In this document: piece by piece, positions 1 through 64,000 of the stretch
How the letters are laid out: each line of letters begins with the position of its first letter
Numbering within the stretch: the stretch's first letter is position 1
Assembly: GCA_032718475.1 (NCBI GenBank)
Contig: JAUCBJ010008182.1
Span: 1-64,000 of the forward strand
Origin: Nemertoderma westbladi
Lineage: Eukaryota; Animalia; Xenacoelomorpha
DNA: 64,000 nt
Reading direction: 5' to 3'
Notes under the pieces: model-generated
Databases searched by the model: none
Seen by the model: the letters and a program-made list of their open reading frames with translations, nothing else
What the model was told of the DNA's origin: nothing
Made by a program: the position numbers and the translations under genes

Positions 1-593
1 CCCGAAAAACCTCTATGATTGATTAATGCATTGATGTTGTCTGTCTCTTTCGAAAATGGTGTTTTTTGTGGTGTTCTAATCTTCATTAGTAGTTGGATAA
101 AGAACCTCTACCAGCATTTCCTTGCAGCATATGTTTGTGACATCTGTTTGCTCATCTGATTGCTCACCCAGTGGGCTACCACCTATTGGTGAATGTTTCA
201 AACAATTCAAAATGGTAGTCTTTAAGTCAAAATTATTTGTCAGTTGAGCGGATGATGTCTGATGCATAAACTTAGATACTACTGAGAGGTTAATTTTTGT
301 AACAGCCTCAGATACTCGCGAACAAATGCGCTCTACTGTGAGTGAATGGAGCTTCCACTAATGCCAGCTAAGTACTATTTTTGGTAATTCTGTATTATCA
401 ATTCCGAGGATCATATTCGCGTATCAAAAAAATATAACAAATAACCTTTATTCCAATATTAATAATTTAAGTTTATACTCTAGTAAGTTTATAAAAATAT
501 CATAAAAATAAAATAAATAATAAAATAATAATTATAAATTTAATAACAAGCATAATTTCTGCATTTAATTACAATTCATTCATTATTTTGTAG

Positions 594-800
594 TAATAAC
601 GAAGATTTCACAGTTTACATTGTCATGCCCATGTTCCCAGAAGGCGATCCAAATGCAGCAGCCACCCAAGAAATCCTCCAATGGCAATGCAGAACGATGG
701 AAATGATGTACAAACGATTGGCTGAGTGTTTGAGGACTTCAGATAGACCAGGAGGAAGAGCATTAACCGAATATCTACGGTTTTATTGTATAGTAAACAG
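594..800 (+). CDS. PLD: Phospholipase D, penultimate coding exon (gene begins upstream of window)
   Basis: Acceptor ttttgtag|594. Translates NNEDFTVYIVMPMFPEGDP..TQEILQWQCRTMEMMYK..YLRFYCIVNR, matching the plant C2-PLD VYIVIPMWPEG..ILxWQxxTMxMMY and FFCLGNRE motifs. Donor AG|gtatgt at 801. Confidence 0.9.
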
Positions 801-908
801 GTATGTTATTTGTTTCTGTTGCCTTTCAAAATTATAGCATAGTTTAGATATGTCATACATTATGGCTTTCAGGAATTAATGCTTACTATATAATATTTTT
901 ATTTGAAG

Positions 909-1461
909 GGAGGCGGATTTACCTGAAGACATCTGCGTGGGATCGACCGCAGTCGAGACAAATCTGCAGTCAACCCGTCGGTTCCCGATCTACGTTCACT
1001 CAAAGATGATGATAGTAGATGATGAAGTGGCAATCGTTGGATCTGCAAACATCAACCAGCGATCAATGAGTGGAGGACGTGACAGTGAGATTGCGGTTGG
1101 GGCCTACCAGCCGGGACACGTAGACGATGGAGCCACGGCACCTCGTGGAGTGGTCCACGGCTTCCGAATGTCATTGTTCGCCGAACATTTAGGAACAGAG
1201 TTTGTGAACAACATTGAACGATTTCTTGAGCCGAGCAGAATTGATTGCATTAAAACTGTGAACCAGTTAGCGGAACGCAACTGGGAGTTATACATGCAGA
1301 ATGAACCCAACGACCTACCTGGACACCTAATTCCCTATCCTCTAGAAATTTCCCCAGATGGATATCTGGAATATAAATCTGGAATGAATAACTTTCCTGA
1401 TACTCAAGCAAACATAAAAGGAAAATGTTCTAAAATGCTACCCGATGACCTAACAACTTAG
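909..1461 (+). CDS. PLD: Phospholipase D, last exon with second HKD catalytic motif
   Basis: Intron 801-908 (gt..aag) is phase-compatible and restores CIVNRE. Contains [12 protein letters not shown] (HKD), [37 protein letters not shown] and C-terminal FPDT..LPDDLTT*. Confidence 0.93.
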
Positions 1462-2661
1462 CTTAATCTTATCATACTGTACAGTAGTACCTTTCCATGT
1501 ATTGTTTTATGTAACCCCATTTGGATAATTTGGTCGATAAACGCATGCTATTAGGCAATTTTATAATTTTAAACTTAAAACACATTTTTAAAAACAAATT
1601 GTAAACTCTTAAAGTAAGACTGGATGGTGGGAAACTGTACTAAGGAAAACTACAGTCTGATGCTAATTAGGGAGCCTTGGCAAAATATGGTGATGTCAGT
1701 ATCTATTTAAGTTTAAAATTTACAGGGAGCCGCTCCGAGATGCTTTGATATTGTGAATTCAAAATCGATTTGGATGCAGATTTGCAAACGTATTAATCTT
1801 TTAGGTTTGTTATAAATAGTATTAAATTTTATAAACAAAAAATTTCGAAAAGTTGTCTGATTCTTTTATGCAGGGTGGCTATCTAGACACCCACAGAAAG
1901 TTTCAGAGTAATTGCTCAAAAATTGTAGAATTAGTAGGGTTTTGGTAGTAGGGTTGACAATTTCATAAAAAAAATATTTGTAGATAATCGACCTTTCCTT
2001 ATACGTAGTAATAGTAATTTCAATAGGAATCCCTAAATGGAAATTGTTATAACTTGAAAACTAAAAGAGCTATTAAATAGCGGTTTTCAGATTTGGAAAC
2101 ACAATTTCATCGTGCATTATAATAGATCATAAAAAAAAATTAGACATATTTGGGATAAAAATGGTGTACCCCATTCCCCACCCCCCCCTTAAGGAACAAA
2201 AAATTCATGAATAGACTTACACTAGTCGCATACATTAGCTATCATATACGTTAGACCAATCAATGGATATAAATAATACTGAAGACGTGTTTTAGAAGTT
2301 TATTGTTTCTAGGTTATGGATTACTTTGCAGGGTTATAATACTCTGTAAAGTAGTACTTTTGAGTGTCACGAGATTTCATCAGGGCTTTGATAAGTTGAA
2401 ATAATCTAACAAAATTAGATGTTAAACTGTTTTTACAAGGAATTCTACTGAATACGGCATAAATTATTTAGAAACAGATTAATACAAGTGATAACTAGAA
2501 ACGTACAAAGTTAGTTTATAAATTTCTAAAACTATGTTATTCACGATATCATTCAGTATAATCTGCGATGTTTGTTGCAACAATATTTAAATTATTAAAA
2601 TTATGGTCGCTTGCACTTATAATATACCGGGAATTATTATACACCGCACATTTGTTTTCCA

Positions 2662-2763
2662 TCATTTGTTGTTGAGAATGTTATCTATAGAAAATTTCAG
2701 TTTTTCAGATGTAGAAATAGTTGACGCGCCTCGTATTTGTTGGGAAGTGTCAGTTGTCTTCAG
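2662..2763 (-). CDS. Pax-like gene, last exon ending in eh1/octapeptide-like motif KFSIDNIL
   Basis: Acceptor ttttcag|CTG, phase 0. Translates LKTTDTSQQIRGASTISTSEKLKFSIDNILNNK*. Phase matches the donor at 2950. Confidence 0.75.
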   Translation of the reverse strand: MKTTDTSQQIRGASTISTSEKLKFSIDNILNNK

Positions 2764-2950
2764 CTGAAAAACAATAAAATAAATAAAAGCAGATGCAAGT
2801 AGGGTTGATAGTATATTAGTAGCAGCACCGGTAGCTGTACCACGTTTTAATAAGGTACCGGTGCCACCGGTATTAGATAAATCAATATACAAACAGCCTG
2901 TAACTGGCAATCATCACCAGGCCCACAGGCCCATCCCATTAATTAAATAC

Positions 2951-3204
2951 CTTTATTTTAGTTCCGCCACTCGCCGAATTAGGGATCGACATAACGACAC
3001 CTGGCGATCCGTTAATGTAACCATAGTTATAGTTCCGTAGGATTCTATTAATGCTGGATACACTGGGTACGTTAGTTAGGTTGCACACTCCATCGGCTAC
3101 GAGGTGTTCTCGTATCTCCCACGCGAATACAGTGACATTGCTGCGTTTGTATTGGAGTATGTGGGTGACAACGTTGGGGGTTGAGACTCTTGGTTTACTG
3201 CCGC
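2951..3204 (-). CDS. Pax: Pax-like gene, exon encoding paired-domain linker and RED subdomain
   Basis: Not in the ORF track. Acceptor cttacag|GC (phase 1). Translates [58 protein letters not shown]..., a clear paired-domain C-half, closest by eye to Pax1/9. Donor AAG|gtattt. Confidence 0.92.
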
Positions 3205-3796
3205 CTGTAAGCGAAATTGATGGTCTTTTATCTATTTACATAAATGTTTGTGAAAAGTGTCCTTTTCCGACAGCAGAATTATGAGCCGAGTGTATTTATG
3301 TACCGACCGAACGTGGGAAGTTTACATAAATATACAAGTTATTGGTTATCCAAGCTGAAAAGTGAAAAGTACGCTTCTAAGACAATGTTGTACGTAATTT
3401 TATTTGTAATTTGTATTGAATTTTTCGCACTATCAAATCGCCAGGGCGACATATTTTCTAACTTTATATTTCCAGTATATCCAGTATGTCACCGCGTCAT
3501 TATTAGGTAGGTATAGAAAATTTATGTGGGATGTTACTAAAATAGCATAACTACAAATAATTCCCCACAAATTAATAAAATTACATTCGCCATTGTTCAT
3601 GTTCTTTTACTTATAACTCGTGCCGTAAAGCTATAAAGTGCTACTTTATGAACAATGACGTACTGTATAGTTATTATTACGTTACGTCAACTTATCAGCG
3701 TTATATTAATTCGATACACCCCCAGGCGGGGTAAATGGAAACCAGTAAAATTTATGTACATAAATAAATAGAAAATAAATTGAATACAATTATTAG

Positions 3797-6571
3797 TTAT
3801 TGAGATGCGAGACGGGAAAGTGGAGGGCAGTCGCTGCAGTTCAATGCATGATATCGTCGTGTACATGGGAGGTTACAATACTGACATATACATTCGGTGG
3901 ATAGCGAGTGGAAAGGCGTTTGGTTGACGCAGATTAGGTGGTGGAACCCATGGGCGGTCGCACGAGTAATAACGTGCCTGTTACGCTGACCTGCCATCTT
4001 CCAATGGGAATTCTGGAATCCGGGGCCGTCCAGAAAAGATTCTGTGATGAAGTTGTTGTTACGTTCGCGTCGGTGCTCGCGGTATCTGGAGGAGACGTCA
4101 TCAGTTAATAAGTCTGGATATTTCAATAGTACTGCGGCCATAAATGGAGGTTCGTTAATCAAGTTTAGAGCGAGTGTAGAGGAGGCTGATGTGTGGAGAG
4201 ACAACATTCTTTTGATGTGTTGAGTCTTTATTTTATCCAATTCTTTAAGGTTCTGTAATGTTAGGTATTTACCAATACTAGTTATTAGGTAGAGTGCTGA
4301 AGGGGCAATTTTCATGTTGAATATTTTTAGTCCTGTTTCAATAGAGAGTAAACGGAGATGTGTCAGTGAACCGATCGTTGAATAAGCAGTGGCTTTCTTT
4401 AACTGGATGTGCTCAGAGAAGCAGAGGGACGGTTGAAGGACTAGTCCGAGATACTCGTAACGGTTGACGATTTCTATGGGAGTGTTATTGTAGGTAAACT
4501 TGTCTGCGCGAGCTAGACGCCCGGCTTTACGGAATTTAATAATTTTAGTTTTCTTTAAGTTTACAGTCATTCCGTTTAGGAGGCACCAGTCATATAACGC
4601 ATCGAGAGCGCGTTGTAGTTCCTCGCGGTCATCGGAATACAGTGCCAGATCATCTGCGTAGAATATCAGTTTAATAAATCGACACACCCTAAGTATTGTG
4701 TGGGCGAGATCGGCGATAAATATTATAAAACATGTTGGGGATAGACAATCACCCTGGAGGATTCCGCGAAGTTGCTTAATGGTTTTCGATAGACGGAGTC
4801 CGTCGTATATTCGGATGTCATTGTTTAGTAGATCTTTAATTATACCGTAAATCTTCCCTTTAATACCAAAGTTATATAACTTGTAAAGAAGAACTGCCCT
4901 TGGGACAACATCAAACGCCTTCCGGAAGTCGACGAACGCGACGAAAACAAATCGCTTGCCGGAGCCAGTTCGCCGGAAGGACGCCGAGATATCGGCAAGA
5001 AGTTGCTCCACCGCGTGGCGAGTAGACCTCCCCTGCATAAATCCGTATTGGACCCCGGGTATTAGGTGGATTACGTGTAGGCGAATTCGCTTATTAATTA
5101 TCGATGTAAATAATTTCAGGAGAACCGAGAGGAGAGCGATTCCTCTATAATTATCTGGATCTGTTACAGAACCTTTTCGTTTGTAAAGGATCTTTATGAT
5201 ACTCTGATACCACAGTGTTGGTAATTTCCCGAGGTTAATACAGGCATTGTATAAGAGTGTTAAGGGGACTAGAATAAATACGATGGTGGACTTTAGGTGT
5301 TCATAGAACAGTTGATCGGGGCCGCAGGATTTATTGTTCGCAGAATCGCGGATGGTTGCCGCAACTTCCTCGGCTGTGATTGGTTCATTGAACCATTCAG
5401 CGGAGGTTCGCTCACTGTCGGAAGAGTCGGGAACCGTTGGGCAGGATGGCGGGATGTTAGGGGTACCGACGAGGTTGGAGAAGTGGGACTCCAGCCTTGT
5501 GGAATCTATGGGGGCGACTGAGGATTGTGTATCCTTAAATAGGAGCCAAGGTTTCACCTCGGCTTTATTGAGTTTTTGTAAGAGGCAGTTGTCCTCGTAC
5601 TCTTGTCGTTTCGTTTTGATTAGCTTCTTATACTGTTTACGTTGATTCCAGAATTCCTTATTGTCGTCGCTAGACTGTTCGCGTCTCCTCATTGCCAGTA
5701 AGAGGGAACGCTTAAGTCGTTGGCAGTCAGTATCGAACCACGGTTTACCAGCGGATTGTTGTGGTTTCTTAGGGATCGTCGATTCCGTTAGTGTTTGTGT
5801 CAGTAGTGTAGTCGCTAGGTCAATATCTGAGTCTTCCAGAGCATTGCTGATTCCACTGGCCAATATAGTTGGGTGTACCCCAAGTTTATTAATGTCGATC
5901 TTTCGGCTTAACATGGGAGGTCGATAGTCTATATCTATAAGAGGGTCGGGAATATAAATTGTTGCTGTAACGCGTTGGTGTTTTCGGATCGGGTTAGTGG
6001 TTACAGTTATTGTATGCGTCTGATTTGTAGGACCCAGGAGTCTTACGAACACTAGGTCAATACAACTCGTTCCCTGTGGAGAGCAATAAGTTGCTACGGT
6101 TGGGTCGTTTAAACATATAAACCCTAGGTTGGACAGATAGTCGCTGAGCTTAGAACCCCGGTCGCCGGAGTCGAGACGGCAGTTGAAATCCCCACCGATT
6201 ATAGTGGTTTTGTTTGGGTCAGTTTGTGCAAGCGCGCCTGCGATGATGAGAATAACGTCTTCAACCCGGTGGTTTGGATTGAAGTAGAAAACCGCTATGT
6301 TGGATGCCCGAGTGTTGATGATAATGAACTGTTTTTCTGTTGCGATAAGAGATGGATCTAAATTAGGTTTGCATAAGATAGAGAGTCCCTCTGAAGGGCG
6401 CCCCCTTCTTTGAGTGACGGCTGGTTCTATAAATGGATAATAGTTATTTACATTACACAAAGTTGATTTCGAATAAAATGTTTCAGTTAGTAATAATACA
6501 TCGTCATTAATAAATAGCTCATCCGGGGTCAGGTTATCTAGAATAAACTGTAGCCCTTCGACGTTCCACAC
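3797..6571 (-). CDS. LINE ORF2: AP endonuclease, reverse transcriptase, C-terminal Cys/His zinc finger
   Basis: WNVEGL, LTETF, GGDFN, IDLVF (APE); YRGIAL, FVDFRKAFD, QGDCLSP, YADD, YLG (RT); C-terminal HHLIC..H..CxCxxC..H...C. No ATG at the start; the frame is open into the end of ORF1. Confidence 0.93.
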   Translation of the reverse strand: MWNVEGLQFILDNLTPDELFINDDVLLLTETFYSKSTLCNVNNYYPFIEPAVTQRRGRPSEGLSILCKPNLDPSLIATEKQFIIINTRASNIAVFYFNPNHRVEDVILIIAGALAQTDPNKTTIIGGDFNCRLDSGDRGSKLSDYLSNLGFICLNDPTVATYCSPQGTSCIDLVFVRLLGPTNQTHTITVTTNPIRKHQRVTATIYIPDPLIDIDYRPPMLSRKIDINKLGVHPTILASGISNALEDSDIDLATTLLTQTLTESTIPKKPQQSAGKPWFDTDCQRLKRSLLLAMRRREQSSDDNKEFWNQRKQYKKLIKTKRQEYEDNCLLQKLNKAEVKPWLLFKDTQSSVAPIDSTRLESHFSNLVGTPNIPPSCPTVPDSSDSERTSAEWFNEPITAEEVAATIRDSANNKSCGPDQLFYEHLKSTIVFILVPLTLLYNACINLGKLPTLWYQSIIKILYKRKGSVTDPDNYRGIALLSVLLKLFTSIINKRIRLHVIHLIPGVQYGFMQGRSTRHAVEQLLADISASFRRTGSGKRFVFVAFVDFRKAFDVVPRAVLLYKLYNFGIKGKIYGIIKDLLNNDIRIYDGLRLSKTIKQLRGILQGDCLSPTCFIIFIADLAHTILRVCRFIKLIFYADDLALYSDDREELQRALDALYDWCLLNGMTVNLKKTKIIKFRKAGRLARADKFTYNNTPIEIVNRYEYLGLVLQPSLCFSEHIQLKKATAYSTIGSLTHLRLLSIETGLKIFNMKIAPSALYLITSIGKYLTLQNLKELDKIKTQHIKRMLSLHTSASSTLALNLINEPPFMAAVLLKYPDLLTDDVSSRYREHRRERNNNFITESFLDGPGFQNSHWKMAGQRNRHVITRATAHGFHHLICVNQTPFHSLSTECICQYCNLPCTRRYHALNCSDCPPLSRLASQ

Positions 6572-6597
6572 AGAGAGTTTAATCGATTGGGGGAGCG

Positions 6598-7372
6598 CTA
6601 TGGAGGGGGTGGGTTGCGGGTGAGGTTGTCGTCCCCCGAGACCGCGGTAGCTGAAGTTGCGACTGTCTGCAGTAAAGGGACCGGGTTTGGGTTGAGTAAT
6701 CGAGGTTTGAGTCCATATCGAACACGTTCTTCGTCATTGAGTGCGTAGTTCCGGATGCTGATGCCTGCACCCCAGGCATCGGGGTTCATTAAGGAATCTC
6801 GATCGACTTGATCACAGATCACGTGGAAGCTAATAAACGGGGAGTCTGTTCTTGGGATGATGGGTATTACTTCCTCGAAGGGGAGTTCCTCCTTTGGTTA
6901 GGTAGTTGCTAACCTCCTCGGCGGTGACGGACGGATCTAGTCTGCCTATGTGGATGTCAGCCTTTCGGACTGTTGGCGTTTTCTGTTGGAGCTGGGGAAC
7001 TCTGAGAGTGCCACCAACCTTGTTCCCGCGAAGAGATTCTGGTCGAGGTGTGCGAGGTCCTGTAGGTAGCCTAGTGAGGTTAGATTCGCGGGGGACGTAT
7101 GAGGTTGGGGTTGATTCCAGGCCCCGAACCGGAGGGCTCGATGTTGGAACCAGAACCGTTTTAGCGTGGAGGAGCTCGTTCTTTGCAGCAATTGTTTCCT
7201 CGCGAGATTCGACGAGTTTACCGAGGGTTACCGTGTACATAGAGCTCATGGCGATAAGTTTTTCGGATACTGATTTCTCTTCGTCGACAGTTACTGATTT
7301 CTTTCGCTTGAAAGATTGAACTAAACGAATGATATCATCTTGAAGCGCTATAAACTTCGCGGCTTCCACCAT
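6598..7372 (-). pseudogene. LINE ORF1 with one frameshift near 6880
   Basis: ORFs 6830-7372 and 6598-6822 join if one C is removed from a C-run, giving IHIGRLDPSVTAEEV..SFHV..LMNPDAWGAGISIRNY, an RRM-like ORF1 pattern. Confidence 0.75.
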
Positions 7373-7628
7373 ATCGCAATAATAATCAGATAGTACAGTA
7401 GTAATACAGAAGTAGCAAAATTTCTAGGTCAGTAGTAGGTAGTCCAGTAACAATCTCTGCCTTTCATCAATCTTATTGTAGTACTTATGAAAGCTTAATT
7501 ATTAATATTAATATTGTATTGGTTAGGAATATTAATATCCTTTTAAGAAAACGTAATTAATTGCAGTTTCTCTAACATCAGCTCGATAAATAATCGTGTA
7601 CTTAGCATACAATGGATATATATCATTA

Positions 7629-8261
7629 TGGCCTACTATTTATACACCATGTGACACACCCGTAATATAGTGTCATTTTCTGATGACACGGACCCCCCCA
7701 AAATTTTCTACAAATCTTTATCATATTGCTTGAAATTTGAAACACAACTAGTTCCACTCACCGTCGATGTCAACACGAAGCCTGAATTTTTGATTTTGCC
7801 TGTAAATTTTTTATAAGCGTTTAAAAAAAGTGTCTTTTGTGAAATTGCTCTTCTCCCATCGTTGCCATTTTCCATATAGTAAAGAATTTTTCATATCATT
7901 AGAAAGCTTGCGTTGCAAGGATTCCAAATATGTAACAATATCTGAAGAATCTCATTCTCTCATTCGAGAATTTTACGTATTTATTAAATTGAATAAATGG
8001 CTTACAGCGAACGATAATTTTTGCAATCTTTGAACATCAGCTTTGCAACGCAAGCTTTCCAATGATATGAAAAATTATTCACTAATATGAAGAATGGCGA
8101 CGATAGGAGATATGCAATTTCGCAAAATACACTTTTTTAGAATGCTTATAAAAAAATCAAAGGTAGAATCAGGTAAAATCAAAAATTCCGGCTTCATGGG
8201 GACATCTACGGTGAGTGGAAGTAGTTGTATTGTCATGTTGTCAAGGTGTATAGTAGGCCAT
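7629..8261. mobile_element. Non-autonomous foldback/MITE-like element with long imperfect inverted repeats
   Basis: About 7741-7920 is the imperfect reverse complement of about 8041-8231. Outer ends ggcctacta..tatacacc and ggtgtatagtaggcc are also inverted. Confidence 0.7.
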
Positions 8262-8806
8262 CATATCATCACATCAATGGAGAATACTAGACTGTTCTAG
8301 AAGTTTATGGTTTCTAAGTTAGTGATTACTTCGCAGCGTTCCATTTAATTATATACTTAACATCATTAATATGATAATAATGATTGTCTATCGTACATTT
8401 CCATCTACCTTTTAAATGTTAGTACATTTTTTGATGAATTTAGTGATACATTGCAGAGACTAATTGTGGCTCCATTAATCGTGTACTTGGGGACTTCAAT
8501 TTTCACGTAGACGACCAACATAACAAAGAAGCGGCCGCACACATTAGACTTGGTACTAGTACATAAATACCATACGTTAATCATATATATTTAAAACAAA
8601 ATTACGTTTAGATTTGAGTTAAATTTATTTTTATTTATTCCCCCAGTGCATGATTTATATGAAATCACGTGATATCCGGTCGCAATCGGAATACCCAAAG
8701 TATTTGCAGTTTACTATGTGACATACTGTACTTCTCTACAAAGTTAATGTAGCCAATAACTCAGAAGTCGTTAAATTATTTAATTAAGCAATTGTGCTAG
8801 ATTTAC

Positions 8807-9049
8807 CTTGTGTAGAAGATGATCCTTGTCTCGAGTATTTCCTGGTCTCCAAGCGATCAACCAATAGTTTTACGAACTGCATTCCGTCGCTTCTCATTGG
8901 ATGAGGAAAATCGATTTGTTGTCTTCCCATTGGAAACCTGATGGATTCGTTTAACTGTGGGTAACGCATGGCAACCCTGTAAGCAGCAGCTGCTGAATTC
9001 CAAGACTGTTGGTTTGTCCAAGAATCATATTTCCTGATATACAGTCGGT
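8807..9049 (-). CDS. Pax-like gene, predicted coding exon 2 (no recognisable PAI subdomain)
   Basis: ttttatag|AC acceptor and CAAG|gtaaat donor. 243 nt open frame, phase 1 at both ends, joins in frame to GGSKP. Confidence 0.6.
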
Positions 9050-9277
9050 CTATAAAATAGACGTCGAACAATTAGGACTTTATTATTTTAATTAAATAAC
9101 TAGTTTTCAATAATTTCCTGCGAAGAAGTGTATTTCTGTGAGTCAGAAAAATACATAATAAATATAAAGTAAAATACATTTAATTATGAATTAATATGAA
9201 ACGAATCAATATGTATGGAATTAATACTGATGAATTAATTTATGAATTAATTAATGAATATGAAACATCAGCATTAC

Positions 9278-9311
9278 CTTCAACATTATCAGCAACAGAC
9301 TTCGCCTCCAT
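9278..9311 (-). CDS. Pax-like gene, predicted first coding exon (MEAKSVADNVE)
   Basis: ATG at 9311 with upstream in-frame stop, GAAG|gtaatg phase-1 donor, and tcttttcag acceptor at 9360 implying an upstream UTR exon. Confidence 0.5.
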
Positions 9312-9459
9312 GTCTGTTGATAGACGATTGATTAAGCTGCTGCCTTCTGATCAAAGAATCTGAAAAGATGTCAGTCGATCGATCGATGTATCTTATTTAA
9401 TAATCTTTTACCCTAAAACTGTGTGGATAATGTTATCTGATGTATTTATCCAAATGAAT

Positions 9460-9700
9460 ATGAACACAGATTCGTAACCGGGCGTTCAGATTTATAACCA
9501 GAAGCTAAGATTTGTAAACATGTTCTCCAATTCAAAACTGTGATATAAGATAAGTAACTGGGAACTACAATTCATAACCAGTACTCCGTTTCGTAATCAT
9601 GAACACGAATACGTTACCAGGTGGTCAGGTTTATAAGAGGAAACACAGATTCGTAACCGGTAACCAATGCGTAACTACGTGCAATGATTTATAACTGGAC
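9460..9700. repeat. Degenerate ~20-bp minisatellite (gattYRtaacc-like units)
   Basis: About 11 decayed units such as gattcgtaaccgg, gatttataaccag, gataagtaactgg, gatttataactgg. Confidence 0.55.
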
Positions 9701-11234
9701 ACTCAGCAGCATGAGATATTGAGGATTTTTCTAGATCTGAAATATTAGGCTGATTCATTAACCGGCCGAATATTCAATCAATTTACAAAATTAAATGAAA
9801 TATTTTCTTGAAAATTTTCTGGCATCCGCATCATACTATGTATAATAAAACTGCTGTTAAGTTATCAGCGATTCAAATCACATATAACATATATTTTCAA
9901 TCACGGAAACTACACATTTTACAACTTGAATCAGTTTGAATTTTGCCAAATACTATTTATTTCTTACTATATATTTATTGAGTAACATGGTTTCATTCGC
10001 ACTTCCATTCCAGGAGGTAATGACAGAGGTTCACATGTTCCTCGAGCTACACAGCTACAGTATCTGGAGTGAACAATTGTTGATAGCTTTAGTACATCGC
10101 ACGTGAAAGTGCGCCATTTTTAGAAAATTCTATAGTTCCTATGTCGGCAGCTTGGGGTCGAATAACCATTCACTAGGTCCACTAAATTGTAAAGCTACAT
10201 ACTCTATTCATTCATTTGTAAAACTAGTTAAAAAGTTAAGTTGGTTTACTAATATTAAAACGACTGAATTAGGAAAGAAATGTTCCACACAATTTGTACT
10301 GCTACAAGTTTATATAAATATGCTCTTAAGTAAAGTTTCGGGATGTGTTGATACAAGTATGATGTGATTTCGAAATTTCCTAAGTCTTATAACACTGAGT
10401 TACAAAGAAGAGCTCAAGGATAAATCGATTAATTATATGGTTAAATCGTAACTAAGTAAACACTTATCGGCCTTGCCTTGTGTTATTCATCGTTAAATTA
10501 TTTTCTCCCGTTTAAACTAGATTTTGTCATTGTTTAGCTAAAGAAAGAGGTATAGTAATGGTCTCCTTGTGCAAAATGTTAAGAGTTTACGAGCTTTGAA
10601 TATGCACGCCCATTGCGCAAAACTTTCCCTTAGTGCCCAAAGATTTCGGCTTCTTTCAGGGCGGAACCTGTTTGCGTAGACCGCTGATCACTCAATGACA
10701 AGTGGTGAATTAATGTGTGGGATTTCCGGCGAATAAACCGACAAACACTTGAGTAATTGCTTGACACGTAGGGCGAATGGAGCCCGCTGTGTCCTTGTGG
10801 GGGGTACCAGGGTGGCGTTCGCTAAACATACATTGATACAATCCAGCTCTAATTACATCCACACTCTATAACCAGCGAGCACTATAATGGGACGTACTGA
10901 CTCACTTATATTTGGCCCCCTTTTCAAGGGCCTCGAGCACATGATTCTCCAAACGCGGTAGGCACAATATAATAGGAATGGGACATCGCCGCAAAACTAT
11001 TAGATTTATCAACATACAGGGTGGAGAAGCTACAAAAAATTTCGTACAATGTTTCATCTCAACATTTAAACAAACAGACGATGTGTTAAGTATCGATATA
11101 CTGTATTTTACAAATCATAGACCAATGCAGCCAAATTATTTATATGGCTATGATTTAGGTGCCACGATTAATAAACAATTAAACATGCATGACGGCATGG
11201 CAAGACGTTTAAGAATAGTGTCTTTAAACGATGC

Positions 11235-11548
11235 TACTACTACTACTAGGTCGAGCGAACTCGGACAGTGGAAATGAGATCCTTCCAGGCTTCCCGATTC
11301 TCCATAGTTGTCGCAATTTCGTTTCTCCCAAGTTCAGTATCCCTTTCAAGTTGATCTATATAATGTTATGGCAGGTCGTCCACGACTATGCTTTCCATGA
11401 GTTGGTTGCCAGAAAAGTAGATCTGGTATGACCTCGTCTTTACTTCGCCAGCAGTGCCCACTGAATCTTAATCTGCGTTCACGGAGGGTGGTTGATACAG
11501 GTGGTATTGTACCATAAAGCTCGGCGTTTGTCATGTGTGATGTTATCA
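11235..11548 (-). mobile_element. 5'-truncated RTE-type LINE 3' end
   Basis: Translates HMTNAELYG..RRLRFSGHCWR..LLFWQPTHGKHSRGRP. (TAG)n tail. 11-bp TSD TTAAACGATGC at 11224-11234 and 11549-11559. Confidence 0.85.
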
Positions 11549-12650
11549 TTAAACGATGCAATATTAATTTTTACATTAATACTAAAAAATATTAATATTT
11601 TGTTTCATTATGTCAAATTATCAGCGTTCTGGTGAACTACTCGTAACGATTCAAAGTGCAAATAGTCAGGTCGCAGCCGGTATATAGTCGTTTTTTTCAA
11701 TTTTTTCTCCACATTCCAAATGTTACCGTTTACCATGGCAACAGAAGCAAACTTGAATGGTCGGAAAATAATTATTGTCTGGACTTGGCAAAATGTAAGG
11801 AGACTAGATACAGAATGGATTATTTTTATTATTTTTAGATAGTTCGAACTGTATTAAATTTGGCAGAATGTAGTGAATTGTGACCATGGTTACAGGACTA
11901 CCACAGGTCTATTTCACAGGGTCTCAGGGACAATATATCTATAATGTTAGATTATTTATCCGAATGGGGAACAATTATTAATCAATGGTTATATATTTTT
12001 CGGATATTTACTGAAAATCGACGTTTGAAACTCGTTTATGAAACAGTTGACATGGTAAATGGGTTTTACAAAATTACGTCAATGGAATCTCTGATGCTGA
12101 TATGTGGGGGGTAGGTCAAGGATAGAAGACTGCATTTTTAATGGAAAGTAAATGACCTCCTGTTGTCATGGTAATATGGGACCGATAAATAATGTTGCAA
12201 AGTTGGTTCCCCTTAAAAAATAAAAGATATGGTAATTACCTACACCTGTGACAATTATGGTAGTTTATGGTAGTTTTTTTTATTTACTAAACGTTCGATT
12301 CTTTCTAAACTTTTGCCGGACTACATACGTACCAAGTTTCGTTTAGTTTCAACAAGGAATGACCGAGTTATAAGCGATCAAAAATTTACGACAAACGACG
12401 ACGACGACGACGACAGACAACTCGCCAATGGCACCCATATGCTAAGGCTTCGCTCACTTCGTGGCTCGCCCCACAAGCCTTTATATCCTCAATTTAAATC
12501 CTAATCGTTTCAGTTGAATCTGAGACTCATAAATTTCGTAACTGCCACTGGCGTCATATCTCTTAGTTCCCTATGGCCGCGCTATAATCAACTGGATAAA
12601 ATTATGATTTAAATACATAAATAATTTTATAACTCGGCACTTGAATTCAT

Positions 12651-12877
12651 TACTACAGTACTACCGCACGTCGAGTGAGTTCGAACTGAGGAATTCAGTT
12701 CCCTCAAGGCCTCCCGATTCTCCATAGTTGTAACCATTTCGTTTATCTTTCTCACAAGTCCAGTATGGATGGATACCTTTCAATTGGGCTATGTCATAGC
12801 AGGTAAGGTAGTCGTCCATGGGAACGTCTACCTCTTTGTGATTGCCAGAAATTTAATCTAGTATGACCTCATCTTTA
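12651..12877 (-). mobile_element. Decayed second fragment of the same RTE family
   Basis: Shares tcccgattctccatagttgt and gtatgacctc blocks and a decayed TAG tail with 11235-11548. Confidence 0.65.
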
Positions 12878-14665
12878 ATTGGAGTGATACTGTTATTAAT
12901 AATATTACATGAACTGAACTACAATTATTGTTTTATAAATAAATAGGCAAATAGAAAAGGAAGGGATTAACTGAGGAATGTTAACAATGTTGATGGACAC
13001 GCCTCCCTTCCTAAAAGGGGCATAGAAGAAGTGCACCATTCATTTAATTGTACAACAGAACATTTGGGAAAGATTAAGTCAATGATTGCGTTCTATGGCA
13101 CCTTGGCTTCACACAGTGGACCAAGGCTTCTCCCTAGGCTTCCTAAGCACACAGTTTAAACATTTAGTTTAGAACGCCTTTGAGTTCTACTGTTGCTTGT
13201 TAAATAAAATCAATTATTAAGGATTAGGATTACCTCGGTAGAGGGCACGTTATTCCCATCTATTATTGTTCGCGTTTTACAGCAGCAGTAAAGCACCATC
13301 TGCTTCGTTTTAGCTACATATAATAAATGTATTAATTTTTTCTATCATATACCATTTCACAAAGTTTGTGCGATAACGACGACAAGAGATAATTTTTGCT
13401 TTATAAATTTTTAGCTTCACTGTAGAACAAAAGATGGATAACAAAAACATGTGGGAAATATAGTCAGAGAAACATATTTCATGATAATTTAATTTTTGGG
13501 TTAAATTTTTGAGATAACAATATATTTTAACGTTTTTTTAACAACAAATTTTGTCAAAGAGAGAAGGGATATTCTGGGGGGACGACGCTTTGAAAGCTCG
13601 GTTATAGTTAATACAACTAACGAAATGCCAAGGCCGCCAAGGGGGATATAATATTTTTAACATCTAAAATCTATTTAATTAATTAATTATATTGCGGCGC
13701 TGAATCTGTTTAAGTGTTCAGAAGGGCGTTATTTCACTATACAGATTTCACCAACACAAGCCAAGACTGCCGAAATTAGTGGGTCAGATAGTAATAATAG
13801 GAAAGATTAAAGTTCCGAGGCCTATTATATTGTTAAGCAAAATAAACTAAATATATAGGCCTATTATCCTATAATTATCTGAGTTTTATAAAAAATATTT
13901 TTCGTCAACATCACCGTCGTCCACACCCCCAGGTTATCGCGAAATTCGAATATCAAAAGTTAGATATGGGTTGCATGAAACACCTCATTTTCTCTTTCGT
14001 CGTCTTATTGATAATAAAGGTAGGTTTATTTCATAGTTTGTTGTTCCTATTTAGTTATATTGCGGGTTTCAAATACCGCGCTCATCTATGATGTAATAAA
14101 AATAAATATTGAAAAGTACCTTTACAAGTACTTTTATGCTTTCATGCGTTTTACATCAAACATATTTTTCCCACAAAAATAAATGATATTCATACCAGTA
14201 TAGATGAAATTTGCATAAAATACAACTGAACAAAGTAAATACATTTTACAGTTATTTACATTAACAGCAGTTTTACTGTATCCGCATATATTTTGTAAAA
14301 GTATTACCATCTCGTTTGACCTAATGGTTGTAGTAAGTAGCTATCCTATACATTTTATTATATTATTAGCTAATTATACATATATTTAGGTTTTTAGGAT
14401 ACCTTTAATTTTACAGCCTTGGTTGTGGGGCGAGTCAAAACTGCGAGCCATCAGCGAACTGTTAATTATACTATGGCCGTTTTAAAAAAAAGTCTGTGTG
14501 TGTCAGTGTGTGTGTCACAAACCAAGATATAACTAGCCATAGTATAATTATAATTGTATAATTGTTAACAAGATGGCTTGCAGCTTATGCTGCACGAAGG
14601 ACCCACTCGTGTTATACGTAGAAGTGCCTATATTAAAAATGTCGGCCTTGTGTAAACTCTCTAGT

Positions 14666-15100
14666 TAAGAGCGGGAGGGGGGGGGGGGGGGGGGGGGGTC
14701 TAACACCTCCCTATTTCGGAAATTTTCTAAATGTCATCAAAAAAGGCCCAAAGTTTCCCTTTTTTGGGCCATTTTGGTCTACAATGGCCCCCAAACCATT
14801 TTCAGTTAAAAAATATCAGAAGAATTCGATGCAAGGGTCTTCGGAACTTATTATTCTAAATTTCGACAAATGTTGGTGGAGAAATAGCCTTTGACGGAAA
14901 AAGCCACTTTTGGCCATTATGCGGCCAATTTCGGGCCGCATTTAAATTTTAAAAATATTTGGTTTCGCTATTCTTAAACAACCCAGACGTGGTTTAGTAG
15001 CACAAAAAATTATTCCCACCAAATTTTAGGGTCCAGAGACTCCAAAATGTGGGGTTCAATTTGGGGGTGTTACCCCCCCCCCCCCCCCCCCCCCGCTTAA
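14666..15100. mobile_element. MITE-like element with poly-G/poly-C terminal inverted repeats, TTAA-bounded
   Basis: Left end ttaagagcggg(G)n..taacacc; right end ggtgtta(C)n gcttaa. Confidence 0.6.
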
Positions 15101-16099
15101 TATATATTTTTTGATTATTTTCAAGGATTGTGCTGAGGCGATTGAGCTGAGGCCACTAACAACACCACCACTACCACCGCTACCACCAACAACACCACCA
15201 TCACCATGGGTCCACCATGGAGGAGACGGAGATTCAAACCCAAGCTGCGATGATTGCTGGGGGATTAACTTCCACTCGTCTTCTTGCGAAGCTATAATGC
15301 ACAGCTGCATGTAACAATATGTCCCATAATATCTGTAACAATATAATCCGTAATATAATCTGTAATCCGTAACAATATAAATACTAATAGCCTGTACACT
15401 GTACAGGCTATTGTTGATTTTAGTATTTATATTGTTACGAACACTTAACATACCTAGGTGGTGGTTGTTGGGTATATCGTACTGTATCGGGAATGTTATA
15501 TTAAAATTATTTGTGGTGGGAAAACATATTTATTGATATAATAATACATTTATTCTTTTTGGCATTGCAGACCGCCCTTAGGGTAGTATGGGTGTGGGTA
15601 TGTGGGTAAACGTTGCACAAATATACACACCACCTCTCCACCCCCCACCCCCCCCCCCCCCCACCCCACCCCCGATGCACTTGGAGACCTTAGTATAGTT
15701 TTAACTGTTATGTTGGCTGTTAAATGCACTAAGGTAGTGACAAGCCGACTTGAGGGCGTCGCAGTGATCCATTATATAAGGCGGGGTGTCGCAGGAGTTT
15801 TATCGCCCCAGTATGAATTAAGAAGGATGTTAAAAAGAGGTGTTAGGTCTATATATTTCTCCCATTTGGGGTATCGTCAGGACCAAATTCAAAAATACAA
15901 AAAATACAAACACCAGAAAGAGCAGTACTACTTACTACATGCACTACAGTACCGGTACTGAGTATCCAACCTAGGTGGGCTGGCAGACTGATCCTATAAC
16001 AATATAAATCCGGCATGGCCTAAGATACTGTATAAAGCCATGAATAATTATTTGAACCCTAACAATTGCAAATGATTGGTTAATTATACACAATAAATT

Positions 16100-18274
16100 C
16101 ATGAAACGAAACGTGAAACGCTACAGTATGGAGCCATTACCTGTACGTCGCAAATAGGTTGGAATTGTAGGTATCGAACTTATTGAACGCGGTCGCACAA
16201 TTATAAAATAATCAGTACGAAGGCACCAGTAATTGCAGGGACGCGGTATTTCAAATATTGGATTAAATATACACGTTAAATAAATTATTTATAAAATATC
16301 CTACAAAAATGTATGATTGGCCGGGAAATTCTACAGTAGGAAAGCACCGGTCGCAATGGAACTTTCCGATAGCGGATATTGGAATACTATATACGGTTAT
16401 TCAATATAAACTAATCCTACGTAAATGCATGTGAAACGTACAGTAGATTCAGAAAACAATGTGTGTCTGTACTTTGCAAATAGGTATTGAGTAAATTAAC
16501 GGGGTTGTTCAACTAAAAAAATAAAAATAATCAGTACGTAGGCATTAGAAATTGTCTGAAAAGCTACTATTTCAAATATACAGTAGGATTAAACATACAC
16601 GGTAATTAAATTATTTATAAAACTTCCTACAAAAATGTATGAATTGGCAAAGTGGCAATATGCGGCCGGGAAACTCTACAGTATGAAGGCACCAGTTGCA
16701 ATAGAATGCTAGGATAGCGGATATTGAAATAATTATGCACGATTATCCAATTAATTCATTAATCCTACGTGAGTGCATGTGAAAACATACAGCACGTTCA
16801 GAAAACGGCGTGTGCCGTTAAGATAGACATCTCGAATAAGAGGCTAAATAAGGGTTGGTAAATACTACTGTATATAAAGTATAGTACTCGTTCACGTGTT
16901 ATAATAAATTGCGCGGGAAACGTAAAGGACGTATGGAAAAGTGGGAAGTCGGATACATAATAGCAGAAAACAATGCAAATAGTACTGTACATAATTATCA
17001 TTACGGTAAACGAACGTTACCTACATCAACAGTATGGGAAACGTACAGAAGCTTAGAAACATAGGTGTACACATTACCTGGCAAATGTATACAGTACGTT
17101 GGAAACGGGTGTATGGCTCATGTCGTTTCCATGTAGACCAATAACCACACGGGAAATGTACAATACCGTTGAAAGAGCTGGGAAGGTTAATCTACATAAT
17201 AAACGTAGCCTAAGTATAAACGAAAAATAATGTGGGATTACCCATATGTAGATGTACAGTATAAAATTAATATATGTGTAAAAAATGGATGCACCAAAAC
17301 CAGGAATTCAAAAAATGTACAAAATGGATGCATACAAATAAACACCGGCAAATTGAAAAATTTATGGATAAAATATCCATTCTACATCAATTTATAAACA
17401 TATTTTCGAAATGGGTAAGACCAACGAAAATCATAAAGTCTTAATTAGGTGTACCGTGTGATCCGATTCCCGGATCGGATTCCCGGGGGGGCTCATTTGG
17501 TGCGGTTCACATGGCGGGATACATCTTGTTCCATGGGGGCCTATGCTTGTTTATGTATACTGATTCTGCGTGTACTCTGTCAATGTCAGTGTGGAACCCG
17601 CGGAACGCTGTTATCCTCAGGTTGTCGATCGGGCACGAGAGAAAATGTTGTAGTAGAACGTACTCAGGGGTGTTTGTAGAGTCGGGGTCCAGTTCCTTTC
17701 TGAAACTGCGTATGGTTGATCTGTGCTTAGTAAGTCTGTTGTTCGCGCTTTCAGACCTTTAGCAGTTTAACCTGCCAATTTTAGGTGTCCTCTTGTTTAT
17801 AAATCGACTTTAGCCTATAACAAGTATTTGGTGCACATGAAGTTACATTAGCCGAAGCCAGTCTATGCGCGATCATTCACCCACTGTTAAGGGAGACTGG
17901 ATTCGGGTGCTTTTAAGTGATTGCGGTGCAGACCTACTGTATTATTCGATTGATCGTTACTATATAATCTCTGACAAATATATTTACTTTCGGGGAAATA
18001 TTAACAGTTCCTTTAGGACGTGGCGCTTTAGGTATATAAACAGAGTTATGACTTATACTAAACACAACGAGATGGCCACTGAGTTTCGTAAATATCGCAT
18101 TCTTTAGGAGATGCTTTATTATCTGTCACACGACTTCACTCTACTTCACACTGATCTGCCGACCGTCACTGAATTTGATCATATATAAGGAGGATAGCAA
18201 CTGACACATGTAGGGATTATGAAATAGCATTTAATTCACACAAAACCACTATAATGTAAGTCGCAATTGCTACA
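16100..18274 (-). mobile_element. Candidate 3' LTR region of the decayed host BEL element (distal boundary unknown)
   Basis: On minus: purine tract gaaggtaagagggaccgg, then TGTAGC at 18274, a TATA-like ttatatat near 18185 and AATAAA near 18118. No partner LTR in window. Confidence 0.35.
16202..16820. repeat. Diverged ~320-bp tandem duplication
   Basis: Blocks aaaataatcagtacg, cctacaaaaatgtatga, ggccgggaaa, gatagcggatatt, taatcctacgt and ttcagaaaac each occur twice in order. Confidence 0.75.
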
Positions 18275-18764
18275 GGTAACCGGTCCCTCTTACCTTCAGT
18301 AATCAAGAAGATTGGGGGTTTTATGATTATTTATCGGTATTCTCCAAATATAACAACATATCCATCAATATACAACAATTAATAACAGACAGTAAACAGA
18401 AGTAAAATAATGCGGTGAAAGTCAGTATGTCGGTAGGTGATCGGTAATACCGCAGTGTTGATCAGTAATGCATTGCAGGTGAGTTGAGATAATAGATTTA
18501 CGTTCTTGTAATCAAAGCCATCTAATGTTTGGCCAAAGTCTGAAACTTCTACAGAAGCACAGAAGAATTCTAAGCCGGTGTTCTGAGGCTCAGTAAAGGT
18601 AAACAAAGACTGTAATGCATTGCGCGGTTTTCCGTAGGCCCTTGTCCAACATAAAAATGAAAATCGCTCTGATTGCTGAGCAGAACAAAGAGAGGTTCCA
18701 CGTTTACAGTAAATCAGCTGTCAGATTTCGTCATCTGAGTTCCAGTCTTTTAGAGTATTAGGCG

Positions 18765-18903
18765 CATTGCGGCAGAAAATGGCTTGTTATGTCCGCTAAA
18801 GCACCGGTACTGGTACATTGCGGAGAAAATGACTTGTTATGTCCGCTAAAGCACCTACACGGTATATTGCGGAGAAAAATGACTTGTTATGTCCACAAAA
18901 GCT
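18765..18903. repeat. Three tandem ~50-bp units
   Basis: attgcgg(c)agaaaatgRcttgttatgtcc..aaagc occurs three times. Confidence 0.8.
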
Positions 18904-18987
18904 TTTACACCGCTCCAAGAACATGGGATTTAATTCTATAAAATATAAAAAATCACAGTTTCTAAAATATAAAAATACTCTAAACAG

Positions 18988-20683
18988 TTAGTGCTTCTTA
19001 CATGAACGGCGTTTACGCAGTTTTTTGAGGCTAGCAAGAGTCCTTTTCTCTTTGGGGCGAGCCACTTTACTAGGAGGGCTATAACTCCTGGGTGAAGGGT
19101 GCAATACAATTGCATCGGAAGGTTTAGGGTTACGGTCGGTGTATCCGCCGGTCGAGGTACCCGGTTGATCGGTATCAACCTCAGTGGAACGAGGTCGAAC
19201 AACCTTGAGAGCGCGTTTTAAGACAGCAGCTCTTACTGGTCCCTGATGGATCGTTTGCACGAGAGCAGTAGGTGGACCGTGTGTAGTGAGAAATTTCCTC
19301 GGTTTGATGGTTCTTTCCAACTCGCGTTCTCGGGCTCTATCGGAATCGATATGCTTCTCCTCGAGCTGATTTTCCTCCGCTTGTCATTGGAAGCATTCGT
19401 CCAAAACTCTTGCAGAGAGTAGGGTCGTCCAAGTTCGCTATCTTCTTAGAGATTCTGGATTTCCCGATCGAACTGAGATAAAGCTAATTTGTTTACCGCT
19501 TGGACTTGCTGCTGCAATTTACGTTTCTCTAAACAATCATAGGTTCCTTTTCCAATCTTTTGTCAAATAGTGTCTAACGCGTTTCGTTCAACTCTCTCCT
19601 CCACCTCGGTGACAGGTTGTATCGGGGTTAAACTGGGACGATTATACGGGTTGAACGGCGATATTAAATGTCCGCGTCCCAATCCGGCTAGGTAGGATGG
19701 GCGAATATCTAGGGAGCCCACAACCGGAGTGTCACCGACTAATTGTTCGAGTAACACTAGATCTTTGAACAGTGAGTACAGTTCGAGAGGATCCGTCATA
19801 CTAAGGATCAAAATTCTGAGGTCTCACCAGGGAATGAGGAGGTCTGACCAAGTATTCCGGAGCTCCGATCATAGGTTTATTTAAGGATCGTTTGAGTCGA
19901 GCGAGCCCGGGTGATACGTCGAACAAGTTTCGCTCGAAACTCCCGTAAGTATAGCGAGTAAAACTGTGTTTAGCTCAACGAGGTTTATGTCTTTCCGTTT
20001 GTTGGTTGGGTCTAGGGCATTCAACGCAATAATACCAAAGACGCACGTCTTGTAGGGGAAACGCGGGTGATCTTTCTCCAGTTTTACAATATTCCTCCAT
20101 CTGTTCGAAGCTATCCGGTACAACAAGTGGCGGTCGATCAGCGGTAAGAGACATCATAGTGAAATAGAGTCGTTCGAGTTCTATCATAGGGTCATGATGT
20201 ATACCTTGAGGATATCGAGTTTCGAGATTTTGTTGACTGGCTATATTGAGATATATTTCTCTCAAGAATTCCAGATATTCGTTGAAGTCACTGCGTTTAT
20301 CCGGCTCTTCAACATCTTCTCTTTCGAGTCAGTTTCGAATGGAATTTTCGTGTTCGATTCTCCGTTTATCGTTCTGATTCCGCTGGGTATGATATTTAAA
20401 TAGGTGTCTACATCGTCTGTATTGTGTAAATCGATAGGATGACCAGTAGTTAAGAAGTCCATATACGTACCATTACGATGCGTATAGCGAGTGGTGAATT
20501 TTCTATAGTCCAATTCACGCATGAGGTGTTCCTTTGACATTGGCGGTTCGATATAACGGCCATCGTCCTCCGTAGTGGGTTGACTAGCGTCGCCGCGTAT
20601 TAAAATATCAACAAACGCTTGCAATGGTAGGGTAGGCTATATCGCTCCCTGATACCAACATCATCTTCTATCAACTCAGTCAT
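18988..20683 (-). pseudogene. Frameshifted extra ORF of the host BEL element, homologous to the N-terminus of ORF3 at 49876
   Basis: Chain of same-strand fragments (ATG 20683; 20262-20624; 19975-20265; 19563-19811; 18988-19320) downstream of host integrase. 17/38 ungapped identities to ORF3, then a CxxC motif and a basic C-terminal tail. Confidence 0.75.
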
Positions 20684-21255
20684 AGCTGCTATATGAGTTT
20701 ATCAATATTATAATTAATTATATTTAGGCTAGCGGTCGTCGCTGCCTCCCCCTTAATGCCCCCGGACAGCGCAAGCTCCTCAGCGCTGATGTACTGTCGC
20801 CGCTGTGTCTCTCGCCAACGTAGTAGCTACACAACGACAACAATAACCAGCGCGAGTCACTCCACTGTCCATCCCAAGGGCTCAGAATTACTTCAGGTTA
20901 TTGCTACAGAGGTGGGGCAACTTTCACAACTGCGACTCGCAACTGTAAACACACTTTAGTAGTAACATTCACCTATAAACGCACAAATTCCACACAACTG
21001 TCACAAATTGTACACATTCGGGCCATTTGTCCGTTAGTCAAGTGCCTTCCAGAATGCCACGTTATTATTATGTATCCCTGGATACTAGCAGTGTGCTATT
21101 TATTCCGTATGCTATTCAATGGGGCAAGCTTTCTATTGTTCTTTTAACTCGCTTCTAATTCTAGCGTGGTTGTTGCTATGGTGACATTATGGAAAGCTAG
21201 CAGTAGAATTAGGGTAATTCTCATGCATACAGATCTGGGATGCTATTTAATAGTA

Positions 21256-23599
21256 TCTATAGACTATAATAGATATAATAGACTCTATACAAGACTGTAA
21301 TGCATTTACACTTCGACCCTTCTCTAGTGATCACCGCCTTATTGTGGCCAAGGTAAGACTTAGTTTGCGTGCTAGCAGAACAACGAAATCTGCCTTGCCG
21401 CGGAATGACTGGTCCTCTCTGTTGCAACAGCCAAGTGTGAGATCCAGCTTCACACTACAGCTGAGCAACAGGTATGAGGCTCTTGCCTCTGAGGCGGCAG
21501 ATCACTGTGAGGGCTATACTGCCTTTACAGAAGCAGTTAAGTTAGCAGCTGCAGAAACAGTTCCTGTATACCCTCGAAACAGGAAAAGGGCCCCCTGGAC
21601 TGACAACAAAATTCAGAAGTGCCGAAATGACCTTCATAAGGCGCAGAAAGAGTCCCGACTCAAACAGACTACAGTGGCCAAGAATGCAGCTAAGGCTGCA
21701 TATTTAGGTCCCTGAACAGACAGTACTCTGCTAATCTACAGTAGCTAATAAACCAACAGGTTGATGCCATCAATGATGCTGACGACAGCAGGCAATCATC
21801 CCAGGCATGGAAATCGATCAATCTGCTTACTGGGCGGAAAAGCCAACCAACCACCAAGGTTAAGGCTGAATCACCAGCCGATCGCCTCAATGGTTGGAAA
21901 GCCCACTTTGAAAAGCTCCTCAATAATGACAGGGTATTGCCTGATAACTTTATAGAAGTAAAAGTGTCTGAGTCGGTACTCCCAGATATTCCCATTGGCG
22001 ATATCTCCTTTGCAGAAGTGAAGGCTGCTGCAAAGAGCATTAAGTAAGACCAATCGTGCCAGTGGAGTAGATGGTGTTCCCCCTGAGGTCTTTAAAATAC
22101 CTGAGTGTCTAAAGCTCATCTATCCCATCATAGTAGACATGTACCGAACAACAAGAGTCCCACAGGAAATGAAAACAAATAAGTTGGTGCCAGTTCCCAA
22201 GAAGGGCAACCTAACACTCTATGGTTCTTTTCGGGGAATCTCATTGATCTCGATTGCTGCAAAGCTATACAATAGGATTCTATTAAATCGCATCAGGGAT
22301 CCTATTGAGAGACTGCTCCGTGGAAATCAGAATGGGTTCCGTAAAGGTCGTGGGACCATGGAGCCCATTTTGGCACTTAGAAGGATAATTGAAGAGTTAT
22401 CAAAAAAGAAAGACAGGCATCTGGCTGTTATCTTTGTTGACTTCTTCAAGGCCTTTGATTCAGTCTCTCGCTCACGTATGTTCAGCATACTTTCATTATA
22501 TGGGATTCCTGATGAAATTATTGCAGCAATCAGATCAGTATACGATGGTTCGACAACATTTGTGTCTACTGTTGACGGTGACACAGAACCATTTGAAGTG
22601 TTATGGGGCGTCCTCCAAGGAGACACACTTGCACCATTCTTGTTCATTATTGTGGTTGACTATGTTCTACGCATGTCCTTAGATCATTATAATGATGATG
22701 GGGTGATGATAACTCCACCTACTGGCTCCAGAAGTCGAGGAAATCCTGACAAGTACCTAACTGATCTAGACTTTGCTGATGACTTAGGAGTACTCTCAGA
22801 ATCATTAGAGGGAGCCCAACGGCTCCTCAGCTCATTAGAACATGCTGCTTCTAGTGTTGGTCTTTTTATTAACTCCAGAAAGACCAAAATTCTGACAGTT
22901 AACTTTGAAAGTCCTCAGCAAGTCTCTGATCGGATGAGCATAAGCTCAAAGGATGGTATGCTTGAGCATGTGGACGACTTCTGTTGCCTGGGATCATGGA
23001 TCCGGAAGTCAGGTGAGGACCTTCGAATACGTAAGGGAAAGGCATGGGCAGCCTTGAATAGGCTTTCCAGGATTTGGAAGTCACCGAGAATTAATCGGAA
23101 ACTTAATGTCCGATTATTTAGAGCAGCAATAGTTCCAGTACTCCTCTACGGGAGTCCATGCTGGGCTCTAACTGCTGATGACACCAAATCTCTGGATGGC
23201 ACATTCACAAGAATGCTACGCCGGGTACATTGTGTCAAGTACAATGCACACATCTCCAACCAGACACTATATAACATTGGAGGTGTCTCATTGGTTCCCC
23301 CAAGCTTGACACTAGAACAAAATCGCCTCCGCTTTGCAGGACATTGCTTTCGCCGTGGGGACCAGCCAGTGCATAATCTTGTACTTTGGCAGCCTCATGG
23401 AGTGAATAAGCATGGTGGACAGCCCATGACTTTCTTGAGACGCATCTTAAAGGACACTGGCCTTAAAGATGCGGATGATCTAGCAAATGTCATGGGTGAT
23501 AGGGAGTTGTGGCGGTGCAATTTTGTTGACAAGCCGGCACAGCATTCTTAAAAATGCAGCTGCAATGCAGCATGCCGATCCTAGTAGTAGTAGTAGTAG
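21256..23599 (+). mobile_element. 5'-truncated RTE-type LINE with frameshifts
   Basis: APE end (SSDHRLIV), RT (FRGISL, FVDFFKAFD, QGDTLAP, FADD), LRFAGHC..LVLWQP. (TAG)n tail. 12-bp TSD TATTTAATAGTA at 21244-21255 and 23600-23611. Confidence 0.92.
22139..23551 (+). CDS. RTE reverse transcriptase (remaining open part)
   Basis: 470-aa ORF with full RT motifs; upstream part 21290-22138 is broken by a frameshift and stop near 21715. Confidence 0.85.
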   Translation: MYRTTRVPQEMKTNKLVPVPKKGNLTLYGSFRGISLISIAAKLYNRILLNRIRDPIERLLRGNQNGFRKGRGTMEPILALRRIIEELSKKKDRHLAVIFVDFFKAFDSVSRSRMFSILSLYGIPDEIIAAIRSVYDGSTTFVSTVDGDTEPFEVLWGVLQGDTLAPFLFIIVVDYVLRMSLDHYNDDGVMITPPTGSRSRGNPDKYLTDLDFADDLGVLSESLEGAQRLLSSLEHAASSVGLFINSRKTKILTVNFESPQQVSDRMSISSKDGMLEHVDDFCCLGSWIRKSGEDLRIRKGKAWAALNRLSRIWKSPRINRKLNVRLFRAAIVPVLLYGSPCWALTADDTKSLDGTFTRMLRRVHCVKYNAHISNQTLYNIGGVSLVPPSLTLEQNRLRFAGHCFRRGDQPVHNLVLWQPHGVNKHGGQPMTFLRRILKDTGLKDADDLANVMGDRELWRCNFVDKPAQHS

Positions 23600-23861
23600 T
23601 ATTTAATAGTAATTCTTTAATTGTCAATATTCCCCTTTATATATGATTTTATGAATTTTATCGGCTATTGACTATATGTTGGAGATTCTCGCACACTAAT
23701 ATACTTAATAGGGTGAATCTCCGCTCCCATGATCTATTAATTAATGGAATTTTGGGAATGTTATAAATTGTATAAAATTACAATTTAACAAATTCATGAG
23801 AGGATATGAATTTAAATTTATTCCCGTAAATTTTATTATTTAATATTAAAATAGACACAAT

Positions 23862-24225
23862 TTTATTCCAGAACATGTCTGGGGACTAGAATCTTTAATT
23901 CTAGAAAATTTGTCTTTTTAAGAGTATCGGTAAGTGCTACGATATCTTATTCGACTACAATTTTAAAGGATCTAAATTTTAACAGATTTTGATTTATAGA
24001 TTTTCTAGAGTTAACTTGTAAGCATTTACTCTATTATATTTGTTTTGACAGGTTTTACAATTATTTATTAAATAGATATTTAAGATGGGCACCGATTTAT
24101 TCCAGAACATGTCTGGGGACGTTAACCACTGATTCTAGAATTTTGTCTTTCAAGTATATCGGTGGGTGCCGCGATATCTTAATCGACTAGAATGGCAGAT
24201 GGTCAAAGGGTTTAACAGATTTATT
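23862..24225. repeat. Duplicated ~130-bp block in the host BEL intergenic region
   Basis: tttattccagaacatgtctggggac..gatatctta.tcgacta..tttaacagattt at 23862 and 24096. Confidence 0.75.
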
Positions 24226-24751
24226 TTGCATTTTACGCTACTGTTAAAGGGACATCACGCTACTATATGTATTATTTAATATACGGAATGAGAGCAATAT
24301 TGCAAGAAGCAATGTCAGTGAGAAGAGGCAAGTCGTTTCCAAGGTCTACCCAGAGCTTGGATTAGCCGAGACACAAGGATCTGAACTTTGCATTCCTAAT
24401 ACTCTACTTACCAATAATACTTGAGTATAGTAGGAGCTTTATTGTACTTTAATAAGTACGGATATTTCATCTTACTGTAGTTACGTATTTATAATATGAT
24501 ACGGACAGTAAGGAAAGAGAAAAAGAATTATTTCTCGCCGTTGCACTAAATATATAATGTTAAATAATTAAGTAATAAACACGAATATATATATTGCACT
24601 AATCTCTACTAAACAATCGCTAAAATAACATTCTACTAAATAAAATTAAAGAAAACGACTATAATAAAATTACATAATAATACATACATAAATATAAAAA
24701 TAATAAAAACAAATATAAAATAATATAGTCACACACCCACTCCAGACGCTG

Positions 24752-24989
24752 TTACTTTGGGGAGTCCCTAGATGTTTGTTGGATTAGGGAGGTGGTCGTG
24801 GGAAGAGTATCTTGCCTTCCATAGTTTCCGGATAGTTCTCTGTCTCTTTCCAGTAAACATAAACGACCAACTGGGCGATTGAGTTGTTGTGTTTCGAATA
24901 CAATTCCAGGTTTCTTAAAGTTACGTCGCATGACGACGAGTTCTACCGATCGGATCGCACTAAACCATCATCGGATATATGAGTCTCGA
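24752..24989 (-). pseudogene. Host BEL integrase C-terminus, continuation of the ORF broken at 56204
   Basis: GRIIE (56204 side) continues as THISDDGLVRS..VEL..LNRPVGRLCLLE, a typical BEL integrase tail. Confidence 0.88.
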
Positions 24990-25115
24990 TATAGAATTAT
25001 ATTCCCTAAATGCCGTGGATTTTCAAAATTTTATTTTATTCGGATTAACTTTGTAAAGATTGCTTTGAGTTCTCATTCGTATTGGTTCTATCATTTGTGC
25101 ATCTATCGGTCAAGT

Positions 25116-25202
25116 GGTTCAGTAGCTCAGTCGGTAGAGCGTTGGAAATTATATGTGTAGTAGGTATTGAGTTCGAATCCTAGTAAGTGCGAATTATTTT
25201 TT
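25116..25202 (+). promoter_or_regulatory. tRNA-derived Pol III cassette in LTR1 (box A, box B, T6 terminator)
   Basis: TAGCTCAGTCGGTAGAGC (box A with intact D-stem), GAGTTCGAATCC (box B, 25169-25180), TTTTTT at 25197-25202. Acceptor and anticodon stems do not pair. Confidence 0.75.
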
Positions 25203-25259
25203 GTACAGAATTTCAACTCATTTAAATTAACCGCTACAAATTAATTGCATTTGTCTGTA

Positions 25260-25531
25260 CCAATGAGACTGTAGTTATTTGATTGTAACCAATGTCGTGC
25301 AAGTTATATATTAGCTGGACCAATAGCTATCTTTAAAACCCCGTTAGAACCCATAGAACAATCGAGAATTTTCTCGATTGATTGCGGCACAAATTTAGTA
25401 TATAAAGGTGCGATTTGTTCATTAGTTATCAATCTCTATCTCAATCTTATACATTCATTATCTCAGTGCATTCTATCTATATCTTTCTGATTTCATTAGT
25501 TATTATCTTATCTGTTTGATTTTGTAATAAA
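25260..25531 (+). promoter_or_regulatory. LTR Pol II promoter and poly(A) signal candidates
   Basis: Three CCAAT boxes, palindrome CAATCGAGAA-TT-TTCTCGATTG, TATATAAA at 25399-25406, AATAAA at 25526-25531 (a second AATAAA at 26119-26124). Confidence 0.6.
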
Positions 25532-26922
25532 AGTTAGAAATACTTGTCAAACTCAGCCCTTTTCTATCTGTTTTATCATGGATTCACTACGGTGAACAAA
25601 CTTAAGGGACAGGATGGCCAGCTAGAGATCGGGCCGCAGCAATGAACGGGAACATCGGGGGAATGTAGACGAGAGACAACCCGCAATACCATCTAGAGTT
25701 ATTCGCCCATCGCCTGAAAGGTTAGACAGCGTTCGATCCTTGCTACCTAAGTGTAAGACCAAAAGATCAAAAGGTAGACGTAGTGACACGCTGTAAGCCT
25801 AAAATTACATCATAGGGACTGTACTGTCTTGATTCAGGAAAAACCGCAGTAGACCTTCATATTCCTACGGGGGGAGGGAGAGAGAGCAGAGATACTAGTA
25901 CGCAGATAGGACATAGGCACACCAGTACGAAGCATACAAATTGGTTAGGGTGCAGCAAACTGTACGCTTAACTCTTGCTAAGTACAGGTGCGTCTGTGAC
26001 TATTTGCCGTACAACGGTGTCCATTACATCAGAACTTGTAGGCTAGGGGGGTTGCTGTGTTTTCACCTGAATTGAGATTGTACCGTTCAGGCGGTAGGGC
26101 AGTTTACAGCTAGGCGCAAATAAATTGAGGCTATCAGGGATATACTAACATCTACCGTGTCCCCGCCAACGCCCTAATAGGAAGTTACCCGGACTACCTG
26201 GGTGACTAAAATTCTAGATAGGAGCCAGGATAGCTATTAGTAACTCTACGCCTACAGTAGTAAACTAACACATCTCTTCTTAGTATCAGGGACCTGGTAC
26301 CTAAAATTGCCGAATTCTGGGCGTAGTATTAACCTTATGCCTGAATTTGAGTCCTGGAAATACGCAAGAGGGGAAGGAACCTTATCATTCGTGAGTATTG
26401 GACCTACAAGTTATAAAATTAGAATATTCGTAAAATGCACACCGTACCCAGTAATTATATATGTGAAGGAGCAAAACTGCCTTTGACCATTCAGAATTAA
26501 CACACGCGCATTAGAAATTATTTACACCTCAAAATATATAAAATTAACTTTTGTCCTTACTGCACTTTGCTCGCTAGTTAGACATCTCCAAATCTCTGCC
26601 TGTACCTAGCTAGCGTCCCTTTGCCCAACCATATAAATCACACCGCGGCAAAGTATACGAGCCCCTTAGTCCGTCAGTGAGTCAGCCTGATTTTAGGATT
26701 CGCTGCGCGGGATTTTGTTTTATCGAAGTTTGTCTGCTCGTAGACTGTTTTCTGCCTCACCGGTTATAAGAGATCGATACTGCAATATATTCGCTTACTT
26801 AGAGTTTACTGTTTTGGTGAGAAGGTCGGATTTATGATTTGATTTACAAACTTTACAGTAAGATATTGCAGGTATTGTTACCGTCTCTTCCAATAGTAGG
26901 AATAGGCGTATCTCTTCAATTA

Positions 26923-26933
26923 GTAGGAATATG
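26923..26933 (+). other. Primer-binding-site position, non-tRNA type (GTAGGAATATG)
   Basis: Abuts the LTR end, lacks TGG, and is the exact reverse complement of LTR 25858-25868 CATATTCCTAC. Confidence 0.65.
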
Positions 26934-27524
26934 TTTTACTGAACTACGGTTCGGTAGGACTAAAGTTATTTGAAAATTTTGTATTTTGAGGTAAAAATTT
27001 GTATTTGATTAGCTAAGTGCTAATTTTTTGAAATAAAATTTGATTTGAACCGCGTGTAAAATATTTTTGGAATTGAATACCGGTGTTTAAAAGGGTTTAA
27101 ATACCATATTGTACCGGTACAAAATTTTCGTAAAAGTAAAACCTAACTCTTTTGTTTTTCAGGATTCAGAACTCATTTCTAGACTGTAACGGGAGCAAGA
27201 CCGTGTTTAGCAAGTTTGGTAGATAGATAACTCAACAACTTTGGTTGGGAAAATCGCGTTTCGTCCGCAACGTTAAAAACGGAAAGGTTCACGTCCGGTT
27301 TGTATCTGGGAATCTGTTTTTCTGGAGAATTATTGGAGTGGGTGAGTTCGAAAAGTTGCATAAATAAGTTAGGCATTACCGTATTAGTTAAAATTATTGT
27401 GGGTTCCACTGTCTCAAGTATTTATGCATTCCGTATGATTTCTTTGTTCATTGCTGAATTAGTCCGTATTATTGTATTTAATTTACCTTTTGATAACGCA
27501 TATCGTTATCCGATTTATTTGTTA

Positions 27525-27647
27525 TAAAATTGGCCGCTAGGCTAATTTTATTATATACTTATTCCGTGACATTTATTTGCTGTAAAATTGGCCGTTTAGG
27601 CTAATTTTATCCATCTGCTATAAAATCGGCCGGTAGGCTAATTTTAT
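27525..27647 (+). repeat. Three tandem stem-loops in the 5' leader (also about 40335-40457)
   Basis: AAAATYGGCC-[GCTA/GTTTA/GGTA]-GGCTAATTTT three times, about 85 nt before the gag ATG. Confidence 0.8.
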
Positions 27648-27731
27648 ATGACTGTAATTAGTACCGTTTAGATATAAATACGGTAAACTCGATACTTTGA
27701 CACTCACTTTACTTGACTTACAACTACCGAA

Positions 27732-30700
27732 ATGAGTGACAAACAAGACTATACGAAAAATACACAAACCGACTATGACTCATGTGACGCGGATAAGTCA
27801 GCAGCGGAAGGACAACAGGGGAAGACTCGCGAGCCTACCGAACCTACACCGTGTGCGTCACCAGTACACCCAACGGGAGTACCGGATGCCGTAGTACGAG
27901 GCGACGGCAGGACCGAGGACTTTCTAACTGTTCCGCAACCTAGATACAGGGAAACGGAAATGGTAAGTTCAGCAGGAAGCACAGAAAGTGTGGTTAGAAG
28001 CGTCGGAGGTTACATGGCGCATATTACCAGGAGTATTGGAGAAGGCCAACGCATATTAGACGGGTTGACCGCTCCGATGTCTCGATTCGAGTTCTATACC
28101 CTCCAGGTTAGAGTACAGAGTAAAGTATATAAGTCCGTAGATAATCTAGTTGGCCTACAAGATCTAGCTAGACAGAGACAGGACATGGATACTCAACTTA
28201 GAATCCTCGAGAAACTAATGATCACTAGAGAGAAACTGATTCAGTTTAAGTCGACGATTAGACAGATACAACAGGAACAAGCGGACCAGTTGTTAGGTGA
28301 GTCAGTTTCGGACGAATTATTACAACCCGAGGAAGAACAGGAACTGTACCGACTGGATGGACAATTAAAACACCTGACGGACCACTTACGTATGTGCGGC
28401 GAAGACGTCGGAGATTGGGAAACCGTGCCGGAATATACGAGGGAAACTTCACCCGTACGAATCGAATCAGCACCGGGAATACTGGACCAGTCGTTGGTAA
28501 GTATTCGTAGCGAAATCTGCGAGGGAAGTATAGTCACGTCAGAAGTTGCTCGACAACAGCAAGAATTCCACCGACAACGACAAGAAATGGAAGAACAAGC
28601 TCAACTTCTAGTGATGCAGGCAGCAGTAGAGGAAGAGAAGCTACGCGTTGCGAATATAGCAAGAATCTCTCATCTACAGGAACAAGCTGAATTAGAAGCA
28701 GCTGAAGTAGAAAGGTTAGAAATAGACATTGCCCGACAAGCGGCAGCGGCAGCGGCCGAGGTAGAGCGACGAGCGGCAGCGGCCGAATTAGAGCGACAAA
28801 ACGCAGCGGCCGAATTAGAGCGACAAAACGCAGCGGCCGAGTTGGAGCGACAAGCGGCAGCGGCCGAGTTGGAGCGACAAACGGCAGCGGCAGAATTACA
28901 ACGAGAAAGGTTAGTTTCGGAGGCGCGGGCCGAAATGAAAACACGGCAAATAAAGGCTCAATCCGCTATACGACAAGCGGAGTTTGAGGCGCAACGACAA
29001 CAAACGGAACAACGAGAGAAGACAGCTAAACTTCATTTCGAACTCGAGAAGAAGGCGAGAGAATTAGCGAACGCTGAGGAAGATCTGGATCAAAAGGCCC
29101 GCGATAGATCGATGAGATCTCGTGACGGACATGATTTGGACCAGTTAGAGGTAAGACATCGCCAAATTCAGGAACGGAAGAAGGAAGGAAGCGTAGGAGC
29201 ACCCGGACGGGAACGACAATTAGTAAAAGACGTGTGTCAACGATTCCCACAGGTAACTCATATGTTTGCACCGGTTACGACTAAGGAACCTGTTTCGATT
29301 GCGGGTAGTAGTGATATTTCTCCTATCCATGGTGCGACGGAACACAGGTTTGTTATTCCGGACGAGTTTATACCGCCAAGAGCAACGTCGTCGCCCATTC
29401 CGAAAGTCAAGGTAAGTAACCCACCGATTACGGATCGTAGTAGTTTATTAACCGGACCCGCACTACTGACGACAAAACAGGTGAGTCCACCTTTGACACC
29501 TAAACCCATTACACATTACGCTTATCCAATGACGTTTCGACCTACAAGGCCAGTTGTTTCAAATGCTGTCATTCGCCCACCGAACCAGTTTACATCGCAA
29601 TCTACGACTTCGAGGAAGACTTGTGAGCCTACCGAACAACGGAGAACAGTGGAGACGCGACCATTCAACCAGTTTACATCGCAATCTACGACTTCGAGGA
29701 AGACTTGTGAGCCTACCGAACAACGGAGATCAGTGGATGATGTTCCGAAACGAACCGTTAGAATTCGTACGACGCAACGAACGCGAGCACGTCGACCACC
29801 ATATCCAGATGATAGTAGTACTTCGAGCGAATCGGATTACCCGAAACGCGAGGTATTTAGAACAGGGGCGGCCGATGAATATAAACGCGAGCGTTCAGAC
29901 AACTCTTTTGCAGACAACCCTCCACAGAATACACCGACACAGAAGGCGTTACCACCAGCGGGCGCGATCGGTGCGCAACAGTTCGCCGACATTGTCAACA
30001 AGTTGGCCCGGATTGAGGAACGTCTGGAGGAAGGTTACACCGACAGTTCGAGAAATTCCGAATTCGAACACAATAGACATCCGAAGGGACCACAAAGACC
30101 GGTACCTTCAAACCCCACAAGCGATCAGGGAAAAGCGCCAAGAAGGGAGAACATCAACCAGACTACCAACCAAGGACGCGAAACTCTGAACGTTGCCGAG
30201 GAGATAGCGAAATTCGCAGCCAGACAAGGATTGCCGGTACAACAACCACCGAAGTTTTCCGGTAGCTCAAAACACTGGCATACCTTCGTAGACTATATCG
30301 AATCCCAGATCGCCGTGTGCGCCTTTACATCACGGGAGAAGTTCAATTACCTGCTCCAAACGTTGTCAGGAGAACCTAAACGTTTGGCGGAGACTTTCGT
30401 CGGTGTACCGGACGCTTTCGAACTAGCGTACGATCGTTTGACTTCGATATACGGAGGTACAGTGAGTATGGCCAGGTCAGTAATAGAAGAACTCTGTAAG
30501 GGAGGGGCTATCACTAAACCCGTCGACTTACTAAAACTAGCTGACGAGATCAAGAACGCTATCACTACCTTAAGATCAATTGGACAACTTGATTACGGGA
30601 ATACCCCTACAGTCCTATTAAAGATAATAGGACGACTCCACCATCGACTTCGTCGGGAGTGGAGGAAGGTCGAATACCAGCGAGAGGAGCGAGGAGGATT

Positions 30701-33700
30701 CCTAAAATTAGAAGATGTGTACCTTTTAATATCCAGGGAGGCGGTAGTAGAAACTCGATCTAACTATACCGACCAGCACATCGTGGCAGAAGGGATCACA
30801 CTGCCATCCTCCAACCGACAAAAACCCCAGACAACATCCACAAAGACGGCCACTTACGCCACACCGACGGAATCACGACAATTCTCAGACGGTAATAGAG
30901 TATCTGCGCCCATTGGGACGAAACAGACGAGACAGCAACTCAGCGCCGACTTCAACGGCTGCCAATACTGCGAGCATCTAGGTAAGCGGTATATTGGTCA
31001 CAAGTTACGAGGTTGTCGACAATTTCGCGAGTTGAACTCGGAAGAACGACGGCTGCAGATACGGCCACTGGACTCTTGTTGGCGGTGTACGCGACACGGA
31101 CACGTCCGTAAGGATTGCCCAAATACCGACACTTGTCCATCCTGTGGACGCAACCACGACGGTCTGCTCCACACAGACAGCCACACGCCGACGAAACGCT
31201 TCGCCAGGGAACACCCGGAAGCAGCAGCGAGATGTGATACGGCTTACCGAAAACGAGAATCAAAAACGACTCCAACCTTCGTGACACATATTGAGGATTG
31301 CTTCTCAGAACAATCCGGATCGTCGGACGAAGAATCAGAAGACGACGCTGAATATTCCAATGGAGACGAACAACCGTCGATCGCGCTCCTGACTACTGAT
31401 CAACTGAAGGGATTCAGTGTAATCCCGATTAAGGTTACTGGCACAAAGGGGAGCAAGAGGATCTATGCGATTCTAGATTCAGCCTCATCCCATAGCTACG
31501 TGGACGAAAAGATAGCTGACGTCGTGACGGATCTAAGACAAGGTAAACACGTCAGTTATACAGTAAGTAGTATGCACGGCCAGCGTGCAATACCAGTGAC
31601 ACGAGTTAAGTTGGACTTAGACTCTCTTCTTCCAAAATCGCAGCATAGCGAGAGGGAGAGGTCTTTGTTGCCCTTTAGAGATCTAACCTTTGCGGCCACG
31701 AAGGACTTTAGTAACCTACTAGGTCCAGTGCCGGAACAATCTCTGGAGGACCGTAAGTATTTCAGACACCTTGGTGTACCCGAATGTCCTGTCAATTATA
31801 GATCGGTAGCAATGCTGATCGGGACGGACCAATTCAACCTACATCAGGTGTGGGAAACCAGACCATCGGCAGTTGTAGCAGGAAACGCATACGCCTGCAG
31901 AACGCCGATAGGGTGGTATACACGAGCGCCTGTGCGCACACTAGACGTAAGTGACGAGGAAGACGATGTACAGAGTACATGCAGTTTATTAACTACAAAC
32001 TCAATTCATTCCTTTTCACACGACGTGAACCATACTACACTACAGTCGACAAAACATCACAGACGTGTAACTAGTATGATAAGTCACAAGGAGCAGCTAA
32101 CCCACAAGGTGAGTTTAGAACTTGGGGAGAAGACGAATCAGCTAGAGATTCCATCGACGACAGATGATAGGCTTGCGAGTCTACCTACCCCAATAACCTC
32201 AACAGTGCCCGTCGATATCGATGATGACGCGTTGAAAATTCATCAGTTGGAACAAGCCGCCTTGGACAAAGAATTAACGGAGAAGACTATCAGGTGGTTA
32301 GAACAAGATACAGCTGAACCTGGTAGCTACGAACCTTGTATGTCGGAACAGGAGAAACAATCCCTAAAGATCATGGAGGATACTATCCGACAGACGGAGG
32401 ACGGACATTACGAGGTGGGGATGTTATGGCGTAGCCAAAGTCCTAAACTTATAAATAACTACCCACTGGCATTAAGACGTCTACACTCAATACGACAACG
32501 TCTATTAAAGGACGAGAAAGCCCATCTGCAGTACAACACTCAGATGGAGACGTATTTGACTGAAGGATACGCTATCCGAATGACTAACCCGGAGCGAGTG
32601 ACCGACCAGACATACTACCTGCCACATCACTATGTGAGACATCCCGACAAACCAGACAAAGTACGTGTAGTCAATGACTGTGCAGCTCTGTTTGAGGGAA
32701 TGTCCCTCAATAGTGAGTTGATGGATGGACCGAACATGAATAATTATCTTATGGGGGTGATTATGCGCTTCCGTCAGCGTCAAGTAGCCTTTACTTGCGA
32801 CGTTGAAGCGATGTTTCACCAAGTAAAAGCGTTAGAGCGAGACAGAGACAGTTTGCGGTTTCTCTGGTATCCGGAAGGGGACTTAAGTCTACCACCAGCG
32901 ACTTACCAAATGCAAGTTCGCGTTTTCGGTGCCAGAGACAGCCCAAATTGTACGATGTACGCCTTGAAACAAGCCGCTAGAGATCAGAAACATCTGTATG
33001 ACCCAGAGATAATTAGAATTGTAGAACGTGACTTTTACGTTGATGACGGATTACAGAGTTGCGACACAGTAGAACGTGCTACAACAGTAGCACATCAATT
33101 ACGGGACTGCTTGAACAGTAACACACTGACAAACAGTAAAGCCGCAGTTTCCCTATTGGAGCGGCCTTCTATTGACAAACAACTAGATACGTTACCAGAC
33201 GTATCGCCAGACACATTACTAGACAGTCAACTAGACACTAGTAATGTATTGACTAACAATAAAGCCGCAGTTTCCCTATTGGAGCGGCCTTGTATTGACA
33301 AACTACCAATTTTGACACACTTGAGCAACCATAAGCAAGGTGAAACCTCATGTATTACAGATGTGGGTAGTACCTACGCTAATGTAAATACAGGTGTTAC
33401 TCTGCGCTCAAGAGACATACCGAACTTACAACCTATGATGAGACCTGGGATTAATGTCGGCAGAAAAATAAGTTTACCGAAACCTGCTGACCCCATAGAG
33501 TTCAAACCACCATTAACGATCGACTTACAAAGTACCGACAATCAAGGTAAGAAGACAAAGAAGGACAAATTACTTGTAGACCCGGACGGATCAACAGTCA
33601 ACAAGGGAATACTTACCGGCGGACCCGTGGGCCCTTCTAGTAATTCAAAACCTTCCAAGTTCTCCATTGACTTACCTGATGACGTCACAAATACTTACGT

Positions 33701-35207
33701 CGACCGTATTGTATACCTAACAGATTCTTGGTCAAACGCTTGCCGAAAACTAGCGTGGATTGTACGTTTTGTACAATACGTTAAAGGCAAACGTGACTTT
33801 ACACGTCGACTTACATTGGCTGAGATTGACAGGTGTGAGATTAAATTAATTCGCCATTACCAACTGCGATATTTCGCGCGCGAATTCACATCTATAAATC
33901 AAGGTCAACCAATCAAGTCGTCACCAATACTGAGTTGGAGTCCGATTATTTATAATGGCTTAATTTGTCATAAATCTCGGCTTCAAAACATTGACTTTAA
34001 CACAAACTTTAGGTACCCAATAATAATACCGCAACATCACGAACTACAACGTGCAATGATACTGGACGCACATTTACATCTGAAACACGCTGGAAGACAC
34101 CACTGTCTTTCCTACTTACGTACTAGATTTGTATTAATTAGACCCAGTAAAGCATTAAGTTCAGTGACACGTACGTGTATTATTTGTAAAAAGGTACATT
34201 CTAGAATAGGTACCCAAGAAATGAGTGAACTACCACAAGCACGACTTCAAGCATTCAGACCACCTTTTACAGAGACTGGAATTGATTGCTTTGGTCCCAT
34301 ACATACGAAACGTGGACGTATACTAGTAAAACGCTGGGGACTGATTTTCACATGTATGTCCAGTAGGGCAGTTCACATTGAACGTGTGATGGATCTTTCC
34401 ACCAACGCGTTTATACTAGCACTGCGGCGATTTATCGCTAGACACGGACTAGTAAAATGCTTGTACTCAGACCAAGGGACAAACTTCGTTGGTGCTCGGA
34501 ATGAGATTGCTAGAGCCTTTAAGAAATTAGATCATGATCAAATCTCGAACGAACTGCAACCTCACAAGATTGTTTGGAAGTTCAATCCTCCAGATAGTCC
34601 TTGGAGAGGCGGAGTCTGGGAGAGACTGATTAGATCTATAAAGACAGCAATGGCAAAGGTCATTCCAGTAAACCACATATTAACAGACGACCAACTGACA
34701 ACATTGTTTGTTGAAATCGAGGCAATACTAAATACTAGACCAATAGTATTAGTACCCGATGACAAACAATCTCAGTTTGCTTTGACACCGGCACACCTGC
34801 TAATGCAGGCACCGACGACTTTGACACCTATTTCTATTCCAATAGAAAGCGACAGCTACGGTAGAAAAGCGTGGAAAATCACGCAACTACTAGCTAACAA
34901 ATTCTGGGAAATATGGCAAAACCATTATTTGCCCTCTATTTCTGCCAGAACAAACTGGTACAATAACACCCGCGCATTAAAGCCGGGAGATCACGTGCTG
35001 TTGGCAGAAGTGAATCTAAAAAGACGCTTCTGGATAACAGGTGTCATTTTAGCCACACATCCATCTATGGATGGAGTGACAAGAACTGTGACGGTACGGA
35101 CAATTGACGGTCGTACAGTAGACAGACCGACTCAACGTCTCGTACTTCTTGAAGAGACTCGTAACGAGTCTGGAGACTACAAATCTCCACCTAATACTAG
35201 TAAATAA
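27732..35207 (+). CDS. BEL/Pao Gag-Pol, copy 1, with in-frame deletion of RT C-terminus and RNase H
   Basis: Triple Cys/His knuckles, protease ILDSAS, RT YVDD, integrase HHCC and D-D-E (GIDCFGP, SDQGTNF, GGVWERL). Jumps from HQLRDCL to NTLTNSK, lacking about 1.25 kb present in copy 2. Confidence 0.93.
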   Translation: MSDKQDYTKNTQTDYDSCDADKSAAEGQQGKTREPTEPTPCASPVHPTGVPDAVVRGDGRTEDFLTVPQPRYRETEMVSSAGSTESVVRSVGGYMAHITRSIGEGQRILDGLTAPMSRFEFYTLQVRVQSKVYKSVDNLVGLQDLARQRQDMDTQLRILEKLMITREKLIQFKSTIRQIQQEQADQLLGESVSDELLQPEEEQELYRLDGQLKHLTDHLRMCGEDVGDWETVPEYTRETSPVRIESAPGILDQSLVSIRSEICEGSIVTSEVARQQQEFHRQRQEMEEQAQLLVMQAAVEEEKLRVANIARISHLQEQAELEAAEVERLEIDIARQAAAAAAEVERRAAAAELERQNAAAELERQNAAAELERQAAAAELERQTAAAELQRERLVSEARAEMKTRQIKAQSAIRQAEFEAQRQQTEQREKTAKLHFELEKKARELANAEEDLDQKARDRSMRSRDGHDLDQLEVRHRQIQERKKEGSVGAPGRERQLVKDVCQRFPQVTHMFAPVTTKEPVSIAGSSDISPIHGATEHRFVIPDEFIPPRATSSPIPKVKVSNPPITDRSSLLTGPALLTTKQVSPPLTPKPITHYAYPMTFRPTRPVVSNAVIRPPNQFTSQSTTSRKTCEPTEQRRTVETRPFNQFTSQSTTSRKTCEPTEQRRSVDDVPKRTVRIRTTQRTRARRPPYPDDSSTSSESDYPKREVFRTGAADEYKRERSDNSFADNPPQNTPTQKALPPAGAIGAQQFADIVNKLARIEERLEEGYTDSSRNSEFEHNRHPKGPQRPVPSNPTSDQGKAPRRENINQTTNQGRETLNVAEEIAKFAARQGLPVQQPPKFSGSSKHWHTFVDYIESQIAVCAFTSREKFNYLLQTLSGEPKRLAETFVGVPDAFELAYDRLTSIYGGTVSMARSVIEELCKGGAITKPVDLLKLADEIKNAITTLRSIGQLDYGNTPTVLLKIIGRLHHRLRREWRKVEYQREERGGFLKLEDVYLLISREAVVETRSNYTDQHIVAEGITLPSSNRQKPQTTSTKTATYATPTESRQFSDGNRVSAPIGTKQTRQQLSADFNGCQYCEHLGKRYIGHKLRGCRQFRELNSEERRLQIRPLDSCWRCTRHGHVRKDCPNTDTCPSCGRNHDGLLHTDSHTPTKRFAREHPEAAARCDTAYRKRESKTTPTFVTHIEDCFSEQSGSSDEESEDDAEYSNGDEQPSIALLTTDQLKGFSVIPIKVTGTKGSKRIYAILDSASSHSYVDEKIADVVTDLRQGKHVSYTVSSMHGQRAIPVTRVKLDLDSLLPKSQHSERERSLLPFRDLTFAATKDFSNLLGPVPEQSLEDRKYFRHLGVPECPVNYRSVAMLIGTDQFNLHQVWETRPSAVVAGNAYACRTPIGWYTRAPVRTLDVSDEEDDVQSTCSLLTTNSIHSFSHDVNHTTLQSTKHHRRVTSMISHKEQLTHKVSLELGEKTNQLEIPSTTDDRLASLPTPITSTVPVDIDDDALKIHQLEQAALDKELTEKTIRWLEQDTAEPGSYEPCMSEQEKQSLKIMEDTIRQTEDGHYEVGMLWRSQSPKLINNYPLALRRLHSIRQRLLKDEKAHLQYNTQMETYLTEGYAIRMTNPERVTDQTYYLPHHYVRHPDKPDKVRVVNDCAALFEGMSLNSELMDGPNMNNYLMGVIMRFRQRQVAFTCDVEAMFHQVKALERDRDSLRFLWYPEGDLSLPPATYQMQVRVFGARDSPNCTMYALKQAARDQKHLYDPEIIRIVERDFYVDDGLQSCDTVERATTVAHQLRDCLNSNTLTNSKAAVSLLERPSIDKQLDTLPDVSPDTLLDSQLDTSNVLTNNKAAVSLLERPCIDKLPILTHLSNHKQGETSCITDVGSTYANVNTGVTLRSRDIPNLQPMMRPGINVGRKISLPKPADPIEFKPPLTIDLQSTDNQGKKTKKDKLLVDPDGSTVNKGILTGGPVGPSSNSKPSKFSIDLPDDVTNTYVDRIVYLTDSWSNACRKLAWIVRFVQYVKGKRDFTRRLTLAEIDRCEIKLIRHYQLRYFAREFTSINQGQPIKSSPILSWSPIIYNGLICHKSRLQNIDFNTNFRYPIIIPQHHELQRAMILDAHLHLKHAGRHHCLSYLRTRFVLIRPSKALSSVTRTCIICKKVHSRIGTQEMSELPQARLQAFRPPFTETGIDCFGPIHTKRGRILVKRWGLIFTCMSSRAVHIERVMDLSTNAFILALRRFIARHGLVKCLYSDQGTNFVGARNEIARAFKKLDHDQISNELQPHKIVWKFNPPDSPWRGGVWERLIRSIKTAMAKVIPVNHILTDDQLTTLFVEIEAILNTRPIVLVPDDKQSQFALTPAHLLMQAPTTLTPISIPIESDSYGRKAWKITQLLANKFWEIWQNHYLPSISARTNWYNNTRALKPGDHVLLAEVNLKRRFWITGVILATHPSMDGVTRTVTVRTIDGRTVDRPTQRLVLLEETRNESGDYKSPPNTSK

Positions 35208-35869
35208 TTAGGAGTTTACAAATAGATTTCCACGTACCTGTACACCGTAGTAAGGACAGCGGTAGAATTCCATTGTCTTTATATGTGAACATTGAGGGTG
35301 GTACCCTTATGTGTCACATAGGAGCGGGATTTGTAGGTATAAGAAATGGAATTCTACTTGGAACTCACAATATTGAGACATTTTCGAAATTTTAGACAAT
35401 CCATTTGGATTTGAAAAATTTTTAAAAAATTTCTCCAGTGAATAGATTTCAGGGTACAGTCGGGTGGAACTTAAAATTAGAGAAACAAGAGAGGAAGACT
35501 TGCGAGCCTTTCTTAAAATTTTTAATTAAATTTTACACGGTCTTGTTTCAATAAGTTACGTCAAAATAGACTTCCCTATATTTATTACTAATTCTTGACT
35601 GCTTATTTTCTGATAATAGTTTGGGATCAAAAAGTGAGTATTTTAGACTCACAGCCAGTTTAGCCCAAATTCGTTTTTATTTCGGCAAAAAAATTTTAGA
35701 TAAGAAGCAGCGTGTCATTAAAGAAACCCTAGATCTTAGGCTATGGGTAGGAGGTTAGAGCGTTGTCGAGCCCAAAGGGCAGACGAAACTCTCACGTCTC
35801 CTCACAACTAACTACAAACTCTGTTGTATTCCCTCTAGTAGTAATGATTATGTAACTACACCCCTAATT

Positions 35870-37563
35870 ATGGAGAAAGGGATACAAGGAGAGCCGAGAT
35901 GGGGATATGATATCCAAGAGGAAGCGGCAGCTTCATTCGAACGATTTGGAGCAAAAGACTACACTATATTTGGTATAAAGGAATTATCGGAAAGTACAGC
36001 GAAGCTCGCAAAGACAGCAATGCCTTTACTCGAGCAGGATTTAGCATATTTCGAGACGTGTATCTTCGCTGTCTTATCGAAAGACCATCTATGTTTACAT
36101 TGTTACCCTATGAAGGAGAACGTATCGTGGAGATTATGGATGAATCACGGCAGACGCGTGCGCCTATCGGTCACCTTGGTGATGAATTCGAAGTAACTAC
36201 TACGATCGCCGACGATCCTTTAGAGGAACTTCTTGAGATAGAAAGGAACCTCCCGAAGAAATCTCAGACGGAGATTCGACAACTTGAAGCAACAGATGCT
36301 ATAGTTTGTATACAACCTTCAGAAACCTACCAACCCATAGACCCAGACGATTACGATTATAGTATGGGAGGAAGCGCTCGACCGATTGGAGATCTTATAT
36401 ACGAACGAGTGTGGTACCCTGCCAATACGATGTGTAGTAAATGTGGCGTCGCTGGACATCATATGGCAAAGTGCAGTGGAAAGCACATTACTACGACTCA
36501 GCTAATCTGTGGATGGTGTGGGGATCAAGGGTCTCATACCTTTTATACTTGCTGGAGATTTATGGCCCAATGTACTTATTGCAATATAAAGGGACATCGA
36601 GCATCTGAATGCCAACTAAGAGACATACCCTATGAACACGAATCTGTAAAACTCGTGAGGAAATTATTTGACGAGTGGGAAGATTTAGCCGACGAACATG
36701 TATCAGCACAAAGAAGACGGTTTCCGATGAGAGCGCATCTCGGATTTTGGGCGGTAAATCCTCAAACGATGAGGTCGGAAGGATATATCTCCGCTATGCC
36801 CCAATATGACGAACTTATCGAGGTTGTCGATATTTTGCCCCACGACAGCGGATTTCGAGTGGTGCGCGAGTATCTGTTACAGATTCACCCGGATAACAAA
36901 AACACGTGGAATTTTCAGAAAGTCGTAAATCGTATCACGTATGGTGAATTTGATCGTTTCCGAACCGAAAAGCGGAATAAAGGAGCTTGGTTAACCGTCG
37001 CATGGGCGTACCGAGCCGCGTTTTACCATAAACGTATACGAGCGAGCGTATTCGAGGAAGAGGAGGTCCTAGAGGCGACGAATATACCAGCCACTCCGGT
37101 TGCGCCGTCTGCACGTCACCCTCGGGAGGACGGGCAGGGTAGGATCATACGGGTCCAGAAGGTGGGCCAACAATTGAAGAAAATTATTAATGTGGAAGAA
37201 CGCAAGGGAGTTGAGCCGACTATTCGAGTTACTCGGGATACGGTATCACTTCCAAGAGAACCGGTAGGAGGATCGGGACATACACCAGCTGATCAACAGG
37301 GGGCGCAAGCTACTCTTGGGTCTGCGTCGTCCGCCTTTCGCGAGTTCCCAGACGTTCTACCAACTGTAGCGACAACTGATCGGTCACGAGGAATTGGTCG
37401 AGGTTTTGGGATGCCAAATAGACGAATTTGTGAGGAAATAGTCGCACCGTCTCTTAACGTCCCAAGTAAACCAGTGACTCGCCCCATTAGTCCCATATCG
37501 CGAGCAAAGTCACCTGTGCGCAGTTTTCGAGGACGCGGCAGGGCTCGATCTACTAAGCGATAA
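35870..37563 (+). pseudogene. ORF3 copy 1, with ~2-kb internal deletion removing the N-terminal and exonuclease domains
   Basis: First ~48 codons match 49876 onward, then sequence resumes at the equivalent of about 52048 out of frame. The zinc-knuckle half 36058-37563 remains open. Confidence 0.88.
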
Positions 37564-37609
37564 AAGGGAGGGCAAGGGTGGACGGAAGACTCGTGGGCCT
37601 TTCTTATGA

Positions 37610-38355
37610 TTTGTGATTTATTTTGAATTATATGTTTTATATTTAGAAAATTTAGTAAATTTATATTTTATATTTGTGCTTATTTCGAACTTATGCAATT
37701 TGTATTGTTCCGAATTTATGAAATTTAGAAATAAGAACTCATATTTAGTAAACTTATATTTAGTAAGAATTTATATTTTATATTTACGTGATTATTTCGA
37801 ACTTATGCAATTTATATTATTCTGAACTTATGCAATTTATATTGTTCCGAATATTATGCAATTTATATCTTATAAGCAGTATTTGTATTTACAGTGAAAT
37901 AGAAAGTTTTATAGATAGAAAATTTGTGCTCAGAAAGACTCATATTTGTAATTATTCCAAACTTATGCAATCTACATTTAGGTACGAAAGTATTTGTAAT
38001 TACTTGAATTTATGCAATATTTGAGATGCAATAGTAGATGGAAGACTCGCGAGCCTTTCTTATTGTTTTCATTTATTTGTATTTGTAATTGTTTGAATTT
38101 ATGCAATATTGAGATGCAATAGATTTATATTGGTGAATTTAATTTAGATTTATATTGTACTTACTTAGTAAAGCCTTAAATACGTAAAGTTTGAATTTGT
38201 AATTATTTTTGTATCGAATCATTACGTAAAAGGGAAGTATTGTTTGAAACTTAATTGTAAATATGTAAGTACGCCCTAAGTATTTTATAGTTTGATTGAT
38301 TATTGGTGAAAACCGTATATTTTATGCACGATAATATCCTGTTTTCATGGAGCGG
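37610..38355 (+). repeat. AT-rich repetitive 3' UTR ending in short PPT GGAGCGG (also about 53650-54270)
   Basis: Repeats of aacttatgcaattt and atttatatttagtaa. GGAGCGG directly abuts LTR2 and LTR3. Confidence 0.7.
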
Positions 38356-40280
38356 TATAGAATTATATTCCCTAAATGCCGTGGATTTTCAAAATTTTAT
38401 TTTATTCGAATTAACTTTGTAAAGATTGCTTTGAGTTCTCATTAGTATTGGTTCTATCTATTGTGCATCTATCGGTCAAGTGGTTCAGTAGCTCAGTTGG
38501 TAGAGCGTTGGAAATTATATGTGTAGTAGGTATCGAGTTCGAATCCTAGTAAGTGCGAATTATTTTTTGTGCAGAATTTCAACTCATTTAAATTAACCGC
38601 TACAAATTAATTGCATTTGTCTGTACCAATAAGGCTGTAGTTATTTGATTGTAACCAATGTCGTGCAAGTTATATATTAGCTGGACCAATAAGCTATCTT
38701 TAAAACCTTGTTAGAACCCATAGAACAATCGAGAATTTTCTCGATTGATTGCAGCACAAATTTAGTATATAAAGGTGCGATTCGTTCATTAGTTATCTCA
38801 ATCTTATATCCCAATCTTTCTCAGATTACCTTATCAATATTCTGTCGTGCTTAGTTCATTCTCAGATTACATTGTATTATAATTGTGTCTTCTGTAATAA
38901 AGTCAGAATATTCTCTCAGCTTTTCTGTTTTACTATGAATTCACTACGGTGAACAAACTCAGGGACAGGATGGCCGGCTAGAGATCGGGCCGCAGCAATG
39001 AACGGGAACATCACGGGAATGTAGACGAGAGACAACCCGCAATACCATTTTAGAGTTATTCGCCCATCGCCTGAAAGGTTAGACAGCGTTCGATCCTTGC
39101 TACCTAAGTATAAGACCAAAAGATCAAGAGGTAGACGTAGTGACACGCTGCAAGCCTAAAATTACATCATAGGGACTGTACTGTCTTGATTCAGGAAAAC
39201 CCACAGTAGACCTTCACATTCCTACGGGGGGAGGGATAGCGCAGGCAGATACTAGTACGCAGATAGGACGTAGGCACACCGGTACAAGGCATACACATTG
39301 GTTAGGGTGCAGCAAACTGTACGCTTAACTCTTGCTAAGTACAGGTGCGTCTGTGACTATTTGCCGTGCAACGGTGTCCATTGCATCAGAACTTGTAGGC
39401 TAGGGGGGTTGCTGTGTTTTCACCTGAATTGGGATTGTACCGTTCAGGCGGTAGGGCAGTTTACGCTAGGCGCAAATAAATTGAGGCTATCAGGGATATA
39501 CTAACATCTACCGTGTCCCCGCCAAAGCCCTAATAGGAAGTTACCCGGACTACCTGGGTGACTAAAATTCTAGATAGGAGCCAGGATAGCTATTAGTACC
39601 CGTACGCCTACAGTAGTAAACTAACACATCTCTTCTTAGTATCAGGGACCTGGTACCTAAAATTGCCGAATTCTGGGCGTAGTATTAACCTTATGCCTGA
39701 ATTTGAGTCCTGGAAATACGCAAGAGGGGAAGGAACCTTATCATTCGTGAGTATTGGACCTACAAGTTATAAAATTGGAATATTCGTAAAATGCACACCG
39801 TACCCAGTAATTATATATGTGAAGGAGCAAAACTGTTTTGACCGTTCAGAATTAACACACGCGCGTTAGAAATTATTTACACCTCAAAATATATAAAATT
39901 AACTTTTGTCCGTACTGTGCTTTGCCCGCTAGTTAGACATCTCCAAATATCTGCCTCTGTACCTAGCTAGCGTCCCTTTGCCCAACCATATAAATCACAC
40001 CGCGGCAAAGTCTACGAGCCCCTTAGTCCGTCAGTGAGTCAGCCTGATTTTAGGATTCGCTGCGCGGGATTTTGTTTTATCGAAGTTTGTCTGCTCGTAG
40101 ACTGTTTTCTGCCTCACCGGTTATAAGAGATCGATACTGCAATATATTCGCTTACTTAGAGTTTACTGTTTTGGTGAGAAGGTCGGATTTATGATTTGAT
40201 TTACAAACTTTACAGTAGGATATTGCAGGTATTGTTACCGTCCCTTCCGATAGTAGGAATAGGCGTATCTCTTCCAATTA
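38356..40280 (+). repeat. LTR2 (1925 bp), diverged from LTR1 and LTR3
   Basis: Same termini, many substitutions and a strongly different segment after the TATA box. Pol III cassette retained at 38482-38568. Confidence 0.94.
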
Positions 40281-40539
40281 ATTGTATTTAATTTACCTTT
40301 TGATAACGCATATCGTTATCCGATTTATTTGTTATAAAATTGGCCGCTAGGCTAATTTTATTATATACTTATTCCGTGACATTTATTTGCTGTAAAATTG
40401 GCCGTTTAGGCTAATTTTATCCATCTGCTATAAAATCGGCCGGTAGGCTAATTTTATAAGACTGTAATTAGTACCGTTTAGATAAATACGGTAAACTCGA
40501 TACTTTGACACTCACTTTACTTGACTTACAACTACCGAA

Positions 40540-43500
40540 ATGAGTGACAAACAAGACTATACGAAGAATACACCTACCGACTATGACTCGTGTGACGCGG
40601 ATAAGTCAGCAGCGGAAGGACAACAGGGGAAGACTCGTGAGCCTACCGAACCTACGCCGTGTGCGTCACCAGTACATCCAACGGGAGTACCGGATGCCGT
40701 AGTACGAGGCGACGGCAGGACCGAGGACTTTCTAACTGTTCCGCAACCTAGATACAGGGAAACGGAAATGGTAAGTTCAGCAGGAAGTCAGGAAAGCGTT
40801 GTTAGGAGCGTCGGTGGTTACATGGCGCATATTACCAGGAGTATTGGAGAAGGCCAACGCATATTAGACGGGTTGACCGCTCCGATGTCTCGATTCGAAT
40901 TCTACACCCTCCAGGTTAGAGTACAGAGTAAAGTATATAAGTCCGTAGATAATCTAGTTGGCCTACAAGATCTAGCTAGACAGAGACAGGACATGGATAC
41001 TCAACTTAGAATCCTCGAGAAACTAATGATCGCTAGAGAGAAACTGATTCAGTTTAAGTCGACGATTAGACAGATACAACAGGAACAAGCAGACCAGTTG
41101 TTAGGTGAGTCAGTTTCGGACGAATTATTACAGCCCGAGGAAGAACAGGAACTGTACCGACTGGATGGACAATTGAAACATCTGACGGACCACTTACGTA
41201 TGTGCGGCGAAGACGTCGGCGATTTGGAAACCGTGCCGGAATATACGAGGGAAACTTCACCCGTACGAATCGAATCGGCACCGGGAATACTGGATCAATC
41301 TCTGGTGAGTATTCGTAGCGAAATCGGCGAGGGAATTATGGCTACGTCAGAAATTGCTCGACAACAACAGCTCTACAGACAACAACAGGAGATGGAGGAA
41401 CAAACTCAACTTCTAATGCTACAAGCAGCAGTAGAGGAAGAGAAGCTACGCGTTGCAAATATAGCAAGAATCTCCCATCTGCAAGAACAAGCCGAGTTGG
41501 AAGCAGCCGAGATGGAAAAGTTAGAGTTGGACATTGCGCAACAAACGGCAGCAGCGGCAGCGGCTGAGTCAGAGCGACAAGCGGCAGCGGCAGCGGCAGC
41601 GGCGGAGTTAGAGAGAAACCGGTTAGTTTTAGAAGCCAGAGCAGAGATGAAGACACGGCAAATAAAGGCCCAGTCAGCTATACGACAAGCGGAACTCGAG
41701 GCGCAACAACAACAAACGGAACAACGCGAGAAAGAAGTTAAACTTCGTTTCGAACTTGAGAAGAAGGCGAGAGAATTAGCCAACGCCAAGGAAGACCTGG
41801 ATCTACAAGCCCGCGATCGATCGATGAGATCTCGAGACGGACATGACTTGGACCAGATAGAGGTAAGACATCGCCACATTCAGGAACGAAAGAAAGAAGG
41901 AAGCGTAGGAGCACCCGGACGGGAACGACAATTAGTAAAGGACTTGTGTCAACGATTCCCACAGGTAACTCATATGTTTGCACCGGTTACGACTAAGGAA
42001 CCTGTTTCGATTGCGGGTAGTAGTGATATTTCTCCTATCCATGGTGTGACGGAACACAGGTTTGTTATTCCGGACAAGTTTACACCGCCAAGAGCAACGT
42101 CGTCGCCTATTCCGAGGGTCAAGGTAAGTAACCCACCGATTACAGATCGTAGTAGTTTATTAGTCGGACCTGCACTACTGACGACTAAACAGGTGAGTCC
42201 ACCTCTGACGCCAAAACCTGTTACACACTACGCTTACCCAATGACGTTTAGGCCAACAAGGCCTTTGGATTCAAACGCCGTTACTCGACTACCGGTCCAA
42301 TTTACATCGCAATCTACGACTTCGAGGAAGACTTGTGAGCCTACCGAACAACGGAGAACAGTGGATACGCGACCGTTCAACCAGTTTGCATCGCAATCTA
42401 CGACTTCGAGGAAGACTTGTGAGCCCACCGAACAACGGAAACCAGTAGACGATGTTTCGAAACGGAATGTTAGAATTCGTACGGCGCAACGGACTCGAGC
42501 ACGTCGACCACCGTATCCAGGTGACAGTAGTACTTCGAGCGAGTCGGATTACCCGGAACGCGAGGTATTTAGAACAGGAGCGGCCGACAAATGTAAACGT
42601 GAGCGTTCGGATAATTCATTTATCGACAATCCTCCACAGAATAAACCAACACAAAAGGCGTTACAACCAACAGACGCGATCAGTACACAACAGTTCGCCG
42701 ACATCCTGCGACCAGTTGTCAACAAATTGGCTCAGATCGAGGAGCGTCTGGAGGAAGGTTACACCGACAGTTCGAGAAATTCCGAATTCGAACACAATAG
42801 ACACCCGAAGGAACCACAAAGACCGGTACCTTCAAAACACACATCGTATCAGGGAAAAGCGCCAAGAAGGGAGAACATCAACCAGACTACCAACCAAGGA
42901 CGCGAAACTCTGAACGTTGCAGAGGAGATAGCGAAATTCGCAGCCAGACAAGGATTGCCGGTGCAACAACCACCGAAGTTTTCCGGTAGCTCAAAACACT
43001 GGCACACCTTTGTAGACTATATCGAATCCCAGATCGCCGTGTGCGCCTTTACATCACGGGAGAAGTTTAATTACCTGCTCCAAACGTTGTCAGGAGAACC
43101 TAAACGTTTGGCAGAGACCTTCGTTGGTGTACCGGACGCCTTTGAATTAGCGTACGATCGTTTAACTTCGATATACGGAGGTACAGTGAGCATGGCCAGG
43201 TCAGTAATAGAGGAACTCTGTAAGGGAGGGGCTATCACTAAACCCGTCGACTTATTAAAACTAGCTGACGAGATAAGGAACGCTATCACAACTTTAAGAT
43301 CCATTGGACAACTTGATTACGGGAATACCCCTACAGTCCTATTAAAGATCATAGGACGACTCCACCATCGACTTCGTCGGGAGTGGAGAAAGGTCGAATA
43401 CCAGCTAGAAGAGCGTGGAGGATTCTTAAAATTAGAAGATGTGTACCTTTTAATATCCAGGGAGGCAGTAGTAGAAACTCGATCTAACTACACCGACCAG

Positions 43501-46395
43501 CACATCGTGGCAGAAGGAATCACATTGCCATCCTCCAACCGACAAAAACCCCAGACAACATCCACCAAGACGGCCACTTACGCCACACCGACGGAATCAC
43601 GACAATTCTCGGACGGTAGTAGAGTATCTGCGCCCATTGGGACAAAACAGACGAGACAGCAACTTGGTACCGACTTCAGTGGCTGCCAATACTGCGAGCA
43701 TTTAGGCAAGCGGTATATCGGTCACAAGTTACGAGGTTGTCGACAATTTCGCGAGTTGAACTCGGAAGAACGACGGCTGCAAATACGGCCATTGGACTCT
43801 TGTTGGCGGTGTACGCGACACGGACACGTCCGTAAAGATTGCCCAAATACCGACACTTGTCCATCCTGTGGACGCAACCACGACGGTCTGCTCCACACAG
43901 ACAGCCACACGCCGACAAAACGCTTCGCCAGGGAACACCCGGAAGCAGCAGCGAGATGTGATGCGGCCTACCGAAAACGAGAATCGAAAACGACTCCAAC
44001 CTTCGTGACCCATATTGAGGATTGCTTCTCAGAACAATCCGGATCGTCGGACGAAGAGTTAGAAGACGACGACGAATATTCCAATGGAGACGAACAACCG
44101 TCGATCGCGCTTCTGACTACTGACCAACTGAAGGGATTCAGTGTAATTCCGATTAAGATTACCGGCACAAAGGGGAGCAAGAGAATCTACGCGATTCTAG
44201 ATTCAGCCTCATCTCATAGCTACGTGGATGAAAAGATAGCTGACGTAGTGACGGATCTTAAACAAGGTAAGCGCGTCAGTTATACCGTAAGTAGTATGCA
44301 CGGACAGCGTGCAATACCAGTGACACGAGTTAAGTTGGACTTAGACTCTCTTCTTCCAAAATCGCAACACAGCGAGAGGGAGAGGTCTTTGTTACCCTTT
44401 AAAGATCTAACCTTTGCGGCCACGAAGGACTTTAGTAACCTACTAGGTCCAGTGCCGGAACAATCTCTAGAGGACCGTAAGTATTTCAGACACCTTGGTG
44501 TACCCGAATGTCCTGTCAATTATAGATCGGTAGCCATGCTGATCGGGACAGACCAATTCAACCTACATCAGGTGTGGGAAACCAGACCATCGGCAGTTGT
44601 AGCGGGAAACGCATACGCCTGCAGAACGCCGATAGGCTGGTATACTCGAGCGCCTGTGCGCACACTAGACGTAAGTGACGAGGAAGACGATGTACAGAGT
44701 ACATGTAGTTTATTAACTACAAATTCAATTCATTCCTTTTCACACGACGTGAACCATACTACACTACAGTCGACAAAACATGACAGACGTGTAACTAGTA
44801 TGATAAGTCACAAGGAGCAGCTAACCCACCAGGTGAGTTTAGAACTTGGGGAGAAGACGAGTCAGCTAGAGATTCCATCGACGACAGATGTTAGGCTTGC
44901 GAGTCTACCTACCCAAATAACCTCAACAGTGCCCGTCGATATCGATGATGACGCGTTGAGAAATCATCAAATGGAACAAGCCGCTTTGGACAAAGAATTA
45001 ACGGAGAAGACTATCAGGTGGTTAGAACAAGATACAGCTGAACCTGGTAGCTACGAACCTTGTATGTCAGAACAGGAGAAACAATCTCTGAAGATCATGG
45101 AAGATACTATCCGCCAGACGAAAGACATACATTATGAGGTAGGGATGTTATGGCGTAGCCAAAGTCCTAAACTTATAAACAACTATCCACTAGCCTTGAG
45201 ACATCTACACTCAATACGGCAACGTCTATTAAAGGACGAGAAAGCCCATCTGCAGTACAACACTCAGATGGAGACGTATTTGACAAAGGGATACGCTATC
45301 CGAATGACTAACCCGGAGATAGTGACAGACCAAACATATTACTTGCCACATCACTATGTGAGACACCCCGACAAACCAGACAAAGTACGCGTAGTCAACG
45401 ACTGTGCGGCTCTGTTTGAGGGAATGTCCCTCAATAGTGAGTTGATGGATGGACCAAACATGAATAATTATCTAATGGGGGTGATTATGCGCTTCCGTCA
45501 GCATCAAGTAGCCTTTACTTGTGACGTTGAAGCGATGTTTCACCAAGTGAGAGCGTTAGAGCGAGACAGAGACAGTTTGCGGTTCCTCTGGTACCCGGAA
45601 GGAGACTTAAGTTTACCACCGGCGACTTACCAAATGCAAGTTCGCGTTTTCGGTGCCAGAGACAGCCCAAATTGCACGATGTACGCCCTAAAGCAGGCCG
45701 CTAGAGATCAGAAACATCTATATGACCCAGAGATAATTAAAATCGTAGAACGTGACTTTTATGTAGACGACGGTTTACAGAGTTGCGACACAGTAGAACG
45801 TGCTACAACAGTAGCACATCAATTACGGGACTGCTTAGCGGGCGGAGGTTTTAACCTCACCAAATTCGCCTCAAACAGTGCCGAATTAGTAGACTCATTC
45901 GGGACGACTGAGCGTGGAGGTGGTGACATAGACCTAGAGTTCGAACCACTACCGACGACCAAGGTGTTGGGGCTCTTTTGGGACCCAAACACAGACAACT
46001 TTCGAGTGAAAGTGAGACTGGACAGTCAAGAGAACACACTGACAAAGAGATCATGCTTGTCAAAATTGAGCCGATTGTTCGATCCGTTAGGATTCATCAG
46101 TCCAGTGATACTGCAAGCTCGCATTTATATGCGCAGTATATGGAAGGATGGACTAACATGGGACGAGTCGATCTCATCAGACCAAGTGGACTTATGGAAG
46201 ACCTGGGAGGCGGAATTATCTTCGCTAGAGGATTATTCCATACCCAGGGTTTACTTTCCATTACAAAGTACATTTCCTGACAACTTGGAACTACACTGTT
46301 TTTCTGACGCCAGTGACAACGGTTTTTGTTGTGGCAGCGTACTTGCGCAGACAAGTAGACACAGACGAGTTCGATGTTTCGCTCATTACTTCTAA
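40540..46395 (+). CDS. BEL/Pao Gag-PR-RT, copy 2 (frameshift near 46325 in RNase H)
   Basis: Gag knuckles, ILDSAS, YVDD, KVLGLFWD, LFDPLGFISP, LHCFSDAS. Continues in the 46313 frame. Confidence 0.93.
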   Translation: MSDKQDYTKNTPTDYDSCDADKSAAEGQQGKTREPTEPTPCASPVHPTGVPDAVVRGDGRTEDFLTVPQPRYRETEMVSSAGSQESVVRSVGGYMAHITRSIGEGQRILDGLTAPMSRFEFYTLQVRVQSKVYKSVDNLVGLQDLARQRQDMDTQLRILEKLMIAREKLIQFKSTIRQIQQEQADQLLGESVSDELLQPEEEQELYRLDGQLKHLTDHLRMCGEDVGDLETVPEYTRETSPVRIESAPGILDQSLVSIRSEIGEGIMATSEIARQQQLYRQQQEMEEQTQLLMLQAAVEEEKLRVANIARISHLQEQAELEAAEMEKLELDIAQQTAAAAAAESERQAAAAAAAAELERNRLVLEARAEMKTRQIKAQSAIRQAELEAQQQQTEQREKEVKLRFELEKKARELANAKEDLDLQARDRSMRSRDGHDLDQIEVRHRHIQERKKEGSVGAPGRERQLVKDLCQRFPQVTHMFAPVTTKEPVSIAGSSDISPIHGVTEHRFVIPDKFTPPRATSSPIPRVKVSNPPITDRSSLLVGPALLTTKQVSPPLTPKPVTHYAYPMTFRPTRPLDSNAVTRLPVQFTSQSTTSRKTCEPTEQRRTVDTRPFNQFASQSTTSRKTCEPTEQRKPVDDVSKRNVRIRTAQRTRARRPPYPGDSSTSSESDYPEREVFRTGAADKCKRERSDNSFIDNPPQNKPTQKALQPTDAISTQQFADILRPVVNKLAQIEERLEEGYTDSSRNSEFEHNRHPKEPQRPVPSKHTSYQGKAPRRENINQTTNQGRETLNVAEEIAKFAARQGLPVQQPPKFSGSSKHWHTFVDYIESQIAVCAFTSREKFNYLLQTLSGEPKRLAETFVGVPDAFELAYDRLTSIYGGTVSMARSVIEELCKGGAITKPVDLLKLADEIRNAITTLRSIGQLDYGNTPTVLLKIIGRLHHRLRREWRKVEYQLEERGGFLKLEDVYLLISREAVVETRSNYTDQHIVAEGITLPSSNRQKPQTTSTKTATYATPTESRQFSDGSRVSAPIGTKQTRQQLGTDFSGCQYCEHLGKRYIGHKLRGCRQFRELNSEERRLQIRPLDSCWRCTRHGHVRKDCPNTDTCPSCGRNHDGLLHTDSHTPTKRFAREHPEAAARCDAAYRKRESKTTPTFVTHIEDCFSEQSGSSDEELEDDDEYSNGDEQPSIALLTTDQLKGFSVIPIKITGTKGSKRIYAILDSASSHSYVDEKIADVVTDLKQGKRVSYTVSSMHGQRAIPVTRVKLDLDSLLPKSQHSERERSLLPFKDLTFAATKDFSNLLGPVPEQSLEDRKYFRHLGVPECPVNYRSVAMLIGTDQFNLHQVWETRPSAVVAGNAYACRTPIGWYTRAPVRTLDVSDEEDDVQSTCSLLTTNSIHSFSHDVNHTTLQSTKHDRRVTSMISHKEQLTHQVSLELGEKTSQLEIPSTTDVRLASLPTQITSTVPVDIDDDALRNHQMEQAALDKELTEKTIRWLEQDTAEPGSYEPCMSEQEKQSLKIMEDTIRQTKDIHYEVGMLWRSQSPKLINNYPLALRHLHSIRQRLLKDEKAHLQYNTQMETYLTKGYAIRMTNPEIVTDQTYYLPHHYVRHPDKPDKVRVVNDCAALFEGMSLNSELMDGPNMNNYLMGVIMRFRQHQVAFTCDVEAMFHQVRALERDRDSLRFLWYPEGDLSLPPATYQMQVRVFGARDSPNCTMYALKQAARDQKHLYDPEIIKIVERDFYVDDGLQSCDTVERATTVAHQLRDCLAGGGFNLTKFASNSAELVDSFGTTERGGGDIDLEFEPLPTTKVLGLFWDPNTDNFRVKVRLDSQENTLTKRSCLSKLSRLFDPLGFISPVILQARIYMRSIWKDGLTWDESISSDQVDLWKTWEAELSSLEDYSIPRVYFPLQSTFPDNLELHCFSDASDNGFCCGSVLAQTSRHRRVRCFAHYF

Positions 46396-49213
46396 GGCTA
46401 AGACCATGCCTACTAAGTATATGACGACACCACGAGCTGAGCTACAAGCCGCAACCCTGTCAACCACCATCGTGAACCTTATACAGACAGAACTACAGTC
46501 GAGTTTACAGATATTTTATTGGACTGACGCGACGTTGGTTTTATTTTACATAAACAACGACATGCTTGAATTCAAGACATTCGTAGCTAACCGTCGCGCA
46601 GAAATTCTAGATCGTTCAATAAAAGAGGATTGGCGACATTGTCCCGGACCACAAAACCCAGCTGATATTGCGTCGCGAGGAATGATGCCTGAGGAATTCT
46701 GTAAACCGGAGAACAAAGAATTTTGGCAACACGGACCCCAATTCTTGCAGAAATCGACACAAGATTGGCCTCCGTTATACGACAACAAATCTAACACTAT
46801 CCCTAAGGACGCCGAAATCAAGAAACCAAAAAAGGGGAAGACAAAGAAAAGGACGACGGCGGCAAAACTCAAGAAAAAACCGAAGGCGAAATGGAAGGAT
46901 ATAACTTCAAAGGTCAAGAGAGGAAGACTTGCGAGCCTTTCTACACCAGGCATATCGCCAGACGGTCAACCAGACATATCGCCAGACGGTCAACCAGACA
47001 TATCGCCAGACGGTCAACCAGACACGTTACTAGACAGCCAACCAGACATTTTACCAGACATATCACAAAATGTTCTACCAGACGCTAGTAACACACTGAC
47101 AAACAGTAAAGCCGCAGTTTCTCTATTGGAGCGGCCTTCTATTGACAAACAACCAGATACGTTACTAGACGTATCGCCAGACACATTACTAGACAGTCGA
47201 CTAGACATTTTGTCAGAAACATCACAAAATGTTCTACCGGACATTAGTAATGTATCGACTAACAATAAAGCCGCAGTTTCCCTATTGGAGCGGCCTTGTA
47301 TTGACAAACTACCAATTTTGACACACTTGAGCAACCATAAGCACGGTGAAACTTCATGTATTACAGATGTGGGTAGTACCTACGCTAATGTAAATACAGG
47401 TGTTACTTTGCGCTCAAGAGACATACCGAACTTGCAACCTATGGTGAAACCTGGGATTAATATCGGCAGAAAAATAAGTTTACCGAAACCCACTGATCCC
47501 ATAGAGTTCAAACCACCATTAACGATCGACTTACAAAGTACTGACAATCAAGGTAAGAAGACGAAGAAGGACAAATTACTTGTAGACCCGGACGGATCAA
47601 CAGTCAACAAGGGAATACCTACCGGCGGACCCGTGGGCCCTTCTAGTAAATCAAAACCTTCCAAGTTCTCCATTGACTTACCTGATGACGTCACAAATAC
47701 TTACGTCGACCGTATTGTAAACCTAACAGATTCTTGGTCAAGCGCTTGCCGAAAATTAGCGTGGATTGTACGTTTTGTACAATACGTTAAAGGCAAACGC
47801 GACTTTACACGTCGACTTACATTGGCTGAGATTGACAGGTGTGAGATTAAATTAATTCACCATTACCAACTGCGATATTTCGCGCGCGAATTCACATCCA
47901 TAAATCAAGGTCAACCAATCAAGTCGTCACCAATACTGAGTTGGAGTCCGATTATTTATAATGGCTTAATTTGTCATAAATCTCGGCTTCAAAACATTGA
48001 CTTTAACACAAACTTTAGGTACCCAATAATAATACCGCAACATCACGAACTACAACGTGCAATGATACTGGACGCACATTTACATCTGAAACACGCTGGA
48101 AGACACCACTGTCTTTCCTACTTACGTACAAGATTTGTATTAATTAGACCCAGTAAAGCGTTAAGTTCAGTGACGCGTACGTGTATTATTTGTAAAAAGG
48201 TACATTCTAGAATAGGTACCCAAGAAATGAGTGAACTACCACAAGCACGACTTCAAGCATTCAGACCACCTTTTACAGAGACTGGAATTGATTGCTTTGG
48301 TCCCATGCATACGAAACGTGGACGTATACTAGTAAAACGCTGGGGACTGATTTTCACATGTATGTCCAGTAGGGCAGTTCACATTGAACGTGTGATGGAT
48401 CTTTCCACCAACGCGTTTATACTAGCACTGCGGCGATTTATCGCTAGACGCGGACTAGTAAAATGCTTGTACTCAGACCAAGGGACAAACTTTGTTGGTG
48501 CTCGGAATGAGATTGCTAGAGCCTTTAAGAAATTAGATCATGATCAAATCTCGAACGAACTGCAACCTCACAAGATTGTTTGGAAGTTTAATCCTCCAGA
48601 TAGTCCTTGGAGAGGCGGAGTCTGGGAGAGATTGATTAGATCTATCAAGACAGCCATGGCAAAGGTCATTCCAGTAAACCACATACTGACAGACGACCAA
48701 CTGACAACATTGTTTGTTGAAATCGAGGCAATACTAAATACTAGACCAATAGTATTAGTACCCGATGACAAACAATCTCAGTTCGCTTTGACACCGGCAC
48801 ACCTGCTTATGCAGGCACCGACCACATTGACGCCGATTTCTATTCCAATAGAAAGCGATAGCTACGGTAGAAAAGCGTGGAAAATCACGCAACTACTGGC
48901 TAACAAATTCTGGGAAATATGGCAAAACCATTATTTGCCCTCTATTTCTGCCAGAACAACTTGGTACAATAACACCCGCGCATTAAAGCCGGGAGATCAC
49001 GTGCTGTTAGCAGAAGTGAATCTAAAAAGACGCTTCTGGATAACAGGTGTAATTTTAGCCACACATCCATCTATGGATGGAGTGACAAGGACTGTGACGG
49101 TACGGACAATTGACGGTCGTACAGTAGACAGACCGACTCAACGTCTCGTACTTCTTGAAGAGACTCGTAACGAGTCTGGAGACTACAAATCTCCACCTAA
49201 TACTAGTAAATAA
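46313..49213 (+). CDS. BEL/Pao RNase H, long linker and integrase, copy 2
   Basis: PRAEL, YWTD, FVANR, WRHCPGPQNPADIASRG, then a ~300-aa repetitive insert, HHCC and DDE. Repaired Gag-Pol is about 2890 aa. Confidence 0.93.
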   Translation: MTTVFVVAAYLRRQVDTDEFDVSLITSKAKTMPTKYMTTPRAELQAATLSTTIVNLIQTELQSSLQIFYWTDATLVLFYINNDMLEFKTFVANRRAEILDRSIKEDWRHCPGPQNPADIASRGMMPEEFCKPENKEFWQHGPQFLQKSTQDWPPLYDNKSNTIPKDAEIKKPKKGKTKKRTTAAKLKKKPKAKWKDITSKVKRGRLASLSTPGISPDGQPDISPDGQPDISPDGQPDTLLDSQPDILPDISQNVLPDASNTLTNSKAAVSLLERPSIDKQPDTLLDVSPDTLLDSRLDILSETSQNVLPDISNVSTNNKAAVSLLERPCIDKLPILTHLSNHKHGETSCITDVGSTYANVNTGVTLRSRDIPNLQPMVKPGINIGRKISLPKPTDPIEFKPPLTIDLQSTDNQGKKTKKDKLLVDPDGSTVNKGIPTGGPVGPSSKSKPSKFSIDLPDDVTNTYVDRIVNLTDSWSSACRKLAWIVRFVQYVKGKRDFTRRLTLAEIDRCEIKLIHHYQLRYFAREFTSINQGQPIKSSPILSWSPIIYNGLICHKSRLQNIDFNTNFRYPIIIPQHHELQRAMILDAHLHLKHAGRHHCLSYLRTRFVLIRPSKALSSVTRTCIICKKVHSRIGTQEMSELPQARLQAFRPPFTETGIDCFGPMHTKRGRILVKRWGLIFTCMSSRAVHIERVMDLSTNAFILALRRFIARRGLVKCLYSDQGTNFVGARNEIARAFKKLDHDQISNELQPHKIVWKFNPPDSPWRGGVWERLIRSIKTAMAKVIPVNHILTDDQLTTLFVEIEAILNTRPIVLVPDDKQSQFALTPAHLLMQAPTTLTPISIPIESDSYGRKAWKITQLLANKFWEIWQNHYLPSISARTTWYNNTRALKPGDHVLLAEVNLKRRFWITGVILATHPSMDGVTRTVTVRTIDGRTVDRPTQRLVLLEETRNESGDYKSPPNTSK

Positions 49214-49875
49214 TTAGGAGTTTACAAATAAATTTCCACTTACCTGTACACCGTAGTAAGGACAGCGGTAGAATTCCATTGTCTTTATATGTGAACATTG
49301 AGGGTAGTACCCTTATGTGTCACATAGGATCGGGATTTGTAGGTATAAGAAATGGAATTCTACTTGGAACTCACAATATTGAGACATTTTCGAAAATTTT
49401 AGACAATCCATTTGGATTTGAAAAATTTTTAAAATTTTCTCCAGTGAATAGATTTCAGGGTACAGTCGGGTGGAACTTAAAATTAGAGAAACAAGAGAGG
49501 AAGACTTGCGAGCCTTTCTTAAAATTTTAATTAAATTTTACACGGTCTTGTTTCAATAAGTTATGTCAAAATAGACTCCCCTATATATTTATTACTAATT
49601 CTTGACTGCTTATTTTCTGATAATAGTTTGGGATCAAAAAGTGAGTATTTTAGACTCACGGCCAGTTTAGCCCAAATTCGTTTTTACTTCGGCAAAAAAT
49701 TTTAGATAAGAAGCAGCGTGTCATTAAAGAAACCTTAGATCTTAGGCTATGGGTAGGAGGTTAGAGCGTTGTCGAGCCCAAAGGGCAGACGAAACTCTCA
49801 CGTCTCCTCACAACTAACTACAAACTCTGTTGTATTCCCTCTAGTAGTAATGATTATGTAACTACACCCCTAATT

Positions 49876-52800
49876 ATGGAGAAAGGGATACAAGGAGAGC
49901 CGAGATGGGGATATGATATCCAAGAGGAGGCAGCAGCGCCATTCGAAAGATTTGGAGCCAAGGACTACACTATATTTGGTATAAAAGAATTATCGGAAAG
50001 TACAGCGAAACTCGCGAGAACTAAATATGACTCGAACGTATTAAAGAGAAGGCAAAACGCATTAAACGAAAGAATCGAAAGTTTGCGCCAAACCTTCAAC
50101 GAACTTTACCCGTACGACGCTTTGTGTGATACGGGAGACATTAGCGAAGACCCCGATACTGAAATTAGTCGTTTGTATCATACCATGCAATACCTAAAGG
50201 CGCACGAACCTATGCCCACGGTAAGAGATGAATTCGATGGAATGCATCTTTACAGACGAACTCGAGGGGACGATAGAGAAACCAAGGAAGCATTTTCAGT
50301 TTATAAACTTTATTATCAATGCGGTTCTTGTATGCGCGAACAACGAAATGCGATTCCGATGCGTTTGAATAAGGAAAATCCCGAACCGATATTGGCGAGG
50401 TGTTCGAATCATCAACAACTACGCTACCAGGAAGGAGGGTATCCTTTATCGAATCCATATCATTCATTTGCTATGACCGGACCAAAGGCGGGAGAAACTG
50501 TCATTTACCCACCTAAGGTTGTTGAACCCGATGTATTTGAACTTACGCTGGACGAGGCGAATCAGTCAACCCGCGAAAAGAAAGAAGCTCTTAGCCTATA
50601 CAGAGCCTACAAGGCTTTCGAGAAAGGTGAGATGGAAGAATGGGGTGGAAGACTCGCGAGCCTACCTTGCCATTGGACGTCACACGATCAAACTTCAGCT
50701 AAGGAGATGACACCGGAAGTTTTCGAGAGCATAAACTTTGCTCAAAACGTTATTCAGAGACTACAGATTGCATCCCCGGAGAGGCCAAGAGAAATGCAAC
50801 CGTATAGTACTTCAACTACGAAACCATTGAGTACGACACTCAATTTCCCTATTAGTATACCAGTCCGACAGGATACGACGTACGAAATACCCATCGTGGA
50901 TCATCCAGAAATCATTTCAAACTTGGAGTTTCTTCCTGCAGTTGTTTTCAGCGATATGAGCAAGATATATGATTTACGTAGACATATTACTCAAAAGGTC
51001 GTGTACAACGTTCCACCTCATATTCAAGATTTCAAGGAACTGGAAAGAGCTGGTGCCGATATAGCTCCGAGTAATCTGAAAGGATATCTAACCAAGACGA
51101 TTCGTTTATGGATTGGAACCGGAACCTTCGAGTCGGATACAGATATTGCCGCAGATTGGCGAGGTAAGGTTATTCGTTTCGAAGATGATAAGGACATAGA
51201 GAAGATTTGGCAACCTTCGGAAGAATTGTTGGATGAATGGACTAGGACGTTTAGATCGTTTCAGGAAAACGGTTATATGTTTTACGATAACGAGGGCGGC
51301 AGTCATCAGCAGAGTTTGACTTCTAAGACTATACAGATTAGAGCGGCGGACGGAGTCCTGCACGTTTTTAGTAGACAGAGGAGCGACAAACGAATGCCGA
51401 TACCTCCAGCGAATACAAAGCGACACCATCTTATCACCGATATAGTAAAGAAGATGGACCAAGCTTGTAATATTGACGCTAGAATGCTACCGAAGATGGT
51501 AAGAAACATGATTTTAGATAAAACTGTTGTAAAGGTTGGATCAGGAGTAAGGGAGGATTTAATTAGCGACTTCGCCGGCATGACGGACAGCGATGACCGA
51601 CTACCGACACCATACGTCGACACTCGACCTCTTATTCTGTGGTCTATAGAACAGGGATATTTTCGTGAGTATAATACTCAGAAGACTGGAACTGGATACA
51701 TTTCCTACCTGTTATTCAATTGGGATTATAAGGAAGGTAAGAGAAACAAGTATATTGAAACTTATGGAGAAGGTGATACTCCAGATATGAGTGAGTTTGA
51801 ATCACAGCTTAAATGGAGAGGATGCGTGTATTGGGCTATTACGTCACCTCCAAGAGCGGTCTTACAATATTATTTAGCAATAGAGTCGTCAGTGAATGTT
51901 TGCCTAATCGCCGACATTGTGTCTCGGACTCTCAAAAGACATCCACTTTGTCTCGGAGAAGATCATACGTTCTACATGGAAGGGAGAATTCGTACCGACG
52001 TGTTTAGATGATTCCTTGAACCCTTCTACAACTCCGACGCTCAGTGTAATGCCTTTACTCGAGCAGGATTTAGTATATTTCGAGACGTGTATCTTCGCTG
52101 TGCGGGATCTCTTATCGAAAGACCATCTATGTTTACATTGTTACCCTATGAAGGAGAACGTATCGTGGAAATTACGGATGAATCACGGCAGACGCGCGCG
52201 CCTATCGGTCACCTTGGTGATGAATTCGAAGTAACTACTACGATCGCCGACGATCCTTTAGAGGAACTTCTTGAGATAGAAAGGAACCTCCCGAAGAAAT
52301 CTCAGACGGAGATTCGACAACTTGAAGCAACAGATGCTATAGTTTGTATACAACCTTCAGAAACCTACCAACCCATAGACCCAGATGATTACGATTATAG
52401 TATGGGAGGAAGCGCTCGACCGATTGGAGATCTTATATACGAACGAGTGTGGTACCCTGCCAATACGATGTGTAGTAAATGTGGCGTCGCTGGACATCAT
52501 ATGGCAAAGTGCAGTGGAAAGCACATTACTACGACTCAACTAATCTGTGGATGGTGTGGGGATCAAGGGTCTCATACCTTTTATACTTGCTGGAGATTTA
52601 TGGCTCAATGTACTTACTGCAATATAAAGGGACATCGAGCATCTGAATGCCAACTAAGAGACATACCTTATGAACACGAATCTGTAAAACTCGTGAGGAA
52701 ATTATTTGATGAGTGGGAAGATTTAGCCGACGAACATGTATCGGCACAAAGAAGACGGTTTCCGATGAGAGCGCATCTCGGATTTTGGGCGGTAAATCCT

Positions 52801-53601
52801 CAAACGATGATGTCGGAAGGATATATCTCCGCTATGCCCCAATATGACGAACTTATCGAGGTTGTCGATATTTTGCCCCACGACAGCGGATTCCGAGTGG
52901 TGCGCGAGTATCTACTACAGATTCACCCGGATAACAAAAACACGTGGAATTTTCAGAAAGTCGTTAATCGGATTACGTATGGTGAATTTGATCGTTTCCG
53001 AACTGAAAAGCGGAACAAGGGAGCTTGGTTAACCGTCGCATGGGCGTACCGAGCCGCGTTTTACCATAAACGTATACGAGCGAGCGTATTCGAGGAAGAG
53101 GAGGTCCTAGAGGCGACAAATATACCAGCCACTCCGGTTGCGCCGTCTGCACGTCACCCTCGGGAGGACGGGCAGGGTAGGATCATACGGGTCCAGAAAG
53201 TGGGCCAACAATTAAAGAAAATTATTAATGTAGAAGAACGCAAGGGAGTTGAGCCGACTATTCGAGTTACTCGGGATACGGTATCGCTTCCAAGAGAACC
53301 AGTAGGAGGATCGGGACATACACCAGCTGATCAACAGGGGGCGCAAGCTACTCTTGGGTCTGCGTCGTCCGCCTTTCGCGCGTTCCCAGACGTTCTACCA
53401 ACTGTAGTGACGACTGATCGGTCACGAGGAATCGGTCGAGGTTTTGGGATGCCAAATAGACGAATTTGCGAGGAAATAGTCGCACCGTCTCTCAACGTCC
53501 CAGGTAAACCAGTGACTCGCCCCACGAGTCCCATATCGCGAGCAAAGTCACCTGTGCGCAGTTTTCGAGGACGCGGCAGGGCTCGATCCACTAAGCGATA
53601 A
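49876..53601 (+). CDS. ORF3 (~1241 codons, one in-frame TGA at 52009-52011): unknown N-domain, DEDDy-like 3'-5' exonuclease, three zinc knuckles, RG/RS tail
   Basis: The 711-aa and 504-aa ORFs share a frame with a single stop between them. Motifs FYDNEG, TIQIRA, LPKMVRNMILDKTVVKVGSGVREDL, YVDT, YYLAIES; CSKCGVAGHHMAKC, CGWCGDQGSHTFYTC, CTYCNIKGHRASEC. Confidence 0.8.
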
Positions 53602-54270
53602 AAGGGAGGGCAAGGGTGGACGGAGGACTCGTGAGCCTTTCTTGTGAATTTGTGATTTATTTGAATTATATATTTTATATTTAATTAGTAAGTCTTGTAT
53701 TCTGGAAAAAACTCATATTTAGTAAGATTTATATTTAGTAAGATTTATATTTAGTAAGAATTTATATTTAGTAAAGATTTATATTTTGTAAGAATTTATA
53801 TTTTATATTTGTGATTATTCCGAACTTATGCAATTTATATTGTTCCGAATACTATGCAATTTATATCTTGTAAGCAGTATTTGTATTTACAGTGAAACAG
53901 AAAGTAAGAGTAGATGGAAGACTCGTGGGCCTTTCTTATAGTTTTATTTTAGATGGAAGACTCGCGAGCCTTTCTTATTGTTTTCATTTATTTGTATTTG
54001 TAATTGTTTGAATTTATGCAATATTGAGATGCAATAGATTTATATTGGTGAATTTAATTTAGATTTATATTGTACTTACTTAGTAAAGCCTTAAATACGT
54101 AAAGTTTGAATTTGTAATTATTTTTGTATCGAATCATTACGTAAAAAGGAAGTATTGTTTGAAATTTAATTGTAAATATGTAAGTACGCCCTAAGTATTC
54201 TATAGTTTGATTGATTATTGGTGAAAACCGTATATTTTATGCACGATAATATCCTGTTTTCATGGAGCGG

Positions 54271-56203
54271 TATAGAATTATATTCCCTAAATGCCGTGGA
54301 TTTTCAAAATTTTATTTTATTCGGATTAACTTTGTAAAGATTGCTTTGAGTTCTCATTCGTATTGGTTCTATCATTTGTGCATCTATCGGTCAAGTGGTT
54401 CAGTAGCTCAGTCGGTAGAGCGTTGGAAATTATATGTGTAGTAGGTATTGAGTTCGAATCCTAGTAAGTGCGAATTATTTTTTGTACAGAATTTCAACTC
54501 ATTTAAATTAACCGCTACAAATTAATTGCATTTGTCTGTACCAATGAGACTGTAGTTATTTGATTGTAACCAATGTCGTGCAAGTTATATATTAGCTGGA
54601 CCAATAGCTATCTTTAAAACCCCGTTAGAACCCATAGAACAATCGAGAATTTTCTCGATTGATTGCGGCACAAATTTAGTATATAAAGGTGCGATTTGTT
54701 CATTAGTTATCAATCTCTATCTCAATCTTATACATTCATTATCTCAGTGCATTCTATCTATATCTTTCTGATTTCATTAGTTATTATCTTATCTGTTTGA
54801 TTTTGTAATAAAAGTTAGAAATACTTGTCAAACTCAGCCCTTTTCTATCTGTTTTATCATGGATTCACTACGGTGAACAAACTTAAGGGACAGGATGGCC
54901 AGCTAGAGATCGGGCCGCAGCAATGAACGGGAACATCGGGGGAATGTAGACGAGAGACAACCCGCAATACCATCTAGAGTTATTCGCCCATCGCCTGAAA
55001 GGTTAGACAGCGTTCGATCCTTGCTACCTAAGTGTAAGACCAAAAGATCAAAAGGTAGACGTAGTGACACGCTGTAAGCCTAAAATTACATCATAGGGAC
55101 TGTACTGTCTTGATTCAGGAAAAACCGCAGTAGACCTTCATATTCCTACGGGGGGAGGGAGAGAGAGCAGAGATACTAGTACGCAGATAGGACATAGGCA
55201 CACCAGTACAAAGCATACAAATTGGTTAGGGTGCAGCAAACTGTACGCTTAACTCTTGCTAAGTACAGGTGCGTCTGTGACTATTTGCCGTACAACGGTG
55301 TCCATTACATCAGAACTTGTAGGCTAGGGGGGTTGCTGTGTTTTCACCTGAATTGAGATTGTACCGTTCAGGCGGTAGGGCAGTTTACAGCTAGGCGCAA
55401 ATAAATTGAGGCTATCAGGGATATACTAACATCTACCGTGTCCCCGCCAACGCCCTAATAGGAAGTTACCCGGACTACCTGGGTGACTAAAATTCTAGAT
55501 AGGAGCCAGGATAGCTATTAGTAACTGTACGCCTACAGTAGTAAACTAACACATCTCTTCTTAGTATCAGGGACCTGGTACCTAAAATTGCCGAATTCTG
55601 GGCGTAGTATTAACCTTATGCCTGAATTTGAGTCCTGGAAATATGCAAGAGGGGAAGGAACCTTATCATTCGTGAGTATTGGACCTACAAGTTATAAAAT
55701 TAGAATATTCGTAAAATGCACACCATACCCAGTAATTATATATGTGAAGGAGCAAAACTGCCTTTGACCATTCAGAATTAACACACGCGCATTAGAAATT
55801 ATTTACACCTCAAAATATATAAAATTAACTTTTGTCCTTACTGCACTTTGCTCGCTAGTTAGACATCTCCAAATCTCTGCCTGTACCTAGCTAGCGTCCC
55901 TTTGCCCAACCATATAAATCACACCGCGGCAAAGTATACGAGCCCCTTAGTCCGTCAGTGAGTCAGCCTGATTTTAGGATTCGCTGCGCGGGATTTTGTT
56001 TTATCGAAGTTTGTCTGCTCGTAGACTGTTTTCTGCCTCACCGGTTATAAGAGATCGATACTGCAATATATTCGCTTACTTAGAGTTTACTGTTTTGGTG
56101 AGAAGGTCGGATTTATGATTTGATTTACAAACTTTACAGTAAGATATTGCAGGTATTGTTACCGTCTCTTCCAATAGTAGGAATAGGCGTATCTCTTCAA
56201 TTA
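54271..56203 (+). repeat. LTR3 (1933 bp)
   Basis: Near-identical to LTR1, followed by TSD CTCGA. Pol III cassette at 54397-54483. Confidence 0.95.
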
Positions 56204-59069
56204 CTCGATGATACGACCTGTCTGCCACCGCTTACGTGGAAGATCTGATTCCACAATAAGGACCATGTCTCCGGCGCTGACGTTTTCTTGCTGCGCAAAC
56301 CACTTGGTTCGAAGTTGTAGCGTAGGCAGATAATGTTTTTCGAAATGGTCAGCGAAACAACGGGATAATAACTGCATAAGTTGCCAAGTTTGTCGGCAGT
56401 ATTTGTCTCCGTCCGTGATTTCCGATTGTGGGAGCATGGCTACAGGTTTCATCAGTAGGAAATGCGCGGGTGTTAGCGCTTCTAGGGAGTCGGGACTCGA
56501 TGAGACTGGCATAAGCGGTCTCTCGTTAAGATAGGCAGCGATTTCTTCCATTAACGTCCGCAAAAGTTCGTCGGTGAGATACACGCGGCAGGGCACTATA
56601 AAGTGAAATGCGGTCTTCACGCTCGCTCCTTATTAATCTCTCCCAACTTCCTCCCCACCAAGGGGCATCGGCGGCGTTGAAGGTCCAGCTAGATGCTGTT
56701 ACCCTTAGCTGATCGTCCACCTGTCTTTGGTTCCAATCTTTAACATAAGCTTTGATCTCATAATTGGCGCCAATGAAGTTCGTTCCCTTATCAGATCTCA
56801 TCGTGTTACTAGTTCCAAAGCGAGCGATCTGTCGTCGTAAGCTTAATAGGAAGCTGTTGGTAGATAAATCGTTCACCATATCGAGATGGATAGTTCTACA
56901 AGTCATACAAACAAAGATGACACACCATCTCTTGACTATAGTCCTAGCACGATATACTTCAATAGGGCCAAATAAATCCACACCGGTATTAGTAAAGGGT
57001 GGTTCATAGAAGCTTACTCGTTCCCTAGGTAATTCTGCCTCTCGCTGTGTTAAAGGCCTACTGAATGCTTTCCTACAGGGTATACAGTTCCTAAGAACTT
57101 GGTTCAGAGCTCTACGGGGTTTATGGAAATAATAGCGAGTTCGAATTTCGCTAAGAACTCGTTCTCTACCAGCATGGTAAAGCCTACTTTGAACATCTAC
57201 AATCATCTTGATTTGTATTTCAAGATTTCTAATGAGTTTGGGAAACTTAGTGTCAAAGGATAATGGAGCATTAGTTAATCTCCCTCCAACACGTATTAAC
57301 CCATCTATCATTGTGCTAGAGAAACGACCCCTTAAGCGCGTCTGTGGATTTCTCAACAACAGGAAATACTTATCGGAATCTTCATAGCATTGCAGGAGTC
57401 TCAGTATCTGCTTATTGGTTTCTTCATGCTCTTGATAACTGAGCTTTTCCGTCAGAAACCTATCCGATACTTTATATTTGGGAAGATCTTTAATAGCATG
57501 GACCTGCGTGGATGTCAGTGGAGCGGTATCACTAGCGATCTTCGTCCTGGAGTAGTGATGATGGAAGCATCGCTTCAAATACACAACGGCCTTACAAAGC
57601 CGATTCCAGGAGCTATAGTGATTTATTGCTCTCTGCAGGAGAGGTGAGAGTTCCTGCGAGACGTCTGGTGTTCCAGATTTCCAGTCTCTTTCTCTAATTT
57701 CCACAACAGATTTATTTGTGGCGGGGAAGTTTAGATCCACAGCGTCATCCCCGGAAATGTGTAGTACAGACAGATCTATCACGGGTTTAAATAACTTTGA
57801 TTTACTCGTTCGGGTTTTAGGTTTGACTTTCTCCGCTCCCTTGGCTTGTCTAATCTCAGCCGTGGTGAGATGAGGAGGCCATTCATCCTCTTCTTTACTT
57901 AGGAAGTCGGGTCCTCCTAACCAGTCTGGAGTATCTATCAGTTCTTGAGGAGTTGCTCCTCTGGAGGCGATGTCGGCTGGATTAATCGTCCCAGGGCAAT
58001 GTCTCCATTGATCTACATTAGTGCGACTAAGTATAATGGCTACTCTGTTGGTAACGAAGACGCTGAACTGACAGACTTCATTGGTTATATACTCCAAAAC
58101 GAGTAAAGCATCAGTCCAATAGACAGTTTTCTCCAGTGGATAGTCGATCTGTTCTGTTACATTCCGGCCGATGGCTGTAGCGTATAGAGCCGCCTTTAAC
58201 TCCGCTCGAGGAACTCGTAATTTATTATTTATCAAGGCCTTAGAGGTAACCAAGGCAACTTTGATTCCATCCGGAGTTTCAACCCTCAGGTAGGCTACTA
58301 TACCTATTCCCATATCGCTGGCGTCTCCAAACACATGGAGTTGATAGGAAACGTGGGGAGAACGTGACCAAAATATGAACGGGAAATCCTAAAGTTGTCG
58401 ATGGATGGTAGAGATCTTCCCATTTCATCCACTTCTTTAGTAGTTCTCCCTTAAGTGGATCGTCCCACGAGTGGTTTTCAAGCCACATTTGTTGCACTAA
58501 ACTCCGAGCAACCAATATAACTGGGCTAATAAATCCCAATGGATCGAAATAAGTGCTCAGGATACTTGAACAAATCCGTTAAGTTCGAACTGGATTATCT
58601 CGCTGTTTTAGCTGGAAAAACAGGATATCTCTCTCCGTGTCCCATTTCAAACCAAGCATCTTGGTTTCCGGAAGATCGTCTTTGATAAGGTCTAGATCTT
58701 TAACACCTCGGTCTTCTACGGGGATCGATTCCAGAAACTCACGGGAGTTATTAGTGAATTTGGTTAGTCGAAATCCACCATGTTTCAAGCACTCTACCGT
58801 TCCCTTAGCAACATCAATGGCTTCTTCCACCAATGGGAGGGACTTTAAATTGTCGTCCATGTATATATCCCGTTTGATGTTGTCGATAACCGCTTTAGAG
58901 AAGGCGTCTCGGTTGTCATCAGCAGTGGTACGCACTACTGAACAAGCGTTCGAGGGGCTCGAGATGATCCCGAAAGCCTGGATGGTCATCCAGTACTCCA
59001 CCAGTTTTTGGTTGAGGTCTCCTTCAGGCCACCACAGAAATTGTAGGCTGTCTCGATCCCTATCCAGCG
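56204..59069 (-). pseudogene. Host BEL/Pao pol (RT, RNase H, integrase), frameshifted, different family
   Basis: YMDD, KMLGLKWD, FDPLGFISP, FGDAS, PRAEL, NPADIASRG, GVDLFGP, SDKGTNF, GGSWERL, LTPAHFL across several frames. Interrupted at 59070. Confidence 0.93.
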
Positions 59070-61360
59070 TGTTACGGTATATGGCGCTGTATCCATATTA
59101 TTAGTCATCATGCAGTATGCAATATTAGTCCGTTATGCAGTATGCAATATTAGTCCGTTATACTGTACGTAATATTAGTCCATTGTGCAGCATGATATTT
59201 TAGATAAGGCATAATAACGCAGTGGTATTTAGGTAGGGAAATCAAAACGCCTATATATTTGAAACCATCCATTTTGTATAGTATGTAGCCCTACCTACGT
59301 AATTTTGTATTAGGATATATGTAGATAGTTCCAGGGTAGCGAGTTTATTCGGACCCTGGATTTTGTGCTTGCTGATATTAGTTTGATAGGGCCAGCATAT
59401 AGGGACGCCGTCCTGGCCATTCAGCAGCCAGAGACGTGATCCATTACCATATATGGTAATAATTTGAGCAATAGGGCTACAATCCGGCCTCCTTATTGGA
59501 TTAACTGCTTCCAGGTTGGTCTAATGCTAGCATGGACTGGAGAGCCAATAGGAGAGCGATTGAGTCACCCTATTGCATCATCCCATATGGATCACCTATA
59601 AATTGGCGGTGTGCCGGTAGAGCCTTACTGTTTTGACCTGTTATCAATCGATTCAACCTTCACTGCTGTTGTACTTGCTGAGCTGTCTCTATTCAATTTT
59701 GACGGATTTTAGAGTATTTTTGCAATTTGATTAATTTCTTGAAATGATTTGCTAGTGCGATTACTCTTGCTTGTGTTTCTCAATTAATTCCTTCGATTAC
59801 TGCTAATTACAACTGAACTATGATTTCTACCTTTTGATTAATGGTTCTATGTGATTCTTTTCTGCGCAATAATCCTAAGGGATTTCTGTGACTGTCAGAC
59901 TTTGTGATTTGCATGCGCCGCTACGGTAGCTATTAGCATAATGGAGGGCTAAGGCGCCAGTGGGCGGTGGGCACATCGGGGGGTTGAGCGACTAAGGGAG
60001 AGCGGAGGATTCAAAAGCGGGCAACGCTGGCGGGGGTCAACGTTGCGGTCGGGCAGTTTGGACTGTGGGTTGGAGACCGCTCGCCGGTACAGTAATTAGG
60101 GGGCTGATGATCCAAGGTTTTGTCTCTATTTAGTATTAGGGGGCAGGAATTGGGTTAGTTAGGAAGCCTAGATGTACCCGGGAGGGGCCTGCATACCTTA
60201 CAGTAAGTAAGTAAGTAAGTAAGTAAGTTGCGAGTAAGTAGATTGCGAATTAGTCAATTGCGAATTATTATGTTGCGAATTATATAATTGCAGATTGTAT
60301 AATTGCAAGTCGTGCTATTGTGATCTGTGATTGCTGACGCTGATTGGTGTGTTACTAAAGTGTGCCTATGATTACGAATGCTTAGATAGGCGCTCTTTTC
60401 CCTTTGATTGATTCTATCTCTTAGTTTACCGTAAATAATTACTGATTAGGTCAAAGTAATACAGTATTTTAGGCTGTTACATATTTGTGACTGTAATTAA
60501 TTAGTAAAATTAAGAATTAGTACGCAGCATAGCGGAGAGTAGCTAAGGTAATAATTAGAGTACCGTAAACTATTCACGTTGAGCGGTTATTTGAATTAGC
60601 GGGCAATAAGCTAGATCGCAATAGTTAGTACGCAAGACACTAGTAAGTTGCTGGCCTAAAGCCAGCTGCAGGCAAGTTTAGACCCAGAGCGGTAACACCT
60701 ACGAAAGACATTGTACTGTACCAATTTTGATTTATTTAAATATTCTCGCATTCACACATTTCGTTAGGGAACCCTCCGTATTCGCGATTAGAAAAGACGT
60801 AGGCATTAGCGTACTTCAACAGTAGTAAAATTAGGCGTAAGAATATACTCTGAGTGCAAAGCCCCTCGCACTCGTCTTAAGTAAGCTTAGGGAGCCGACT
60901 CGGGTTTATTGTTTTGGTTATTCCCGCGTGGCTCATAGATTCGAACAGTTAGCTCTCTATCGAGCGATCGGTAGAGAAAGGAACAAGCGATTTTGCAGGA
61001 GCTGTGTAAATTTAGTAAAATATATTAGCGGACGGCAGATTAGCGCCATCCAACGGTAAGTAGCGGTTTTGTATTTAGCAACCCTTACAATTTAGTAATA
61101 GCACGCTCCTGATCCCCTTTACTTAACAGTAGAGCAGTCTTTGTGTCTTATTGGTTAGGCGAGAGCTCATTAGGTTGGCAGAGAGGTATACGGGTATTTG
61201 TCTGTTCAACAGTTCTGCTGTTAGTATAGGTGTCGCGGTTGTTTAACAGTAAGGTATGCCTGGTTTTGCTGTACTGCGTACAGTAAATACAAATTAGATT
61301 ACTGTATTAGGCACTGTACTGCGTACAGTAGAACATCGAGTGTATTCTTAGGCTGATTGG

Positions 61361-62923
61361 TTTTTTTTTTTTTTTTTTACTCAAAAGCCTCCATATATTA
61401 TAATATTAACAAACAATAATTCGAATATAAAAACGCACCAAAACAAGTACAAATATAACCCACCACCAGCTGATTCAAACTGTTACCTAGCAACAATACA
61501 AACAATACAAATTGGTTCAGTACCCATCACCAGTCTGCCACTCTGCCACTGCCAGTACCCAACAAACCCGCCAGACCTCTAACTTCTAAGCCGTCCCGGG
61601 GTCCGAGTCCGCGTTCGCCCACACAATGGACGCGTCCGCCACCGCTGCCCGCACCGGTCTTCTAGCGGCCGACCGAAACCCACGGAGGCACATCAGGGAC
61701 GACCGGAGTAAGGCGAAGTTGATGCGTCGCCGCACCCACGCTACCGACTCCGGGTAGGGAACCCGTCGTTTCTCCGACAGCCTCAATGCCAGCCGCTTCA
61801 CAAACTGCTTCGCAGCCGGCGCCATGCCCCCGAAAGCGGAAAATATGAGGGGGGTGAAGGTTGAGTGCTCAACCTCACGGATCCGCTCCTCGTATCTCCG
61901 GATCTTCCTCGCCTCGTGATGGAGGTGGGCGGCGTCCAGCGACATCGCTGCGTTGGTGTCCGCCAGCGGGTTGAACACCGACACGTCGATAAACATCTTC
62001 TGGAAGCGGTTGCCCCAGAATCCGCTTACCGACACGTCGAGTCTCGCCTGCTGGTCCGTCGAGGTGGACCGGAGAGTGAAGGACTCCCCCGTCAGCGGCT
62101 GGAGCATCGGCTCGACAGCCACGTTGTGGGCCACCTCAGTCAGGGAGTCGGCGACGAAATCGCGGATCTCGTTGTGTCTGATTGAGGGGAACCCCCCAGT
62201 GGGACACGACAGAACGTGGGAAGGAGAAAATCGCGACCCACAGACACAACGAGAGGGAAGATTTCTTGGCGACCAACCGTACCGGAGACAAACTGCGTCA
62301 CGGAACTCTTCCTTGGACAGGTGAGTGTCGTGCAACGTTAAGGGTTTGGTATTTAGCCAGGCAGACGCACCTTTCTCAGTAGTTAGTCCGCACAAATTGT
62401 GCATTTCACTACTTAATTTGTCATAAACCTCCTCCTTTTTAGCTTTCGCTACCACAGAGGAGGAGGCTGCAACTAACTTCGCTACGTGCGTCTGCTCTTC
62501 CCTAATCGTCACCATTGACTCACCCTCCATGGAGATGAACGGGTCGCAGATCCTCCGGGAGTTCTCGTATTGGGGTCGTAGATCCTCGGGAACCGGGATC
62601 CCCAGCCCCCCATCCCGAACCGGTAGCGACAGCAACTCGCGTTCCGTCGCCGATACCGCCGGCCGGTCAATGATCCGGCAGAGGCACTGTTCCACGGCCT
62701 CCTCCAACTTCCCAAAAGAATCCGTGGCCCCTGGGACGACGCGCGCCAAGAACCGCCACCGGCAGGAGAGACCGAAGGCGAGGCCGGCGTACGCGCAGTG
62801 CGGGTCGACTGCGGCGATGGTGGCGAGGCGATCCACGTCGGCGGCGAACTCCTCCACCTTCCGCTCGGTGTACTCGCGCTGGAACTCCTCGGTCCCGATT
62901 ACTCCGCCGAGGCTTAGTCTTAG
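61361..62923 (-). mobile_element. 5'-truncated CRE-like non-LTR retrotransposon with poly(A) tail
   Basis: T18 at 61361-61378. 15-bp TSD TCTTAGGCTGATTGG at 61346-61360 and 62924-62938. GC-rich coding body. Confidence 0.9.
61586..62912 (-). CDS. CRE-like ORF C-terminus: RT thumb, zinc finger, restriction-like endonuclease
   Basis: LGGVIGT, LPVRDGGLG, FRDAVCLRYG, CVCG..H...C, RHNEIRD, RLDV, FIDVSV, KIRRY, FTPLIFSAFGGM. Confidence 0.88.
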
Positions 62924-64000
62924 TCTTAGGCTGATTGGTAGTATCACTGTTACTGCCGTAACAGTAAGGTATGTGTTATTGTCTGCTGTAGGCCTACCGC
63001 GTACAGTAGGACATAGAGTATATTCTTAGGCCGTGAAGATTTAGATTTACTGATACTTCGTAACAGTAAGGTATGCATTATTGGCTGTTGCTTGCAGCGG
63101 TCAATAGAGTATTCTTAGGCTGATAGTAGTATCATAGTATTAGGCAATAAGTTAGAGCACGTGATCGTCTGCTGTAGGCTATAGGCTAGCGTACAGTAAG
63201 ACATTGAGTTTATTCTATTAGGTTGTTAGTTTATATTCCTGTATTCACTGGCTGCGTACACTAGTACAGTAGTACATTAGGCTGATTGCTGTTACTGCGT
63301 ACGGTAGAAGGACATTTGTTTGCCGTACCACACACAGTATCATTAGGCTGTTAGGTTGGTGTACTGTTTTACTTACTGTACTGCATACAGTGGATGTACG
63401 GTAGTGCGTTTTGCTAATTGCGAATACAGCAGTTCCTTAGGCCTTAGGGCAAACAGTAATTAGTAAGTTTTTTGAAAATTTTAGCTAGGTTTGCGAGAAT
63501 TCAGTTTTCGGTCAAAATTATTTGTAAAATTCTAGAGTTTTGTACCGGTATGTTAGGTAACCGTTTAGTTATTTTATACCATCTGGAGATACATGGCAAG
63601 ACGGAACTTCTGAGTTTGGGGTTCGTGTGGGTCTGCGGGTTCGGTTTGCAATCAGCGAAGGGACTGAATCTTTGGACGCGGACGTGGAATCTCACAGCAA
63701 ACAAGGTTAGTTGTTCTGTTGGCACCACTGTGTTTGTGGAAGCAGTAAAAAATTACCGGTTGTTTAACTGCGAAGCTGAACTCAATTTATTAGTTAGGAT
63801 ATTTAGGTTTAGCCGGCCATGGTTTTTGAATCGCTCAAGTTAGAGAGAGAGTTAGAGAGAGTCGCAACCCGAAGATGTAGCCACGCGCTAGTGGATACAT
63901 ATAATATTTGAAATTAAAATTACGTTGATTAGAGCTATATATAAAATTAGAAATATTCGGGTGGCAAGTTTATTTTGAATATTTTGTATTAGATTCAAGG

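Follow-up and report, generated by a model that had tools for sequence, protein, structure and literature searches.

Complementarity between the primer-binding position and the LTR in a BEL/Pao retrotransposon of Nemertoderma westbladi and its relatives suggests priming by the element's own RNA

The window analysed here is the 64,000-nt stretch of Nemertoderma westbladi contig JAUCBJ010008182.1 (assembly GCA_032718475.1, positions 1 to 64,000, forward strand). It holds a BEL/Pao tandem made of two internal units and three LTR copies, each of about 1.9 kb, with the following main features.

24985–24989 (+): left target-site duplication CTCGA (5 bp), which with its right copy at 56204–56208 brackets the entire tandem
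24990–26922 (+): LTR1, 1933 bp, TATAG...AATTA, with TA...TA ends
27717–35207 (+): BEL/Pao gag-pol of unit 1, missing ~1.3 kb of the RT-RNase H region present in unit 2
35911–37563 (+): second ORF of unit 1, with CCHC knuckles, ~2 kb shorter than that of unit 2
38346–38355 (+): short purine-rich tract before LTR2, at the PPT position
38356–40280 (+): LTR2, 94% identical to LTR1, with an allele of the 11-mer described below that carries C at 39217
40525–49213 (+): gag-pol of unit 2, with a frameshift in the RNase H region (46229–46395)
49765–53601 (+): unit 2's second ORF, broken by a TGA at 52009
54271–56203 (+): LTR3, differing from LTR1 at 4 sites

The gag-pol carries DUF1759, the Pao Peptidase_A17, Integrase_H2C2 and DUF5641, and its reverse transcriptase (RT) is nearest to those of BEL/Pao; the LTRs and the 5-bp target-site duplication likewise agree with this group. 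The nearest proteins are 43–48% identical, and those that carry a name belong mainly to sea urchins, molluscs, cnidarians and fish, in keeping with the host range of the Sailor lineage (Sinbad/Sparrow/Surcouf) or of Suzu (PMC554778, PMC6238403), a comparison made by host range alone. No close relative of the element was found among the viral contigs searched. Both internal units are damaged, unit 1 by the loss in its RT-RNase H region and unit 2 by the frameshift and by loss of leader sequence. The second ORF of unit 2, which is large, lies after pol and has CCHC knuckles, was considered as an env gene and rejected, as it matched no such family.

Six of nine sequencing runs of the species match part of the stretch, none of them recorded as RNA, and contigs of runs X2 to X5 were compared with it. 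The tandem interrupts an older BEL element on the minus strand, within the C-terminal region of its integrase, and contigs of X2 and X3 show the loose ends of the empty site at 24990. This broken host element (23720–24985 and 56204–59097, minus strand) has its PBS outside view; its purine tract resembles that of the element studied here, and the quick tree described below puts the RTs of both into one group. Within the tandem, LTR2 joins leader position 27468 directly, so unit 2 lacks 26923–27467 and the primer-binding position is present after LTR1 only. The junction (40280/40281) is blunt, as an integrase join would give. The arrangement is best explained by insertion of one copy into another's leader followed by recombination, an origin under which the PBS of unit 1 probably goes with LTR1/LTR3. 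The leader also contains, at 27517–27648 (+), three 35-nt repeats, each with a 12–13-bp palindrome around GGCC/GGCT, which are possible dimer or packaging signals. Elsewhere in the window there are LINE-type RT ORFs at 3797–6733 (−), with an AP endonuclease, and at 22022–23551 (+), a fragment at 61586–63025 (−) that has no Pfam match and by eye resembles the end of a non-LTR element, and an inverted repeat at 7729–8245.

The features of LTR1 and of the adjoining leader that bear on replication are listed next.

25123–25134 and 25171–25179 (+): weak tRNA-like A box and B-box-like GTTCGAATC in U3
25399–25406 (+): TATA box (TATATAA); an upstream start near 25431 is predicted from spacing
25430–25570 (+): variable block, 64% identical between LTR types against 94–97% elsewhere
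25526 (+): AATAAA within the variable block, kept across copies and also found in loose ends of other copies
25721–27162 (+): probable GT..AG intron of 1442 nt, containing both the 11-mer and the PBS
25858–25868 (+): candidate self-primer, the 11-mer CATATTCCTAC, starting inside an initiator-like TTCATA with a predicted +1 at 25859
25869–25886 (+): purine run past the predicted cut site, able to pair with LTR-end pyrimidine runs and with competing partners
26119–26124 (+): second AATAAA, 251 nt past the 11-mer and kept in LTR2 (39475), a candidate end of R for strand transfer
26884–26904 and 26911–26931 (+): 27-nt near-duplication at the LTR end, with a second, 9-nt PBS-like copy at 26896–26904
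26923–26933 (+): primer-binding position GTAGGAATATG, without spacer and without TGG
26933–26960 (+): hairpin of 12 bp, loop C(UACG)G, immediately following the PBS (−14.3 kcal/mol, z −5.71; none of 200 shuffles reached this stability)

An earlier reading of the same stretch, made from its letters only and here called the sequence-only reading, had pointed to TATA at 25399 and to TCATATT at 25857, and both are present. The variable block (25430–25570, against 38797–38930 in LTR2) begins at the predicted upstream start, ends a little beyond the AATAAA and consists of short degenerate T/C/A repeats. The upstream 27-nt unit of the near-duplication is missing from five X2 contigs, which have loose ends before 26911, so the duplication is polymorphic within the species; two X4 contigs have loose ends behind 26895. 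The tRNA-like region of U3 (25113–25205, +), which is followed by a T run and kept in LTR2, is detected by ARAGORN only at a lowered threshold and not at the default, has a fold z of −0.03 and no match in Rfam; it may be a Pol III promoter, an insulator or a SINE remnant.

The central claim of the sequence-only reading was that the LTR ends at 26922, that GTAGGAATATG follows directly with no TGG, and that 25858–25868 is its exact reverse complement. LTR comparison bears out the first part, since LTR2 and LTR3 diverge at the same letter and the CTCGA duplication agrees. The complement is equally exact; it occurs once in the LTR and has no 12th pair. Neither a TGG at or near 26923 nor the 18-nt tRNA-complementary PBS of the ICTV description was found; what the position offers is an own-LTR complement of 11 nt that begins right at the LTR, within the bounds by which self-priming has been predicted elsewhere (at least 10 nt, 0–5 nt past the LTR, with no tRNA site). 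The chance of such a match had been put at about 5e-4, an estimate whose order holds but whose value doubles, to ~1e-3, when measured on dinucleotide shuffles of the LTR (19 of 20,000). Complements of 11 nt within this long LTR exist for seven of the 794 start positions tried along the leader, so only the location at the LTR edge makes the match unusual.

In the predicted fold of an RNA spanning 25858–27000, ten of the 11 pairs of the duplex have probabilities of ~0.9–1.0, whereas in the fold from 25425 the 11-mer is trapped with 26035–26050 instead. A second helix, proposed earlier to join the purine run at 25869–25886 to the LTR-end pyrimidine run, is obtained when the two strands are folded by themselves (7 bp with LTR1), but in the 25858–27000 fold the purine run prefers 26733–26761, so this helix has partial support. 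We also considered, and rejected, a ribozyme or an element-encoded tRNA ending at 25868, for which Rfam gave no match and 25820–25868 folded like its shuffles (z 0.22), and an intron-split alternative primer in the window LTR, whose best match of 9 nt was reached by 15 of 60 shuffles.

LTR2 carries C at the position equivalent to 25860, and from this allele a corresponding change in the PBS had been predicted. That change, G at 26931 where the window has A, exists in two samples from two studies: among the matches listed, two X2 contigs and three X3 contigs match 8 PBS letters, then read G, and then continue with the leader letters of the window. The two matching alleles were observed apart, C in LTR2 and G in the X2 and X3 contigs, as a candidate compensatory pair. 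A further 136 loose ends lie beyond the matches listed, and other PBS variants may exist among them.

The probable intron that contains both partners of the duplex is indicated by one X4 contig (depth 249.8) that joins 25720 to 27163 with 25 letters on its short side, and two X4 contigs have loose ends at the same donor; the joint is absent from the X2, X3 and X5 contigs. At the acceptor (27162) there are CAG, a pyrimidine tract and a branch-point-like CTAAC. The label of run X4 is 'DNA?', and its RNA status is our interpretation: we take it as RNA because it is the only run with a GT..AG joint, donor loose ends, and 128 A>G against 14 G>A places. Its contigs on 25680–26752 show dense plus-strand A-to-G changes (68 within 366 letters, 96 within 701), the pattern expected of sense RNA hyper-edited by ADAR. 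Other X4 contigs cross 26140 (26047–26460) and 25858 (25801–25990) unbroken, but contigs cannot reveal RNA ends, so these count neither for nor against ends at 25858 and 26140.

Relatives of the element were collected with a profile of 17 BEL RTs, which yielded 99 loci: the best 80 of at least 561 metagenome loci and 19 genome-bin loci. The latter (L081–L099) are contigs in bacterial genome bins that carry animal-type BEL/Pao elements and are probably host DNA. We used the 19 of the 99 loci in which two diverging copies fix the LTR's 3′ end, leaving out L045 (a duplicate of L048), L099 (damaged end) and L091 (tandem repeat). The LTR start is unfixed in nine of the 19, for which 210–1010 nt before the LTR end were taken, and the set is partly dependent, with L084/L085 and L012/L017 as related pairs and many loci that may share a host.

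A first pass with offsets of 0–3 gave a match of at least 10 nt in 13 of the 19, each reached by 0–5 of 200 shuffles. In a second pass, set after inspecting the misses (offsets of 0–4, L012 and L092 with longer slices, L017 and L092 with ends trimmed to CA), 17 of the 19 had a PBS complement of 10–15 nt in their own LTR, 15 of them across a GT..AG intron and two contiguous (L001 and L083). With the same score, 3′ flanks gave 0/19 and unrelated cross-family pairs 13/338. Pairing starts 0–4 nt past the LTR in the 17 relatives and covers exactly 11 or 12 nt in 13 of them; the paired part begins with GT in 13, as in the window element. Donors of the split matches read GTRMG in 13 of 15 cases against 57 of 968 background GTs, a feature outside the search criteria. 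A[AT]TAAA lies 1–98 nt past the primer in 13 of the 17, which is the layout required by strand transfer, and initiator-like motifs occur near the primer in five, against a background of 14%. The PBS letters differ among the 17 families, and each keeps a complement to its own LTR. L084 and L085 were also tried as a compensatory pair and set aside, as each LTR scores 11 with the other's PBS via another GT.

The two remaining relatives differ in kind. L061 has a TGG after a 5-nt spacer and no own-LTR match, and is the sole clear TGG tRNA-type site among the 19; the letters after its TGG presumably fit a tRNA 3′ end. L088 reaches 8 nt, or 11 with one mismatch by eye. L038, counted among the matches, combines a TGG at +2 with a 10-nt split match. 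Eleven further loci, in which only the LTR start is fixed, are weaker evidence because their LTR end was inferred from the match itself: seven have a match of at least 10 nt after CA or TA and four have none. One of the seven, L030, has a contiguous 10-nt match and is among the rows nearest the window element in a quick tree. That tree places the window element in a 17-row group (SH-aLRT 96) which includes the tRNA-type L061, and it thus does not support a claim of single origin. The LTRs of the window element end in TA...TA and not TG...CA (24990–24991, 26921–26922); L001, L034 and L096 have TA at the 3′ side only.

As judged from these comparisons, the self-priming layout is no rare exception near the window element, since 17 of its 19 nearest readable relatives have it, and the match in the window is real, not a product of chance, and common to a lineage rather than a lone oddity. 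A tRNA-type PBS is absent from 17 of the 19, so this feature of the ICTV description does not describe this part of the family.

We consider it likely that the element primes in the manner of Tf1, with its own RNA, when all forms of such priming are taken together. The sequence-only reading had proposed tRNA-independent priming in a BEL lineage, and both the predicted PBS allele and the own-LTR complements of the relatives support that inference. With less assurance, we think that the primer probably comes from RNA begun at a second start site, located at 25858 or shortly before it. Transcripts of the TATA promoter would be spliced from 25720 to 27163, as one contig partly shows, and, having lost primer and PBS, would serve as mRNA only. 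RNA from ~25858 would begin past the splice donor and so stay unspliced; its first 10–11 bases would fold onto the PBS, stacked on the 26933–26960 hairpin. A cut after 25868, like that made by RNase H in Tf1 RNA, would then free a 3′-OH that primes minus-strand DNA from 26922, and an RNA 3′ end past the AATAAA at 25526, at ~26119–26140, would let the strong-stop DNA transfer. Under this reading, RNA should start near 25858, an RNA end should lie at 25868, and the alleles at 25860 and 26931 should be linked.

The second start is favoured because splicing appears to remove both primer and PBS from TATA-driven RNA, because the initiator-like TTCATA overlaps the primer start, because the short RNA, and not the long one, is predicted to fold into the primer–PBS duplex, and because a poly(A) hexamer follows the primer within 98 nt in the 13 relatives noted above and at +251 in both LTR types of the window. 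In retroviral mechanics the primer is copied back into the PBS when plus-strand DNA is made, and this would favour a short primer near the RNA 5′ end. Against a second start, there is no TATA box 25–35 nt before 25858, only five of the 17 relatives have initiator-like motifs near the primer, and the AATAAA at 25526, upstream of the primer and kept across copies, means that this reading needs read-through. In the split relatives only 3–9 paired letters stand before the intron, so their RNA probably starts some way upstream of the paired part.

Such short 5′ halves, found in 15 relatives, would also suit an internal primer, which we regard as possible but unlikely. Here unspliced RNA from the TATA promoter (~25431) would be cut or trimmed at 25868 and its 440-nt 5′ piece would prime, with reverse transcriptase switching to a second packaged RNA for U5 and R. 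The sole clear TATA box and the conserved AATAAA at 25526 bracket a normal R, with which the variable block at 25430–25570 coincides, and trimming could fall to the exonuclease-like second ORF. Exonuclease ORFs have been proposed to process the 3′ ends of retrotransposon RNA (available text of PMC5408684), and by language-model features 51034–52008 resembles WRN-type 3′–5′ exonucleases, with an Atlas score of 0.93 against WRN-like exonuclease clusters (24 of 30 matches; PF01612 on 38% of members). We treat this likeness as a lead only: for an exonuclease in the second ORF, Pfam, PDB and phmmer (1.84 billion representatives) returned nothing, the single-sequence structure model has a pLDDT of 31, and a longer, 710-aa second-ORF query gave no usable match among the Atlas clusters. 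The long RNA, moreover, is predicted to trap the 11-mer elsewhere, a long primer would presumably be over-copied into the PBS, a cut at 25868 would part R from its template, and in the readable relatives the LTRs are short and the poly(A) signal follows the primer.

Quite unlikely, in our view, is that the pairing is structural or regulatory, masking the PBS or gating packaging or splicing, with a host RNA, for example a tRNA fragment, as the true primer. Any functional helix should covary, so covariation would fit this account too; ICTV describes host tRNA priming for the family (PMC8742986), and one of the 19 relatives, L061, combines a TGG site with no own-LTR match. However, with PBS letters that differ in 17 families, a separate host RNA ending in something other than CCA would be required for each of them, the two PBS alleles within one species would need two primers or wobble, and the duplex ends at the LTR edge, or at most 4 nt from it, where DNA synthesis must start. 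That a long AT-rich LTR holds this complement by chance, the true PBS having been lost or lying elsewhere, is very improbable and already largely refuted, for although the leader frequency given above and a permissive split score (two of 19 foreign PBSs reach at least 11 against the window LTR) allow for it, the match is contiguous at offset 0, the predicted G allele was found, 17 of 19 relatives match, and the adjoining hairpin is far more stable than its shuffles.

Taking self-priming with the element's own RNA as the preferred reading, the window family appears to represent the form in which the primer is contiguous; its LTR is unusually long, and splicing seems to keep mRNA apart from copyable RNA. 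A wider proposal, which we offer tentatively and with considerable doubt, is that a large aquatic BEL/Pao branch gave up tRNA priming independently of Tf1/sushi and of the plant TAR group. In most of its families the spliceosome would assemble the primer across an LTR intron. In the window family a ready-made primer would lie deep in the transcript, inside the intron, so that splicing would decide copyability, and the primer 3′ end would arise by an internal cut or through trimming by the element's own WRN-like exonuclease. Should the preferred reading of self-priming hold, such priming would have arisen in a third LTR superfamily and would be the norm, frequently in connection with splicing, for an animal lineage that is widespread, and this would explain missing PBS calls in annotations of aquatic invertebrates.

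The nematode element Cer7 is said to encode its own primer; the literature searched contained no such report. Nor did it contain a report of BEL/Pao self-priming, although most subscription journals and Repbase reports lay outside its scope and prior mention is possible. Term counts in four BEL/Pao surveys (PMC554778, PMC3118150, PMC6238403, PMC8556966) show no mention of PBS or tRNA, PMC8220671 mentions the PBS only generically, and the available parts of PMC3601003 and PMC9873768 add nothing further on the question. Self-priming is already known, and its occurrence in a superfamily defined as tRNA-primed would, as far as these sources and the sequence comparisons go, likely be new.

BEL/Pao elements are defined as host-tRNA-primed, and their replication is called poorly understood (PMC8742986). 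The ICTV description of Belpaoviridae gives an 18-nt PBS complementary to tRNA-Arg or tRNA-Gly, LTRs of 0.2–1.2 kb and genomes of 4.2–10 kb (PMC8742986). The window element resembles this family (Semotivirus) in its single gag-pol with BEL/Pao domains, its LTRs and its PPT position, and differs in lacking a tRNA site, in an LTR of 1.9 kb, in units of 15–18 kb including both LTRs, in its TA...TA ends and in an extra ORF that is not recognisably env. An extra ORF past pol with likeness to a 3′–5′ exonuclease is also known from the bdelloid LTR elements Juno and Vesta, whose ORF3 is described as a DEDDy exonuclease (available text of PMC5408684); those elements belong to another group, and in the window element the likeness is one of language-model features only. 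The separation of RNA pools proposed here has a counterpart in the barley copia element BARE, in which one pool is translated and uncopyable and another is packaged; the available part of that account does not describe BARE as self-priming (PMC3735527), and the pools of the window element are inferred.

Self-priming itself has been described for Tf1/sushi, Tcn1 and TAR/Houba/Osr-1 (available parts of PMC6317226, PMC4600332 and PMC6934838). For the plant Ty1/copia elements TAR/Houba/Osr-1 and the Tcn1 chromoviruses it was predicted by the same criterion of at least 10 nt at 0–5 nt from the LTR; they represent other superfamilies and hosts, and the available text makes no mention of an intron-split primer (PMC6317226). 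The closest parallel is that of the fission yeast elements Tf1, Tf2 and Tj1 of the Tf1/sushi group, which likewise have an 11-nt complement between PBS and LTR and no tRNA site (PMC7175516, PMC4600332, in their available parts). As the accessible text reports, Tf1 RNA pairs with the PBS through its first 11 bases and is cut by RNase H between the 11th and the 12th (PMC7175516), while in Tf2 alternative starts give copy-competent and incompetent RNA (accessible part of PMC5341516). Tf1/sushi elements have a Ty3/gypsy chromovirus pol, whereas the window element is BEL/Pao by its protein families and falls outside that clade. Its 11-mer, unlike the RNA-terminal bases of Tf1, is located within a probable intron, 459 nt downstream of the TATA box and 1054 nt short of the LTR end, and in most of its BEL/Pao relatives the candidate primer is itself split by an intron.

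Follow-up and report, generated by a model that had tools for sequence, protein, structure and literature searches.

A selected third gene with a predicted DEDDy-like exonuclease domain and zinc knuckles in a 17.8-kb BEL/Pao retrotransposon of Nemertoderma westbladi

Tandem dimer of two BEL/Pao copies (A and B), located on the forward strand of the window, the whole 64,000-nt stretch analysed (contig JAUCBJ010008182.1, assembly GCA_032718475.1, positions 1 to 64,000). Flanked by a 5-bp target-site duplication, left at 24985–24989 and right, with the same 5-mer, at 56204–56208. LTRs are three in number, 1.93 kb long, with the ends TA...TA instead of TG...CA: LTR 0 at 24990–26922 (1933 bp, TA start and TA end, identical to LTR 2 at 1929 of 1933 positions), LTR 1, common to both copies, at 38356–40280 (96% identity with the outer LTRs), and LTR 2 at 54271–56203. 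The outer LTRs were delimited by self-BLAST and junctions. Copy A contains a single-frame gag-pol at 27717–35207, from which about 1.25 kb covering the RT end and RNase H is missing relative to copy B, and an ORF3 remnant at 35870–37563, composed of the first 46 codons, a 2.03-kb deletion that takes out the entire exonuclease-like region, and the knuckle half. Copy B, 17,848 bp in length, carries gag-pol at 40525–49213, in two frames with the change between 46229 and 46395, and the ORF3 studied here. A 548-bp leader, 26923 to 27470, is present in copy A only; the element size of ~18.4 kb given in the initial annotation fits copy B plus this leader. No match was obtained in an Rfam search of 24900–56300. 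No tRNA genes were found in the 64-kb window.

Gag-pol of copy B contains DUF1759, a knuckle, protease with DSAS, RT with YVDD, RNase H, integrase and DUF5641, which is the order PR-RT-RH-IN together with BEL/Pao-specific domains. Pfam matches are PF03564, PF05380, PF17921 and PF18701. It matches 377 BEL/Pao-type polyproteins (best E 5e-113); identity of the RT region to BEL/Pao polyproteins is 44–47%. The same order of Gag with DUF1759, protease, YVDD RT, RNase H (PF05380) and integrase with DUF5641 is given for Belpaoviridae in PMC8742986 and PMC3118150, and LTRs with a 5-bp target duplication, here around the dimer, are likewise shared. The element differs from the Belpaoviridae of these texts in its size (~18 kb, copy B 17.8 kb, vs 4.2–10 kb) and in LTR length (1.93 kb vs 0.2–1.2 kb). 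It differs further in the TA...TA ends, in an 11-nt self-complement of self-priming type in place of an 18-nt tRNA site, in a third ORF that is not env-like, and in the long branch (1.05) on which it stands among 121 relatives in the RT tree (FastTree, 121 rows, midpoint root, composed without named reference elements).

The candidate primer-binding site of self-priming type is located directly behind the LTR at 26923–26933, in copy A only. The candidate self-primer at 25858–25868, with a second copy at 55139, is the exact reverse complement of these 11 nt. The expected count of such a complement is 5.5e-4; with relaxed offsets it was matched by 1 of 200 shuffles. The pairing closes the minimum-energy fold of 25850–26945. 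A TGG start is absent behind the LTR, and the self-priming type is putative with respect to priming by host tRNA fragments. Similar complements occur in two of seven relatives that have no sign of such an ORF3: 8 bp in L068 (2 of 200 shuffles) and 11 bp in L052, where the LTR end is uncertain. In Tf1 and Tj1, according to the accessible text of PMC4600332, a site directly behind the 5' LTR is also complementary to an LTR-internal stretch; those are Ty3/Gypsy-type elements of fission yeasts, and the transcript start is here only predicted.

Nine copies of a 16-nt motif, whose 8-nt core is self-complementary, are dispersed through copy B, at 40628, 42326, 42410, 46922, 49499, 50647, 53622, 53916 and 53955 (span 40628–53970). 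All nine are on the same strand and are read in different frames. Together with six in copy A there are 15 matches, against 0.01 expected. No common hairpin was found across the motif copies.

ORF3 of copy B is located at 49876–53601, with ATG at 49876 and the final stop at 53599–53601, separated from pol by a 662-bp spacer. It stands behind the integrase, where env would sit. The coordinates and the single frame of 1241 codon positions agree with the initial annotation, which missed that the frame is not open: a TGA at 52009–52011 (codon 712), located after the exonuclease-like region and before the knuckles, cuts it into 711 and 529 codons. The stop is considered private to this copy, because all contigs covering the site differ in all three public runs that cover it; judged from these contigs, the family gene is therefore most likely continuous. 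Programmed readthrough at codon 712 was considered and rejected, the covering contigs of the three runs being without the stop. The exonuclease-like domain itself is unbroken in this copy.

The N-terminal 450 residues (49876–51225) precede the predicted DEDDy/WRN-like 3'-5' exonuclease domain, residues 451–695 (51226–51960); these N-terminal residues are assigned to no family, and neither Pfam nor PHROGs gives a match below E 0.01 for residues 1–375. Candidate catalytic codons are D471 (51286–51288), E473 (51292–51294), D561 (51556–51558), Y666 (51871–51873) and E670 (51883–51885). Three CCHC-type zinc knuckles, as annotated, occupy residues 866–925 (52471–52650), with the patterns CX2CX4HX4C at 52471–52512 and 52609–52650 and CX2CX5HX4C at 52546–52590; Pfam zf-CCHC gives E 0.003, under the cut-off. 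The C-terminal tail (53446–53598) is of low complexity and basic (10 R and 3 K vs 2 acidic in the last 51 residues), as described earlier, but its RG/RS dipeptides are confined to the last ~20 residues. Transmembrane-like stretch absent, again as first noted: the best 19-residue Kyte-Doolittle mean is 1.38. ORF3 thus has no hydrophobic anchor of an env, and no fusogen match was obtained in Pfam or PDB.

ORF3 is an accessory gene among BEL/Pao elements. Relatives of it were found in 0 of 80 BEL loci from metagenomes, and fewer than 600 bp lie between integrase and LTR in 16 of the 19 such loci having a repeat pair. The family is abundant, and exonuclease-less deletion forms circulate alongside exonuclease-bearing ones. 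The copy A deletion is not an assembly artefact, because runs X2 and X3 carry the same joint. Divergent ORF3 copies exist as well: in run X1, a contig of about 82% identity extends over 50712–51692.

ORF3 is under purifying selection, and neutral evolution, which the initial annotation had named as a refutation, does not apply. Among the variants listed (40 of 246 rows, from contigs of public runs), 25 of 38 within ORF3 are synonymous, vs 11.0 expected (P 2.6e-6); none of the four indels listed lies inside the gene. Over 514 codons of the knuckle half, dN/dS between copies A and B is 0.061, vs 0.12 for gag-RT and 0.17 for integrase. Inside the exonuclease-like domain, 5 of 6 variants listed are synonymous. 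The five candidate catalytic codons are without any variant among those listed, so that the conservation expected of catalytic acids holds there.

Residues 451–695 very probably adopt a remote DEDDy/WRN-like fold with D471, E473 and D561 as predicted metal ligands. The motifs are placed as first reported: FYDNEG at 51280–51297, TIQIRA at 51328–51345, LPKMVRNMIL at 51487–51516, GSGVREDL at 51538–51561 and YYLAIES at 51868–51888. The assignment is supported by two independent, indirect lines, Atlas features and profile plus ordered-motif tests with shuffles. In the ESM Atlas, the PF01612 set made up 24 of 30 matches, then 30 of 30 named matches (best 30), with score 0.93, 173–177 shared features and recognition 2801; one cluster is named Werner syndrome-like exonuclease. 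By the Atlas's own caveat shuffled proteins reach 0.9 in 4–10 of 100 cases; feature count and recognition fall in the range of true members. In the ordered-motif test, eight WRN-type blocks, picked after the query had been seen, occur in the right order and spacing with a score of 46.4, which none of 1000 shuffles and none of 226 slices of BEL polyproteins reaches (best natural slice 45.1). The WRN/EXD/Mut-7 pattern noted initially thus exceeds chance, and the Atlas agrees, but it is far weaker than in true DEDDy controls (81–110, ORF3 about half). The ExoIII block scores −1.8. The hhalign score is higher than those of 100 of 100 shuffles. The local HMM score is as low as 2.9 bits and comes from ExoII alone; of 1123 targets, a shuffle and a BEL polyprotein score higher, which puts ORF3 third.

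An alignment of 61 rows that includes bacterial WRN-like and RNase D-like proteins shows no variation at D471, E473, Q487, K553, D561, G605, K622 and Y666. The ExoI D-x-E (D471/E473) is invariant in two alignments and lies on a strand in the DEDDy-seeded model; the ExoII aspartate follows a K-x-G strand (K553, D561) and forms the strongest block in all profile tests. By alignment these three acids are placed firmly, and the putative ExoIII (Y666/E670, E for D) is alignment-dependent: of 24 trial alignments, 6 give Y666-x3-E670, as does alignment A4, and A3 gives Y630-x3-D634. If the fold is right, it is somewhat more probable than not that the domain is catalytic, with E670 serving for the fourth aspartate.

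A DnaQ-like fold, proposed as a check, is predicted only upon seeding. The unseeded AlphaFold model of the region has pLDDT 30.7; the model seeded with DEDDy sequences has pLDDT 69 and DEDDy topology and fits the whole domain, insertions included, which is circular by seeding and without control. Its Z values of 11–13 to NrnC, RNase D, Nibbler, WRN, EXD1 and Egalitarian are tied, and its BFVD and PDB Foldseek matches derive from the same seeded model and are not independent evidence. No match of the region to PF01612 was obtained at E up to 10. No relative of it was found in Pfam (7 sub-fragments), PHROGs (4 sub-fragments), 1.84 billion representative proteins, metagenome contigs, viral contigs, plasmids and phages, or prokaryote genomes (one chance match of 22 residues). 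A 5.8-billion protein set gave 1631 candidates (lengths 391–1245), none at E 0.001, and PDB sequences a sole, unrelated match (E 0.04).

Order and spacing of ExoI, the next two strands, the helix-strand-ExoII block, a D-containing strand and the C-terminal helix are shared with WRN, EXD2, Nibbler (mut-7), RNase D and NrnC (PF01612), the closest likeness being the helix-strand-ExoII block. ORF3 differs from this group in low identity (13–19%), the missing Pfam match, insertions of ~30 and 20–25 residues, and E for the ExoIII aspartate. By the Z values of the seeded model, which are tied, none of the subgroups is closer than the others.

The initial annotation regarded the architecture as unfamiliar from BEL/Pao elements. 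Literature on BEL/Pao exonucleases yielded only rotifer work, and the word 'exonuclease' is absent from the main texts (without supplements) of PMC3118150, PMC554778, PMC2774666 and PMC13524379. A DEDDy ORF3 has a precedent in the bdelloid LTR retrotransposons Juno and Vesta, where, in the accessible text of PMC5408684, it is shared with Athena/Terminon retroelements and its activity is likewise only predicted. Compared by description and not by sequence, these ORF3s too follow pol as an ORF of their own where env would stand, have a DEDDy-type fold and no transmembrane segment, and have one catalytic acid altered (DEED there; DEDE, at the fourth acid, here). They differ in that 'zinc' is not mentioned in that accessible text, which gives only a Cys-His-Cys motif in Vesta2/5, and in that the ORF3s examined there show no significant departure from neutrality (PMC5408684). 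Here the ORF3 sits in a BEL/Pao carrier and is 1241 codons long, with an extended N-terminal part ahead of the domain and three CCHC knuckles plus a basic tail behind it. It is not a wholly new kind, because DEDDy ORF3s are known from rotifer Juno and Vesta; new are the BEL/Pao host, the knuckle fusion and the clear selection. An exonuclease-like stretch near env has possibly been reported for BEL-group Cer elements of nematodes, in which case the novelty would be less. The rotifer cases, which raised the question why some retrotransposons have exonucleases in the env position, had no selection signal. The present case adds another superfamily, strong purifying selection and an RNA-binding module pointing to RNA as the substrate, and does so in an abundant family in which some forms bear the exonuclease and others lack it.

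For this selected accessory gene, it is tentatively proposed that the protein, likely a divergent DEDDy 3'-5' exoribonuclease with knuckles and basic tail, weakens the host's silencing of the element by small RNAs, or its sensing of the element's nucleic acids, by trimming or destroying RNA 3' ends. The mRNA for this protein would be a separate one, either subgenomic or made by splicing, with candidate acceptors near 49435 and 49835. Knuckles and tail would bring the enzyme to RNA, possibly the element's own transcript via the nine 16-nt motifs. Acting in trans, it would let deleted copies ride along. Silencing is chosen over other targets because the gene is accessory among BEL/Pao elements and by analogy with viral DEDD exonucleases that clear RNA triggering immunity; a counter-silencing function, named in the initial annotation, is plausible.

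Next in probability, itself rather doubtful, is an adaptor comparable to Egalitarian, EXD1 and Maelstrom: a DEDDy fold with weak or dead nuclease that, with the knuckles, would bind the 16-nt motif and drive export, localisation or packaging of the long genomic RNA. Consistent with it are the fourth acid E in an unstable register, the structural resemblance of the seeded model to Egalitarian and EXD1, among others, and the dispersed same-strand motifs of copy B. However, none of the variants listed alters the three canonical acids or the ExoIII-like tyrosine, all of which are present, whereas in dead DEDD members several acids are usually gone. A knuckle region also exists in Gag, and the link of ORF3 to the motif is purely putative. 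The role of the adaptor would be like that of CERV for Cer1 of C. elegans. In the accessible text of PMC10309623, CERV too is an accessory product, other than env, of an LTR retrotransposon; it acts on element RNA and is required for its export. Likened by role and not by sequence, CERV differs in that it is made from a spliced mRNA, serves in export and belongs to a Gypsy-type element. Inactive DEDD derivatives retaining RNA binding are mentioned in the accessible text of PMC5408684.

Unlikely is that the enzyme, packaged via the knuckles, trims the element's nucleic-acid ends in reverse transcription, for instance a 3' overhang back to the 11-bp self-primer duplex. Primer maturation, suggested in the initial annotation, is weakened, because self-priming-type sites also occur in the two of seven relatives without sign of such an ORF3. 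Reportedly, the RNase H that Tf1 itself encodes makes the cut that yields the primer end. The idea of a primer cleavage site in Tf1 appears in the accessible text of PMC4600332. In favour of trimming are the exact 11-nt complement to the LTR interior in a family described as tRNA-primed (PMC8742986) and the 3'-end processing of element RNAs proposed for rotifer ORF3s in the accessible text of PMC5408684.

Less probable still is a chance likeness of motifs in a conserved protein of another fold. The blank standard searches, the failed unseeded model, the high-scoring Atlas shuffles and the weak HMM score would agree with this, but two methods sharing no data indicate the same family and the same residues, Atlas feature count and recognition are those of true members, and the seeded model accommodates the whole domain.

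Proofreading of reverse transcription for an 18-kb genome, raised initially and modelled on nidovirus ExoN in RNA replication, would suit an element about twice the described BEL/Pao range (PMC3118150 and PMC8742986) and the proofreading domains of A-family polymerases, tied with RNases among the top structural neighbours, but is highly improbable, because Ogre and Burro elements of 16–30 kb are described in the accessible text of PMC6431247 without mention of such an enzyme, and ORF3 is separate and unfused to RT, while a single copying round of 18 kb would be far from the error threshold.

The silencing proposal may be extended, doubtfully as a whole, to a deep-branching giant BEL/Pao lineage in which self-priming and TA...TA ends replace tRNA priming and TG...CA, and in which a knuckle-guided DEDE 3'-5' exoribonuclease would read the nine self-complementary RNA signals or host small RNAs as an enzymatic anti-silencing factor of an animal retrotransposon. 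Should small RNAs be the target of ORF3, an element in an animal would encode its own enzyme against piRNA/siRNA silencing; a dead enzyme would make ORF3 a mobile-element parallel to Egalitarian/EXD1-type adaptors. Being without a break in this copy, the isolated domain is directly assayable.

The extra gene behind the BEL/Pao pol in the env position (ORF3, + strand) extends from the ATG at 49876 to 53601. It comprises 1241 codon positions in one frame. Start, end and codon positions agree with the initial annotation; in copy B, the right half of the tandem dimer, the frame is interrupted by a TGA at 52009–52011 (711 + 529 codons). Contigs from four public runs (X1, X2, X3, X5), one of which may itself be the source of the window, were placed on 49700–53700. 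The stop place is covered by X1 (2 contigs), X2 (11) and X3 (2) and has a different letter there at all depth. The in-frame stop is private to copy B. Since it is absent from the contigs of the three covering runs, ORF3 of the family is most likely a single continuous frame. Exonuclease motifs sit in the translation where the initial annotation had placed them. A transmembrane segment is lacking, as it had also stated (best hydropathy window 1.38, under transmembrane level), and its three CCHC-type knuckles are present as patterns at residues 866–925, one of them seen by Pfam at E 0.003, below the Pfam cut-off.

ORF3 is under clear purifying selection; the neutrality check proposed initially gives a non-neutral result. 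Of the best-supported 40 of 246 variant places, one lying upstream and the one at the stop were set aside, which leaves 38. Of these, 25 are synonymous (11.0 expected from the transition/transversion mix, neighbouring changes in one codon scored singly; P 2.6e-6) and 27 lie at third codon positions. Among the same best 40 of 246 places, residues 451–695 hold six variants, five synonymous and one nonsynonymous (residue 456); no variant falls in the codons of D471, E473, D561, Y666 or E670, and none of four indels lies in ORF3. The X3 contig over 49935–51821 has 25 differences and no gap, 23 being counted among those 40; two contigs spanning the candidate ExoIII motif differ solely at places already among them. 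Between copies A and B, dN/dS is 0.061 for the knuckle half (514 codons) and 0.025 for the N-terminus (45 codons), and 0.121 for gag-RT and 0.165 for the integrase part. A divergent ORF3 subfamily (981 nt over 50712–51692) has 181 differences and 6 gaps relative to copy B.

Residues 451–695 very probably adopt a DEDDy fold. No relative of the exonuclease-like region is found in Pfam, PHROGs, PDB sequences, 5.8 billion proteins or 1.84 billion representatives, nor in metagenome contigs, viral contigs, prokaryote genomes, plasmids or phages. The absence of any DEDDy fold is nevertheless quite improbable. In the ESM Atlas, 24/30 matches of residues 371–711 (recognition 2338) and 30/30 named matches of residues 451–695 (recognition 2801) belong to the PF01612 set; the score is 0.93 with 173–177 shared features, a level of 0.9 being reached by 4–10 of 100 shuffled proteins, and cluster taxa are uninformative on origin. 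A WRN-like profile was built from 17 bacterial loci (short, weaker full-length PF01612 scan matches), one with WRN, mut-7 and EXD2 as best PDB matches, and 30 of 120 further proteins. With it, the hhalign match is confined to the ExoII half (E 0.018 and 0.006, better than 100/100 shuffles), and the hmmsearch score is 2.9 bits, third among 1123 targets. An ordered eight-block test, its blocks picked with the query already seen, scores 46.4 (z 5.0), reached by 0/1000 shuffles and 0/226 BEL slices (best 45.1); controls (RNase D, PolA, three RNase D-like) score 81–110, and the ExoIII block –1.8. All blocks but one fall where the initial annotation stated or implied.

D471, E473, Q487, K553, D561, G605, K622 and Y666 are invariant in a 61-row alignment, with E670 in the aspartate column. 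The Y666 register recurs in only 6/24 trial alignments; a 16-row alignment has ExoIII at Y630/D634. AlphaFold without an alignment gives no confident model (30.7). With those 61 rows as seed, the model has DEDDy topology (pLDDT 69, pTM 0.63), Y666/E670 lying on a long final helix. Foldseek matches the seeded model to EXD2 (E 2.8e-4). Its neighbours are apicoplast polymerase, NrnC, RNase D, Nibbler, WRN, EXD1 and Egalitarian (Z 11–13; rmsd 3.4–4.4 over 154–181 residues in most rows). The model indicates compatibility only, because the seed alignment carries the fold. Given the fold, catalysis is predicted at somewhat better than even chance.

The carrier is a BEL/Pao element (PF03564, PF05380, PF17921 and PF18701 present; 377 relatives). 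It lies on a long branch of an RT tree of 121 relatives, with RT identity of at most 47%. Self-comparison gives the order 5-bp duplication, LTR 0 (24990–26922), copy A, LTR 1 (38356–40280), copy B, LTR 2 (54271–56203), 5-bp duplication (whole dimer 24985–56208). The LTRs end in TA...TA, not TG...CA, their limits being fixed by the target duplication. LTR 0 and LTR 2 differ at 4/1933 positions and LTR 1 is 96% identical to them; the dimer is therefore a recently inserted recombinant of two differently broken copies with a common middle LTR. Neither copy is intact. In copy A, pol is shorter by about 1.25 kb, and a 2.03-kb deletion in ORF3 takes away the entire exonuclease-like region. Copy B is without a primer site and has a frame change in RNase H besides the ORF3 stop. 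As the ORF3 deletion joint of copy A recurs in X2 and X3, forms without the exonuclease circulate.

Copy B measures 17,848 bp; the initially proposed ~18.4 kb is reached only with the 548-bp leader of copy A. BEL/Pao elements are described as 4.2–10 kb with LTRs of 0.2–1.2 kb (PMC3118150, PMC8742986). Size is raised by a long in-frame short-tandem-repeat insertion (12-, 24- and 159-nt units) at 46900–47400 in the RNase H/integrase interval and by 27-nt alanine/arginine/glutamate repeats in gag (28722–28935).

Directly behind LTR 0 lies a candidate primer site of self-priming type. Its 11 nt are the exact reverse complement of 25858–25868 (expected 5.5e-4; matched in 1/200 shuffles with relaxed offsets) and close the minimum-energy fold of 25850–26945. 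Tf1 and Tj1 likewise have a site behind the LTR complementary to a stretch within it (PMC4600332), whereas BEL/Pao is listed as tRNA-primed (PMC8742986). Two metagenome BEL/Pao loci (L068:682–1107 and L052:566–941) have 8- and 11-nt complements between the site behind their LTR and the LTR interior, so that self-priming in BEL/Pao may be wider than described. The LTR is preceded by a weak purine tract only; a long purine run starts at 25869, behind the candidate self-primer.

A 16-nt motif occurs at 15 sites over 27820–53970 (0.01 expected), all on the + strand of internal regions (gag, pol, ORF3, untranslated parts) in varying reading phases. Copy B holds nine, at 40628, 42326, 42410, 46922, 49499, 50647, 53622, 53916 and 53955. 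The 8-nt core is a palindrome in 4/15 copies; the other 11 differ solely by C-to-T or A-to-G. All 15 cores could thus self-pair as RNA via G-U, a property that only 4/24 possible single changes retain; the search pattern itself permitted those letters, and CpG decay could account for part. The motif is a candidate dimerisation, packaging or protein-binding signal.

ORF3 is accessory among BEL elements: 80 metagenome BEL loci contain no relative, only 16/80 having at least 1.5 kb behind integrase, and in 16 of the 19 loci where a repeat pair is present the LTR follows the integrase within <600 bp. For a dispensable yet strongly conserved protein that joins a predicted nuclease to knuckles, the favoured reading is an action on RNA in the contest with the host. 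It would trim or destroy small RNAs or aberrant RNA ends, a role assigned tentatively. Possible, with somewhat lower probability, is a weak or dead nuclease serving as a putative RNA adaptor for export or packaging; the E in place of D and the nine motif copies along copy B speak for it. That ORF3 trims the self-primer or other ends of the element itself is unlikely, and this reading is weakened by similar sites in 2/7 relatives (L068 and L052) that show no sign of such an ORF3. A proofreading role is very improbable.

DEDDy ORF3s are already known from rotifers: those of the LTR clades Juno and Vesta and of Athena retroelements are described as having a DEED motif and a putative exonuclease activity, lacking a transmembrane segment and not departing significantly from neutrality (PMC5408684; also PMC5718144, PMC6431247). 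The N. westbladi ORF3 resembles them in its predicted domain and lack of a transmembrane segment and differs in its purifying selection. New here are the BEL/Pao carrier of a predicted DEDDy ORF3, the joining of this domain with three knuckles in one protein of 1241 codons without detectable relative, and clear selection on such an ORF3. Also new is its occurrence together with TA...TA ends, a primer site of self-priming type and palindromic signals dispersed along the element. A literature search, mostly outside subscription journals, gave no BEL/Pao exonuclease and no knuckle fusion, in line with the initial remark that the architecture is unfamiliar from BEL/Pao. Nematode Cer elements may carry an exonuclease-like stretch.

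An inverted BEL/Pao pol fragment (56526–58388, –) lies directly behind the right target duplication. Non-LTR retrotransposon frames occur at 3797–7423 (–; endonuclease and RT) and 22022–23551 (+; RT alone). An imperfect inverted repeat at 7741–8231 (490 bp, 72%) is possibly MITE-like. A 479-codon open frame at 61586–63029 (–) has no Pfam match and lies in a GC-rich stretch (59% at 62001–63000).

Follow-up and report, generated by a model that had tools for sequence, protein, structure and literature searches.

The window analysed here, a stretch of 64,000 nucleotides from Nemertoderma westbladi (contig JAUCBJ010008182.1, positions 1 to 64,000), contains two families of LTR retrotransposons; unless the minus strand is named, the features described lie on the + strand. 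The 5′ LTR of family 2 has a TG start at 59070 (TGTTACGG) and, in its shortest version, ends at 61248 (59070–61248), while its 3′ LTR lies beyond the window. The 5′ flank CAGCG (59065–59069) is, from the sequence, the expected target-site duplication, the partner of which is also beyond the window, and the insertion site is inside a minus-strand BEL/Pao pol frame that is interrupted at this flank. TAACA is found at 61248, 62963 and 63065, with GTAAGGTATG directly after each of these candidate ends; an earlier sequence-only reading had given this start and these ends, and all of its coordinates hold. The terminal inverted match of the LTR is 5 nt for the end at 61248, 8 nt for 62963 and 7 nt for 63065, and the two best matches among 20 AACA ends both carry a self-complementary primer binding site (PBS). 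The length of the LTR is at least 2179 bp, and contig depth does not discriminate between the three ends. These ends are not independent, being copies of a single degenerate repeat. Further degenerate end-plus-GTA units lie within 61270–63470 (at 61282, 61327, 63005, 63195, 63268, 63303, 63336, 63400 and 63455) and are read from their sequence as relics.

Between the candidate ends, 1578 bp is accounted for by a 5′-truncated non-LTR insert on the minus strand (61361–62923), with a poly(A) tail, a 15-bp duplication (61346–61360 and 62924–62938) and a frame at 61589–62914. No Pfam match was obtained for this frame; the atlas neighbours of the insert are sponge and cnidarian clusters, one of them with RVT_1 in 15% of its members. 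By motif resemblance, the insert may be CRE-like. From 63066 to the end of the window, the + strand has no coding frame of at least 150 aa. Judging from sequence features, family 2 is probably a BEL/Pao element: its ends have the form TGTT...AACA, its end/PBS junction is like those of the BEL/Pao loci L044 and L069, and the 13 letters around the fixed end of L069 are identical to those around 62963.

The main feature of the family-2 LTR is the segment 60190–60201, a putative self-primer, the reverse complement of which is found, without a mismatch, behind the candidate ends. It pairs over 11 nt with candidate PBS 1 (61249–61259), over 10 nt with candidate PBS 2 (62964–62973, behind the end with the best terminal inverted match, where contig depth is low) and over 12 nt with candidate PBS 3 (63066–63077). 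The pairing begins at offset 0 behind all three ends, and since base 60202 (A) mismatches the LTR-terminal A, it stops exactly at the LTR edge. Both the 12-nt complement and its stop at the CA edge had been noticed in the sequence-only reading and were confirmed. So was the spacing of 1.0–1.3 kb without the insert: subtracting 1578 bp gives 1047, 1184 and 1286 nt from the primer to the ends, compared with 1054 nt in family 1. When the 30 nt behind each family-2 end were shuffled, the observed pairing length was reached in 2, 8 and 0 of 1000 cases (61248, 62963 and 63065, respectively). Leader 11-mers with a complement in their own LTR occur at 2 of 890 positions in family 2 and at 7 of 8240 in family 1. 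Over the whole window, the 10-mer with one mismatch allowed is no more frequent than by chance (5 versus 4.04 expected), so the pairing signal is positional.

Family 1 shows the same anatomy, and three LTRs together with a target duplication fix the end of its LTR. LTR 1 (24990–26922, 1933 bp, TA...TA ends) has copies at 38356–40280 (93.7%) and 54271–56203 (99.8%), and the 5-bp duplication CTCGA is found at 24985–24989 and 56204–56208. The putative self-primer of this family (25858–25868), with AATAAA 251 nt downstream, pairs over 11 nt at offset 0 with the PBS at 26923–26933, a length reached in 3 of 1000 shuffles. Thus, at least 10 nt complementary to the LTR, starting 0–5 nt behind the 5′ LTR, which is a criterion of self-priming, is present in both families (10–12 nt in family 2 and 11 nt in family 1). 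At about 26885–26904, the family-1 LTR itself contains a degenerate end-plus-PBS copy; the earlier reading had remarked that this unit is repeated in both families. The Gag-Pol frame (27717–35204) is of the BEL/Pao type, with Pfam DUF1759, DUF5641 and a weak Integrase_H2C2; it is without an RNase H stretch. It has 1083 homologues, and DUF5641 is present in all 120 of those listed. On the phylogenetic tree, family 1 has a long branch, and grouping it with the self-pairing relatives described below is not possible; the BEL/Pao integrase piece interrupted by family 2 was left out as too short. The two families retain no clear similarity at the nucleotide level: 4 of 100 shuffles were as good as the LTR-to-LTR local alignment, which is at best marginal, and 14 of 100 were as good as the leader alignment, which is not significant. 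However, since the families share their architecture and family 2 is probably BEL/Pao, descent is more likely than convergence, and the description of family 2 as "unrelated" is unsupported.

Variation among other copies of family 2 concerns both partners of the pairing. Two PBS variants, with three (variant 1) and five (variant 2) changes in the first 10 nt, were recorded in contig letters from other copies before the primer-site variants were examined. Three of the eight loose-end rows listed at 60184–60202 (57 further rows exist) are exact 10-nt complements of these variants, a match made across short contigs pooled from copies (3–8 contigs per row, agreement 0.65–0.88) and not copy by copy on single molecules. 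The variant-1 complements are loose ends at 60184 (X1) and 60192 (X3), and the variant-2 complement is at 60192 (X1); these rows come from two different studies. The 63065 end type was found with both PBS variants. Two further primer-site variants are without a PBS partner among the matches listed. Over 8 nt, the units at 63195 and 61327 agree with the complement of two such further variants. No RNA data set was listed among the contig sources for 59070–61340, one run being RNA only by guess. Within 60060–60207, only five places have other letters at a level of at least 1% among copies. The primer variants retain only one 5′ C and the three bases opposite the GTA with which the PBS begins. The primer form CATA....TAC, proposed earlier as common to both families, was therefore over-read, as CATA is not conserved in family 2.

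Distant BEL/Pao relatives were sought among metagenome loci, of which 21 of 79 were covered by the PBS survey. Of the nine loci with ends fixed by two copies, five have a site that pairs over 11–15 nt with the LTR of the same element (0 of 100–200 shuffles in every case), three of these only across a GT-AG junction. TGG-type sites are present in two of the nine (L027 and L037), and neither site type was found in L007 and L050, the end of L007 being doubtful (not CA). L075 and the 3′ LTR of L044 resemble both window families in having a complement that is uninterrupted in the DNA and so requires no intron. The pairing is exactly 11 nt long in 9 of 11 distinct self-pairing relatives, and A(A/T)TAAA lies 14–90 nt downstream of the primer in four of the eight relatives tabulated. 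L061 was excluded because its repeat lies away from an LTR end, and no LTR end could be resolved in L053, L056 and L071. A splice-built primer was rejected for the window families: the best junction match has 7 nt in family 2 (40–53 of 100 shuffles), that of family 1 has 9 nt (5 of 100), and both are below the contiguous ones. The earlier idea of a conserved mechanism rather than chance draws support from the matched variants, the family-1 anatomy and the self-complementary sites of distant loci.

We suggest, with a probability of roughly 55%, that the segment 60190–60201 primes reverse transcription instead of a tRNA, in the manner of Tf1 self-priming. It is a likely primer because exact pairing of 10–12 nt directly behind a likely LTR end is combined with matching variants at both sites. 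The genomic RNA would start at, or a few bases from, 60190–60192, so that the model predicts an exact RNA 5′ end, and its first ~11 bases would fold onto the PBS about 1.05–1.3 kb downstream. The RNase H of the element would cut behind the C at 60201, leaving a 3′-OH exactly at the LTR edge. The reverse transcriptase would then copy the long R-U5 back as far as the cut before jumping to the R copy at the RNA 3′ end, and this jump would restore the primer segment in new LTRs. With no host RNA constraining them, the primer and the PBS would be free to change together. Occasional duplication of the end-plus-PBS unit would leave relics, and the use of a downstream unit would lengthen the LTR.

Several other features of the family-2 LTR can be noted. 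A second 10-nt complement, which spans the LTR end and the first six PBS bases, lies at 59623–59632 (duplex −16.0 kcal/mol); it may be due to chance, and this region is replaced in some copies, while family 1 has no counterpart of at least 9 nt across its LTR end. A hairpin is predicted at 60135–60201 (−22.5 kcal/mol, z −2.06), beginning upstream of the putative primer and extending over it, and shows few variants among copies; its family-1 counterpart has a z of −0.01. Directly behind the primer is an AGTA repeat with a donor-like GTAAGT motif (60202–60228), and the loose ends at 60184–60202 continue differently there. Spliceosomal cleavage at GTAAGT as the source of the primer 3′ end was rejected because this sequence differs among copies and is absent in family 1. 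No A(A/T)TAAA is present in the family-2 LTR.

Among the alternatives, the one that survives best, though unlikely, is self-priming by an internal primer. Transcription would start about 30 nt behind a TATA-like box (at ~59625; ~25430 in family 1), and the primer would be cut 430–570 nt inside the RNA, or an upstream intron would place it close to the cap. Pattern scanning revealed such a box, a candidate rival promoter, at 59597–59603, 594 nt upstream of the putative primer, and a comparable one in family 1, 459 nt upstream; family 1 also retains an AATAAA 342 nt upstream of its primer within an otherwise diverged stretch, and the relatives have introns within the LTR. However, the sharp 11-nt mode suggests that an RNA 5′ end limits the pairing, and splice junctions improve it in neither family. 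The predicted primer–PBS helix forms in some trials with the RNA start at the primer but is not robust there, dropping to 0.02 in the two trials that used a different 3′ end. It exceeds 0.13 in none of eight folds with at least 30 nt of upstream sequence; this is weak evidence, a hint only, because folds of 1.1–1.7 kb RNA are sensitive to the ends chosen.

It is rather improbable that the helix acts as a switch, structural or regulatory (packaging, dimerisation or PBS masking), and that the true primer is a host RNA not recognised here, for instance a tRNA fragment. Long-range complementarity of another kind does exist: an imperfect inverted repeat of the end-plus-PBS unit 63005–63130 lies at 60790–60860, with a 14-nt exact core (60838–60851 and 63015–63028) and a duplex of −49.7 kcal/mol, computed without a control. 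Half-tRNA primers are known in Ty1/copia, as one survey describes (PMC6317226). One host RNA, however, could not follow a PBS that varies at 3–5 of 10 positions among copies, whereas the LTR segment shows variants matching the PBS and its pairing ends precisely at the edge of the LTR. At the gathering score, the window yielded neither a tRNA gene nor an Rfam family, and none was detected in either LTR region at E up to 1. Scans of viral contigs found no relative. It is very improbable that the complement lacks a function and arose when template switching or fold-back copying carried PBS sequence into the LTR: the region around the end is unstable, with repeated duplications, but the position and length of the complement are the same in two non-alignable families, and copying at the DNA level would not produce the complements that relatives have only across a GT-AG junction.

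The sites of both families start with GTA, not TGG; judged by motif alone, no TGG lies within 0–6 nt of the three family-2 ends or the family-1 end, and outside the insert no family-2 end with a terminal inverted match above 3 nt has a TGG-type site. The normal TGG tRNA PBS that would have spoken against the sequence-only reading is thus absent from every plausible end. A chance match, with the true end and an ordinary tRNA PBS elsewhere, is hardly credible: the 3′ LTR is beyond the window and 27 CA-TGG sites are present, but the shuffle controls (0–8 of 1000), the variants matched at both sites, the PBS behind the two best of the 20 AACA ends and the end letters shared with L069 all argue against it.

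Self-priming has been demonstrated for Tf1, and some Ty3/gypsy and Ty1/copia lineages are predicted to use it; we found no paper on BEL/Pao self-priming. Tentatively, a large animal BEL/Pao branch may have given up tRNA priming for self-priming, mostly with an intron-spliced LTR primer. The window families would be intron-free, long-LTR forms with co-changing primer and PBS, and their stacked end-plus-PBS units a record of former primer sites, the reuse of which stretched the LTR beyond 2 kb. If self-priming is true, such elements would presumably escape control via the supply of tRNAs or via their fragments, and annotation that relies on the PBS would misread them. Because copies of one family differ in their primer/PBS pair, one genome sequenced with long reads would allow a direct test of the pairing.

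According to the ICTV profile of Belpaoviridae, replication is tRNA-primed and poorly understood, with an 18-nt PBS for tRNA-Arg or tRNA-Gly and LTRs of 0.2–1.2 kb (PMC8742986). Family 1 resembles this group in its BEL/Pao Gag-Pol domains and 5-bp target-site duplication, whereas the window sites begin with GTA and the LTRs are 1933 bp and at least 2179 bp long. The Tf1 primer is the first 11 bases of Tf1 RNA, cut by RNase H between bases 11 and 12 (PMC7175516, PMC4600332). Tf1 and Tf2 of Schizosaccharomyces pombe, Tj1 of S. japonicus and the Tf1/sushi group of Ty3/gypsy are described there as having, like the window families, a PBS complementary to their own LTR with 11-nt pairing. Unlike them, family 1 and its relatives are BEL/Pao, the window LTRs measure 1.9 kb and at least 2.2 kb, with the primer more than 1 kb from the PBS, and the end-plus-PBS units occur repeatedly; in the window families, the primer would be the RNA 5′ end. 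A survey of plant elements, both Ty1/copia and Ty3/gypsy, took complementarity of at least 10 bp located 0–5 bp behind the 5′ LTR as its criterion of self-priming (PMC6317226). The window families would be classed as self-priming in the same way, with BEL/Pao as a third superfamily, and, if the reading is true, tRNA-independent priming would occur in all three LTR superfamilies.

The family-2 LTR-like segment begins with TGTTACGG at position 59070, is preceded by CAGCG and splits a minus-strand BEL/Pao pol. GTAAGGTATG stands directly after each of its three TAACA ends (61248, 62963 and 63065). The putative primer at 60190–60201 is the exact reverse complement of the 11, 10 and 12 nt, respectively, behind these ends, counted from the first base; the next base is mismatched. 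The sequence-only reading, with its coordinates, three ends and complement stopping at the LTR edge, was borne out. A non-LTR insertion of 1578 bp, with a poly(A) tail and a 15-bp duplication, sits between ends 61248 and 62963; without it, the primer-to-end spacing is 1047, 1184 and 1286 nt. When the 30 nt behind the ends were shuffled, the observed pairing length was matched in 2, 8 and 0 of 1000 trials, respectively, and of 890 leader positions, 2 give an 11-mer whose complement occurs in the LTR. A 10-mer count over the whole window, with one mismatch allowed, was unremarkable. We regard the self-complementary primer binding site (PBS) as a real feature.

Among 20 AACA ends in 59220–64000, the longest terminal inverted matches belong to 62963 (8 nt) and 63065 (7 nt). 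CA-TGG sites, taken as a sequence pattern only, number 27, and none of the 17 outside the insert has a terminal inverted match longer than 3 nt. The same 10-nt PBS is common to all three candidate ends. Contigs from four sequencing runs reveal family 2 to be multi-copy. Five of the 15 joints listed (of 41) skip from 61252–61326 to 63078–63104, which indicates other copies with a single end-plus-PBS unit; back-jumps in contigs point to additional copies with several units.

Two PBS variants are found in these contigs behind a conserved end and the first four PBS bases, one with changes at PBS positions 5, 7 and 9 (run X3), the other with changes at positions 5 to 9 (runs X1 and X3). They were recorded first, and the primer region was examined afterwards by comparing contigs of the four runs with 60060–60207. 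This gave 76 loose-end rows, 19 of them listed, including eight at 60184–60202; each row pools 3–8 contigs with an agreement of 0.65–0.88, and X1 and X2 are one sample. Among the rows listed, the exact 10-nt complement of the first variant is carried by two of the eight (X1 60184 and X3 60192) and that of the second by one (X1 60192), the match being drawn across contigs, since no single contig spans both primer and PBS. One further row is too short to be assigned, two retain the primer of the window but differ after it, and two are further variants without a PBS partner among the rows listed; the complements of these last two agree over 8 nt with the sequence that follows the relic ends 63195 and 61327. 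The CATA start, proposed as common to the primers of both families, is not kept within family 2. Upstream of the primer, only five places vary at 1% or more; the sequence behind it is replaced wholesale.

Family 1, whose Gag-Pol is of the BEL/Pao type, has three LTRs (24990–26922, 38356–40280 and 54271–56203) within a CTCGA duplication, which fixes its end without recourse to pairing. The 11 nt behind this end are complementary to 25858–25868, 1054 nt upstream (shuffles were as good in 3 of 1000 trials). The true end is the downstream unit, and the upstream end-plus-PBS unit is a relic inside the LTR. Both families have an LTR of about 2 kb with the primer some 1050 nt away from its end, a PBS at offset 0 starting with GTA, and duplicated end-plus-PBS units. 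Their alignment is not clear, as shuffles were as good in 4 of 100 trials for the LTRs and 14 of 100 for the leaders. The families had been called unrelated; the lack of a clear alignment stands, but given the shared layout unrelatedness is not established, and an old common ancestry is the likelier explanation.

The family-1 element is a tandem with three LTRs, enclosed by one 5-bp target site duplication, with outer LTRs 99.8% identical and the middle one at 93.7%; its LTR termini are TA...TA instead of TG...CA. Unit 1 has the PBS, but the RNase H stretch and some 2 kb of the extra coding region are missing; unit 2 is without the PBS and the first 550 nt of the leader, and its RNase H region is disrupted. 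By eye, motifs resembling the A-box and B-box of a tRNA, with a T run behind them, are seen at 25108–25200, in the upstream part of all three LTRs; neither ARAGORN nor Rfam made a call there. Behind pol lie a frame of 748 aa (49765–52008), with no Pfam or atlas match, and a second of about 530–550 aa (52012–53598; copy at 35911–37560, without a Pfam match) with CCHC-knuckle-like motifs by eye. A third BEL/Pao element on the minus strand (56209–59069 and from 24984 downward) is the target of both the family-1 and family-2 insertions; below 24984 it continues with its integrase end and a probable 3′ LTR, and its PBS is outside the window. The window also contains a phospholipase D exon with a PLD_C domain (907–1458), a LINE-type endonuclease–RT frame (3800–6733, minus strand), another RT frame (22022–23548), and nested inverted repeats plus a pair with long G/C runs (7741–8231 and 14676–15097), possibly small DNA transposons.

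A metagenome scan using a 29-protein alignment yielded 79 BEL/Pao loci, of which 21 were checked for a PBS; two LTR copies fix the end in nine. Two of these nine have a TGG-type PBS (L027, L037), two a contiguous 11-nt LTR complement (L044, L075; shuffles 0/200), three a complement of 11–15 nt that only a GT-AG junction brings together (L014, L046, L069; shuffles 0/100), and two neither type (L007, L050). Six more distinct loci with 11-nt junction matches carry lower weight: the ends of L002, L011, L023 and L032 were chosen among 3–6 candidates (shuffles 0–1/100), and those of L003 and L013 by eye. L012 and L070 repeat L011 and L069; L053, L056 and L071 gave no usable end, and L061 was excluded. 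The pairing length is exactly 11 nt in 9 of 11 distinct self-pairing loci. Junction-type loci (L002, L003, L011/L012, L013, L014, L023, L032, L046 and L069/L070) have 4–10 nt of the complement on the upstream side. In the integrase tree (80 rows), both TGG rows belong to a single 14-row group (support 97/92), which contains none of the self-pairing rows; family 1 forms a long branch and has no placement. We infer that family 2 probably belongs to BEL/Pao from its termini, its layout and 13 letters at its 62963 junction that are identical in L069 around the fixed end. The 5′ LTR piece of L044 (100–326) has an acceptor-like TTTCAG where the 3′ LTR (6693–7103) has the contiguous complement, so that the 3′ copy looks like a version without the intron. 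No donor lies on this contig, which may be chimeric. Among GT-AG junctions in the LTRs of families 1 and 2, none pairs better than the contiguous match. GTAAGT behind the family-2 primer was ruled out as a conserved splice donor because the sequence there differs wholesale among copies.

Self-priming like that of the yeast retrotransposon Tf1, which primes with its own RNA 5′ end, is the best reading. It fits the predominance of 11-nt pairing, the end of the pairing at the LTR boundary, the variants that match between primer and PBS, and the signals of poly(A) type that follow the primer in family 1 and four of eight relatives. We give self-priming in either form a probability of about 0.8; a primer at the RNA 5′ end is slightly favoured. 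Alternatively, transcription would start upstream and the primer would be internal, in line with a TATA-like box ahead of the primer in each family (by 459 and 594 nt), an AATAAA upstream of the family-1 primer, and no A(A/T)TAAA found in the family-2 LTR. The predicted primer–PBS helix reached a probability of 0.77–0.99 in 3 of 14 folding trials, all with a start at most 10 nt from the primer, and stayed at or below 0.13 in all eight with 30 nt or more of upstream sequence. As the value was 0.02 in both trials with an altered 3′ end, and 0.0 when family 2 was folded with 10 nt ahead of the primer, folding gives a weak hint of a start at the primer.

The ICTV profile describes BEL/Pao elements with an 18-nt PBS for tRNA-Arg or tRNA-Gly and LTRs of 0.2–1.2 kb (PMC8742986). 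PMC6317226 names Tf1/sushi as a group with reported self-priming, and Tcn1 and TAR as predicted cases. The accessible portions of PMC3601003, PMC5443660 and PMC8220671 contain nothing on BEL/Pao priming, and a term search of PMC3118150 and PMC554778 gave no mention of PBS or tRNA. Among the openly accessible papers listed, none concerns self-priming in BEL/Pao. A nematode BEL/Pao family reportedly has an element-encoded tRNA-like primer. The family-2 locus contributes population-level matched variation of primer and PBS, as well as a form with long LTRs, no intron and a stack of end-plus-PBS units. The known mechanism of Tf1 serves as the model; here the feature sits, for family 2 probably, in BEL/Pao, a superfamily described as tRNA-primed.
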